A stretch of DNA of 31,353 bases from a virus: IMG/VR virus record IMGVR_UViG_3300031920_000321, positions 1 to 31,353 of that record. The stretch is one strand, 5' to 3'. How positions within the stretch are numbered: the stretch's first letter is position 1; every line of letters begins with the position of its first letter. The notes beneath the pieces were generated by a model. It worked only from the letters and a program-made list of their open reading frames with translations. It searched no databases and was not told where the DNA came from. Below are positions 1-31,353 of the stretch, piece after piece. The position numbers and the translations under genes are program-made.

Positions 1-55
1 CTACCCACTGGATTTTTATCGGGAGTTTCTTTTGAATTTTTATCTGGTGTTTTTT
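1..55. repeat. Terminal overlap identical to 31299-31353. The contig is circularly closed (31,298 unique bp) or carries a 55-bp direct terminal repeat
   Basis: Base-by-base comparison shows 1-55 equals 31299-31353. A minus-strand ORF reads continuously across the junction. Confidence 0.9.
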
Positions 56-65
56 CTATTGTCAT
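1..65 (-). CDS. 5' part (ATG at 65..63) of the wrap-around truncated TerS-like HTH paralogue; it continues at 31298..31004 (119 aa in total)
   Basis: Reverse complement of 1-65 reads MTIEKTPDKNSKETPDKNPVGR and joins in frame to GRPSGLTPEF at the window end. The N-terminal peptide is almost identical to that of the 190-aa TerS (29667..30239). Confidence 0.6.
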   Translation of the reverse strand, partial: MTIEKTPDKNSKETPDKNPVG

Positions 66-78
66 ATATATTAAATTA

Positions 79-474
79 TTATGCTTCAGCAATAGTAACA
101 TTTTTACTGCCTGATGTAGAGATACCATTAATTGCACCAATGAAAAAGTTAGCTGAATCTATTTCATATGAACCTCCATTGGCATTTATTCTTATTCCTT
201 TATGTAATACTGCAGCAACACCAAGTGCAAGGTATATTGTTTCATTGCTATCGTTTACTACTAATGCATATACTCTGTTTGCATTTGCAGCAAGTATTTC
301 TGTTGACGCTGCACCAATAGCAATAGCATCGCTAACAGTAGATGTTGCAAAAGATCTACCAAGTATGCTAACATCAAGAGCTCTTTTATCGTTTTCTAAA
401 TCTGTTGCTGTAATTTGTTTAAGTTCACCTGTTTTAGTATCTTTTCCATATATTCGTATGTTTGTAAAAGACAT
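79..474 (-). CDS. Hypothetical protein (131 aa, beta-rich, possibly structural)
   Basis: ATG-initiated ORF with non-repetitive Gly/Ala/Ile/Asn-rich composition. It is the first gene downstream of the promoter-like motif at 655-683. No family recognised. The overlapping + ORF 32..487 is judged spurious. Confidence 0.6.
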   Translation of the reverse strand: MSFTNIRIYGKDTKTGELKQITATDLENDKRALDVSILGRSFATSTVSDAIAIGAASTEILAANANRVYALVVNDSNETIYLALGVAAVLHKGIRINANGGSYEIDSANFFIGAINGISTSGSKNVTIAEA

Positions 475-654
475 ATACGTAAGTTAATTTTTTAATATTA
501 TTTAATTTTTTTGTTACAACTTTTCCAGTCTGAAAGTTTATAGTAGTGACATAGCTATAACTTTTCTTAAGTCTCCTGTATCTTTTTCCTTGACTATCAA
601 AAATATCATTATATCTATTATCGTATTTACAGCTTTATTATTGTTTCTATTCTT

Positions 655-683
655 ATTATAGCATTATTTTTTGACATTGCCTA
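655..683 (-). promoter_or_regulatory. Conserved 29-nt promoter-like motif, copy 1 (minus strand: TAGGCA-N17-TATAAT)
   Basis: Plus-strand ATTATA GCATTATTTTTTGACAT TGCCTA aligns with copies at 1565-1593 and 30852-30880. The conserved block is exactly hexamer-17-hexamer on the minus strand. It lies upstream of the 131-aa ORF. The plus strand also reads TTGACA(671-676)-N17-TTTAAT(694-699). Confidence 0.4.
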
Positions 684-879
684 TTGATAAATATTTAATT
701 CTTCTTATCTTTATTGTTTTCAGCTATTGTACGACCGATCTTATTTAGAGTGGCATTGATTAAGTACATGGAAGAAACAAACTACGAAAACCAAGATTAC
801 TAATTCTGTCATATATTTATTGTTAATGATTATCTAATTTTATGTTAATTTATTTAGTTTGATTATTTATAAAAGTTTA

Positions 880-1310
880 TATTTGCGCTCTGAGAGGCAC
901 AAAGTTCTTCAAAAGCCTGTCTATTGTTATAGAGTAGTCTCTCTGACTAGGTCCTATGTTTCCATTGTCTCTTGGTAGGATACTATCTGCTTCTTCCCAG
1001 AGTCCATTACTGAACTTCCGTTAGATATTACCTCGTTGATGAGGGTATGGGATAATCTTATTCCTTAAGCAGAATTAGTCTTAAAGAAATAAGTAGTCTG
1101 TTTGGATTACGGTTATTCATTGGCAACTTTTGCCCTCCGCTTCGGCGGTGGATATATTGGCTTCCACCCAGCAATCCTATCGTATCATCCTATCTTGCGA
1201 CAGCTCATCTTTCGATGATTTACTAATACGACCAGTCCATAGAATTTAACAGGCATCTAGTAGAGGCTTCTATAGTTCGCCTGACCGTATCCACTAGGTT
1301 TTTGTTTGTT
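880..1310. ncRNA. Candidate large structured non-coding RNA of unknown class; strand unresolved
   Basis: No ORF of 60 aa or more on either strand. GC content is much higher than in the flanks (29 G+C in 1141-1200 versus 10 in 601-660, hand counted). Several compact hairpins are present. These are TAGTC-TCTCT-GACTA (935-949), GGCA-ACTTT-TGCC (1122-1134) and CCUCCGC-UUCG-GCGGUGG (1134-1151, a C(UUCG)G tetraloop on +). A fourth, TCATC-TTTC-GATGA (1205-1218), gives a GAAA tetraloop on the minus strand. Confidence 0.35.
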
Positions 1311-1314
1311 CAAT

Positions 1315-1437
1315 AAAAAAACTCTTTATTCGATTTTGGCTTTGATAGTGAAACGCAACCAGATGTTTCATTAACCAAAACCGAATAAAAAGTTCTTTCT
1401 GGTTGCTTTGTATAGTCGCTATCAAACGATGTTTTTT
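1315..1437. terminator. Two overlapping, mutually exclusive long hairpins flanked by A7 and T6 runs; candidate back-to-back intrinsic terminators or an RNA switch
   Basis: Fold 1 pairs 1325-1339 with 1375-1389 (15 positions; the one mismatch becomes G-U on the minus strand). It has an inner stem TGAAAC/GTTTCA (1349-1354/1365-1370) and is preceded on + by A7 (1315-1321), which is U7 after the hairpin on the minus strand. Fold 2 pairs 1341-1351 with 1416-1426 (11 bp, one G-U on +) and 1355-1362 with 1399-1406 (8 bp perfect). It is followed by T6 (1432-1437). Confidence 0.4.
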
Positions 1438-1564
1438 CATTTCTATATATTCATTATACTTATAAATAAAAATCTGTCAAGTTTTATAAATATACTTCAA
1501 TAAACATTGAAAATATTTATTGAGATGATTTACAAAAAGATATACCAAATCTTTTATTACTTAT

Positions 1565-1593
1565 AGTATAGACTTTTTTTTTGACCTTGGCAA
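1565..1593 (-). promoter_or_regulatory. Conserved 29-nt promoter-like motif, copy 2 (minus strand: TTGCCA-N17-TATACT)
   Basis: Plus-strand AGTATA GACTTTTTTTTTGACCT TGGCAA aligns with the other two copies. It points leftward into the hairpin complex and the GC-rich block. Confidence 0.4.
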
Positions 1594-1689
1594 GTGTTCT
1601 AAATAATAAACATTTATTAAAATAAAGTTATCCACAGTTGTGTTATTTAATGGCTTGTTTAAGGCATTATCAGTAGTATGCAAAAGGGG

Positions 1690-1718
1690 TTGACAGTGTT
1701 TTTAATACCTGATATACT
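1690..1718 (+). promoter_or_regulatory. Sigma70-like promoter of the plus-strand operon
   Basis: TTGACA (1690-1695), a 17-nt spacer ending in TGa (extended -10), then TATACT (1713-1718). It sits about 58 nt upstream of the first plus-strand ORF (1776). Confidence 0.55.
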
Positions 1719-1775
1719 AATGGTGTAAGTATAGTTTAATTAAAATAATAATAATTCCTAGGAAGGTAAACTAAT

Positions 1776-1922
1776 ATGAAAAAAACAATTAAAATATTTT
1801 TCACAGATGAAACTTTGCATTTGAAATTCAAAATAAAATGCACTGAAGATCAAATAGGTATGAGCGATAAAATTAAAGAACTCATAACAGAATATGTTAA
1901 TAGAAAAAGAATTAAAAAATAA
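1776..1922 (+). CDS. Small ribbon-helix-helix-like (CopG/Arc-type) protein, 48 aa
   Basis: Hand translation gives MKKTIKIFFTDETLHLKFKIKCTEDQIGMSDKIKELITEYVNRKRIKK. The pattern is beta-strand then two helices. GGAAGG lies 10 nt upstream of the ATG. It is the first gene after the strong promoter. It is below the ORF-track size cut-off. Confidence 0.45.
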   Translation: MKKTIKIFFTDETLHLKFKIKCTEDQIGMSDKIKELITEYVNRKRIKK

Positions 1923-1932
1923 ATAAATTAGT

Positions 1933-2808
1933 ATGATACTAAAAAAGATTAAAAAAAAGATCTTACAAAAATTATGGATTTGGTGGATAAACGAAGATGA
2001 TGGCTGGAATTTAAGGGGCACAGGAAAACTTGAAGAAATAGAAAAATATCTTTTTCCTAATATGACATTAAAACAAATTAAAACAGGAGACAATTTACTT
2101 TTGACTGGCAATAAAGGTTACATCGGAAAATATCTACAGGAAAGATTACAGCGTGATGGTATTGATAAAGTTGATGGCTACGATGCATGTGATATTAAAG
2201 AAAAAACAAATTTGATTTATCATCTCGCCGCTCAAACATCTGTTCAGAAATCTTTTGAAAATCCAGAACAAGATTTAAGAGACAATGTTCTATCAACTAT
2301 AAATGTATTAAAATATTGTAATAAAATAATTTTTACTTCAAGTGCCGTTGTTTATGGAGATAGACTCAACGCCAAAGAAACAGATCCAACAAATCCACAA
2401 AGTCCTTATGCCATTAGCAAACTAGCTGCAGAACAATATATTATAAATTCAGGAATTGATTATGTTATATTAAGATTAGGAAATGTTTATGGCAGAAAAA
2501 ACAATAAAGGAGTCTTTAAGGCATTAAGAGAAGATGGACTAATAAACGGAAACGGAGAAAATACTAGAGATTATGTTTATATAGATAATGTTGTTGACGC
2601 ATTAATATCGGCAAAAGATTGGGATAATGGAATTTATAATATTGGCACAGGAATTGCGACTTCCGTAAATACAATTGCTAATATATTAGGCGTAAAAAAG
2701 AATTACACTAATGCAGTCAAAGAACAAAAATATATTAGCTTAGATATAACGAAGGCAAGAGAACAAAATTTTAATCCAGCATCTTTACAAAACAATTATG
2801 ATAACTAA
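1933..2808 (+). CDS. NAD-dependent nucleotide-sugar epimerase/dehydratase (extended SDR family)
   Basis: Rossmann motif LLTGNKGYIGKYL and catalytic YxxxK (YAISKLAAE), with an overall SDR layout. The true start may be the internal ATG at 2062 (MTLKQIK...). Confidence 0.8.
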   Translation: MILKKIKKKILQKLWIWWINEDDGWNLRGTGKLEEIEKYLFPNMTLKQIKTGDNLLLTGNKGYIGKYLQERLQRDGIDKVDGYDACDIKEKTNLIYHLAAQTSVQKSFENPEQDLRDNVLSTINVLKYCNKIIFTSSAVVYGDRLNAKETDPTNPQSPYAISKLAAEQYIINSGIDYVILRLGNVYGRKNNKGVFKALREDGLINGNGENTRDYVYIDNVVDALISAKDWDNGIYNIGTGIATSVNTIANILGVKKNYTNAVKEQKYISLDITKAREQNFNPASLQNNYDN

Positions 2809-3391
2809 TTGGCAAAAAGCACAAAAATGGGAAAAGGAATGGCATTTTTCTTCCCAATTTAATCTTTATAACGAAGAAACAAAACAATATATCTATGCTT
2901 CTAAAATGGGGTTGGATAGATATAAGACAAATTATTTTAATCAAATTGGTTGGGACTTTGGTGATAAAAAAGTAATAGACATTGGTGGTGGAGAACAATC
3001 AATCTTGTTAAAGTCAAAAGCAAAAGAAAGAGTTGTTATTGATCCATTGCCTTATGCTAGGTGGATAAATATAAGATATATTGAGGCAGGAATAGAATTT
3101 AAACAAATAAAAGCAGAAGAATTAACTGTTGGGAAATATGACATAGCATTGATTTATAATGTATTGCAACATACTGAAGATCCTGCAAAGATTATAGAGA
3201 ATGTTAAAAAAATAAGTAAAGAAATCCATATCTTTGAATGGGTAGATACAGGAATATCAGAAGGACATATTCATAATTTGACAGAAGTAAAATTAAACGA
3301 CTGGTTAAACGGAGAAGGAAAAGTTGAAAATATTAATCAATATCCGTGTGTAAGCAAGGCTTATTATGGAATATTTAAAGGAAAAATATGA
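2798..3391 (+). CDS. Class I SAM-dependent methyltransferase
   Basis: Motif I VIDIGGGEQS and a later DIALIYNVLQHTEDP segment. It overlaps the previous stop and the next start (ATGA at 3388-3391). Confidence 0.7.
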   Translation: MITNWQKAQKWEKEWHFSSQFNLYNEETKQYIYASKMGLDRYKTNYFNQIGWDFGDKKVIDIGGGEQSILLKSKAKERVVIDPLPYARWINIRYIEAGIEFKQIKAEELTVGKYDIALIYNVLQHTEDPAKIIENVKKISKEIHIFEWVDTGISEGHIHNLTEVKLNDWLNGEGKVENINQYPCVSKAYYGIFKGKI

Positions 3392-4587
3392 AAAAATTTA
3401 GATTTCATTTACTCTCATTAGTTCATCTTCCACAAAGCACAGAATATATGTCTTGTGCTTTTACCCAGAAAAATCTTAAACTTTCGAAGATGTTAACTTC
3501 ACTCGGTCATACAGTTTACTTTTATGGTAGTGAAGGAAGTAATGTTGCAGAATATTGCAATAGCAAAAATTTAAAATTTATTGAAACACATAAATTAACT
3601 GACATCAGAAAAGATTATGGAACTGGAGATAATAGATTTGAAATAGGTTATGATTGGCATAGTACTGATTTCAAACACGACTTCAATTCTAAAAGAAATT
3701 TATCAACTCTGAAATATTATGCTAAATGTATTGAGCATATAAATAAAATTAAAAAACCTGATGATTTTCTTCTATGCACACAAGGATCATATTTACGACC
3801 GATTGCAGACGCTGTTAAGTTATATTTGACTTGCGAACCAGGTGTAGGATACAGAGGAAGCTATATGAAGTTTAGAGCATTTGAAAGTAGCTATATTCAG
3901 AATTTTACATACGGTTCAGAACATCCAAGACAATGCTCAAATGGTAATTTCTATGACAGGGTAATTCCAAATTATTTTGATCCAGATGACATAACATATT
4001 CTGATAAAAAAGAAGATTATTATTTCTTTATCGGTAGAATGATTAGTAGAAAAGGAATTATGATTGCATATAAAGCCTGCAAAGCAATCGGAAAGAAACT
4101 TATAATTGCGGGGCAAGGCGGAATTATTCAAGCAGATGGAAGTTTAGTTGGTCAATACAATGATTTTAGAATGCCAAAAGGAAATTGGGAATATGTCGGA
4201 TTTGTAAATGTTGAGCAACGGAAAAAACTAATGTCTAAAGCAATAGCAACATTTGTTCCGACTGTATATTTAGAATGTTTTGCTGGAACACATATTGAAA
4301 GTATGTTAGCAGGAACTCCTCCTATTACTACTGATTTCGGAGTTTTCCCAGGAACTATTCCAAATATATTAAATGGTAGAATAGGATTTAGATGTAATAC
4401 TCTTCAGGACTTTGTAGATGCTGCGAAGAAAGCACAAGATGTAAATCATATAGAAGTACGAAAATATGGAGAAAGATTCTTAATGGATAATGTAAAATTA
4501 GAATTTCAAAAATGGTTTGAAGATTTAATGAATGTTTATGAAAGTGTTGTAGATACAAAAAAGAAAGGTTGGCATAATATTAAATAA
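3388..4587 (+). CDS. GT-B fold glycosyltransferase (GT4/GT1-like)
   Basis: C-terminal domain motifs FFIGRMISRKGI...LIIAG and an E-x7-E-like LECFAGTHIESMLAGTPPITTDFG. Confidence 0.75.
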   Translation: MKKFRFHLLSLVHLPQSTEYMSCAFTQKNLKLSKMLTSLGHTVYFYGSEGSNVAEYCNSKNLKFIETHKLTDIRKDYGTGDNRFEIGYDWHSTDFKHDFNSKRNLSTLKYYAKCIEHINKIKKPDDFLLCTQGSYLRPIADAVKLYLTCEPGVGYRGSYMKFRAFESSYIQNFTYGSEHPRQCSNGNFYDRVIPNYFDPDDITYSDKKEDYYFFIGRMISRKGIMIAYKACKAIGKKLIIAGQGGIIQADGSLVGQYNDFRMPKGNWEYVGFVNVEQRKKLMSKAIATFVPTVYLECFAGTHIESMLAGTPPITTDFGVFPGTIPNILNGRIGFRCNTLQDFVDAAKKAQDVNHIEVRKYGERFLMDNVKLEFQKWFEDLMNVYESVVDTKKKGWHNIK

Positions 4588-4607
4588 AAGTCGACAAATT
4601 TAACCAA
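4581..4607 (+). repeat. Left copy of a 27-nt direct repeat bracketing the HNH gene
   Basis: TAAATAAAAGTCGACAAATTTAACCAA matches TAAATAAAAGTCGAAAAATTTAATCAA at 5152-5178 in 25 of 27 positions. Each copy begins at or overlaps the stop codon of the preceding gene. Confidence 0.85.
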
Positions 4608-4680
4608 AAAAATTAACAAAAAATAATATTACTTAACCAAAATGTTTTTAAAACAGGTTTAAATTATTAACCTGTTTAAT

Positions 4681-5154
4681 ATGAACATAAAAAATAATGG
4701 GGAGAAAAAGTTTAAAATCTGTATGAAATGTAAATGTAAGAAAGTCGCCGATTTAATAAATTTTAAATCACACAAAGAAACGAAAGACGGATTATCAAGC
4801 TGGTGTAGAAAGTGTAAGCAGAAAACAGATAGAATATATAGTAGAAAATATAGATTAGAACATCCTGAATGGAAGAAAATGGACAATAAAAGGAATTTAC
4901 CATTGCAAAAAAAATTAATAAAAGAATATCAAAAGAAATTTCCAGAAAGAGTAAGTGCAAATGCAAAAGCGGGTAGGGCAAAAAGAAGCGGTAAACTCAA
5001 ACAAGAATGTTGTATTGTCTGCGGTTCTGAAAAAAGTGTAATGCATCATTCCGACTATACTAAACCTTGTGAAGTTGTTTGGTTGTGTCATTTACATCAC
5101 AAACAACTTCACGCAGGAATTATTGTCTTGGAAAAAATACAACAACAAGTTTAA
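4681..5154 (+). CDS. HNH endonuclease with an N-terminal Cys-rich zinc-finger region
   Basis: C-terminal CIVCGS...HHSDYTKP...VWLCHLHHKQLH (HNH/CCHH pattern). N-terminal CMKCKC...DGLSSWCRKCK. Confidence 0.7.
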   Translation: MNIKNNGEKKFKICMKCKCKKVADLINFKSHKETKDGLSSWCRKCKQKTDRIYSRKYRLEHPEWKKMDNKRNLPLQKKLIKEYQKKFPERVSANAKAGRAKRSGKLKQECCIVCGSEKSVMHHSDYTKPCEVVWLCHLHHKQLHAGIIVLEKIQQQV

Positions 5155-5178
5155 ATAAAAGTCGAAAAATTTAATCAA
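5152..5178 (+). repeat. Right copy of the 27-nt direct repeat bracketing the HNH gene
   Basis: See 4581-4607. Confidence 0.85.
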
Positions 5179-5192
5179 TCTTAACAATAAAT

Positions 5193-5300
5193 ATGAATAT
5201 CTTATGCTTGATTGGACTACATAAATGGAAAATGACAAAAACTTTTTTACTGTGGAGATGCGAAAGTTGTGGAAAGGAAAAAGAAGATATTTGGTTTTAA
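5193..5300 (+). CDS. Small Cys/His zinc-ribbon-like protein, 35 aa
   Basis: Hand translation gives MNILCLIGLHKWKMTKTFLLWRCESCGKEKEDIWF. The C..G.HKW ... C..CG pattern is reminiscent of small prophage proteins. Below the ORF-track cut-off. Confidence 0.4.
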   Translation: MNILCLIGLHKWKMTKTFLLWRCESCGKEKEDIWF

Positions 5301-5321
5301 TCAATCACTAATAAAAAAATT

Positions 5322-5438
5322 ATGACTAAAGAAGAATACACCGAAGCAACATACGAAAAAGTCATGGAGTTGCTTACAAAAATAGATAAGGAAATGTTGA
5401 CGAAAGATGAGTTCAAAAAAAGGAATCGATATAATTGA
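5322..5438 (+). CDS. Small hypothetical protein, 38 aa
   Basis: Hand translation gives MTKEEYTEATYEKVMELLTKIDKEMLTKDEFKKRNRYN. It fills an otherwise empty gap. It is preceded by the same TTTAATCAATC motif found before the 5193 ORF. Confidence 0.3.
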   Translation: MTKEEYTEATYEKVMELLTKIDKEMLTKDEFKKRNRYN

Positions 5439-5475
5439 TCAACAGATTATTATGAAAAAAATATAAGTTGATAAA

Positions 5476-5507
5476 GCCAGAATCGTCAATATTTGAGCGA
5501 TTCTGGC
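5476..5507. other. Perfect 10-bp inverted repeat with a 12-nt loop
   Basis: GCCAGAATCG (5476-5485) pairs with CGATTCTGGC (5498-5507). It is unusually GC-rich for this region. No adjacent T-run. Confidence 0.6.
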
Positions 5508-5555
5508 GAATTAAACAGTGTCAGAATAGTATTAACTATTTTAATAAACGATAAT

Positions 5556-5714
5556 ATGAAAACACAAGAAAACAAATATGAAATACTAATAAAAGTTGGA
5601 CCATATAATGCAGAAATGGTTGTAATTAAAGCATGGTCAGAGGCTGAAGCACTAAAAAAAGCAGAAAAACGATACCCTGCTTCTTATAAAGTACTTTCTA
5701 CTAAACTTAATTAA
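5556..5714 (+). CDS. Hypothetical protein (52 aa from the ATG at 5556)
   Basis: The tracked ORF 5493..5714 starts at a TTG inside the inverted repeat, so the internal ATG (MKTQENKYEIL...) is preferred. No family recognised. Confidence 0.45.
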   Translation: MKTQENKYEILIKVGPYNAEMVVIKAWSEAEALKKAEKRYPASYKVLSTKLN

Positions 5715-5729
5715 ATTAACAAAAAATAT

Positions 5730-6128
5730 ATGCACATAATAGATATTATTGTCGTAATAACTCTAATAACATTAACAATTACTACGGCAGTACAACTAGA
5801 AGAAAATAAAGAATTAAGAAACTCAATAGCCACTCAACCAGAAATAGTTAAAATTGTGAATGAAGAAATTTCTTTTACAGACTCAATTCAATATAAATCT
5901 ATACAAGATGAATTAAAAACAAAGAATAAAATTATTGAACTTGATAATAAGATATTTGTTCAGCATCAAAAAGAACTTGAATATTATGGTGATTACATTG
6001 TAGCTATTCTCAAAGGAAATGATCGTGATAAAAGATTGCTACGAAAAGAAGTTTTAAAAGCTGGTGAAGAAATACAAGAAATACAAAAAGAATTAGATAA
6101 ATTAACTAATCTTAGAAAGGAATTATAA
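5730..6128 (+). CDS. N-terminally membrane-anchored coiled-coil protein
   Basis: Hydrophobic N-terminus IIDIIVVITLITLTITTAV followed by a charged, heptad-like sequence. Confidence 0.55.
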   Translation: MHIIDIIVVITLITLTITTAVQLEENKELRNSIATQPEIVKIVNEEISFTDSIQYKSIQDELKTKNKIIELDNKIFVQHQKELEYYGDYIVAILKGNDRDKRLLRKEVLKAGEEIQEIQKELDKLTNLRKEL

Positions 6129-6129
6129 T

Positions 6130-6414
6130 ATGTCAAATAAAAACGCATTTGATGAAAATCTACGTAAATTAGAAGAAGAATCTGATAGACGAATGGACTT
6201 ATACTTTGACAAACAATTACTGATAAATGTTAAAAAACAAGATAATTCAATTAAACAAGCGATTAATGATCTTGTTTATGAACTCAACTCATTTGTCACA
6301 GATGCTTTCTATTTAGTTCAAATTATTATACTTGTAGCAATACTTATTATTGTTTGCATTGTCATTCCAGTTATATTGGTATTGTTTATTTTTCCCCAAT
6401 TAACTCATCAATAG
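6130..6414 (+). CDS. C-terminally membrane-anchored (tail-anchored) coiled-coil protein
   Basis: Charged N-terminal half, then FYLVQIIILVAILIIVCIVIPVILVLFIF. The start lies 1 nt after the previous stop. Its 3' end overlaps the convergent 586-aa ORF by 29 nt. Confidence 0.55.
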   Translation: MSNKNAFDENLRKLEEESDRRMDLYFDKQLLINVKKQDNSIKQAINDLVYELNSFVTDAFYLVQIIILVAILIIVCIVIPVILVLFIFPQLTHQ

Positions 6415-8146
6415 TTGCTGCTAAAAATGCTTTTGTACCAAGATAAAATGGAATTTTATCTGATTCTATCAAAGAATTAAATTTATTTAGTGTTTTAGAA
6501 GAAAATGATTTGAAAGCAACAGAGTCATACACTTTTTTGCCAAGTACTAATTTAACTCCTCCGACTCCTAGCATTTCACCACCTAAGCCAAGTAACCATT
6601 CTGTTTGGCCAATTGCAGGTATTTCTTTACCAGTATTAATAGATTGTCTCATTGCAGGTAATGCTTCTGTCAGCACTGCTATTCTTGTAACTTTGTCTTT
6701 CATTTCTGGTAAAGCTTTTTTTGTTCTTTCAAACAATTCTTTAGCAACAAGAGACGGTATAGAAATATCGTCTTTAGTCCTTGCTATTACTTTATTTTCA
6801 ACTTCTCTACTAAGATTTAATGCTAATTTTAATGCTTCATTTCTTGAAATAGATTTTTGGCCAGGTTTAATATATTTATTAACAATTATATCAACACTCG
6901 ACCTAGTAAGTAATTTGTAATCTTTAATCAATGGATCATATTTTGTAGTAGTTTTTTCTAATTCTTTTATTGCAGTATTAAACACTGATTTTTTGAAAGT
7001 CTCTATTTGAATAGTAGAGCTTTTTTTATTTAATGCTTTTTCAAGAATTGGAGTTAATTTATTTATTTCTTTTACAAATTTTGTATTAACATTATCTGCA
7101 TTCCAAGCAAACATTCGCTGTTTTGCAACATCCATTGCAATAGGATGCTTTGCAATATCTTCTTTAGACCTTCTTAAAATATTAATCCATAATTTTTCTT
7201 GAGCTTTTGCACTAGCTGCTGATACTACTTTACTAATTGGTTTAGCCATCATGCTAAACATTGACAAACCAACAGGAAATGCAGCACCAACAATAGCAGC
7301 TTCTTTTGCTTCTTTTCCAATTTCTCCTTCTTTAATAGCAGTTATGCCACCAAAACGAATTCCTTCTTTTATTGCTTTTGATACAGTTGGTTTAGATAAT
7401 ATTTTTGTACCTTTAGCTATTATATTTAACACCTTTGGATCTGTTGAAGAAACAACCTTTTCTGCGGTGCTTATAGTTTTGCTTACTACTTTTTCTACTT
7501 TGCTAATTGTCTTTGGTTTTATAACTTTTTCTAGAAACGCTAATCCTTTAGAAGCTGTTTTTGCTTTTCCGCCTGGATATGGAATAAAGAACTCTGCTAT
7601 TTCTTCAACACCTTTACCAAATTTCTCTGCTTTATTTTCTGCTTTAAATGCATCAATAGATCTAAAGTATTCAGAAGCAGTTGGAGTTTTAGGAGCTGGT
7701 GTAATACCAACTTTACCTAATGCATAATTTATTACTCTTCCGACAGTTGCTTCTAAACCTTTTTGGCCAAGTGAAGAGATACCTGCTAAAGTTTCTGCTG
7801 ATCCTTTAGTTATTCCAAGACCTACTCCTTTAATAGTTTCAGGCACAGTTAATTTTTCTTCAGGAGGCTTAGATATTATAGTAGGACCAAATGCACCTTC
7901 AACTGGTTTACCAGTATCTGCATATAATTTTCTTCCTTGAACTGTAATAGTTTTTCTTTCAGGTTTAGTTTCTTCTAAAGTTTCTTTTTGTGTAATTACT
8001 TTATCTTCAGGCACTTTTTGCCTACCTCGATATGCCCTATGCTTTCGCATTAATAGTAATCCTACTTCTCTGTCAGATTTCCCTGAATATTCAGTGCTAT
8101 TTGGATATCTATTTTTGGCTAAATTACCTAATTGTTCTACATTCAT
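6386..8146 (-). CDS. Large virion-module protein of unknown function (586 aa; possible internal or ejection protein)
   Basis: Last gene of the minus-strand structural operon. Lys-rich with hydrophobic segments (AAIVGAAFPVGLSMFSMMA; LLGLGGEMLGVGGV). No family recognised. Confidence 0.55.
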   Translation of the reverse strand: MNVEQLGNLAKNRYPNSTEYSGKSDREVGLLLMRKHRAYRGRQKVPEDKVITQKETLEETKPERKTITVQGRKLYADTGKPVEGAFGPTIISKPPEEKLTVPETIKGVGLGITKGSAETLAGISSLGQKGLEATVGRVINYALGKVGITPAPKTPTASEYFRSIDAFKAENKAEKFGKGVEEIAEFFIPYPGGKAKTASKGLAFLEKVIKPKTISKVEKVVSKTISTAEKVVSSTDPKVLNIIAKGTKILSKPTVSKAIKEGIRFGGITAIKEGEIGKEAKEAAIVGAAFPVGLSMFSMMAKPISKVVSAASAKAQEKLWINILRRSKEDIAKHPIAMDVAKQRMFAWNADNVNTKFVKEINKLTPILEKALNKKSSTIQIETFKKSVFNTAIKELEKTTTKYDPLIKDYKLLTRSSVDIIVNKYIKPGQKSISRNEALKLALNLSREVENKVIARTKDDISIPSLVAKELFERTKKALPEMKDKVTRIAVLTEALPAMRQSINTGKEIPAIGQTEWLLGLGGEMLGVGGVKLVLGKKVYDSVAFKSFSSKTLNKFNSLIESDKIPFYLGTKAFLAATIDELIGEK

Positions 8147-8150
8147 AAAA

Positions 8151-10718
8151 TTAAGCTAATCGATTATAATTGGCAAATCCTGTCATTTTACTAATTGGTA
8201 TTGCATGAGTAAGAATTTTCTCATCCAATTTGTAATTACTATCTTTAACTGTGGCAATACCATCTTTAATTGAAAGAATTATTCCAACATGACCAGTATC
8301 TTTATACGGCATAGTAAATACCATTCCTGGTTCTGGTGTAGTAATAGATTTATCCATCTTTGCCATTTTTGAAGCATAACTATCTCCTACACCTAAACCT
8401 GTTATGCTGTTAACAAATCTACCACATTGACCTCCTTTTTCACCATCTTCTTTTCCTACTAATGCAATTAAGGCTGAATTTGTGTCGCCTTCAACATTAC
8501 TAAAATCAGATAAAGCAGATATTGCTCTATCAGTAATCATTTTAATAACTCCCATTTCTTTAATGAATGCTTCCTTTGACATATTATATCCAATTACTTT
8601 GCCCTGTTTATTCAATACAGCTGCTCCACCAATGGAAGTTGCTGCATTTTGAAGCATTATTCTTTCTTGATCAGATAATGCACCAAGGGTGCCACCTCTT
8701 GCTTTTAATGCTATGAGGGTATCCATAGTTTCTTTAGATAATACTTGTTGAACTTTCAATATAACATCTTGAGTAGTTCCAAGTATTGCATGAGAAGTAA
8801 ATCCTACTGTCGCAGTTACCCCTGTTCCTGTGATGTTCTTTACTTGATCATCTGCAATTATACTATCGATAACAATATTTTTATCTTGTAAAGCAGCGAT
8901 CATAGAAGCATCTTCAGTACTAACATCTCCACCTGCACCAACTTTAATATCATATGCACCAGTGTTTGTATTCCACATGAAGACATCTTCACCAATCTTT
9001 ACAGTTTTACCTATGTTTGGATCTGCTTCTGCTTCTTCTCCGAAATCAACTGGTAATGCATATATTGAACCATCTGGGAAAGTAATATAATTCTCTACTG
9101 GTAATGTAGCAGCTTCTTCTTCAGTAATTGCCACGAATCCATCAAGTGCAAGATCTCTGTGGAATTTTAACATTTCCATCAAATCATCTTTTTCATTTTC
9201 ATCTAATACTCCTTGAATTTCTAATGCTTTAATTTCTAATTCTGCTGCATCGTATGCATCTTGTGCAGTATCTTTAGCAAGTTGATGTGCTCTATCCCAA
9301 TTACCTTGTGCAATAGATTGACGTATTTCAAGATTTGTCATTTCAGTAATTCTTTGACCTTCAAGTTTAGATTGTTCTGCATCAATAACATGACCAGATG
9401 CTAATCTATTAGCTATTCTAGTTTTTTCACCAGAATAGAATTCTTTTCTGTCTTGGATAGTTGTTTCTATCTCTGTAATTTTATCTGATTTGCCTTCAAG
9501 ATCTAATTCTTCTGCAGCAGTATCAAATGCTTCTTTTTTAATACCTACCATTTCTTTTATCTTATCAATGATTGATTGAAAAGCAGATTTTTGTTCCGGA
9601 GTTCCATCAGGAATAATTGTATCAGCATCAGTTGTTTCTGCTGTCGGAGTATATGTTCCCTTTGCAGTTTCATCTGCCATTTCAGCTCTACCTGTTCTTT
9701 CAAACCAATCATTTAACCAAGTGTTAGCTTCTGTTCCTGCTTTATATGGATCTTGTCCAGGGAATAATTTTTCAACTTCAGTTTGTACATCAGTTCTAGT
9801 TCCATAATAATCTACTAGAGTACCTCCTTCTGGTGCAGTAGTTTCAACTGGCACTGTAGGTGTGAATGTCCCCTTAGCTGCTTCATCTGCCATTTCAGCT
9901 TGACCAGTAGTAGACCACCAATTTTTTAACCATTCATTAGCTTCAGTTCCTTGTTGCAATGGATCTTGTCCTGGGAATTCAGCAGATGCTGCTGCAACTA
10001 CATCAGGTCGAGTATTATAATAATCAACTAAATCATCACCTGTAATTACTGCAATATCTTCTTCAAGTGGAATTTGTTCAGCCATTTCCGTTGCACCTGT
10101 CCGATTCCACCAATCATTTAACCAACGATTTGCAGCAGTTCCTTGTTTGAAAGGATCTTGACCAGGAAATGCTTTTGTAATAACAGACTGAACATCGGGT
10201 CTTTTATTATATGCATCAATTACTGCATTACCTGTGATTGCTGGTGCTTCTCGAGTAGTTTCTGTTGCCCAACTAAAATCAGACCAATCTTTATCAGACC
10301 ATTGTGATTGAGGTTTAGTTTTAATTAATGTTTCAATATTCTTTTGCTGAGTTGCATCAAGATCAGTTCTAAATGCAGGTATTTCAGCAATACCATCTAC
10401 ACCGAAACGTTGACCTAGTCCTGTTAATTCAGGAACTGTAATATCAGGTGACAATGGTTCTGGTTTGACATCACTAATCAAAGATCTTTTTGGAATTACT
10501 GTAATTGGTAAATTGTCACCATCACCTAAATCAAGACTAGTCTTATCAGAAACAGACGACGGTTTTTGTACTGTTGCTGGAGCAGAAGCCTTCCAGCCAG
10601 ATGCAAGATATTCATTATATTGTTCTGCTGGAACTTCCTTTTGACTTCCTCTACTACTCCAAACCAATCTTTTTTTTGGATTCCAAGAAGGAGTTATTCC
10701 TCCTATTGTTGTAGCCAT
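8151..10718 (-). CDS. Virion-associated peptidoglycan hydrolase; 855-aa protein with a C-terminal CHAP domain and three internal ~55-60-aa repeats
   Basis: The last ~100 aa carry GGQCGRFVN ... DTGHVGIIL ... KDSNY, a CHAP-like Cys-His-polar arrangement (nt ~8154-8458). The repeats carry the consensus YY.TR.DV....FPGQDP...GT.AN.WL.DWW..TG.AEMA (residues ~165-358). The centre is coiled-coil. Confidence 0.75.
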   Translation of the reverse strand: MATTIGGITPSWNPKKRLVWSSRGSQKEVPAEQYNEYLASGWKASAPATVQKPSSVSDKTSLDLGDGDNLPITVIPKRSLISDVKPEPLSPDITVPELTGLGQRFGVDGIAEIPAFRTDLDATQQKNIETLIKTKPQSQWSDKDWSDFSWATETTREAPAITGNAVIDAYNKRPDVQSVITKAFPGQDPFKQGTAANRWLNDWWNRTGATEMAEQIPLEEDIAVITGDDLVDYYNTRPDVVAAASAEFPGQDPLQQGTEANEWLKNWWSTTGQAEMADEAAKGTFTPTVPVETTAPEGGTLVDYYGTRTDVQTEVEKLFPGQDPYKAGTEANTWLNDWFERTGRAEMADETAKGTYTPTAETTDADTIIPDGTPEQKSAFQSIIDKIKEMVGIKKEAFDTAAEELDLEGKSDKITEIETTIQDRKEFYSGEKTRIANRLASGHVIDAEQSKLEGQRITEMTNLEIRQSIAQGNWDRAHQLAKDTAQDAYDAAELEIKALEIQGVLDENEKDDLMEMLKFHRDLALDGFVAITEEEAATLPVENYITFPDGSIYALPVDFGEEAEADPNIGKTVKIGEDVFMWNTNTGAYDIKVGAGGDVSTEDASMIAALQDKNIVIDSIIADDQVKNITGTGVTATVGFTSHAILGTTQDVILKVQQVLSKETMDTLIALKARGGTLGALSDQERIMLQNAATSIGGAAVLNKQGKVIGYNMSKEAFIKEMGVIKMITDRAISALSDFSNVEGDTNSALIALVGKEDGEKGGQCGRFVNSITGLGVGDSYASKMAKMDKSITTPEPGMVFTMPYKDTGHVGIILSIKDGIATVKDSNYKLDEKILTHAIPISKMTGFANYNRLA

Positions 10719-10743
10719 ATATTTTTTAAGTTATTTATTTATA

Positions 10744-13700
10744 TTATATTGCTAATAAATTTTCTATTATTTCAAATCTTTCATCTGAAATATTTAATCT
10801 TTGTTCTAAAGTCTTAATATCTTTTTTATATTTATCAACAAGTTCTATCAACTCTTGGACAGCACTAACGGTTACACCAATTGTTCTTGTTAATTCTATG
10901 TCTTTTTCCCCAGTGTCTTTATCTGTCATTTTCATTTCATCAGGAAACTCATCTATTTCAAAGTAATGTCTTTTACCAGAATGATAATTCTTTCCTTCTT
11001 TTATTTTTGATTTCTTTATTTTTTTAAATATATCTATTCCTTTCTCAACAGTAGGCAATGCACAACCAAGATAATTATCTGAGTGGACTGCATACCATGC
11101 AATTCCTGTATATCCGAGTCGATATGTACTATCAGCAGTTGGTTGTAAGTCATCATTTATTCTAAAAACAGTTCCATCATGTCTAAAACTTTGAGATGTT
11201 CCATTCCAATAAATATATTGACCACTATCCATATAAAGATTTTGATCAAGATAAAGATGTCTCCACTTAAATGATGAATCGCCCAGGTCTTTTGCATTTG
11301 CAGCACTCGGCCTCCATTCTCCACCAACTACACCTCCTCCGTCTATATAAGATACTCCCGATAAATATATATTCCCAAACTTGTAAGAAGATGACCCTAA
11401 ATTGTAACCGTAACTCGTGCAATAATATGCGTCTGATTTAAAATAATGACTCGCTGTATTTGTATACATATACAGACCATCAGAAATTCCATACAAATAA
11501 TTCATCGTCCCGCCAGTCGGAGAATTGAAATAAAAAGTAGCAGTAGTTATTTGTATTCGTTCGTGATTACTACTATCATATACTCTTATAAAACCAGCTC
11601 CAACATACACCCTCGCACCTGAGGATGCAGTCTGATATAGTCCACCAGTAATCGTAACACCTGTAATTGACACACCGCTTATATCTCCACCATTTATTCT
11701 TGCAGCGTTCATAGTTCCTGCTGTAATTTTAGTAGCACTTAAACTTCCAATCTGTGCATCGGTGATTGTAGCATTCGCAATCTTCCCACTAGTAATTGTA
11801 AGATTAGATATTTGCGAAGCAGTAATTGTAAGATTTGCAATTTTGCTTGCTGTGATTGTTGTATTTGCTATATTTGTAGCTGTAATTGTGCTTGATGCAA
11901 TATCTGTACCAGTAATAGTAGCATTAGTGATATTTGTGCCAGTAATTGTACCTGAAGCTATTTGACTTCCTGTTATCGACGCTGATCCACTTATTTGAGT
12001 TGTAGTGATTGTTGCATTGGCTATCTGCGTAGCAGTTATTGTTGTGTTTGCTATATTAGATCCAGCTATCGTAGCAGAAGCAATTTGTGTGCCAGTAATT
12101 CCAGCAGTTGAACTTATTTGTGTTGTGGTTATAGATGCATTGGCTATTTCTGTTGCTGTTATAGTATTATTAACTATATTACTTGCTGCTATTGTTGTTG
12201 CGGCAATCTCTGTTCCAGTAATTGTGGCATTAGCTATTTGACCTGCTTGAATTGTATTATTTGCAATGTTGCTTCCTTCAATAGTAGTTGCAGCAATATT
12301 AGCACCTGTAATTGTTGCTGCTGCAATCTGGTCGCCACTAACATCTGTTGCATTCCAAATCAATTTATGAATACCTGCTGTATTTGTAGCAACTAAGACG
12401 TCTTCATTCGCTAAAGTAGGTAATGTTGCAGATTTTTGAAAAGTCGTTGTACTTAATGAAAAATCCCACCAAATATATTTTAAATTTGTATTGCTATTTG
12501 TTATTGTGTATGTAGTGCCATTATAATCAACAGTAACATCTGACCAAGCAACTGAACTACCGTCTGGTGAATCATCAGTAAATGTACCACTGATTACAAT
12601 AAGAGGTAATGATACTTTTCCAATAGTAATAGTGTTATTAGTAATGTTATCACCTGTGATAGTAGCAGAAGCAATTTCAGAACCTGTGATAGTAGCAGAA
12701 GCAATTTGAGTAGCAGTAATTGTATTATTGATAAGATTACCACCTGCAATAGTAGAATTTGCAATTAAAGCACCAGTTATCGCTGCTAATGCAATTTGAG
12801 TTGCACCAATAGTATTATTAACAAGATTTCCACCTGTTATAGTTGTATTAGCAATTTGTGAACCTACTATTCCAGCTGCATTAGCTAATTGACTACCAGT
12901 AATAGCAGCGGTGGCTGAAATATTTGTGGCAATAATAGTAGCATTTGCTATTTGTGTAGTAGTAATCGCACCATTTCCGATTTGCGTTGCGGTGATAGTT
13001 GCGTTTGCGATGTTTGCTGCTTCAATTGTAGTACCAGCTATTTGAGTCCCCGTGATGGTAGCATTTGCAATCTGACCTCCTGTAATTCCTGCTGTATTAC
13101 TTATTTGAGTAGCGGTAATTGTCGCATTGGTTATATTCCCAGCATCTATTGTCGTAGCAGCAATCTGTGCACCTGTAATGGTAGCGTTTACAATATTTCC
13201 AGCTTCTATAGTAGTAGCCCCGATATTGCTTCCTGCAATAGTAGCATTGGCAATCTGCGTTCCCGTAATACCAGCAGTGCCACTAATTTGAGCAGATGTT
13301 ATAGTTGCGTTTGCAATTTCTGTTGCTGTAATAGTCGCAGTTGCTATCTGTGAAGCTGTAATAGTAGAATTAACAATATTTCCTGCCTCTATTGTAGCAC
13401 TAGCGATATTAGATCCAGCAATAGTTGCATTAGCGATTTGAGTTCCTGTTATAGTAGCATTAGCTATTTCATTGGCTGTTATGGTCGCAGCAGTTATGTT
13501 TGTAGCTGTAATGGTTGCATTTGCAATTTGAGTACCAGTTATTGTAGCAGATGCAATTTCAGCTGCGGTAATTGTAGCACCTACTATATTATCATTAGTA
13601 ATTGTGTTATCTTCTATGTCATTACCAGTGACACTAACACCACCTTCATTTTGCATTACACTCCAAGAAGATGGAAGAATTAACTCATCCATCAAAGGTG

Positions 13701-13749
13701 CATCAACAATATCTTTCTTATATAATATATCAATCTTTACGTTTGCCAT
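10744..13749 (-). CDS. Tail fibre/spike protein (1001 aa) with two long pentapeptide-like repeat blocks and a C-terminal chaperone-like coiled coil
   Basis: Ile/Leu/Val occurs every fifth residue over residues ~46-376 and ~473-700 (units such as ATITG-TQIAN). A ~95-aa insert lies between the blocks. Fibre-type motifs LGSSSYKFGNIYL and DLGDSSFKWRHLYL follow. The C-terminal ~110 aa end in a heptad-like helix. Confidence 0.8.
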   Translation of the reverse strand: MANVKIDILYKKDIVDAPLMDELILPSSWSVMQNEGGVSVTGNDIEDNTITNDNIVGATITAAEIASATITGTQIANATITATNITAATITANEIANATITGTQIANATIAGSNIASATIEAGNIVNSTITASQIATATITATEIANATITSAQISGTAGITGTQIANATIAGSNIGATTIEAGNIVNATITGAQIAATTIDAGNITNATITATQISNTAGITGGQIANATITGTQIAGTTIEAANIANATITATQIGNGAITTTQIANATIIATNISATAAITGSQLANAAGIVGSQIANTTITGGNLVNNTIGATQIALAAITGALIANSTIAGGNLINNTITATQIASATITGSEIASATITGDNITNNTITIGKVSLPLIVISGTFTDDSPDGSSVAWSDVTVDYNGTTYTITNSNTNLKYIWWDFSLSTTTFQKSATLPTLANEDVLVATNTAGIHKLIWNATDVSGDQIAAATITGANIAATTIEGSNIANNTIQAGQIANATITGTEIAATTIAASNIVNNTITATEIANASITTTQISSTAGITGTQIASATIAGSNIANTTITATQIANATITTTQISGSASITGSQIASGTITGTNITNATITGTDIASSTITATNIANTTITASKIANLTITASQISNLTITSGKIANATITDAQIGSLSATKITAGTMNAARINGGDISGVSITGVTITGGLYQTASSGARVYVGAGFIRVYDSSNHERIQITTATFYFNSPTGGTMNYLYGISDGLYMYTNTASHYFKSDAYYCTSYGYNLGSSSYKFGNIYLSGVSYIDGGGVVGGEWRPSAANAKDLGDSSFKWRHLYLDQNLYMDSGQYIYWNGTSQSFRHDGTVFRINDDLQPTADSTYRLGYTGIAWYAVHSDNYLGCALPTVEKGIDIFKKIKKSKIKEGKNYHSGKRHYFEIDEFPDEMKMTDKDTGEKDIELTRTIGVTVSAVQELIELVDKYKKDIKTLEQRLNISDERFEIIENLLAI
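11650..13626 (-). repeat. Coding tandem repeats of period 15/30 nt (pentad repeats of the fibre), interrupted at 12334-12621
   Basis: Coordinates derived from residue numbering of the 1001-aa ORF. The repeats generate several spurious Cys/Ile-rich ORFs on the opposite strand. Confidence 0.8.
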
Positions 13750-13750
13750 A

Positions 13751-15226
13751 CTAGTTACTTAAATAATGACCGAATATTTTAATTTTTCTAACTTTTACTG
13801 TATTCGTAGTAGATCCATTTACATAATCATACTTCAATTTAAAATTATCACATTCTTTGTTTGGATAAAAACTTTTTCTAATGATTGTCGCACCATCTCC
13901 AGTATGAGATATTGTCCCAATAGAAGCAGAATTAGCAACTACAAGATCTGGTAAAATATTTATATCCATTCTTGCACCAGTTGACATTGGATAAATATCT
14001 ACAAGAATTTCACTAATCATTCCATGCTTATTACCTTTGGTTACATCAAACACTAATGAATATGCCTCTGAATTTACATCAAGACCAGATGCTTTAGCTA
14101 ATTGATATGCAGATGCTCCGTCATGTGAAGCAATCATCAATGTTCCAAAAGGATTTCCTAATCCACCAACTTCTGATAAACCTCCATCCATTAAATTGAA
14201 TAGCACTGGAGGAACTACTTTTTTGTTTAATGTACCCCATGAATATACTTTATGGTTTGAAATCCAATTAAGTATACCACCTTGTTTTGTTACTTGATAA
14301 TATAAAGGCATAGAACCTTCATAACTTTCTAATTCTTGAATCATATTACCATTAACATATCCTAATTTATATCCTCCGTCTGCATTTTCTTCTTGATACC
14401 ATACATATACTATACCATTATCTGCTAACAATGCTCCAATCCTTCCCTTGATTATAACATAACTTCCCCACGTTGTTGCTACTCCATTCCATGTATATAT
14501 TGCTGCTTCGTTAGAATTATTACCAGCAATCGCAGGATAATTAACTCCTATAAAATACCAATCGTTTGTTTTTGTTAAAGCTGCTACTTCTGAACCTGCC
14601 TTGAAATCAAGACCAGCATCTCCTGTACCAATATCTAAAGTTGTTCCATCATATGTTCCTACATATCTACCATTACCAAATGCTATCTTATCAGCAACAA
14701 TCATTGATGGATGAGGTGCATTATTTAATGATGCTGCACCAGCTGGTTGAGTGCTAAAGAAATCTACATCCATTGAGTTTGTAGCAACTGTAAGTTTTAA
14801 GCAATCTCCTGCATCGCCACTATGATTATAAAAACCATAAACATCTTCTTGATAAACAATAATACTTTCACCCAATTCTCCAGTAACTGCTGCCTTATCT
14901 ATTGTTTGAGGATAAGCAGTTGTTACCACTGAAGCTGCTTTAATTTTATAAAGTAAATTGCCACCTATTGCAAAAGCAACATCTGCTGAAGCAACCGTTG
15001 GTGTAATTCCTTTTATCAAAGTAGTAACTGAAGCAGAATTTGCTAATTTAGCAAGGCCTGGACCTTGTTGAAAACAATTTGGATCACTCATATCAATTGT
15101 CTTCATATCATTAAATTGATTTTTATTTCCTACAAAGACATTATCATTCTTATACCAAGCAGGAATAAAACCTCCGAATGGTGCGGAAATTTCTATATAA
15201 AATTCTTCTTTAGTTGGATTTGCCAT
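13751..15226 (-). CDS. Structural (tail/baseplate-like) protein of unknown family, 491 aa
   Basis: Long ORF in the structural module with beta-rich composition. Its stop lies 1 nt from the fibre start codon. Confidence 0.55.
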   Translation of the reverse strand: MANPTKEEFYIEISAPFGGFIPAWYKNDNVFVGNKNQFNDMKTIDMSDPNCFQQGPGLAKLANSASVTTLIKGITPTVASADVAFAIGGNLLYKIKAASVVTTAYPQTIDKAAVTGELGESIIVYQEDVYGFYNHSGDAGDCLKLTVATNSMDVDFFSTQPAGAASLNNAPHPSMIVADKIAFGNGRYVGTYDGTTLDIGTGDAGLDFKAGSEVAALTKTNDWYFIGVNYPAIAGNNSNEAAIYTWNGVATTWGSYVIIKGRIGALLADNGIVYVWYQEENADGGYKLGYVNGNMIQELESYEGSMPLYYQVTKQGGILNWISNHKVYSWGTLNKKVVPPVLFNLMDGGLSEVGGLGNPFGTLMIASHDGASAYQLAKASGLDVNSEAYSLVFDVTKGNKHGMISEILVDIYPMSTGARMDINILPDLVVANSASIGTISHTGDGATIIRKSFYPNKECDNFKLKYDYVNGSTTNTVKVRKIKIFGHYLSN

Positions 15227-15231
15227 AATTT

Positions 15232-15402
15232 TTAATTAACATTATCTAAAGTTTTTACTTTTATTTCATTAATATATGAAGTAGTTGGTTTAGTTTCTTT
15301 AGTGTGAGTAGTAGTCGGTTTAGTTTCATGAGTGTATATATAGGCAATCAAACTTTGCAACACACTGTTGAATTGAGTACCATTAAAATTTAAGTTATTC
15401 AT
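15232..15402 (-). CDS. Small hypothetical protein, 56 aa, with a tandem TKPTT repeat
   Basis: Codon-by-codon hand translation gives MNNLNFNGTQFNSVLQSLIAYIYTHETKPTTTHTKETKPTTSYINEIKVKTLDNVN. It exactly fills the 185-nt gap between two structural genes. Confidence 0.35.
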   Translation of the reverse strand: MNNLNFNGTQFNSVLQSLIAYIYTHETKPTTTHTKETKPTTSYINEIKVKTLDNVN

Positions 15403-15411
15403 ATCTATTAT

Positions 15412-16458
15412 TTAGAAAAGTAAAAAAAAGTTTCCTTGTGCTGTTGGTGCAGACGGAGTTTCTTCATCTCCGTATGTCAATAAAGTATCTCTGCCAGTAT
15501 TGTTAGTTGCTTTCATCCATGCTGCTGATCTAAGAGAAGTTGAAATTCTAACTTCATCAACTAGACCTAAAAAATAACCTGCTCCAGATGAATGCTCGCC
15601 AACTGCAAATGGTCTTAATGTTGCTAAACCTGGACCAATAGCAGCAGAAGAATCTTCTAATGCACCATCAATATATAACCTTGCTGTCGGTGTACCAGAC
15701 GGATCCCATGTTACAGCAACATGATACCATGCATTATCCTGTATCAGAGTAGTCGATACGACATCCTGAGCTGACCCACTTGTTGAACCTTGTACTTGAC
15801 CATCGTCATAATCAGAGACACTAATAACCAAATATCCTTCTAAAGAAACAATATAACGAACAGATTCATCTGCAACGCCTGGTGTTTTGCAAAAACATTC
15901 TAATGTTGCACCGTATGTAGTGAAATCTGCTGCAGCAAAGGGATTTGCTACTGAATGTATTCTATCATTAGAACCATCAAACGATTGTCCTTTTGCAATT
16001 ATACCAGCTGTTTCTATTGGTTGATTTGCGGCTACTTTTGTGCCATCAAAACTATTAGAAGTGCTATCTTCAACTGTAGAAGTAGTCAAATCTTTCATGT
16101 GATATACCAACCCAAAGTATGCATCCCAAGTATTAGCTGGGTCAGCACCATCAGCAGTATCAGTCGTTCTATAATATACATAAATATCAGTATCTGTTGC
16201 AGAAGCGATAGTTGGTACTTTTACCCAATACTCTGCCAAATCACTTGCATCATCGTGTCTTTCTCTTTCATACTTCAAAAGAGTTTCACCGTCCGAACTG
16301 GTAAATCTAATATCAAATCCATCTGTATTTGCTTTGGAAAAATCTAATCTTGCACTTGTTAATGCTACAAGAATTGGAAAATCCGATAAAGCAGAATCAA
16401 TTTTTGTGCAATCGATTGTCAATTTACGCCTAGTTGTATATCCTGCTAAAAATCCCAT
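15412..16458 (-). CDS. DUF2341-like N-terminal domain plus concanavalin A-like lectin (LamG) domain protein; probable receptor- or glycan-binding protein
   Basis: N-terminus RRKLTIDCTKIDSALSDFPILV...DGFDIRFTSSDGETLLKYERE...YWVKVPTI...DIYVYY matches the DUF2341 pattern. The C-terminal half (GQSFDGSNDRI...WYHVAVTWD...LYIDG...GLVDEVRIS) matches the LamG/Laminin_G_3 pattern. Confidence 0.7.
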   Translation of the reverse strand: MGFLAGYTTRRKLTIDCTKIDSALSDFPILVALTSARLDFSKANTDGFDIRFTSSDGETLLKYERERHDDASDLAEYWVKVPTIASATDTDIYVYYRTTDTADGADPANTWDAYFGLVYHMKDLTTSTVEDSTSNSFDGTKVAANQPIETAGIIAKGQSFDGSNDRIHSVANPFAAADFTTYGATLECFCKTPGVADESVRYIVSLEGYLVISVSDYDDGQVQGSTSGSAQDVVSTTLIQDNAWYHVAVTWDPSGTPTARLYIDGALEDSSAAIGPGLATLRPFAVGEHSSGAGYFLGLVDEVRISTSLRSAAWMKATNNTGRDTLLTYGDEETPSAPTAQGNFFLLF

Positions 16459-16464
16459 TATAGA

Positions 16465-16833
16465 TTACTTAATTTTTAATGCATCATATTCTGCTTTAAT
16501 TTTATCAAGTTCTGTTTGATTTTCTAATCCCAACTCAACTAATTCTTTCATTGCAATTGCTTTTGATTTGACTACTAACATTTTCTGTGCTGTGATTTGT
16601 TCTGGTGTTAATGTCACAGTAGCAACAATTGGATTACGCTCACTCCAAAATGCTTCATCTTTATCATTCACATAAAAGTGAATCCATTGTCTTATTAAAC
16701 AATCATTATTTTTAGCAAATACTGGAATTGAACAATGTGATATGCCCTCTTCAACATCGCTTGTTTTTACTTTATCAACTAACACAATTTCAAATTGTGC
16801 TTTTAATTCGTTGATTAGTTCTGCTTGTGTCAT
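16465..16833 (-). CDS. Hypothetical protein, 122 aa
   Basis: ATG ORF tightly packed between two structural genes. No family recognised. Confidence 0.55.
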   Translation of the reverse strand: MTQAELINELKAQFEIVLVDKVKTSDVEEGISHCSIPVFAKNNDCLIRQWIHFYVNDKDEAFWSERNPIVATVTLTPEQITAQKMLVVKSKAIAMKELVELGLENQTELDKIKAEYDALKIK

Positions 16834-16853
16834 ATGTTTATGTTAATTATAAA

Positions 16854-18104
<1,251 letters not shown>

Positions 18105-18127
18105 ATTTGTAAGTTATTTATTATTTG

Positions 18128-18198
18128 CAGTAAGGAAAGGGATCGAACCTTTGTCTTTCGTTTTGGAGACGAATATTCTACCATTAAAATACCAAACT
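18128..18198 (-). tRNA. tRNA-Trp (anticodon CCA)-like gene with an imperfect acceptor stem
   Basis: The hand-folded cloverleaf has these parts. T arm AAAGG-UUCGAUC-CCUUU. Anticodon arm UUCGU-CUCCAAA-ACGAA. D loop AAUGGUA with a 3-bp stem. U8 and G73. Acceptor AGUUUGG/CCUUACU pairs at 5 of 7 positions, with U-U mismatches at 4:69 and 5:68. No encoded CCA. Confidence 0.55.
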
Positions 18199-18202
18199 GT
18201 GT

Positions 18203-18901
18203 TTAATCATCAAACAATTCTCTAGTAGGATATTGTTTACCAACTTCTGCAGGATTTTTAAATCTTAGAGGATAGTTTAATTCTCTACTTGCCAATTCTT
18301 TTGCCATGATTTCTATTCTACCATAAAATTGTTTTTCCATTCTATCTGCTCTGTCCCATACTTCATATCTTTCACATGCTTTACCTGCAGCATATACTGC
18401 CATGTCATCATGATAATCTTCAGGAATAACTGATATATCACCAGAATTTACTAATGCAGAAGGTCTGGCAATATAATATATTTGACCACCTTTCGTAGAT
18501 AATACAGTAGGTTTAGGTCTAATTCTCATATAGTTATTAGTAATATCAACTATTGGATTTGATGTACTTACACCTTCTTCTTCACTAGTATGCTGTATCT
18601 CAGTTGGATTATAACCGGAAGCAATAGAATAATCACTATCTGTAGTAGGTGTTGTATATGCTAATCTTAATTGTTTGAACTTGAGTAAATCAGTCGGTAA
18701 TTGATACAAGCCAGAGTTTGCTGCTAAATTAAAAGTTGTTTTCTGTTCTTCAAAGTAGTCTTCATTAACTCTAATTATTCTCATAACCATTTTTAATTGA
18801 GCATCATTAAGATGCCGATCAATTTCAGCATTTGTTAATCTGGTTGTATCAGATATATTTGATTTGAATCTCACTTGAGATCTTAATGTGGCTAAATTCA
18901 T
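18203..18901 (-). CDS. Putative head-tail adaptor/connector-like structural protein, 232 aa
   Basis: Its position follows the capsid genes and the sugar cassette. The N-terminal pattern LATLRSQVRF...LTNAEIDRHLNDAQ resembles head-tail connector families. This assignment is tentative. Confidence 0.45.
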   Translation of the reverse strand: MNLATLRSQVRFKSNISDTTRLTNAEIDRHLNDAQLKMVMRIIRVNEDYFEEQKTTFNLAANSGLYQLPTDLLKFKQLRLAYTTPTTDSDYSIASGYNPTEIQHTSEEEGVSTSNPIVDITNNYMRIRPKPTVLSTKGGQIYYIARPSALVNSGDISVIPEDYHDDMAVYAAGKACERYEVWDRADRMEKQFYGRIEIMAKELASRELNYPLRFKNPAEVGKQYPTRELFDD

Positions 18902-18910
18902 AATTGTATG

Positions 18911-19975
18911 TTATAGGTTTAATATAAAATCTGACCATCGACTAACATGTGCCGACATATCATACTTTTTAATTGAATCATTATATGCATTTTCGCCAAT
19001 TCTCTTTCGTTCCTTTTCATTTTCTATTAAATAGCTAAGACCACATACCCAATCATCATCTGTTTCTGCTAATATGCCAGTATGTCTATTCAATACATTA
19101 GTATAATGATGAGCAGAATATACTGCGGGAATCTTGTTAATGCTATATTCTAAATATTTGCATTGGCTTTTACATTTATTAAAAAAGTTCTTCTGCAATG
19201 GTGCTATTGCAATATCTGCTTGAAGTGCTGCTAATTTATATGGCCATATATTGCCAGGCACTGCTAAAATGTTTTCACGATTATTAGGTATTCCTTCCCA
19301 TAAATCATCACCATATATAAATTTTGCTTGTAAATCGTCTGTTTTAACACCACCGTCACCGACATAAATAAATTTAACATGTGGATATTTTTCTAAAATC
19401 CTTTTCATTATTGGTTTGAATTTCAGTAGATCACCTTTATGACTTGTACTTCCTGCCCAAAGTAAGCGTATCATATCTGAATGATTTGGTTTATATTCTT
19501 TTAGCCAATGAGTAATATCAAGATAATTGTCAAAAACTAATGATTTTTTTGCAAGCCAACCATACTGTTTCTTTAAAGTTTCATTAGTTGTAATAAAACC
19601 ATCACAGTGTCGTAAACAATTTATTATTTCTTTCCATACTTTCGTTTTGTTTTTGAAACCTTTTATACTATCATAACTATAATGAGTCTTTGGTACTGTA
19701 TGTATTAAATCATCACATTCAAATACTACTTTTTTTCCTAATTTTTTACATAACTTAACAATTGCTGCAGAAAATACCATTTCTAATATTACAATATCTG
19801 ACCATTGGATATGTTGTTCCATTTGCTGGTCATTGCTATCTGATAATATAACTTCATGACCAAGCGATTGCATATACTTCAATTGTGGTATCATTCGATA
19901 ATACCTTGAACCTGAGCCATTATGTATTGCATAGATCTTTAACTTTGTAGTAGTTATCATTGTAGATGTGTTCAT
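18911..19975 (-). CDS. Probable GT-B fold glycosyltransferase, 354 aa
   Basis: The C-terminal half carries LLWAGSTSHKGDL...FIYVGDGG and IAIAPLQKNFFNKCKSQCKYLEYSINKIPAVYS, which resemble GT-B donor-binding-domain patterns. It overlaps the upstream gene by 4 nt. Confidence 0.55.
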   Translation of the reverse strand: MNTSTMITTTKLKIYAIHNGSGSRYYRMIPQLKYMQSLGHEVILSDSNDQQMEQHIQWSDIVILEMVFSAAIVKLCKKLGKKVVFECDDLIHTVPKTHYSYDSIKGFKNKTKVWKEIINCLRHCDGFITTNETLKKQYGWLAKKSLVFDNYLDITHWLKEYKPNHSDMIRLLWAGSTSHKGDLLKFKPIMKRILEKYPHVKFIYVGDGGVKTDDLQAKFIYGDDLWEGIPNNRENILAVPGNIWPYKLAALQADIAIAPLQKNFFNKCKSQCKYLEYSINKIPAVYSAHHYTNVLNRHTGILAETDDDWVCGLSYLIENEKERKRIGENAYNDSIKKYDMSAHVSRWSDFILNL

Positions 19976-20703
19976 TTTGTATGTCTTAAAATTGAATCGA
20001 GTAAATAATCATGCCCGTATTGTTTTTCAAGTAATTTTGCATTGGGTATTTGACAATGTCCACCAATCACATCGTTCTCTGGTAAATACAATATTGGTCG
20101 AATTACTTCAGGTTTGCCTAATTTCATATAACCAACATTATAACTATTATTCCATTCTGTCATTACTGCTTCAAAGCTTAAATTTTCTTTTTCACACAAT
20201 TTATTAGCATACGAATGAAAAGCAATGCACGTTGCATAATAAGTAGTTGATAATAGTTTTGCTAGTTCAGTCGTTTTTGATTTATGTACAATTTGCGGTA
20301 TCATTCCTATTTCTTCAAAATGCTCTGCTACTAATCTACCTGCACCAGCAAAATCTGCACCAATGTATTTTACAAATGTTTTAATGCCATCATATAAATT
20401 AGGATGGACACCTCTAACGGGAGAATGCACAGCAAATTTATACTCAAGTTTTTCAGTTGTACCCACTGGTACTGATGAATGAATTATTACCAAAGGTTTA
20501 TAATTATCAATATGCACTTTGACAATGTCTATAAAGTTATCACTATACGGAATACACACATGCAATATATCTAATTTATCAGGAAAATCGGAAGTATCAA
20601 TCTCTTCGACATATACTTGGCAATTGTTTTTTCCAACGTAGAATTTGCCGATTGCTTTGCCAACTTCACCATTTCCTAACAATCCAATATTTTTCTTAAT
20701 CAT
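19972..20703 (-). CDS. NAD(P)-binding nucleotide-sugar dehydrogenase-like protein (short UDP-glucose/GDP-mannose dehydrogenase family-like)
   Basis: N-terminal GxGxxG (IGLLGNGEVGKAIG), LHVCIPY, and a GGHCQIPNAKLL segment resembling the catalytic GGxC(F/L)PKD motif. At 243 aa it is shorter than canonical family members. Confidence 0.5.
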   Translation of the reverse strand: MIKKNIGLLGNGEVGKAIGKFYVGKNNCQVYVEEIDTSDFPDKLDILHVCIPYSDNFIDIVKVHIDNYKPLVIIHSSVPVGTTEKLEYKFAVHSPVRGVHPNLYDGIKTFVKYIGADFAGAGRLVAEHFEEIGMIPQIVHKSKTTELAKLLSTTYYATCIAFHSYANKLCEKENLSFEAVMTEWNNSYNVGYMKLGKPEVIRPILYLPENDVIGGHCQIPNAKLLEKQYGHDYLLDSILRHTK

Positions 20704-20719
20704 ATTTAAATGTTATGAC

Positions 20720-21025
20720 TTAGTTTCTTGATAACGTACCTATGATTGCTTGCATTGTTGCAAGTAATTCTAAGTTACCAGCAGTTTCATTTTTAACAAC
20801 AGTAACTGTATTTCCATCTGTTTCAATTATAATTTGTCTTTTTGGTTGAGCATTAATTGGACCAGGTGCAGGAATTTCTACTTGTTTTTCAAGTATTGTT
20901 TTCTTTGGAGATTCTTTAACGTCTTCTCTTATTTTTTTAGCATTTGATTTTTTACCCATAATATTTTTATTAATATTAGTTAAATTATTTTTAGAATTCA
21001 TCAGTTTCTTCAATACAATTGACAT
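20720..21025 (-). CDS. Hypothetical small basic protein, 101 aa
   Basis: ORF within the sugar cassette with a Lys/Asn-rich N-terminus. The start codon is uncertain (several in-frame Met). Confidence 0.45.
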   Translation of the reverse strand: MSIVLKKLMNSKNNLTNINKNIMGKKSNAKKIREDVKESPKKTILEKQVEIPAPGPINAQPKRQIIIETDGNTVTVVKNETAGNLELLATMQAIIGTLSRN

Positions 21026-21150
21026 TATAACTTGATGAAGTTGGTCTGTTTACATTATCTACGTTACCACTGAAATTAAATGTTCTTTTTTCCTTTTCTA
21101 ATTTTTGAACAACTTTAATCAATTCCTCTAAAGTGTCCATTGTTATATTT

Positions 21151-21828
21151 TTATTTACTTTCATGATTTATATTCCTTTCTAGTTTATTTATCTCAACAT
21201 AGTCTTCACTTATAAATCCAAATGAAGCATCTGCTGGAACATTAGTAATTATATTTTGATAACATGCATCTAAATTATTTTTAACATTTGGTGAATATCC
21301 ACAATGTCCATGACCAACTATTATATCAGTATCAGGTAACATCTCTTCGAACGACCAATTGTTTTGAAATGTTTTTGTTCCTTCTGGTACATTACGTGGG
21401 TGATTACTATTAATCGCTACAATATATCCTTTATCTCGTAATGCTACAAATGCATCATATGAATATTGCCAATAAGGAGCACAACATATCTTCTTATAAT
21501 TTAATCCAATTCGTTCAAACATATTTTCAGATGCTGTCAACATTGTCATAATAGTATCGTACGGTTTGGTCATTTCGAAATGAGTATGAGCAAAGCCATG
21601 CAAACCAATTTCTAACCATTCATAACTATTTATAACTTCTGCCCATTTTTTATATTTTTCTACTTTAAAATGTTTTTGATTGCCAGGTTGAAAGAATTCT
21701 TTTGGAAAAGGTATTGTAAAAGCAGTCATTTTAAAGTCAGGTATAAGACGTTGCATTCTTATTATTTCATCCATGCCTGGCATTAGAAATCCAAAATCAT
21801 GTACATCCATGTAAAATTTATTTGGCAT
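21151..21828 (-). CDS. Polysaccharide deacetylase-like (DUF2334/NodB-type) metal hydrolase
   Basis: DVHDFG near the N-terminus, GLHGFAHTH mid-protein and VGHGHCGY later give an Asp/His pattern like carbohydrate-esterase-type deacetylases. Tentative. Confidence 0.4.
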   Translation of the reverse strand: MPNKFYMDVHDFGFLMPGMDEIIRMQRLIPDFKMTAFTIPFPKEFFQPGNQKHFKVEKYKKWAEVINSYEWLEIGLHGFAHTHFEMTKPYDTIMTMLTASENMFERIGLNYKKICCAPYWQYSYDAFVALRDKGYIVAINSNHPRNVPEGTKTFQNNWSFEEMLPDTDIIVGHGHCGYSPNVKNNLDACYQNIITNVPADASFGFISEDYVEINKLERNINHESK

Positions 21829-22549
21829 ATTGTTCTTTCGTTAGTTGCTTAAACGAGTAGTCATAATACTTCTCTGATGCTATTTTACTTTTATGCCAAT
21901 TATGATATAAAATTAAGTCAGGCACAGATTTACAAAGCAAACCATGATAATACATTTTGCCAATTAAGATATTGTCATCACCACCATATCCTTTTATCTT
22001 AGAATCCCATCCACCGTATTTCCGTAATGCTTCAGTTGGTATAGCTAAGCCATTTCCTGTTAATACTTCAAACGGACTATTCATAATAATTGCTTCATGT
22101 TGAGGAATTACATTTTTGACTAATCGCCAATCAACATCTACTGCATTTTTTCCATCTATTTGTAATCTAACTCCACATACTATAGTATCTTTATCAATTT
22201 TTTCATTCAATATTTCAAGATAGTTTAATTCAGGGAAAGAATCACCCATTATAAATAAACAATATTCCCCTTTTGCTTTCTTAATTCCTCTATTCATCAT
22301 ACCACTTAAATATTTTTTGAAAAAAGGTCTATCATATGTATGAGGAAAATTAAACTCAGGTTCTGCTAAGAAAAACTCTTTAGTACCATCAGTAGATCTA
22401 TCATCGCAGAAAATTACTTCAAAGTTTTTATATGTTTGATTTGACAAACTTTCAATTAACTTAAACAAGTATTTACGTTGATTATAACAACCAATAATTA
22501 TGCTATATTTTGGATTTGTCATATTTTTTTCCCCTTTCCATATATCCAT
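21818..22549 (-). CDS. Family 2 (GT-A) glycosyltransferase
   Basis: YSIIIGCYNQRKYLFKLIESLSNQTYKNFEVIFCDDRSTDGT and a later GGDD motif. Confidence 0.85.
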   Translation of the reverse strand: MDIWKGEKNMTNPKYSIIIGCYNQRKYLFKLIESLSNQTYKNFEVIFCDDRSTDGTKEFFLAEPEFNFPHTYDRPFFKKYLSGMMNRGIKKAKGEYCLFIMGDSFPELNYLEILNEKIDKDTIVCGVRLQIDGKNAVDVDWRLVKNVIPQHEAIIMNSPFEVLTGNGLAIPTEALRKYGGWDSKIKGYGGDDNILIGKMYYHGLLCKSVPDLILYHNWHKSKIASEKYYDYSFKQLTKEQYAK

Positions 22550-23055
22550 TTATTTTCTTGATTAAGATATTCCTCGATATTAAAGTATCTACCAACTACT
22601 TCCTTTATATCTGCTAAATCTCTAAAATCATATTTATGAAATGTAGAAATTGCTAAACTATTTAATGGTATCGAAAAGGCAAGTGTATCACCTTTCAATT
22701 GAGATAAAAAGAAATCAGGATTTTCTAAATGTTCAATAGTTTCCAATGAAACACATACTTCGTGATCTGGTAAAAGGTCTTTATCTAAGTCTGCTTTAAT
22801 GAATTGCACATTATCTTTAATATATGGATATAATTTAGCGTGTTCTAGTGCTTCATCGTTATTATCAATTGCTATTACTCTTTTTGCTACTAAACTATAT
22901 AAATATGTTCCAAGACCAGCACCGCAACTCGCATCTAATACAATTTTATCTTTGCAATAATGCATAGCAAATATATATCTTTGCAGATTTATTGATATTT
23001 CGTATGGTCCACTAATATGTGGAACAAAAAATTCGCCGCTTTTATTTGTTAGCAT
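22519..23055 (-). CDS. Class I SAM-dependent methyltransferase
   Basis: Motif I VLDASCGAGLGTYL, acidic residue after beta-2 (IAIDNNDEAL), and SLETIEHLENP. Confidence 0.75.
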   Translation of the reverse strand: MLTNKSGEFFVPHISGPYEISINLQRYIFAMHYCKDKIVLDASCGAGLGTYLYSLVAKRVIAIDNNDEALEHAKLYPYIKDNVQFIKADLDKDLLPDHEVCVSLETIEHLENPDFFLSQLKGDTLAFSIPLNSLAISTFHKYDFRDLADIKEVVGRYFNIEEYLNQENKWIYGKGKKI

Positions 23056-24475
23056 GTTGTAGTTTTAATGTTCTTTTAAAATATTCAGGGTATTTACGGA
23101 TTTGACCTGAAGAACCATCTATATGAATTACTGTGAACTCTTCCATATAGAATAGATTGAAACCTTTTTGCTGAACAGATTTTGATAAGAAGTAATCTTT
23201 ATTACCAGGCAAGCCTTCTGGAAATACAAATCCATCGTACATTGAAAGATATGAACCAAATACTATTCCTCCTAAGTTTGGAACAATTCCTAAAATGTTA
23301 TCATTTATCGTTACATATGGACTATTGCCATCCATTCGTTGTCTTAATACTCCACCAGGTGTCCCTTCTAATCCTTCTACAGTTGGACTTAGAACTAAAC
23401 CTTTATTTCTTTCTAGTAATCCAACCATTGCTGACAACCAGTTATCTGTTATTTCCATTGCATCATTATCATGCTTAACAATTATATCATATTTGCCTGC
23501 TTTTCTAATAACATCAACACCTTTCATCCAACCATTTGCTACTCCAATATTATCTTTTAAGAAAACTGGAAATACATGCTTATCTTTTTTCTGCAATTCT
23601 TTTAAGTATCCTGTAGTTCCATCTGTAGAACCTTGATCTATTGGAAACCAATCAAATTCATATCCTGCAGTTTGTCTCATTGTTTCATAAGATTTTTTAG
23701 TATATTCATATCTATCTAAAACTAATGTAAAAATACCAACTTTTAATGGTTTGTAATCCGCTAAACAAGATTTATCTGCAAAAATTCTACAATCAGCAGG
23801 ATTAAATGTCGGAATATAATTACCATATTCGTCATACTCTAATTTATTCTTGCTACTAATTGTATTTGAATGTTGTAAAACTTCTGTTATTAAAATAGGA
23901 ACATGTATAAATTGGCATCCATTTTTATGCAATCTCATCCATAAATTCCAATCTTTAAATTGTTCCAGTTCTTCATTAAACCCACCTACTTCGATTAACT
24001 TTTCTCTTTTAACAAAAGAGACTGACATTGAAATATAATTACGTTGAGATAATAGTTGAGGGTCAAAATCAATAGACCAACCAGCTTCTCTCTTTTTCTT
24101 TCCTTCTATATTATTCAGGTAATCACCATATGCTACATCAGCAGTAGTGTGTTTTAAGTATGTATAAATTATTGCTAATGCTTCTTTTTTTCTATAAATA
24201 TCATCATCATCTAAAAATGCTATATATTCACCATTTGCATTTAGTATACCAATATTTTTTGGCTTACCGTCATGACCTGTGTTTTCTGATGTTTTAATAT
24301 AGCGTACTCTCTTATCTTTAAAATTTCTGACAATCTTTTCAGTATCATCAGTTGAGCAATCATCAATTATCAATAATTCAAAATCTTCAAAAGTCTGGTC
24401 AAGAACAGATTTAATTGCTTTTTTAAGAAAGTCACTTCTATTATATGTAGAAATTATTACACTTATTATTGGCAT
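23042..24475 (-). CDS. Two-domain glycosyltransferase (N-terminal GT2, C-terminal second GT-A-like domain)
   Basis: N-terminal ISVIISTYNRSDFLKKAIKSVLDQTFEDFELLIIDDCSTDDT plus FLDDDD. The second half carries VGIFTLVLDRYEYT...PIDQGSTDGT...KHDND. Confidence 0.8.
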   Translation of the reverse strand: MPIISVIISTYNRSDFLKKAIKSVLDQTFEDFELLIIDDCSTDDTEKIVRNFKDKRVRYIKTSENTGHDGKPKNIGILNANGEYIAFLDDDDIYRKKEALAIIYTYLKHTTADVAYGDYLNNIEGKKKREAGWSIDFDPQLLSQRNYISMSVSFVKREKLIEVGGFNEELEQFKDWNLWMRLHKNGCQFIHVPILITEVLQHSNTISSKNKLEYDEYGNYIPTFNPADCRIFADKSCLADYKPLKVGIFTLVLDRYEYTKKSYETMRQTAGYEFDWFPIDQGSTDGTTGYLKELQKKDKHVFPVFLKDNIGVANGWMKGVDVIRKAGKYDIIVKHDNDAMEITDNWLSAMVGLLERNKGLVLSPTVEGLEGTPGGVLRQRMDGNSPYVTINDNILGIVPNLGGIVFGSYLSMYDGFVFPEGLPGNKDYFLSKSVQQKGFNLFYMEEFTVIHIDGSSGQIRKYPEYFKRTLKLQHANK

Positions 24476-24562
24476 GCTTATATGTTAGTTATTAAACCAT
24501 TCTCTGAGGCTACAGAATGACTTCTGTGACACCATTGTATTGAAGTTGATAGAATATACCTT

Positions 24563-24584
24563 TGGGGGTTTGAAGGTACCCCCA
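24563..24584 (-). promoter_or_regulatory. GC-rich hairpin downstream of the major capsid gene (attenuator or RNA-stability element candidate)
   Basis: TGGGGGT (24563-24569) pairs with ACCCCCA (24578-24584) around an 8-nt loop. It is the only G5/C5 stem noticed in this AT-rich genome. No U-run follows on either strand. A second small hairpin, ACAGAA-TGAC-TTCTGT, lies at 24512-24527. Confidence 0.4.
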
Positions 24585-24630
24585 CGACCTAATAAAATTG
24601 AGTAATAGAGCATTTATTAAACTCCAATGC

Positions 24631-25545
24631 TTAGCCTAAAGTTGCAGATGATTCAAGACGAACACCTTTTTGATTACTAAGAACTTCAGAAGAAAGAACA
24701 AATCTGTATCCATAGGTATTGTATTGTCTCAATTCAGAACCTCTTCCCGGTTCATTGATAACAATTTCAAGTTCACCCATTTCAGATTGTCCCAAGAAAT
24801 CTTGACCAAAAATCAAAGAACGATAAACATCTGTCGAAGCAGAACCTGAATTTGTCAAAACAGGAATTGTAGGTGCTATAGCGAAACGAACACCCCAAAT
24901 TTTACCAACTTCACCAGGAATATCATACTTTACAGTATCCCTGTACTTCACAACATCTGTCCAAGCAGAATCAGTTTGAAGATCAAATGCTACGTCTGGA
25001 TGAACCAAACCAACATAAAATCCATCAGCAAATCTAGGTACAGATGAAAGTTGAAGTAATCTAACAGCTTTACGAACATCAGCAATTGTAGCAGAGCATG
25101 CTTCTATGATTCCACTTCTGTGAAGTTTACCTTTAGCATAGAGAGCAGTTCCACCAACAAGAGCCTTAGCAAGAACAGCATCATCTAAAGTTTTTGCAGC
25201 ATCCATTGCCAAATCCTTTATAATTGCTTCTTTTGTTCCGTCAATAGCAGTATCCATGAAGAGTCTAGAATTCTTAATAAGATTTCCATACTCTGTCAAT
25301 GTACCAGAAACACGAGTAGCATTAGAAGAACGAGCAGTAGGATCAGCACCTTCTGAAAGAGAGGCACCAGCAGTACTAACTTTAGGAATACCTACCCACC
25401 AAACAACTTTACCATTTCCTTTACCTACTTTAGCTTTACGAGTCAAGCCTTTGAGAGCAAGAGTATCATAAAGATTTTCGATGAAGAAATCATGCCAATA
25501 TTGTTTGAGGGCTTTTGCACCAGTTGTAGTAGTTCCAACAGCCAT
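24631..25545 (-). CDS. Major capsid protein (HK97-fold type expected)
   Basis: A 304-aa ORF directly downstream of the scaffold-like gene in the order TerL-portal-scaffold-capsid. Its composition is typical of small HK97-like capsid proteins. Family not verified. Confidence 0.75.
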   Translation of the reverse strand: MAVGTTTTGAKALKQYWHDFFIENLYDTLALKGLTRKAKVGKGNGKVVWWVGIPKVSTAGASLSEGADPTARSSNATRVSGTLTEYGNLIKNSRLFMDTAIDGTKEAIIKDLAMDAAKTLDDAVLAKALVGGTALYAKGKLHRSGIIEACSATIADVRKAVRLLQLSSVPRFADGFYVGLVHPDVAFDLQTDSAWTDVVKYRDTVKYDIPGEVGKIWGVRFAIAPTIPVLTNSGSASTDVYRSLIFGQDFLGQSEMGELEIVINEPGRGSELRQYNTYGYRFVLSSEVLSNQKGVRLESSATLG

Positions 25546-25579
25546 ATTTTTGTGATTACATTAATTAAGATAATGCTTT

Positions 25580-26281
25580 CTAGAATGAACCACCGTTTTT
25601 CATTAGAATAGCTTTTCTCTTGTTAAGAGGAAGTTTTCTAAAATCTTCGAGTGACATTCCTTTTGTCATATCTGACATTGCATTATCGCCTTTTTCAGGC
25701 TGCGACTTTTTATTAGCTTCTTTCTCCTTGGTCGACATATCCTCATCTAGGACATATGGTTTGAAATTTTCAATCCATAGTTCCTCATAAGTTTTATCAG
25801 GGAAAGCTCTTCCGAGTCGCTTCAAGGCTTCTTTATGGGCTACTGCATTTGGGTTTGACTTTGTATAGTCGTCCACAGCTCCCTTCTCTTCTTGTAGTAA
25901 CATCTTTTGTGTAAGTTCGCTTAACGACTTCTTTGTCGTTATGGCATCATACTTTTCCGGATCCTCGGATGCAAACTTTTTTTCCATTTCTGCCATTGCG
26001 GTTTCTAAGGTGGAGTAGCGTCCTTGAGCTTTTTCTGCTTCACCTACGAGAAGTTTATTTTCAGTTGCTAAACGTTGTGCCTCTGTTGTAGAAGCAGCAA
26101 ACTTTTGTTTATAGTCAACTTCTTCAGATGTCTTCTTGTCATCTGCCGTCTTATCTTCAGATTGCTTTTGAGTATCATCAATTGACTCGTCATCTTCATC
26201 ATCATCTGCTGTATAGATTGTGACGTTGTCAACCCCTTCTTCAAAAGTGTCTTCTTCTAAGGTTTGGTCTTTATTATCCAT
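25580..26281 (-). CDS. Scaffolding-like protein
   Basis: Very acidic N-terminus (DDDEDDESIDD), helical/coiled-coil Lys/Glu-rich body, and a position between the portal and capsid genes. Confidence 0.6.
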   Translation of the reverse strand: MDNKDQTLEEDTFEEGVDNVTIYTADDDEDDESIDDTQKQSEDKTADDKKTSEEVDYKQKFAASTTEAQRLATENKLLVGEAEKAQGRYSTLETAMAEMEKKFASEDPEKYDAITTKKSLSELTQKMLLQEEKGAVDDYTKSNPNAVAHKEALKRLGRAFPDKTYEELWIENFKPYVLDEDMSTKEKEANKKSQPEKGDNAMSDMTKGMSLEDFRKLPLNKRKAILMKNGGSF

Positions 26282-26337
26282 TTAGATATAGTTATGCCAG
26301 TCAAATTTAGTTAAATCTGGTTAGGCGTTAATTAGTG

Positions 26338-26625
26338 TTATTCTTCATAGTTTTCTAAAATATCAGCAGATGTAATTGCTTCTTCTACACATCCTTTCAA
26401 TTCATCTTCTATTTCTCCAATGATATTCATAGCACCTCTATTATATTCATGTATTTTTACAGACATTGAAGATTTAAACATTTTAGAAATCATTTCATTC
26501 TTTTTGTTTTCTTTAATTTCTAAAAAATACTTCCATCCTTTAGATTTAAGCATACTTTCGATATGCCTGGCTTTAGTAATGGTTTCTTTAGCATTTTTAA
26601 TTATTTCAATGTTATTTTCTTCCAT
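26338..26625 (-). CDS. Hypothetical protein, 95 aa
   Basis: ATG ORF between the portal and scaffold genes with helical composition. Confidence 0.5.
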   Translation of the reverse strand: MEENNIEIIKNAKETITKARHIESMLKSKGWKYFLEIKENKKNEMISKMFKSSMSVKIHEYNRGAMNIIGEIEDELKGCVEEAITSADILENYEE

Positions 26626-26773
26626 ACTCTTGTTTTAGTTCATCTTCTCTAATGTTCATCGCTTCCATTTGCGTAGTTGCTTTTTCTTTAGTATCATGTG
26701 CTGCAACTACTCTTCCTGTATTTTGATTTGATACTATAAATTTCTTTCCTTTATGTGTTATGTCATATGGCAT
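26612..26773 (-). CDS. Small hypothetical protein, 53 aa
   Basis: Codon-by-codon hand translation gives MPYDITHKGKKFIVSNQNTGRVVAAHDTKEKATTQMEAMNIREDELKQEYGRK. It fills the gap after the portal gene. Its stop overlaps the next ATG. Confidence 0.4.
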   Translation of the reverse strand: MPYDITHKGKKFIVSNQNTGRVVAAHDTKEKATTQMEAMNIREDELKQEYGRK

Positions 26774-26785
26774 ATATATAAATTA

Positions 26786-28498
26786 TTAAATTAGAGGAGG
26801 TTTATTAGCATCTGCTACCATACTGCCAGGTAATGCACCAATAGATTTGACAGACCCTGGAGTAATAGTAGGTGTTGATATGTTTTCAATCTCTTTTGCT
26901 TCTTCAGTTTCATCAACAGGTACATTTTCTTCAAGTTTCTCATCTTCATCAAAGAACCAATCAGCATCAGCAAATCCTGCTTCTTCCAACCATTTCTTAT
27001 ATATTTTTTGTGCTAAATGAGGATATTGTTGAATTGTATCAGCATCTGCTGCTACAATTGCTAAAAATTCTAATAATTGTTTTTGTCTAAGTGCTTGATT
27101 TTGATTTATCTTTCTATCTGCTATAATCTCTATATCATATTTTCCAGCTATAGTTTTCTTATCGATTTCTGCAAAAGCTATTTGCTCTTCATCATCTAAT
27201 ACTTGTAATGAAGATAATGTAGTTAGATGAGCAAGATTTAATTCAACTAACATTTGACCAAGTTCTGACATACCTTCTTGTATGTTTTGATTAACACTAT
27301 CAAATAAATTAAATACATTCTGTTGACCCATTACTGCTTCAGTTGCGGTTGATGCACCTGCTACGCCTTTCATTAAATTAACTACCATAGATGCTTGCTG
27401 GAATTCATTATCTAAAAAGTTAATCATTTCAAGTATGGAAGCCTTAACATCACTTACATCTTCAGATTTAAGATCGGTGTTTATATCATCTACAGTTATT
27501 ATGCCACCTGGTTTTCTAATTAAATCATTTGAATTGATTGAAGCACCTCTACGTTTAATCCATTGTTTATTATTGACAAGTGAAACATTATCGAAAAATT
27601 CATTCACTGCATCATTAAATGCTTTTTGTATTTTCAATGTTGGTTCAATCGCACCAGTATCGTATGCTCTATTAGATAGGACTGCATCTTTACATCTAAT
27701 CTTAACAAACGGTTTGTAATATTCACCATCAGTATCTTTATAAGAACTATCAACTCTTCGAAGTATTTGATAATTGTTTACAGTTCTACCAATGGTAATC
27801 AATTCGCCATCATTGGACCAATATTCAAATAATACACATCTAGGATTTGGATTATCAGGTTGTGCCTTGGACGTTGGTGATTTATCGTATGAACTTAATG
27901 TTGTATCAGTAGCATCATCATCTTCTTCACCTTCTATCAATTGGTTAGCAATTTCTGAATTATATTTATCATCTGCTATAATATCATCTTTGAATTTAAT
28001 AACTTGATGAATTATTGGTGAATCTTGAATATCTGCAATGTAGTAATCAAAGAAAATATCTGTAATGTTTATGATATTCATCCATGGACAATTCTTTTCA
28101 TCATCCCATCCTACTTTCATAATACCATTACCAAACAATAAGTTTTGTTTAATCCATCTAATTACCTTTCGTCTACCTTTCAATTTTTTACGCCATTGGA
28201 ATTCCAATAACTTGCCTACTATTTTAGCCTTCACTACACTTTTACCTTCTTCAGGTCCTGCTGTTATAGTTTGATTTGCACCAGCGAAAAATGCAGATAA
28301 ATATTCAACTGCTTCCTGAGTTTTAGGTATGAATAAATTTGCTAAATAAGGATTTGATGATTTATCTAAATAAGACTGATAATGTTTATAACATTCCAAC
28401 CACACTTCTCTTCGACGTGTAGAAGAAGTCTGGAAGAACTTCTTTTGTGTCATTATTTTAGATGGTAACTCGGAAGAGTTTATTTTGCGAGTGTTCAT
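26786..28498 (-). CDS. Portal protein
   Basis: A 570-aa ORF immediately downstream of terL with an acidic C-terminal tail. The call rests on position and size; family not verified. Confidence 0.7.
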   Translation of the reverse strand: MNTRKINSSELPSKIMTQKKFFQTSSTRRREVWLECYKHYQSYLDKSSNPYLANLFIPKTQEAVEYLSAFFAGANQTITAGPEEGKSVVKAKIVGKLLEFQWRKKLKGRRKVIRWIKQNLLFGNGIMKVGWDDEKNCPWMNIINITDIFFDYYIADIQDSPIIHQVIKFKDDIIADDKYNSEIANQLIEGEEDDDATDTTLSSYDKSPTSKAQPDNPNPRCVLFEYWSNDGELITIGRTVNNYQILRRVDSSYKDTDGEYYKPFVKIRCKDAVLSNRAYDTGAIEPTLKIQKAFNDAVNEFFDNVSLVNNKQWIKRRGASINSNDLIRKPGGIITVDDINTDLKSEDVSDVKASILEMINFLDNEFQQASMVVNLMKGVAGASTATEAVMGQQNVFNLFDSVNQNIQEGMSELGQMLVELNLAHLTTLSSLQVLDDEEQIAFAEIDKKTIAGKYDIEIIADRKINQNQALRQKQLLEFLAIVAADADTIQQYPHLAQKIYKKWLEEAGFADADWFFDEDEKLEENVPVDETEEAKEIENISTPTITPGSVKSIGALPGSMVADANKPPLI

Positions 28499-28522
28499 TG
28501 TAGTGTAATTAAAATTTTATCG

Positions 28523-29836
28523 TTAAAGGTCTAAAAATTCGGAGCTCTCTTCATCGTAATTAAATCGTACTGAATCCATTTTATCATCATCTTGGAATAA
28601 CTCACCAGCGAATTCAGAACTTTTCTTTTTAACAAATGGCACTTTACTTCCTAAATCCCAGACTGAAAGTGCTGCGGACATTATACAATCATCATGTATT
28701 CCTTCAGGTACCTGTATCTTTATTTTACCATTCTTACCTAATACATATTGCATACTTCTCATTTCATCTAATAGAATAGGATTATTCGGTAAAAGTATTT
28801 CTCTATTCTGTATTTTAATTGCAAGATTCTGTAGTAATGGTTCTCTGGAAGCAGAAGTAAATGTAAATGGTTGAACATTAATATGTTCTCTTTTCTTTAA
28901 ATCATCGTATATTGGTTCTCCTAATCCTGTATTATCTACTAATAGTAAATGCTGTTTATATAATTTAGTATAAGCTTCAATCTTTTGCTTTTGATATGAC
29001 CATTCTAATTGATTGAATCTTAATGGATGTCCTATTTTCCAATTATGTCTATCACAAGGTGTTAATACTGTCCAATCATTATGTTTACCAAGATCACATC
29101 CAATTTGATAAAACCTTTCATCATTAGGTGTTAAATTTCCATCCCATAAAACATTATCTATACCTGCAAAGAATTGACCAGCACCTTCAAGGAATTCACA
29201 GTAATATTCTTGCATGAAGAATGCTTGAGGAGTAGTTCTTCTAGCTTCTTCTAATTCTTCTGTGCTAATAATTCCAGTGTCTTCTACAGTCTTAATTGAT
29301 GTCCACCAATTAGGATTACCTTTTGCTTGTTGTAAGAGCTTCCATGAGTGATTTCTTCCCTTTGGTGTATATATAAATGTTGCGGACCCTTTATTAGCTC
29401 GGAGAACTGGTTGAATAACTGATGTCCAAATTTGTTCATTCATTTCAGAGTATTCATCAAACACTACATCTATTGGACCAGCTCCTCTATGACTATCAAT
29501 ATTTTCAGCACCTAAGAATCTTTGTATACTTCCATTTTTCCAATAAATAGCTAATTCACTATCATTTAATTTATGGACTAATTGCATTGGAACATGTTTC
29601 TTTACCAGAACATCCCACATAACTCTTTTTGCCTGAGTATAAGTCGGTAAAAAATAATAATAAACATTAGGTGTTGTCACTGCTTTCCTTATCTGTTCGT
29701 TCAGAGCTACTGTCGACTTCCCCGCCCTTCTGTGAAACACTGCTATCTTGTATCTTGCTTTGCTCTGTAGAAACTCCAGTTGGTGAGGTCTCGGTTGGAA
29801 CTTGTATGGTATCGTTATTTGCATATTGGATAACAT
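28523..29836 (-). CDS. terL: Terminase large subunit
   Basis: Walker A FHRRAGKST, Walker B-like IDVVFDEYSEM, and C-terminal nuclease-type acidic motifs (LLLVDNTGLGEP, GIHDDCIMSAA). Confidence 0.9.
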   Translation of the reverse strand: MLSNMQITIPYKFQPRPHQLEFLQSKARYKIAVFHRRAGKSTVALNEQIRKAVTTPNVYYYFLPTYTQAKRVMWDVLVKKHVPMQLVHKLNDSELAIYWKNGSIQRFLGAENIDSHRGAGPIDVVFDEYSEMNEQIWTSVIQPVLRANKGSATFIYTPKGRNHSWKLLQQAKGNPNWWTSIKTVEDTGIISTEELEEARRTTPQAFFMQEYYCEFLEGAGQFFAGIDNVLWDGNLTPNDERFYQIGCDLGKHNDWTVLTPCDRHNWKIGHPLRFNQLEWSYQKQKIEAYTKLYKQHLLLVDNTGLGEPIYDDLKKREHINVQPFTFTSASREPLLQNLAIKIQNREILLPNNPILLDEMRSMQYVLGKNGKIKIQVPEGIHDDCIMSAALSVWDLGSKVPFVKKKSSEFAGELFQDDDKMDSVRFNYDEESSEFLDL

Positions 29837-30239
29837 TAATTTTTAATGGATCTCCATTTGGATCAGCATGTCTTTCATCCTTAGCATCACGGTAATCGTG
29901 TTTTGTCAACATTAGCTTTGTAATAGCAGAATTGAAATCTCCTCTTAATCCGTTAGAAATAAGAACTTTTGCTTGCTTTACTTTAATTTTTTCAAAGATG
30001 TGTAAAAACTCAACATTTTTTTCATCATTAGCCCAATTATAAAGAGTCTTTCTGGATACATCTAAATAATATGCGAGTCCTTCAATGCTAGGAATTATAT
30101 CGTCCTTATCTAAGTTTTGCCAATTCTCTAAATAATACCTGGATGACAAAACTACCTCTGGAGTTAGTCCATAAGGTCTGCCTTCTGGATTTTTATCGGG
30201 AGTTTCTTTTGAATTTTTATCTGGTGTTTTTTTTTCCAT
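29667..30239 (-). CDS. terS: Terminase small subunit (HTH DNA-binding N-terminal domain)
   Basis: The GRPYGLTPE...IPSIEGLAYYLDVSRKTLYNWA...NGLRGDFNSAITKLMLTKHDYRD pattern is typical of gp3-like small terminases. It lies directly upstream of terL. Its low-complexity C-terminal 56 aa overlap terL out of frame. Confidence 0.7.
   Translation of the reverse strand: MEKKTPDKNSKETPDKNPEGRPYGLTPEVVLSSRYYLENWQNLDKDDIIPSIEGLAYYLDVSRKTLYNWANDEKNVEFLHIFEKIKVKQAKVLISNGLRGDFNSAITKLMLTKHDYRDAKDERHADPNGDPLKINVIQYANNDTIQVPTETSPTGVSTEQSKIQDSSVSQKGGEVDSSSERTDKESSDNT
30185..30232. repeat. 48-nt exact repeat shared with 8-55 and 31306-31353 (5' coding ends of the two terS paralogues)
   Basis: Base-by-base comparison: identical from CTGGATTTTTATC through CTGGTGTTTTTT. 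Confidence 0.9.
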
Positions 30240-30363
30240 TATAATTTCTTTTTGATTATACAGAACTTGATAGAATTATTTTTTTAATTCTTCTTCAATA
30301 CGTTTTTAAATGTTGAGGTATTTAACTGTCTTAAACAATCAATTTCTTTAATAGACATTTCCT

Positions 30364-30825
30364 CTAAAAAAAATTCTTATTTTTTTCATTCCACAATTCT
30401 CTTGCTTCTTCTTTATTTTTATATCTATCATTCACAAATGACATTATCTTTTCTGGAATTTTAATTCCAAGCAATGATAAATTTTCAATATGAGATGATA
30501 TTTCTCTAAAAATAAATACACTTAAAGTGTAATAAAATAAAAATGATGTTTCCGAAAGCATTCTAACGATAACAGTCAATAGAATTATAGTAACCATATA
30601 TCCAATCATTCTAGGTATGCAAGCACCCATTCTATGAGATGAAAAACGTTTAAATTTTATTGCAAGTGCAATTCCGAGAAAAATATCAACGAATAGAACA
30701 ATAAATAACATTTGGATTGTTTGATATTCTTGTAAGGTATATGTAAACAAACCAGCTGGAATTATTAAGACAAAAAATTTTGACATATTAGACTGCACAA
30801 AAGCAAATATATTTGATAAGATCAT
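30364..30825 (-). CDS. Holin (phage_holin_4-like, multi-pass membrane protein)
   Basis: Three to four hydrophobic helices. The pattern LFVDIFLGIALAIKFKRFSSHRMG...FREISSHIENLSLLGIKIPEKI resembles the conserved E-x-x-S-I-x-EN...G-x-x-P tail of that family. Confidence 0.65.
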   Translation of the reverse strand: MILSNIFAFVQSNMSKFFVLIIPAGLFTYTLQEYQTIQMLFIVLFVDIFLGIALAIKFKRFSSHRMGACIPRMIGYMVTIILLTVIVRMLSETSFLFYYTLSVFIFREISSHIENLSLLGIKIPEKIMSFVNDRYKNKEEARELWNEKNKNFF

Positions 30826-30851
30826 ACTGCTAAATTAATACTTATATTATA

Positions 30852-30880
30852 ATTATAAACTTTTTTTTTGACATTGTCTA
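30852..30880 (-). promoter_or_regulatory. Conserved 29-nt promoter-like motif, copy 3 (minus strand: TAGACA-N17-TATAAT), upstream of holin and the late operon
   Basis: Plus-strand ATTATA AACTTTTTTTTTGACAT TGTCTA. The -10 lies about 27 nt upstream of the holin ATG (30825). Confidence 0.45.
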
Positions 30881-31003
30881 TCTACTACGATACTTCTCCA
30901 ATTGTTATTTCTTTTAGTTCTATATTCATATTTTTTTATTTAATTATTATTTTTGTTAATCCGTCGTTTTATTTCTTGTTCAGACTTTTCTTGTAAATCA
31001 TCA

Positions 31004-31353
31004 TCAATTTGCATCTCTATAATCGTGTTTAGTCAACATCAATTTAGTAATAGTGCTATTATATTCTCCTTTTATTCCATTATTGATGAGTTCCCTTCCT
31101 TGCATAGACATTAATTTTTCATAGATGTCTATGTATTCTTGAGAACTTTTTTCCTTAGCCCATTTATGTAAAGTGCTTCTACCAACTTCTGCAAATACTG
31201 ATAGTCCTTCAATGGTTGGAAAAACATCTCCTAATTCTTTGTATTGCATCAAATAAGCCTTTGCTGTAGCTAAAAACTCTGGTGTTAGTCCACTTGGCCT
31301 ACCCACTGGATTTTTATCGGGAGTTTCTTTTGAATTTTTATCTGGTGTTTTTT
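31004..31353 (-). CDS. Truncated TerS-like HTH paralogue (3' part; the start codon lies across the junction at 65..63)
   Basis: GRPSGLTPEF...FPTIEGLSVFAEVGRSTLHKWA...NGIKGEYNSTITKLMLTKHDYRDAN then a stop. It is colinear with residues 1-120 of TerS but ends right after the shared KHDYRDA motif. Confidence 0.65.
   Translation of the reverse strand, partial: KTPDKNSKETPDKNPVGRPSGLTPEFLATAKAYLMQYKELGDVFPTIEGLSVFAEVGRSTLHKWAKEKSSQEYIDIYEKLMSMQGRELINNGIKGEYNSTITKLMLTKHDYRDAN
31299..31353. repeat. Terminal overlap identical to 1-55
   Basis: See 1-55. Confidence 0.9.

Follow-up and report, generated by a model that had tools for sequence, protein, structure and literature searches.

A G+C-enriched non-coding block in the genome of an uncultured phage, probably a minus-strand RNA cassette of predicted structure behind a conserved attenuator-like hairpin

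The window analysed here is the whole 31,353-nt stretch of the IMG/VR virus record IMGVR_UViG_3300031920_000321. It represents a complete circular genome of ~31.3 kb with 32% G+C, and an exact 55-bp terminal overlap closes the circle. Most genes lie on the minus strand, including those for the small (TerS) and large (TerL) terminase, the portal, the major head protein and an SU10-type adaptor as well as tail fibres, a holin and several glycosyltransferases; the plus-strand arm is short (1776-6414) and encodes a 48-aa ParG/RHH-like protein, an epimerase, a methyltransferase-like protein, a glycosyltransferase and an endonuclease. The block at 880-1310 that is the subject of this work lies within the divergent region separating the two arms. 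TerL is at most 29% identical to that of any isolate, and among GenBank phages there was no nucleotide match to 480-1780 by blastn or to the first 12 kb by megablast; judged by its sequence, the phage belongs to an uncultured lineage without a close isolate.

Several parts of the genome carry repeats. A truncated second copy of the small terminase, comprising its N-terminal two-thirds, is located directly behind a 131-aa gene (minus strand, 3-65 plus 31010-31351, against 29667-30239), the first 55-77 nt of the copies are 90-95% identical, and the circular closure of the contig falls within this repeat. The 1001-aa protein encoded at 10744-13749 on the minus strand has 30-nt (10-residue) periodic repeats, and a 416-aa tail fibre with collagen-like repeats (16854-18104, minus strand) forms the G+C maximum of the genome. 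The sole tRNA gene in the window, a tRNA-Trp (CCA) detected by ARAGORN at 18127-18198 on the minus strand, is located between the adaptor gene and this tail-fibre gene, ~17 kb from the block. In the plus-strand arm, the 291-aa epimerase ORF (1933-2808) has an N terminus that is ~50 residues longer than in all homologues, which are 237-254 aa in length and cover ~80% of the query; the true start is probably near 2090, and this would open a further short gap behind the 48-aa gene.

No replication, recombination, integration or repressor gene was recognised across the circular 31.3-kb genome, in line with a sequence-only reading of this DNA that had remarked on the lack of recognisable replication genes. 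In relatives of ~43 kb (L052, L054), the same sugar-modification trio stands at the end of a long early arm that also encodes RusA and an RNase T-like exonuclease, and the 31.3-kb genome may be reduced or helper-dependent.

The block has a G+C content of 41.1% compared to 22.7% in 488-879 and 25.2% in 1311-1775, and the counts that had first singled it out, 29/60 G+C at 1141-1200 against 10/60 at 601-660, are correct. Only 3.2% of equal-sized windows of the genome are as G+C-rich, and the richest all lie in the collagen-like repeat gene (~17000-17600). We count 41% G+C amid non-coding flanks of 23-25%, in a genome of 32%, in favour of selection or recent arrival. The surrounding region is ORF-poor, as had been noted: no ORF of at least 60 aa starts within 488-1775, the longest being 48 aa, and the right edge is touched only by the tail of a spurious 117-aa minus-strand ORF (1758-2111). 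By a stop-to-stop criterion, 635-1293 is the only long ORF-free stretch of the genome, and all 33 related loci lack such a stretch.

All six frames of the block contain 6-10 stop codons of mixed type, close to the ~9 of our own estimate for random sequence with the same composition. Its period-3 signal is 0.23 vs a minimum of 3.19 among 37 coding windows, and its codon-usage log-odds are below zero in six of six frames. The six-frame translation has no similarity at E<=10 among 5.8 billion proteins, a search that also sought spurious ORFs called over homologous blocks, and the translated block has no similarity in the relatives or in the rest of its own genome. A decayed protein-coding remnant, which the sequence-only reading had set against an RNA, is ruled out by the lack of an open frame, of periodicity, of a codon signal and of translated similarity. 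The block is a real, non-coding and compositionally anomalous orphan.

Two lineages are close enough for comparison, L032/L033 and L044/L045. L032/L033 are 84% identical to the window at the nucleotide level over the packaging genes and have the 131-aa gene in common up to its start codon (window 488), beyond which different genes follow. L044/L045 have the plus-strand arm and the large minus-strand genes in common with the window at ~73-76% identity. The minus-strand order in L044 is a tRNA-Met, a long hairpin with a U-run, a 109-aa HTH_36/DnaD_N-like gene and three 25-bp iterons. The homology between the window and L044 stops right behind the U-tract, at the 1311/1310 junction, and the block starts at the next base. 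Because of these two breakpoints, with L044 at 1311/1310 and with L032/L033 at 488, 489-1310 is a segment found in this genome alone, and the block fills the slot that in L044 holds the HTH_36 gene and the iterons. No sequence or translated similarity was found between the block and the L044 gene or iterons. In L044 itself, 205-325 carries the three 25-bp iterons (GGTAAACCCTAGTTTAC...) and two copies of TTAGATTTAGTTA immediately behind the HTH_36/DnaD_N-like gene, an arrangement that makes this stretch a probable origin or operator region. The neighbourhood of the block shows signs of recent rearrangement in the form of copies of the TerS 5' part and of promoters with 75-95% identity.

The hairpin that precedes the slot is conserved. 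In the window it comprises a 27-bp stem (1315-1399, minus strand; homologue at 698-791 in L044) followed by a U7 tract (1311-1317, minus strand), the last bases common to L044. Relative to shuffled sequences its stability has a z of -5.0 in the window and -6.2 in L044. The energy is -34.0 kcal/mol on the minus strand and -23.2 kcal/mol on the plus strand; the advantage of 10.8 kcal/mol for minus-strand RNA arises from the three mismatches between the arms, all of which become G.U pairs there and are A.C on the plus strand. The outer stem and its flanks are identical in the two genomes (CAAAGAACUUUUU ... AAAGAGUUUUUU), and the inner stem differs with complementarity kept.

The segment next to the 5' base of the stem can, in either genome, also pair with the apical loop. 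In the window, segment A (GCAACCAGA, 1398-1406, minus strand) pairs with the hairpin apex at 1355-1363 in an alternative (antiterminator) helix; the apex, segment C (UCUGGUUGC ... CUAUCAAA, 1342-1363, minus strand), is the partner both of segment A and of 1419-1426 (UUUGAUAG), such that GCAACCAGA pairs with UCUGGUUGC and UUUGAUAG with CUAUCAAA. The L044 counterpart is a helix of 14 bp between GUAAAUUACAAAGA and UUUUUGUAAUUUAU, within an element at 698-800 of L044. The sequences of the alternative helices are wholly different between the two genomes and the topology is the same. In both, the alternative helix is part of the minimum free energy (MFE) fold of the nascent transcript, which in the window amounts to -21.7 kcal/mol. 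The terminator fold and the alternative helix are mutually exclusive, and this is the arrangement of a terminator/antiterminator attenuator. We suggest that 1311-1426 is a two-state element of this type, conserved between two genomes and with putative termination activity. Long stems can serve as sites of RNase III processing and, being unusually long (~27 bp) and AT-rich, the stem could also serve as an RNase III site.

Promoter-like sequences flank this element. A sigma-70 promoter with a 12/12 match to the consensus (TTGACA-N16-TATAAT, 1453-1480, minus strand) points towards the switch and the block, and a second promoter, P_b (TTGCCA-N17-TATACT, 1565-1593, minus strand), also lies ahead of the switch. 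P_b has the same motif as P_a (TAGGCA-N17-TATAAT with TG in front, 655-683, minus strand), the promoter for the 131-aa gene, and P_c (30852-30880, minus strand) upstream of the holin gene: T-W-G-N-C-A, a spacer with GTCAAAAAA and then TATAAT or TATACT, which suggests a phage-specific promoter class. In the opposite direction, TTGACA-N17-TATACT with TG in front (11/12; 1690-1718, plus strand) is the promoter for the 48-aa gene and the sugar-modification arm. No promoter belonging to the block itself was found by the promoter scan. Motifs facing the block from both sides had been proposed, TTGACA-N17-TTTAAT at 671-699 on the plus strand and TTGCCA-N17-TATACT at 1593 to 1565 on the minus strand. 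Both coordinates are correct and the minus-strand motif holds up, but the plus-strand one has a -10 hexamer without the conserved A at position 2 and was not listed by the scan; judged by sequence, the overlapping 655-683 is more convincing as a promoter that serves the 131-aa gene on the minus strand. Between the block and P_a, the AT-rich spacer contains a 23-codon minus-strand ORF (741-812) for the hydrophobic peptide MTELVILVFVVCFFHVLNQCHSK; it could be a chance ORF or a small membrane peptide.

Several known RNA families had been named for a check of the block, namely ROOL, GOLLD, HEARO, OLE, group I/II introns and RNase P. A covariance-model scan with Rfam 15 matched none of them: the whole window is empty at gathering score, and 450-1800 is empty even at E<=10. 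The covariance model of GOLLD is unmatched at both levels, and so is that of ROOL, which captures conserved multistem junctions and pseudoknots. The block further differs from ROOL in length (~430 nt vs ~581 nt) and in lying ~17 kb from the only tRNA gene of the window. Group I/II introns left no Rfam match, and there are no ORF fragments flanking the block in any frame; tRNA, tmRNA and RNase P were not detected at the block by ARAGORN or Rfam. As far as these tools show, the empty Rfam, ARAGORN, protein and codon results exclude ROOL, GOLLD, introns, RNase P, tmRNA and a decayed gene. A tRNA remnant or attP site was rejected on finding no 10-mer common to the block and the L044 tRNA-Met or the window tRNA-Trp and no integrase, a MITE or other repeat element on finding no terminal inverted repeats around the block and no second copy in the genome, and a DGR template on finding neither a repeat copy nor a reverse transcriptase. 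A cos site was rejected on the type of TerS, which is that of P22 gp3 (PF16677 in L032) and which is associated with headful packaging.

Homologues of the block were equally elusive. They are absent by blastn and nhmmer from all 55 fetched loci, and the 31 distant IMG/VR loci that carry relatives of the 131-aa protein all lack the block, as does L032/L033, the one close relative to which this protein led. A blastn search of PLSDB plasmids with 860-1460 was empty. Five exact words from different parts of the block retrieved no homologue from IMG/VR; one 19-mer gave 7 chance matches in GC-rich contigs of the JGI metagenomes, a collection that does not include the window's own contig, with no extended similarity; and one 20-mer gave a single chance match in GTDB genomes. 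These large collections were scanned by exact words only, a procedure that homologues below ~90% identity would escape. The 48-aa and 291-aa proteins have no IMG/VR matches; homologues of the 291-aa protein in a large collection led to L044/L045, which are syntenic, and also to L042, L043 and L046-L055, where the context is different. The sequence-only reading had taken a lack of conservation in relatives as evidence against a structured RNA. Such conservation is lacking: L032/L033 and L044/L045 are without the block, all homologue searches are empty, and no helix inside the block has covariation or comparative support because no homologue was recovered.

Folded as a whole, the block has a z of -2.56 as minus-strand RNA and of 0.0 as plus-strand RNA. 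Among control windows from the same genome, 4/94 fold better than the minus strand of the block (mean -0.41, sd 1.31), which places it at the ~5th percentile; the hairpin density named in the earlier description is only modestly above chance. For the minus strand, sliding windows of 120 nt give a negative z throughout 840-1360; for the plus strand, z stays near zero. The best z of the 94 controls, -4.26, belongs to a 440-nt window from 5281 on the minus strand, which overlaps most of the gap at 5154-5730; this gap was rejected as a second non-coding block and instead contains ORFs of 35, 38 and 73 aa and a short G+C-rich hairpin at ~5478-5510.

Three minus-strand hairpins in the block are capped by GNRA tetraloops: UCAUC-GAAA-GAUGA (1205-1218) with a pair probability of 0.97, CUGUC-GCAA-GAUAG (1190-1203), which adjoins it and has one G.U pair that becomes an A.C mismatch when read on the plus strand, and AGUUCA-GUAA-UGGACU (1001-1016) with a pair probability of 0.88. 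These 3 compare with 0.3 in shuffles (P=0.004) and with a genome-wide rate of 0.47 per equal length, and the plus strand of the block has 0. On the plus strand, CCGC-UUCG-GCGG at 1137-1148 occurs 1 time vs 0.09 expected (P=0.088) and presents a CGAA loop on the minus strand. Both special-loop hairpins in the earlier description, C(UUCG)G at 1137-1148 on the plus strand and the GAAA loop at 1218 to 1205 on the minus strand, are confirmed. Among the unpaired positions of the block, A makes up 57% when the minus strand is folded, and U makes up 49% when the plus strand is folded. In folded RNA, A-rich unpaired and G/C-rich paired positions are typical; an excess of GNRA loops and A-rich unpaired bases, both features of structured RNA, are present here on the minus strand. 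In both G/C and A/T skew the block agrees with the minus-strand genes, and the cumulative skew has its turning point at ~1450-1550. The numbers of G.U pairs are near-equal between the strands (12 vs 11). The strand had previously been left unassigned; based on fold z, GNRA hairpins, A-rich unpaired bases, promoters and skew, the minus strand is the most likely one. Of the original proposal of a large structured RNA, the non-coding character, the anomalous composition and the folding signs in a single sequence have stood, but not membership of a known family or conservation.

Combining these data, we suggest, with a probability of roughly 0.45, that the block is a lineage-specific structured minus-strand RNA of ~430 nt that is made by read-through of the switch. 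In this model, the perfect sigma-70 promoter (1480 to 1453), perhaps together with the phage-type P_b (1593 to 1565), would initiate transcription. Once the transcript reaches the switch, the long hairpin and U7 would form and transcription would end at ~1311; alternatively, segment A would pair with segment C, no terminator would form, and the polymerase would continue into the block, the RNA of which would fold into a multi-helix body with three GNRA-capped hairpins. In L044, the same switch would govern the small HTH_36/DnaD-like DNA-binding gene, behind which the iterons follow. Because the same switch lies before this gene in L044, the block would be what this regulatory slot delivers here, in place of the replication or regulatory protein that it holds elsewhere. 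The data show the non-coding nature and composition of the block, the breakpoints, the conservation and covariation of the switch and the strand indicators; we infer all three of switch read-through, a stable folded block RNA and a function of the block, and we lean towards a regulatory or replication-linked RNA that would act at the stage where relatives use the HTH_36 protein. Against the minus-strand RNA we count the lack of homologues and of covariation for any helix inside the block, the absence of the block from the nearest relatives, the fold z at only the ~5th percentile and the near-equal G.U counts. We also count that the block, for which no promoter of its own was found, lies downstream of an apparent strong terminator such that expression hinges on the putative read-through, that the UUCG hairpin favours the plus strand, and that recent rearrangement nearby means that the block could be debris.

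This last possibility would make the block functionless filler, i.e. foreign or scrambled non-coding DNA from the module swap in which the HTH_36 gene and the iterons were lost, still present only on account of its recent arrival and either passively transcribed or silent. A block that is unique to one genome between sharp homology breakpoints, adjoins recent rearrangements (the TerS 5' part and the promoter copies), lacks a homologue in any search made, has an unexceptional fold z and has the stop-codon density of random sequence is what filler would look like. Neutral DNA at this position should, however, drift to the 18-25% G+C of the adjacent spacers, and the distribution of bases between paired and unpaired positions, the enrichment of GNRA hairpins on a single strand and a purine skew like that of transcribed minus-strand genes all argue against filler, as does the precise placement of the block in an expressed slot behind a conserved switch. 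On balance, we consider filler, the main rival reading, rather unlikely.

Quite unlikely is a protein-independent, transcription-dependent origin, in which a primer or R-loop RNA from the block replaces the initiator-plus-iteron module of the relatives. An origin or primer-RNA role had been raised in the sequence-only reading, and what speaks for it is circumstantial: the block lies in the slot of the L044 HTH_36/DnaD_N-like gene and its 3 x 25-bp iterons, no replication protein is recognised in a genome whose 43-kb relatives have the early arm with RusA and the exonuclease, a perfect promoter lies 140-600 nt upstream, and the cumulative GC skew turns close by. Conversely, a replication protein could hide among the many unannotated proteins of the window, the L044 HTH_36 protein may be a regulator and not an initiator, and the skew turn is explained equally by the switch in gene orientation. 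The terminator between promoter and block and the mixed G/C skew inside the block also count against an RNA origin. A DNA-level signature of an origin was not found: the block has no direct repeats or iterons and no AT-rich unwinding element, and DnaA boxes in the window number 9 vs 12.5 expected, with no clustering. An iteron or DnaA-box origin at the block was accordingly rejected for want of a DnaA-box cluster and of iterons. One perfect DnaA-box consensus, TTATCCACA, is located at 1628-1636 on the plus strand between the divergent promoters, and L032 has two 8-of-9 DnaA boxes, at 9-17 and 167-175, upstream of its HTH-like gene. A bolder version, in which the block founds a new class of large phage RNAs and functionally replaces protein initiator and iterons as an attenuator-switched RNA origin or replication control, we hold to be distinctly improbable; if true, a 31-kb tailed-phage genome without replication genes of its own could propagate.

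The block could also be transcribed on the opposite strand, from the site at 671-699 to the long hairpin acting bidirectionally, with C(UUCG)G as its hallmark. The TTGACA-N17-TTTAAT motif, the cUUCGg hairpin at 1137-1148 (P=0.088) and, on the plus strand, an A-run before and a U-rich run after the long hairpin are compatible with such an RNA, which is nevertheless very unlikely given a fold z of 0.0, no GNRA loops and U-rich unpaired positions on this strand, a long hairpin that is 10.8 kcal/mol weaker with three A.C mismatches, the defective -10 hexamer at 671-699 that the scan did not list, and a skew in keeping with the minus-strand compartment. The idea that the block is a gene in decay, or has diverged from a known RNA family (ROOL, GOLLD, group I/II intron, RNase P, tmRNA), can be dismissed as extremely improbable because, in spite of a size and phage context like those of large phage-borne RNAs (PMC5737381) and a G+C content near that of coding DNA in the genome, there is no Rfam match at E<=10, no tRNA or tmRNA, no frame with similarity to a protein, neither periodicity nor a codon signal, and no interrupted ORF on either side of the block.

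Returning to the structured minus-strand RNA as the preferred reading, the closest points of reference are the large non-coding RNAs ROOL and GOLLD, which are often borne by phages or prophages, often lie near tRNA genes and are possibly co-transcribed with them; the average length of ROOL is 581 nt and GOLLD is longer (PMC5737381). The block resembles these RNAs in a predicted multi-helix fold with GNRA loops and in having no known function, and the slot in L044 is directly downstream of a tRNA-Met. The block is shorter (~430 nt), neither covariance model matches, there is no homologue family or consensus structure, and in the window the nearest tRNA gene is ~17 kb away.

The likeness to the leader attenuators of bacteria and phages concerns 1311-1426 and not the block. 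This element has the stem-loop with U-tract and the exclusive upstream helix, predicted to form first in the nascent RNA, and compensatory sequence replacement between the window and L044 has preserved both helices. It differs in its unusually long, AT-rich stem and in showing no recognisable leader-peptide logic, T-box or riboswitch aptamer (Rfam, E<=10 over 450-1800).

In ColE1, RNA II, and at oriF/oriG of phage T4, a transcript forms a primer or an R-loop, and replication is RNA-primed and independent of an initiator. The hallmarks of a ColE1-like origin are a pre-primer RNA that stays hybridised and is processed by RNase H, and an antisense RNA for copy control. The locus described here parallels these systems in that a strong constitutive promoter lies a few hundred nt upstream of a candidate structured non-coding region, that the genome has no recognisable initiator, and that the position is that of the initiator-plus-iteron module in L044. 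However, the block has no sequence similarity to them, and a terminator intervenes. The nearest counterpart by position is the L044 HTH_36/DnaD_N-like gene with its iterons, which occupies the same slot behind the conserved hairpin on the minus strand and is similar in size (~400 bp vs 430 bp) but has 28.5% G+C vs 41% for the block, which in turn has no ORF and no repeats.

We conclude that the block is probably a minus-strand RNA cassette of predicted structure and inferred function that lies behind a conserved attenuator and outside every known family. If the block is recombination debris, it is a caution that a structured RNA should not be called in an AT-rich genome from G+C enrichment and a few special tetraloops alone. 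The conserved two-state hairpin is a small testable regulatory element in its own right. If the block is a functional RNA, it would represent a new large structured RNA from an uncultured phage lineage and a concrete case in which an RNA cassette has been exchanged for a protein module, i.e. a DnaD-like protein with its iterons, and would point to a possible route to protein-independent replication or regulation in phages.

Follow-up and report, generated by a model that had tools for sequence, protein, structure and literature searches.

The pentapeptide-repeat proteins, in which eight contiguous five-residue repeats are required for membership, are known to tolerate loop insertions within the helix, as in HetL and Rfr23, and their 2021 review never mentions phages (PMC8145042). 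In the HMW1/HMW1C systems of Haemophilus and Actinobacillus, N-glycosylation takes place in the cytoplasm, and HMW1 is modified with mono- and di-hexoses at N-X-S/T sequons (PMC3012730, PMC10507012). In the mycobacteriophages (Che8 and related), phage glycosyltransferases are thought or shown to decorate virion proteins, with the glycans on capsid and tail-tube C-termini (Freeman et al. 2023, as cited in PMC12619734 and PMC11256854). DNA glucosylation and serotype conversion are listed as common roles of phage glycosyltransferases (PMC12619734). The tail of SU10 (Kuravirus), composed of an adaptor, long and short fibres and a nozzle, carries the 322-aa short tail fibre gp16, comprising helical proximal, central and T4-gp37-like tip domains (PMC9509320).

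Here, a fibre gene was analysed in a 31,353-nt viral sequence (IMG/VR record IMGVR_UViG_3300031920_000321, hereafter the window), which also encodes a portal and an adaptor of SU10 type. The first-pass annotation had described a fibre of about 100 pentapeptide-like repeats saturated with N-X-S/T sequons and proposed it as a prime candidate substrate of the neighbouring glycosylation genes. We consider it probable that this is a modular tail fibre of an SU10-like phage with a pentapeptide-type solenoid shaft, that its sequons are a structural by-product of the repeat, and that the sugar cassette is a separate matter.

Layout of the fibre gene

The fibre gene has the SU10-type adaptor, the portal and the capsid genes among its neighbours, and its product matches the PHROG tail-fibre families phrog_892 (1.8e-25), phrog_7660 and phrog_16534. 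The gene, its parts and the adjoining gene are as follows.

10744–13749, minus strand: tail-fibre ORF of 1001 aa, with PHROG tail-fibre matches, located in the tail module of a short-tailed phage resembling SU10
13618–13749, minus strand: N-terminal ~44 residues, non-repetitive, putative virion-attachment segment
12607–13623, minus strand: repeat block 1, residues 43–381, 67 Ile-centred units, ~17 predicted coils, 20 sequons
12334–12606, minus strand: inserted ~91-aa beta-rich globular module, residues 382–472, with a 'KYIWWD' motif
11644–12333, minus strand: repeat block 2, residues 473–702, 45 units, ~11 predicted coils, 12 sequons
11113–11643, minus strand: Gly/Tyr/Ser-rich distal region, non-repetitive, residues 703–879, candidate receptor-binding part by its position
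10744–11112, minus strand: C-terminal module, residues 880–1001, ending in a long predicted helix (961–999), candidate trimerisation or assembly domain
13751–15226, minus strand: 491-aa product of the gene directly upstream of the fibre gene, conserved among related phages with short tails

The N-terminal segment, which would attach the fibre to the tail, is 78–89% identical to the N-termini of three related fibres (P0002, P0015 and P0005) and was modelled by AF2 with a pLDDT <50; the parts downstream of it diverge between these proteins. The insert noted earlier as ~95 aa long and splitting two repeat blocks was recovered at ~91 aa by the anchor chain (residues 382–472) and at ~96 aa by the limits first assigned. 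It was modelled as beta strands with a pLDDT of ~85, matched no Pfam family, and is 46% identical to part of the tail fibre of Terrisporobacter phage TVCOM_ph1. Present in 22 of 120 homologues with 1–4 copies each, it appears to be a globular module mobile among relatives that interrupts the shaft. In a tblastn search against isolated phage genomes the insert domain was the sole part matched, because the repeats were masked as low complexity.

Beyond the second block, the distal region (residues 703–879) had no match in Pfam or among PDB sequences, was modelled at a pLDDT of 30–50 and varies between close relatives; it is the likely receptor-binding part. The conserved C-terminal module that follows, 64% identical in P0005 and 44% in P0048, contains two AF2-predicted helices (residues 961–983 and 988–999) and would probably serve in assembly or trimerisation. 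Residues 701–1001 as a whole gave no Pfam match even at E up to 10 and no PDB sequence relative, and a Peptidase_S74 C-terminus, an idea raised by a '...HSDNYLG...' motif, was ruled out with no S74 match in Pfam. Downstream of the 491-aa protein, the fibre genes of related short-tailed phages are highly variable: 94 metagenome relatives of this protein were found, and a decapeptide-repeat fibre follows only a few of them.

Ile-centred repeats of the pentapeptide-repeat clan

Autocorrelation of Ile/Leu/Val over residues 46–376 and 473–700 gave 0.18 at lag 5, 0.17 at lag 10 and 0.15–0.17 at lag 15, compared with 0.00–0.05 at all remaining lags, and the period-5 signal was absent in residues 377–472 and 701–1001. 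This bears out the strict recurrence of an aliphatic residue at every fifth position that had been read in the same two ranges, within positions 11650–13626 (fibre residues 42–700). The anchor chain counted 67 units in residues 43–381 and 45 units in residues 473–702, i.e. 112 where about 100 had been estimated, with Ile at the centre of 107 units, Leu of 3, and Val and Met of 1 each. The occasional six-residue slips (SGTAGI) proved to be six in number, namely ISGTAGI at residue 155, ISNTAGI at 216, ISATAAI at 277, LANAAGI at 288, ISSTAGI at 545 and ISGSASI at 586, and one eight-residue spacing, a three-residue slip, was located at 667. The slips are separated by 61, 61, 11, 41 and 81 residues; four of these five distances equal n × 20 + 1, which would place the added residues one above another at a shared corner of a 20-residue coil. 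The real period is the decapeptide A-T-I-T-[A/G]-[T/S/G]-[N/Q]-I-A-N, and Tandem Repeats Finder detected 30-nt arrays in the fibre DNA.

By sequence, the fibre repeats belong to the pentapeptide-repeat clan. PF13599 (Pentapeptide_4) reached 46.2 bits (gathering score 38; E 4.8e-12), with its best stretch at residues 606–667 in block 2, and NCBIfam returned HetL (1e-19) together with DotG, Alr5209, PipB/PipB2, Qnr and MfpA. A repeat profile searched against the PDB matched DotG (6e-24), the designed pentapeptide protein 4yfo (1e-14) and Np275/276 (2j8k, 1e-6), while phmmer against the PDB found 4yfo (1e-12), All3740 and Np275/276, all of these being similarities between periodic low-complexity sequences whose scores may be inflated. 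The PDB and NCBIfam pentapeptide matches align on block 1. Block 2 was matched by the designed pentapeptide protein 4yei (E 3e-11), the alignment extending into '...GVTITGGLYQTASSGARVYVG' versus '...GATVDPVLWRTASLVGARVDV'; there is a weak likeness between the end of this block and the C-terminus of the designed pentapeptide proteins, not significant for the end stretch alone.

With 67 and 45 units, the two blocks far exceed eight contiguous repeats, the slips amounting to six of one residue and one of three residues. The published consensus, (A/C/S/V/T/L/I)(D/N/S/K/E/I/R)(L/F)(S/T/R/E/Q/K/V/D)(G/D/E/N/R/Q/K), is followed poorly, the per-position fit being 88, 35, 3, 66 and 64 of 112 units. Because this consensus is descriptive and Ile is chemically equivalent when buried, the fibre was filed as an Ile-centred variant inside the clan and not as a canonical member. 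As in the known pentapeptide-repeat proteins, its five-residue units follow one another in tandem, each with a small residue at i−2 and a buried aliphatic one at i; its alignments to solved members are in register, and its AF2 model has 20 residues per coil. The centre of its units is Ile in 107 of 112 as opposed to Leu/Phe, and position i−1 holds Thr/Gln/Asn as opposed to Asp/Asn. The units strictly alternate, giving the decapeptide period; the stack of 112 units (~28 coils, compared with 5–10 in solved members) is interrupted by a 91-aa folded domain; and the protein is a virion fibre as opposed to a DNA mimic or regulator of the cytoplasm.

At least 1446 homologues were found, many on 20–70 kb contigs and many in phage tail modules, as were all 11 of the 11 homologue loci inspected; the whole 1001-aa protein, searched against IMG/VR for related loci, returned no relatives. 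The JGI annotation of relatives reads 'YjbI with pentapeptide repeats', and many homologues are annotated with PF25296 ('Decapeptide repeat region') and/or PF13599. Such proteins share with this fibre the decapeptide consensus (..IANATITxTQ..), the tail-module context and modular partners such as LamG, fn3, Peptidase_S74, Gly-rich and prophage-tail domains; the fibre differs in scoring 36.7 bits for PF25296, below the cut-off of 45. The repeat module is thus common in uncultured phages and already covered by Pfam and COG annotation, and the fibre is an ordinary, well-preserved member of a known repeat family. The earlier remark that such an architecture is not commonly described for phage fibres therefore stands for the literature but not for nature: no paper describing PF25296 or 'decapeptide repeat' tail fibres was found, and PDB sequence searches returned no tail fibre built on a pentapeptide-repeat solenoid. 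Well over a thousand phage proteins from metagenomes contain the module, and a structure of it would give phage receptor-binding proteins a new type of shaft. In-frame deletions of 75 bp and 375 bp have been reported in phage pentapeptide genes (PMC5690320, PMC11053796), and shaft length can vary by exact five-residue steps.

Predicted fold of the shaft

The shaft consists of two stacks of Ile-centred pentapeptides with alternating units A-T-I-T-G and T-Q-I-A-N. Their most likely fold is a right-handed beta-solenoid of the pentapeptide-repeat type, in which each coil takes four units (20 residues) and the core is filled by Ile and by the small residue two positions earlier. At the usual rise of ~4.8 Å per coil, the stacks of ~17 and 11 coils would measure roughly 8 nm and 5 nm. 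All AF2 predictions were of monomers. For residues 40–260, the top-ranked model (pLDDT 91.5, pTM 0.84) was a beta-solenoid with ladders recurring every 20 residues, and the remaining four models had pLDDTs of 56–78; the full-length model had a mean pLDDT of 58, with 54–71 in block 2, and left the C-terminal 300 residues unmodelled. Ladder breaks were confined to the predicted turn positions i+1, i+2 and i−2 in both models and never fell at i−1, while the ladder at the centre i was intact in 41 of 41 units of the fragment model and broken in 4 of 97 units of the full-length one. Ile residues five apart cannot share one face of a straight strand, so burying all of them would take a kink per pair, four in 20 residues.

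With Foldseek, the full-length model was compared with the PDB and the fragment with both the PDB and BFVD; nothing was matched at E ≤ 0.001 (best values 0.02 and 0.29 in the PDB, 4e-3 in BFVD). The top matches were generic beta-solenoids (Ag43, PL6 lyases, HxuA, curli and tailspikes), with no pentapeptide-repeat structure among the best 50 matches listed per search. We suspect that Foldseek may mask or down-weight strictly periodic structures, and its null result was treated as uninformative, not as evidence against the pentapeptide fold. The structural comparison proposed in the first-pass annotation has thus produced a confident 20-residue-coil solenoid without a significant Foldseek match: its assignment to the pentapeptide repeats holds for sequence membership in the Pfam, NCBIfam and PDB profile searches, and the right-handed quadrilateral fold is likely but not proven, because Foldseek returned no significant match.

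Phage fibres are mostly trimeric, and three intertwined chains that form a triple beta-helix or beta-spiral, with the C-terminal helical module as its nucleus and with a likeness to pentapeptide proteins through convergent periodicity, have to be weighed against the monomeric solenoid. Consistent with a trimer, the C-terminal module is always terminal in relatives and ends in a ~40-residue predicted helix, block 2 and the following residues match SU10 gp16, for which a trimeric model of the central domain exists (7z4b, E 1e-4, a weak and marginal similarity), the monomer AF2 runs disagreed between models, and pentapeptide folds were missing from the best 50 Foldseek matches listed. However, in-register matches link the repeats to many independent families and proteins of the pentapeptide-repeat kind, the confident top-ranked monomer fragment shows 20-residue ladders, and the slip distances of n × 20 + 1 suit a coil of that length. 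Known triple beta-helix repeats, moreover, exceed five residues per face, and the signature of the Peptidase_S74 chaperone is absent. We therefore regard an intertwined trimeric shaft as improbable and prefer the pentapeptide-type solenoid. SU10 itself lacks a long shaft of pentapeptides.

Sequons and the sugar genes

The whole fibre contains 36 N-X-S/T sequons, 15 of them N-A-T, and the hand counts of about 20 in block 1 and about a dozen in block 2 were exact (20 and 12). It carries 36 of the 87 sequons across the 30 window ORFs counted and is the sole strongly enriched protein (3.6 per 100 aa, z 4.6), most other ORFs having ≤1 per 100 aa. Composition-preserving shuffles gave 10.1 ± 2.5 sequons in block 1 (z 3.9; 0 of 5000 shuffles reached 20) and 6.8 ± 2.0 in block 2 (z 2.6), so the excess against composition, the subject of the enrichment check put forward earlier, is real and about two-fold. 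When the decapeptide columns were preserved, shuffling yielded 17.3 versus 20 in block 1 (P = 0.13) and 11.7 versus 12 in block 2 (P = 0.54). The argument from sequon saturation thus keeps its excess over composition but loses it once the repeat columns are kept, and the accompanying caveat, that the richness might reflect the beta-helix repeat, fits the data best.

Within the repeats, 27 of 32 sequon Asn residues sit at i+2, a predicted exposed corner, and 30 of 31 Asn at i+2 fell in ladder breaks of the full-length AF2 model. The N-X-T tripeptides arise because Asn is preferred at i+2, the predicted turn of one unit type, and Thr points outward at i−1 of the next unit. They are a structural signature of a repeat sub-family and do not by themselves argue for glycosylation. 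In the IMG/VR sample of decapeptide fibres, the majority carry <2 sequons per 100 aa, and this fibre falls into a minority sequon-rich sub-type of a bimodal distribution. GC content was ruled out as the cause of Asn richness, since rich loci range over 34–60% GC and many low-GC loci are sequon-poor.

Two groups of sugar genes were found in the window, with sugar-nucleotide enzymes and methyltransferases alongside the glycosyltransferases.

18911–24475, minus strand: glycosylation-type cassette of 5.6 kb between the capsid and adaptor genes
1933–4587, plus strand: second sugar cluster, with an NAD-dependent epimerase/dehydratase, a methyltransferase and a GT4-type glycosyltransferase

The cassette encodes a double-GT2 protein, a methyltransferase, a GT2, a deacetylase-like ORF (a faint match), a 101-aa ORF, a weak nucleotide-sugar dehydrogenase-like ORF and a weak GT1-like glycosyltransferase. 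Modification by an HMW1C-type enzyme, which the first-pass annotation had invoked, found no backing: GT41 (HMW1C/NGT) was not matched in Pfam scans of 29 window ORFs or in an NCBIfam scan of ten, every glycosyltransferase included, PDB sequence searches with the three largest glycosyltransferases gave no NGT, and neither Pfam (29 ORFs) nor NCBIfam detected an STT3-family oligosaccharyltransferase (PglB/AglB) in the ORFs scanned; the neighbouring enzymes are generic GT2, GT4 and GT1-like ones. Like HMW1, this fibre would be a surface-exposed, extended beta-solenoid that is synthesised in the cytoplasm and bears dozens of sequons; it differs in that no GT41 was found in the ORFs scanned and in that its sequons occupy fixed positions of a structural repeat.

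That the fibre is nonetheless the substrate of the phage's own glycosylation genes, its N-X-T Asn or surface Thr being decorated in the cytoplasm before assembly to give a glycan coat, appears unlikely. The window's one sequon-dense protein lies near a GT2/GT1-like/sugar-nucleotide/methyltransferase cassette that sits inside the structural module, and mycobacteriophages offer a precedent for virion glycosylation by phage enzymes (Freeman et al. 2023, as cited in PMC12619734 and PMC11256854); glycosyltransferases are phage-encoded here too, with the fibre shaft as candidate target in place of capsid and tail-tube C-termini. A GT2 gene lies within 10 kb in 4 of 9 sequon-rich relatives (the window, L002, L003 and L004) versus 0 of 31 sequon-poor ones, with a hand-computed one-sided Fisher P of ~0.0014 for loci that have ≥6 kb of flank of uneven length, glycosyltransferases detected by local HMM, and no phylogenetic independence. 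The GT2-positive set includes an unrelated long-tailed phage of 59% GC (L004), and sequon densities in the family are bimodal, which GC content does not explain. Given the GT2 association, the sequons may not be purely structural. Against it stand the absence of GT41 and STT3 from the 29 ORFs, the loss of the excess under column-preserving shuffles, and the predicted turn position of the sequon Asn. In PDB sequence searches the GT4 and double-GT2 proteins resemble small-molecule and polysaccharide/teichoic-acid enzymes, and the GT1-like protein has no relative. No orthology links the GT2 genes of the window with those of L002, L003 and L178, and a shared 'fibre-specific' GT2 orthologue was ruled out, since the window GT2 proteins resemble those of L002, L003, L004 and L178 only generically. 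Moreover, L157 carries an L003-type GT2 (80% identical), yet its fibre is without these repeats, and five sequon-rich relatives (L008, L009, L118, L029 and L212) have no nearby glycosyltransferase gene. The proposal of the fibre as prime substrate thus retains some indirect support from the sequon concentration and the GT2 association but not an HMW1C-type enzyme, and fibre glycosylation is possible but unsupported. Least probable is that, in a sub-family of tail fibres, phage-encoded glycosyltransferases outside GT41 and the oligosaccharyltransferases (GT2/GT1-like) N-glycosylate the corner Asn-X-Thr in the cytoplasm, the register being kept for that reason; if true, this would represent a new system of protein N-glycosylation, with the first phage receptor-binding fibre of its kind to carry glycans. 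Glycosylation of fibres by phages would bear on host recognition and on evasion of antibodies or defences, and the rich/poor sequon split with its partial GT2 association is a cheap, testable lead.

A cassette unrelated to the fibre, which would modify host envelope glycopolymers (receptor change or phage exclusion), another virion protein, or DNA, has close to an even chance of being correct. Among solved structures, the double-GT2 protein comes nearest to chondroitin synthase, the wall-teichoic-acid glycosyltransferases TarS and TarP, SpsA and heparosan synthase, NCBIfam matches point to polysaccharide enzymes, among them TuaG, EpsD, PglI and WcaA, and the documented DNA glucosylation and serotype conversion offer such roles (PMC12619734). 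The cassette is missing at the equivalent position of the related phage contig L212, which has a sequon-rich fibre, and its enzymes vary between relatives. On the other side, it is embedded centrally in the late structural operon and shares its strand with the structural genes, and sequon-rich fibres co-occur statistically with GT2 genes. A Ser/Thr-rich C-terminus marks O-glycosylated subunits of the mycobacteriophage type; the capsid here is without such a tail, which counts against a virion protein of that kind as the target, and no tail-tube gene was identified in the SU10-like module. Within the preferred reading of a structural sequon pattern, the sugar genes would likewise form a separate cassette of generic polysaccharide-type enzymes.

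Genome setting and repeat anatomy of the fibre

By its gene content, judged from Pfam- and PHROG-type matches, the window is a tailed-phage late region. The interval 11650-13626, marked by the first-pass annotation as a repeat-built fibre, corresponds to residues 42-700 of the fibre ORF and lies entirely within that one ORF; the same protein also occurs in the assembly of run SRR1971621, on a contig of 30 kb.

Genes of the region (coordinates, strand, product)
28523-30239 (-), small and large terminase
26786-28498 (-), SU10-type portal
24631-25545 (-), capsid protein
18911-24475 (-), sugar-gene cassette
18203-18901 (-), SU10-type adaptor
16854-18104 (-), collagen-like fibre
15412-16458 (-), LamG/DUF2341 protein
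13751-15226 (-), conserved 491-aa protein, directly upstream of the fibre gene
10744-13749 (-), fibre ORF, 1001 aa
8151-10718 (-), 855-aa protein with a CHAP domain, downstream of the fibre
6386-8146 (-), 586-aa protein
1933-4587 (+), second cluster: epimerase, methyltransferase and GT4 glycosyltransferase

Several further features were observed along the region. The gp3 DNA-packaging family (small terminase) has two matching ORFs, at 29667-30239 (-) and 31004-31306 (-), and the former shares ~170 nt with the 5′ end of the large-terminase ORF (28523-29836). A tRNA-Trp gene (anticodon CCA, 18127-18198, minus strand) sits within the structural operon, between the adaptor and the collagen-like fibre genes; the latter, a second fibre-like gene, carries collagen-type G-D-T-G-x-x repeats with a local GC of up to 0.43. 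In the 855-aa protein a unit of ~75 aa (..RPDV..FPGQDP..QGT.AN.WLN.WW..GxAEMA) occurs three times in tandem and a CHAP peptidoglycan-hydrolase domain lies at the C-terminus; this protein may be a virion-associated lysin. Between the block of leftward genes and that of rightward genes lies an AT-rich stretch of ~1.25 kb (~490-1750, GC ~0.29) without any ORF of at least 60 aa, which may have a regulatory role or serve as an origin.

The period-5 repeats described for two blocks of the fibre were confirmed: over residues 46-376 and 473-700 the Ile/Leu/Val autocorrelation reached 0.15-0.18 at lags 5, 10 and 15 and stayed at 0.00-0.05 elsewhere, while no period-5 peak was found in the insert between the blocks or in the C-terminal third. 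A hydrophobic anchor chain could be traced through 67 units in block 1 (residues 43-381) and 45 in block 2 (473-702), with Ile at the centre (position i) in 107 of the 112. The six-residue slips noticed earlier were recovered in this chain as well, numbering six, of type I-S-x-T/S-A-G/A-I or near, next to one eight-residue spacing. Since two unit types alternate, i.e. A-T-I-T-[A/G] and then [T/S/G]-[N/Q]-I-A-N, the true period is ten residues, and 30-nt tandem arrays are present in the fibre DNA. Longer super-repeats were also observed, one of 61 residues in three copies (62-72% identical; residues 96-278, window 12916-13464, minus strand) and one of 41 residues in two copies (73% identical; residues 506-587). 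Each ends with a one-residue slip, so that the gaps between such slips (61, 61, 11, 41 and 81 residues) follow n x 20 + 1 in four of five cases.

The pentapeptide-repeat reading proposed from the repeats was supported by profile and database matches. Pfam Pentapeptide_4 scored 46.2 bits against a cut-off of 38, and the newer 'Decapeptide repeat region' family 36.7 bits, under its cut-off of 45. In-register NCBIfam matches were obtained with HetL (1e-19), Alr5209 (3e-13), Qnr (1e-8) and MfpA (8e-5), models of proteins with solved quadrilateral β-helix structures, and the DotG and PipB/PipB2 models matched too. Searching PDB sequences with the fibre retrieved designed and natural pentapeptide proteins (E 1e-12 to 7e-5), and a profile of 33 repeat segments gave stronger matches than the single sequence (DotG 6e-24, 4yfo 1e-14, Np275/276 1e-6). 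The alignment with the designed proteins does not stop where the repeats do but extends over the end stretch at the C-termini of those proteins; this stretch by itself showed no significant similarity. The fibre differs from the published pentapeptide consensus, which has Leu/Phe at the centre (PMC8145042), chiefly by its central Ile and at i-1. Judged by sequence, the fibre belongs to the pentapeptide-repeat clan, its shaft being classified as an Ile-centred decapeptide variant.

Predicted fold of the shaft

The full-length AlphaFold2 model had a mean pLDDT of 58, with 70-80 in block 1, ~85 in the insert and <50 in the C-terminal third, while residues 40-260 modelled with a repeat-segment alignment yielded a best model of pLDDT 91.5 and pTM 0.84 (the other four, pLDDT 56-78). 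In this fragment model β-ladders recur every 20 residues, with breaks every five near its C-terminal end. In both models the breaks fall only at i+1, i+2 and i-2 plus a few at i (none in the fragment model, 4/97 in the full-length one), and never at i-1. As Ile residues five apart cannot share one side of a strand, the sequence implies that a kink between each pair would be needed to bury them all, and slip spacings of n x 20 + 1 would stack the extra residues at a single corner. Ladder repeat, break positions, Ile spacing and slip spacing all agree with a coil that has four corners and consists of four pentapeptides.

The comparison with pentapeptide folds came out divided: the AlphaFold2 models are consistent with such a solenoid, but Foldseek against PDB and BFVD returned no significant match for either model, with generic solenoids alone among the matches listed. 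The main structural rival is an intertwined trimer, and the models are of monomers; with the Foldseek outcome also in view, we grade a pentapeptide-type solenoid as likely rather than established. In the predicted solenoid, the A-T-I-T-G units would point Thr outward in two ranks (T-x-T) on two opposite faces, an arrangement that recalls the arrayed Thr residues of insect antifreeze β-helices.

Family size and modularity

At least 1446 proteins related at E <= 1e-5 were found among 8000 candidates scored, many of them encoded on contigs of 20-70 kb; PF13599 or PF25296 is present in many, and JGI gives several the name 'YjbI with pentapeptide repeats'. Inspection of 11 contigs showed a phage tail module in every case, in short-tailed phages (SU10-type genes) as well as long-tailed ones (tape-measure genes), and a DNA pattern for T-I-T-A-x-x-I-A-x-x-T-I occurs on at least 120 IMG/VR contigs. 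The architecture had been called not commonly described in phage fibres, which holds for the literature, where no description was found, but not for nature, in which it is common; annotation resources already include it.

The fibre is modular: three relatives share its N-terminal 45 residues at 78-89% identity, and the C-terminal 120-185 residues recur, always terminally, in two homologues (P0005 and P0048). The ~91-aa insert that interrupts the shaft (residues 382-472, window 12334-12606, minus strand) is β-rich with a KYIWWD motif (pLDDT ~85) and has no covering Pfam family; 22 of 120 homologues contain it once to four times, and the tail fibre of phage TVCOM_ph1 (Terrisporobacter) has it too. 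For the 491-aa upstream gene, 94 relatives were found in metagenomes; most of these are followed by fibre genes of other kinds, which shows a free exchange of fibre modules.

Sequons and sugar enzymes

The earlier hand counts of N-X-S/T sequons were exact, with 20 in block 1 and 12 in block 2 (36 in the whole protein, 15 being N-A-T), and their enrichment over a composition shuffle of the blocks is real, at ~2-fold. The accompanying caveat, that the richness could reflect β-helix composition, was borne out in the form of repeat register: Asn stands at i+2 of the T-Q-I-A-N unit in 27/32 in-repeat sequons, and the excess arises from two independently conserved columns, this Asn and the Thr at i-1 of the next unit. 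Accordingly, a column-preserving shuffle of the two unit types gave 17.3 +/- 2.0 versus 20 observed in block 1 (P = 0.13) and 11.7 +/- 1.7 versus 12 in block 2 (P = 0.54). In the full-length model 30/31 Asn at i+2 lie within ladder breaks, i.e. turns, and the simplest reading is that the sequons would combine a structural Asn at a corner with a Thr ladder on a face. Across the repeat family sequon density is bimodal (P0059, P0105 and P0053 are among these homologues), and most IMG/VR decapeptide fibres have <2 per 100 repeat residues. Some members, with Asn at 4-6% and Thr at 11-16%, nevertheless have 0-1 in >500 repeat residues, below composition expectation.

Sugar enzymes of the window
Double GT2 protein, nearest solved relatives chondroitin synthase, TarS, TarP, SpsA and heparosan synthase
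Single GT2, cassette
GT1-like protein, cassette, without solved relative
Nucleotide-sugar dehydrogenase-like ORF, cassette, weak match
Deacetylase-like ORF, cassette, faint match only
Two methyltransferases, one in the cassette and one in the second cluster
GT4 protein, second cluster (1933-4587)
Epimerase/dehydratase, second cluster (1933-4587)

The fibre had been put forward as a substrate of these neighbouring genes by analogy with HMW1C-type glycosylation of adhesins. That analogy fails on the enzyme side: no GT41 (HMW1C/NGT)-like or STT3-like enzyme was found among the 29 window ORFs scanned, so the mechanism is not encoded in the window, and the NCBIfam matches of the sugar enzymes, all far under equivalog cut-offs, point in the direction of polysaccharide-type enzymes. 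In L212 (1564-4273), a contig of close architectural relationship, two small ORFs and no sugar genes stand between the capsid and adaptor genes, where the window has its 5.6-kb cassette; the cassette thus has the appearance of an accessory block that was inserted.

Co-occurrence was counted at loci flanked on one side by 6 kb or more, defining sequon-rich fibres by at least three sequons per 100 aa. A GT2 gene lay within 10 kb at 4/9 sequon-rich loci (the window, L002, L003 and L004, the last an unrelated long-tailed phage of 59% GC) versus 0/31 sequon-poor ones; Fisher P was 8.5e-4 for 4/8 rich loci and, with L212 added (4/9), ~1.4e-3 by hand calculation, for loci that are not phylogenetically independent and flanks scored with a home-made HMM. 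Flanking GC content does not account for sequon richness. The link between sequons and GT2 is a loose one: the GT2 proteins of the window are not orthologous to those of the other positive loci, L157 has an L003-type GT2 beside a fibre without these repeats, and the L212 fibre is sequon-rich in the absence of sugar genes. Glycosylation of the fibre in any form seems unlikely, and N-linked modification at its sequons highly improbable. The gene does offer one modest, testable lead on fibre glycosylation.

Two further observations concern the GT2 genes of related loci. L003 and L157 share a 292-aa GT2 at 80% identity, and on contigs of related short-tailed phages very large GT2-containing ORFs (~970-1130 aa) lie upstream of the fibre (L002:1948-5340, L178:3001-5967, L133:4352-7258), the L002 protein combining TPR (a faint match), Methyltransf_24 and GT2.

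Follow-up and report, generated by a model that had tools for sequence, protein, structure and literature searches.

The window analysed here, the whole 31,353-nt sequence of IMGVR_UViG_3300031920_000321, is the complete 31.3-kb genome of an uncultured phage with direct terminal repeats. On its minus strand, bounded by the major capsid gene and an SU10-type adaptor gene, we found a cassette (24475-18911) in the order two-domain GT2, SAM methyltransferase, GT2, NodB/CE4-fold deacetylase, small basic ORF, truncated nucleotide-sugar dehydrogenase and GT-B (Table 1). All seven same-strand ORFs that the first-pass annotation had placed after the capsid gene exist at those positions, and the four overlaps of 4-31 nt that it had described measured 14, 31, 11 and 4 nt from the ORF coordinates. 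Orthologues of the cassette genes, at 42-79% identity, were found across many independent contigs, and the genes are therefore real. An eighth ORF of 57 aa (21164-20991), which overlaps both of its neighbours, was rejected as unsupported. As had been proposed, the operon then returns to structural genes, namely the adaptor followed by three fibre genes encoding collagen-like, LamG/DUF2341 and pentapeptide-repeat proteins. The earlier estimate that roughly a quarter of the genome serves sugar chemistry agrees with the computed share of the two sugar modules ((5565+2655)/31298 = 26%). On the coding strand of the cassette no terminator was found, and promoter-like sites were not in excess. The hairpin in the spacer 3′ of the capsid gene is probably an attenuator or an RNA-stability element; every relative has a comparable post-capsid hairpin, and those of L003 and L004 carry U-tracts.

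Table 1. Positions of the genes and features discussed in the text and the basis of their assignment.
Feature	Position	Strand	Basis or remark
SDR (extended) nucleotide-sugar epimerase/dehydratase, 291 aa	1933..2808	+	PF01370, E=1.1e-34; phrog_540, E=6.9e-47
Methyltransferase paired with GT1, 197 aa	2798..3391	+	phrog_3603; co-occurrence with GT1
GT1/GT4-type glycosyltransferase, 399 aa	3388..4587	+	PF00534, E=2.3e-12; phrog_3408, E=1e-76
Collagen-like fibre, 416 aa	16854..18104	-	46 G-X-Y triplets: 24 G-X-T, 20 GDT
SU10-type head-tail adaptor	18203..18901	-	PF24175 SU10_adaptor, E=5.9e-19; end marker of the cassette
GT-B type glycosyltransferase, 354 aa	18911..19975	-	phrog_7162 glycosyltransferase, E=3.3e-28
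Truncated nucleotide-sugar 6-dehydrogenase-like protein, 243 aa	19972..20703	-	family profile and predicted structure
Small lysine-rich ORF, 101 aa as listed, pI 10.0	20720..21025	-	61-aa ORF of L001 at the equivalent site is 49% identical
NodB/CE4-fold deacetylase-like protein, 225 aa	21151..21828	-	homologue families and AF2 model; no signal peptide
Single-domain GT2, 243 aa	21818..22549	-	PF00535, E=5.2e-22; orthologue in every relative
Class I SAM-dependent methyltransferase, 178 aa	22519..23055	-	Methyltransf_11, 30.2 bits (cut-off 21.2)
Two-domain GT2 (GT-A fold), 477 aa	23042..24475	-	Pfam PF00535 Glycos_transf_2, E=2.3e-43, two stretches
G+C-rich hairpin, UGGGGGU/ACCCCCA	24563..24584	-	within the 155-nt spacer 3′ of the capsid gene; no U-tract
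Major capsid protein, 304 aa	24631..25545	-	major head protein phrog_1357, E=1.3e-37

Profile searches and comparison of predicted structures upheld the glycosyltransferase, methyltransferase, deacetylase and dehydrogenase assignments of the first-pass annotation. The C-terminal half of the 477-aa GT2 matched Glycos_transf_2 when searched alone (E=1.1e-9), the 178-aa methyltransferase has orthologues at 42-79% identity, and homologues of the 354-aa GT-B carry GT1-type Pfam domains. By itself the 225-aa NodB-like protein gave only a sub-threshold match to DUF2334; PF10096 or PF01522 was detected in many of the 76 homologues, residues H77, H81, P118, W120, H173 and H175 are invariant in the family, and its AF2 model (pLDDT 90.8) matched the structures of CE4 deacetylases. 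For the dehydrogenase-like protein, the family profile matched WecC/UGDH (E=2.5e-9) and the model (pLDDT 94.8) matched Cap5O, Cj1441 and UGDH (TMq 0.7-0.79). This 243-aa protein keeps the Rossmann domain, the central helices and the invariant catalytic GGHC motif and lacks the C-terminal UDP-binding domain; its gene is accessory, being found in three of nine relatives. The true length of the small lysine-rich ORF is probably about 60-80 aa, and five other relatives carry a second sequence type at its position.

The 477-aa GT2 matched chondroitin synthase, TarS, TarP and SpsA in the PDB, and the best named matches of its first domain were TuaG, EpsD, chondroitin synthase and TarS/TarP, with PHROG matches labelled ‘GtrB-like O-antigen conversion’. 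Both this similarity to polysaccharide and teichoic-acid transferases, which include the prophage-encoded WTA enzyme TarP, and the PHROG labels speak for remodelling of the host envelope, in which the enzymes would act on lipid- or wall-linked host glycans. We consider this a serious rival, albeit an unlikely one. Its targets would be a cell-wall polysaccharide, a teichoic-acid-like polymer or an S-layer glycan, with priming, flipping and ligation provided by the host, and its purpose would be a block of superinfection or keeping progeny from sticking to debris. Homologues of the dehydrogenase-like protein (50-54% identity) that lie inside large surface-glycan clusters of Magasanikbacteria and Wildermuthbacteria (Patescibacteria) point in the same direction, as these clusters also carry GT2, Glyco_trans_1_2, methyltransferase and Polysacc_deac_1 genes. 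Indeed, the gene content of the cassette looks like that of a bacterial envelope-polysaccharide cluster, which counts against a role on the virion, and envelope remodelling is how transferases encoded near the tail fibres of aquatic phages are generally interpreted (PMC7029224). On the other hand, none of the cassette proteins has a membrane segment or signal peptide, and profile searches of the genome found no flippase, polymerase, priming phosphoglycosyltransferase or GtrA; envelope remodelling would thus have to proceed without a GtrA/GtrC partner. The same type of search found no hydroxymethylase or integrase, which confirms the earlier observation that genes for base hydroxymethylation and integration are missing and adds GtrA, a flippase and membrane segments in the enzymes to the absent features. 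Without an integrase the phage is apparently lytic, and a new surface glycan made by late-operon genes would come too late to matter much to the host envelope.

When synteny was checked in related contigs, the cassette recurred in the same order across a large phage clade. In all 13 related contigs that extend beyond the capsid gene, the two-domain GT2 comes next; nine contigs have the full order capsid, two-domain GT2, (methyltransferase), GT2, NodB, (dehydrogenase), GT-B, adaptor, and the order is identical in two further members from other sources. Between members, identity is 42-79% for cassette proteins, 35-70% for the portal and 38-77% for the adaptor. Judged from these sequences, the similar divergence fits vertical co-inheritance with the morphogenesis module and not a patchy moron. 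A patchy auxiliary gene would not be expected to occur without exception and to keep pace with the structural genes in its divergence, as the cassette does, and this argues against envelope remodelling. So does the distribution of two enzyme families, the NodB-like (76 clusters) and the GT-B (153 clusters), which were found only on contigs of at most 41 kb, that is, of phage size. Furthermore, throughout the clade the GT-B gene immediately precedes the adaptor gene, and two other podophage lineages (MW202801; L047/L056/L087), with a capsid protein that is only about 25% identical or undetectable, also have a GT-B just ahead of an SU10-type adaptor. GT-D-fold transferases are inserted in the cassettes of relatives, and L001 has a GT2+GT-D fusion. 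It counts against a virion role that the post-capsid site could simply be permissive for insertion.

The label ‘early’ that the first-pass annotation gave to the second module (1933-4587) is at most tentative. In many unrelated phages, its methyltransferase and GT1 genes (2798-4587) form a pair in the late operon, 3′ of G-X-T collagen-like fibre genes; in this genome the pair is about 12 kb from the collagen-like gene and on the opposite strand, which counts against a virion role. Nine of ten loci found with the GT1 have a GDT-type collagen-like gene on the same strand, 1-3 kb upstream, and in the reverse search the pair was present downstream in 15 of 30 GDT collagen-like loci having at least 5.5 kb of downstream sequence; these counts include related, non-independent loci. 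In the cultured Synechococcus phage S-CAM7, a GT1 homologue (38% identity) comes right after two collagen-like genes in the tail module. The 416-aa collagen-like fibre is accordingly a candidate acceptor for this module. Envelope remodelling leaves both this linkage and that of the GT-B with the adaptor unexplained.

NodC, NodB and NodS, a GT2, a deacetylase and a SAM methyltransferase, make free modified chito-oligosaccharides, and the cassette has the same combination of a GT2, a NodB-type deacetylase and a SAM methyltransferase. Together with the small basic ORF, whose position within the cassette is conserved, this would suit a different glycoconjugate, such as a free or secreted oligo- or polysaccharide, a small glycosylated product or reprogrammed host nucleotide-sugar pools, which we regard as improbable. 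Such a role can be likened to hyaluronan or chitin production by chloroviruses. However, the GT2 enzymes do not have the membrane-embedded architecture of processive synthases, there is no export function, and the fixed capsid-adaptor position and the fibre linkage would not be explained. A far more improbable use is DNA hypermodification, in which the transferases would glycosylate modified phage bases to evade restriction. Multi-transferase DNA glycosylation has precedent in phages (Pyle 2024, as cited in PMC12619734), but the complete genome holds no dCMP/dUMP hydroxymethylase, thymidylate-synthase homologue, DNA polymerase or nucleotide-metabolism gene. Moreover, the genes belong to the late, structural operon, and the deacetylase and the fibre linkage would have no role.

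From the gene context, the best reading, to which we give about an even chance, is that the cassette is a phage-encoded machine that glycosylates virion proteins. At the level of sequence, clade synteny, the phage-restricted families, the GT-B/adaptor adjacency in three lineages and the linkage of methyltransferase and GT1 to collagen-like genes strengthen a virion-linked role. Of the earlier proposal of virion self-glycosylation, the enzymes, the late-operon position and the exclusion arguments stood, while the process itself is still read from gene context. The three adjoining fibre genes, which had been taken as a pointer, are present; they are not conserved among relatives, however, which makes these particular fibres improbable targets of the late cassette. 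The capsid or another conserved virion protein is a more likely target. The major capsid protein is a candidate acceptor: in the clade alignment an N-terminal Thr tract, GTTTT (residues 4-8), and a Ser-rich C-terminus are conserved, although these tracts are a compositional observation only.

In the proposed mechanism, read-through past the post-capsid hairpin would place the cassette on the late morphogenesis transcript. Either before assembly or in its course, soluble cytoplasmic enzymes would use host nucleotide sugars to make a short glycan on Ser/Thr-rich patches of a conserved virion protein, most likely the major capsid protein. The GT-B and three GT2 domains would add the sugars, the NodB-like enzyme would take the N-acetyl group off a HexNAc, the methyltransferase might act on a hydroxyl group or the freed amine, and the truncated dehydrogenase may oxidise a sugar in those members that carry it. 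The second, mobile module (epimerase, methyltransferase and GT1) would O-glycosylate Thr in the G-D-T collagen-like fibre, in the manner of BclA-type collagen-like proteins of bacteria. The acceptor proteins are inferred, as are the reaction order, the identities of the sugars and the benefit, which might be shielding, stability or adsorption.

To our knowledge, some mycobacteriophages and giant viruses are the only viruses for which virion self-glycosylation has been demonstrated to date. In Cluster O (Corndog-type) mycobacteriophages an O-methyltransferase and three transferases lie in the structural operon (PMC4351075, PMC11600133), and larger sets of virus-encoded glycosylation genes are known from chloroviruses and mimiviruses (PMC4691112); the earlier claim of a cassette far more elaborate than the known one- or two-GT systems was thus overstated. 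The actinobacteriophage operons (Cluster O Corndog gp35-38 and Cluster F Che8) likewise combine a methyltransferase with several glycosyltransferases within the virion structural operon. Their enzymes are not virion components and their products modify capsid and tail-tube subunits (PMC4351075, PMC11600133, PMC12619734), as reported for the Corndog-type enzymes (Freeman 2023, as cited in PMC11600133 and PMC12619734). In contrast, the present cassette shows no detectable transferase orthology to them, and no mycobacteriophage was among the matches listed in two transferase homology searches, which counts against a virion role. The position also differs (portal-protease in Corndog, capsid-adaptor here), and our phage is an SU10-like podovirus with another putative host. 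Its putative glycosylation cassette also has extra enzyme classes, namely a NodB/CE4 deacetylase, a truncated sugar dehydrogenase and an SDR epimerase.

GtrABC and the prophage enzyme TarP are also phage-encoded and of the GT2 family, and the first GT2 domain is ‘GtrB-like’ in PHROG and TarP-like in the PDB. However, GtrB sits in the membrane, acts together with the GtrA flippase and a serotype-specific Gtr, and is encoded by temperate phages; none of these features is found here. In the Fap1/GspB system (GtfA/B, Gtf3, dGT1), soluble GT-B, GT-A and GT-D enzymes glycosylate a Ser/Thr-rich protein stepwise in the cytoplasm, and dGT1, the characterised GT-D archetype, acts on serine-rich Fap1 (PMC5063993). 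That bacterial adhesin system is coupled to accessory Sec export and is alike in its scheme rather than by any demonstrated orthology; GT-D and GT2+GT-D fusion genes occur in the cassettes of relatives, whereas the window has no GT-D. C. difficile SgtA, encoded next to bclA3, glycosylates Thr of the GPT repeats of BclA3 (PMC7157674), and collagen-like proteins of Mimivirus are glycosylated by a viral enzyme (PMC4691112). Similar to SgtA/BclA3, B. anthracis BclA and Mimivirus L230, the GT1 and methyltransferase pair tracks G-X-T collagen-like fibre genes, but SgtA is a GT-A plus TPR protein and hydroxylysine is the substrate of L230. The phage enzyme, in contrast, is of GT-B/GT1 type with no detectable homology and, unlike sgtA, is encoded 12 kb from the fibre gene in this genome. 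Chlorovirus PBCV-1 is a eukaryotic giant virus whose capsid fold is unrelated, and its Vp54 machinery (e.g. A064R) shows no sequence relationship and makes atypical N-linked glycans. Nevertheless, this machinery is likewise virus-encoded, cytoplasmic and host-independent, and it uses multi-domain transferases and an O-methyltransferase to place methylated glycans on the major capsid protein (PMC4691112).

The seven ORFs of the late cassette share the strand of the capsid and adaptor genes and lie between these two, which places glycosyltransferase (GT) and methyltransferase genes inside the virion structural operon (table). Coordinates and translations confirmed the ORFs, their order and the four overlapping junctions (14, 31, 11 and 4 nt) described in the first-pass annotation, and its estimate that roughly a quarter of the genome is devoted to sugar chemistry agrees with the 26% that we computed. 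The GT2, methyltransferase, NodB-like and dehydrogenase-like assignments were likewise supported by profile and structure searches. PF00535 (GT2) was matched with 148.4 bits by the 477-aa protein and with 79 bits by the 243-aa GT2, at a cut-off of 23.3. The former contains two GT2 domains (E=2.3e-43; C-terminal half alone 1.1e-9, 38.9 bits) and the latter a single one (E=5.2e-22); DXD-type motifs (LDDDD, HDND and GGDD) are present in the GT2 translations. The class I methyltransferase was also among the strong Pfam/PHROG assignments. The 354-aa putative GT-B matched phrog_7162 (E=3.3e-28), with its own Pfam matches being sub-threshold (19.2 and 17.6 bits); homologues of this protein carry PF00534, PF13524 or PF13692, and the family profile gave weak C-terminal GT4 matches in the PDB (E=5e-4). 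NCBIfam models gave no match to a cassette protein beyond any curated cut-off, and specific enzyme names could therefore not be assigned. When the two-domain GT2 was used for an exhaustive search, 400,004 generic GT2 matches but no functional clue were obtained, and a nucleotide search of the region against INPHARED gave no match.

Coordinates and gene content of the window and of the loci compared with it
Feature	Coordinates	Strand	Content
Minus-strand unit	~30825 to 6386	-	
Minus-strand unit, part 1		-	holin, small and large terminase, SU10/P22-type portal, scaffold-like protein, major capsid protein
Minus-strand unit, part 2		-	cassette, then SU10-type adaptor, tRNA-Trp
Minus-strand unit, part 3		-	collagen-like fibre, LamG/DUF2341 protein, 1001-aa pentapeptide-repeat protein, 855-aa CHAP protein, 586-aa protein
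Plus-strand unit	1776-6414	+	converges on minus-strand unit; Arc-like 48-aa ORF, SDR epimerase/dehydratase, methyltransferase, GT1, endonuclease, three small ORFs (two hydrophobic)
GT1	3388-4587	+	
Endonuclease	4681-5154		157 aa, phrog_2340
Terminal repeats	1-55; 31299-31353		identical, direct
Small-terminase-like ORFs	29667-30239; 31004-31306	-	GP3_package and phrog_606
Common 5' segment of these ORFs	30156-30232; 31277-31353		77 nt, 90% identity, overlapping terminal repeat
tRNA-Trp	18127-18198	-	anticodon CCA; between adaptor and collagen-like fibre genes
855-aa protein	8151-10718	-	C-terminal CHAP peptidase domain
Repeats in 855-aa protein gene	9641-10170		three direct repeats of ~125 nt, spacing ~200 nt
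ORF-free region	490-1930		1.4 kb, between divergent minus- and plus-strand units
G+C island in ORF-free region	~900-1350		35-48% G+C (flanks 17-25%)
Folded segment	880-1420	-	z=-4.07, 0/100 shuffles equally good
Small lysine-rich ORF	window 20720-21025; L001 13823-14008		also in L003, L006, L008, L011, L012; positionally conserved
Analogous cassette, L006	9635-10657		
MW202801	19272-24303		capsid, hypothetical protein, Fe-S oxidoreductase, GT, PhyH dioxygenase, methyltransferase, NodB-like, GT-B, structural genes
L047/L056/L087			terminase, portal, scaffold, capsid, 120-135-aa protein, GT-B, adaptor, small ORF, collagen-like fibre, methyltransferase, GT1
S-CAM7 (NC_031927)	12914-20410		GT1 directly after two collagen-like genes

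For the 225-aa NodB-like protein, Polysacc_deac_1 did not reach its gathering score and only DUF2334 was hit (16.6 bits, cut-off 26). Single-sequence PDB searches gave no match for this protein or for the GT-B, and the NodB-like profile was uninformative against PDB sequences, which made structure prediction necessary. The AlphaFold model (pLDDT 90.8) had CE4 enzymes as its best Foldseek matches (7fbw, Bc1960, ArnD and PgdA; E=3e-6, TM 0.55-0.63). Many of the 76 homologues carry DUF2334 and/or Polysacc_deac_1 (several PF01522), and the family shows the consensus MDVDDFGF and invariant H77, H81, P118, W120, H173 and H175 in His-x3-His, Pro-x-Trp and Gly-His-Gly-His motifs. The protein is thus predicted to have a NodB fold with the Asp-His-His metal-site motifs of CE4/NodB deacetylases.

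The family profile of the 243-aa dehydrogenase-like protein matched nucleotide-sugar 6-dehydrogenases (E=2.5e-9 to 4r16), and its model (pLDDT 94.8) aligns structurally with Cap5O, Cj1441 and UGDH (Foldseek TMq 0.70-0.79). An N-terminal Rossmann domain, a central helical domain and the catalytic Cys are present, with G7, G10, G12, H216 and C217 invariant and the catalytic GGHC motif kept. However, the protein ends at residue 243 and lacks the C-terminal UDP-sugar-binding domain (PF03720); since this entire domain is absent, it is dehydrogenase-like rather than a canonical UGDH/WecC/Cap5O member. In total, 1345 homologues were found, and all 120 of those listed are ~235-280 aa long. This uncharacterised family of 'half' nucleotide-sugar dehydrogenases (>1300 clusters), in which GGHC is kept without the UDP-binding domain, is concentrated in Patescibacteria/CPR, a few DPANN genomes also being represented (loci L031, L032 and L112-L191), and its genes lie inside surface-glycan clusters, sometimes beside a full-length UGDH.

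To compare gene order, we used 16 IMG/VR contigs retrieved with the capsid protein of the window (62-84% identity). In all 13 contigs extending past the capsid gene, the two-domain GT2 follows directly, as the first-pass annotation had described for the window. The full order of capsid, two-domain GT2, (methyltransferase), GT2, NodB-like, (dehydrogenase-like), GT-B and adaptor was found in nine contigs, and the same cassette order, with a different terminase type, was seen in two more members taken from JGI and ENA assemblies. With identities of 42-79%, the cassette proteins fall in a range similar to that of the portal (35-70%) and that of the adaptor (38-77%). There are 76 clusters (90% identity) in the NodB-like family and 153 in the GT-B family, and their longest contigs never exceed 41 kb, for which reason both families look phage-restricted. 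At its margins the cassette varies: the dehydrogenase-like gene was present in only three of nine relatives. Insertions in the cassettes of three contigs (L001, L006 and L008) encode GT-D-fold transferases, one of them fused to GT2, as well as an extra methyltransferase, a radical-SAM/SPASM protein and a nitroreductase-like protein. Most members also have a small lysine-rich ORF after the NodB-like gene, which is of two unrelated sequence types; in the type shared by the window and L001, a conserved C-terminal segment contains the tripeptide N-E-T. A conserved core combined with tailoring genes that vary is what would be expected of a surface glycan under diversifying selection. Cultured phages are distant, with a capsid identity of only ~30%. 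In the Pagevirus and Streptomyces phage relatives no cassette was found after the capsid gene, which in the Bacillus Pagevirus is directly followed by small head-tail genes.

Part of this arrangement was also found in other lineages. MW202801, a complete 40-kb podovirus genome from Manatee Spring, encodes a GT-B homologue (26% identity), and in a third lineage (L047, L056 and L087) the GT-B and adaptor have 23-28% and 27-30% identity to those of the window, respectively. This recurrence indicates that the placement of a GT-B immediately ahead of the adaptor is an old trait that recurs among SU10-like podophages. In addition, analogous podophage cassettes (MW202801 and L006) contain a PhyH-type dioxygenase and Fe-S/radical-SAM (SPASM) enzymes, which suggests further tailoring chemistry.

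The main alternative to glycosylation of the virion is remodelling of host-envelope glycans, the usual interpretation in the aquatic-phage literature (PMC7029224). Indeed, the gene set resembles an envelope-polysaccharide cluster, and the dehydrogenase-like gene has counterparts of 50-54% identity in Patescibacteria (Magasanikbacteria, Wildermuthbacteria, Staskawiczbacteria and others) that sit in large surface-glycan clusters with GT2, Glyco_trans_1_2, methyltransferase and Polysacc_deac_1 genes. The G+C content of the Magasanikbacteria locus is 27%. This identity points to Patescibacteria as putative host or gene donor and offers a clue to what is infected by a phage group for which no host has been assigned. 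However, we rate host remodelling lower than virion glycosylation because the enzymes are soluble and late, the cassette is universally conserved with the structural module and two of its families are phage-restricted. No hydrophobic segment or signal peptide was detected in any cassette enzyme, and genes for a flippase, polymerase, priming transferase, GtrA, hydroxymethylase or integrase are absent from the complete genome. Seroconversion of the Gtr type, in which a temperate phage supplies a membrane-anchored GtrB, a GtrA flippase and a serotype-specific Gtr, was rejected, as neither hydrophobic segments in the cassette proteins nor a GtrA-like protein or integrase in the genome were found. 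Glycosylation of the phage DNA, as in T4-like systems, was likewise rejected, as no ORF encodes a hydroxymethyl-pyrimidine synthase, a thymidylate-synthase-like or a nucleotide-metabolism protein; it is rated as a minor alternative, and so is synthesis of a free glycan.

Under virion glycosylation, the simplest model would be a stepwise cytoplasmic glycosylation of virion proteins, in which deacetylase and methyltransferase would tailor a HexNAc-containing glycan, with the truncated dehydrogenase being optional. In this manner, soluble GT-B, GT-A and GT-D enzymes build serine-rich-repeat adhesins (PMC5063993), and Corndog-type phages are reported to modify their virion proteins likewise. In the window and its relatives, the capsid gene is followed by a G+C-rich hairpin, to which two relatives add a U-tract, and a sigma-70 promoter and terminator scan of the cassette coding strand gave no signal above shuffled controls. 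Such an organization would allow strong capsid expression with attenuated read-through into the cassette, of which catalytic amounts would suffice. Relatives do not keep the fibre genes found downstream of the adaptor, and the late cassette should therefore act on a protein that is conserved. In the clade alignment, the capsid proteins have a Thr/Ser tract at the N terminus (GTTTT, GTTST and similar) and a tail resembling ESSASLG at the C terminus, and both may be considered candidate acceptors. The capsid termini of a more distant GT-B-bearing lineage share no Thr tract, so the acceptor proposal draws only on the clade of the window.

The window begins and ends with the same 55 nt and therefore represents a complete, terminally redundant genome of ~31.3 kb, with a G+C content of roughly 30%. 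Genes for replication, nucleotide metabolism or integration were not found in the complete genome, in which no DNA polymerase, primase, helicase, recombinase or integrase was recognisable; the endonuclease is the sole nucleic-acid enzyme found. DNA methyltransferases are present in larger relatives (38-39 kb). Two small-terminase-like ORFs have similar 5' regions, and a tRNA-Trp gene is located within the late operon. No separate endolysin gene was recognised in the window, and the 855-aa CHAP protein is probably a tail-associated lysin. The region between the divergent units contains no ORF of at least 50 aa in any frame. Stop-codon recoding was rejected as an explanation, because there was still none with any one stop recoded. 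The minus strand of this region, which includes a G+C island, folds far better than shuffled sequences, and no Rfam match was obtained; it is a candidate for a novel structured RNA or an origin/regulatory region. The same contig was also found in run SRR1971621. HMMV in the bin name "ANME sp. HMMV" stands for the Haakon Mosby mud volcano. This bin was obtained in a paper from that run, which identifies it as a methane-seep metagenome.

A search with the GT1 of the plus-strand unit retrieved ten contigs of other lineages, nine of which encode a GDT-type collagen-like protein 1-3 kb upstream on the same strand, with a methyltransferase in between. In the reverse search with the GDT repeat, 78 loci were found, and methyltransferase and GT1 lie downstream in half (15) of the 30 that have at least 5.5 kb of downstream sequence. 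The fibre proteins of these loci have essentially the repeat alone in common, their N- and C-terminal domains being different. In the window, the collagen-like fibre has 46 G-X-Y triplets, 24 of them G-X-T, and the methyltransferase and GT1 genes are not adjacent to it, lying ~12 kb away on the opposite strand. The Synechococcus myophages S-CAM7 and ACG-2014f are the only cultured phages with this GT1 (37-39% identity). The collagen-like proteins of S-CAM7 are large (gp014, with 20 G-X-Y runs, and gp015) and have GST/GAT repeats, and the GT1 (gp016) adjoins a 2OG-Fe(II) oxygenase within the baseplate/tail-fibre block, a gene set that is reminiscent of collagen hydroxylation and glycosylation. 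In Clostridioides difficile, SgtA, encoded beside bclA3, adds O-GlcNAc to Thr of GPT repeats (PMC7157674). The parallel is exact in logic, with G-X-T repeats and a transferase gene linked to a collagen-like gene. However, SgtA is a GT-A plus TPR protein, whereas the linked phage enzyme is a Glycos_transf_1 (GT-B) transferase without detectable homology to it. The linkage makes it testable in the cultured S-CAM7 whether transferases of phage tail modules act on the virion or on the host envelope, which bears on the annotation of such genes in viromes.

Glycosylation of the virion by the cassette is interesting and testable, but unproven. Taken together, we tentatively put forward a joint reading that we ourselves regard as rather doubtful. 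A large uncultured clade of 30-40-kb podophages, probably on Patescibacteria/CPR, would possess a glycan pathway of five to nine enzymes, inherited vertically as a core component of its morphogenesis module, and decorate its capsid with a glycan that is methylated and in part de-N-acetylated; separately, a methyltransferase and GT1 pair that is mobile would O-glycosylate Thr in the G-X-T repeats of collagen-like fibres, even in phages as remote as the T4-like cyanophages. In that case, glycosylated virions would be widespread outside actinobacteriophages, and many 'LPS-modifying auxiliary' transferases in structural/tail-fibre regions of aquatic phages would be virion-modification enzymes. The cassette itself would extend virion glycosylation to an unrelated, abundant environmental phage clade and add tailoring chemistry, namely a deacetylase and a truncated sugar dehydrogenase. 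To our knowledge, actinobacteriophages are the only phages for which virion glycosylation by phage-encoded enzymes has been demonstrated, and there it alters antibody recognition.

No prior description of the clade, the cassette or the GT1/collagen-fibre linkage was found in the literature searched. Larger virus-encoded glycosylation sets exist in giant viruses, such as PBCV-1 A064R with its methyltransferase domain and the collagen glycosylation of Mimivirus (PMC4691112). By function, the closest known system is the actinobacteriophage virion-glycosylation operon; Corndog-type phages are reported to modify capsid and tail tube (PMC4351075, PMC11600133). When the two-domain GT2 and the GT-B were searched by tblastn against 50,697 phage records, no mycobacteriophage was among the organism groups and matches listed. 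The transferases of the actinobacteriophage operons are not detectably related to those of the window, and position, virion type and enzyme repertoire differ, but Corndog/Che8-type phages share with it the presence of GT and methyltransferase genes inside the operon that encodes the virion structure.
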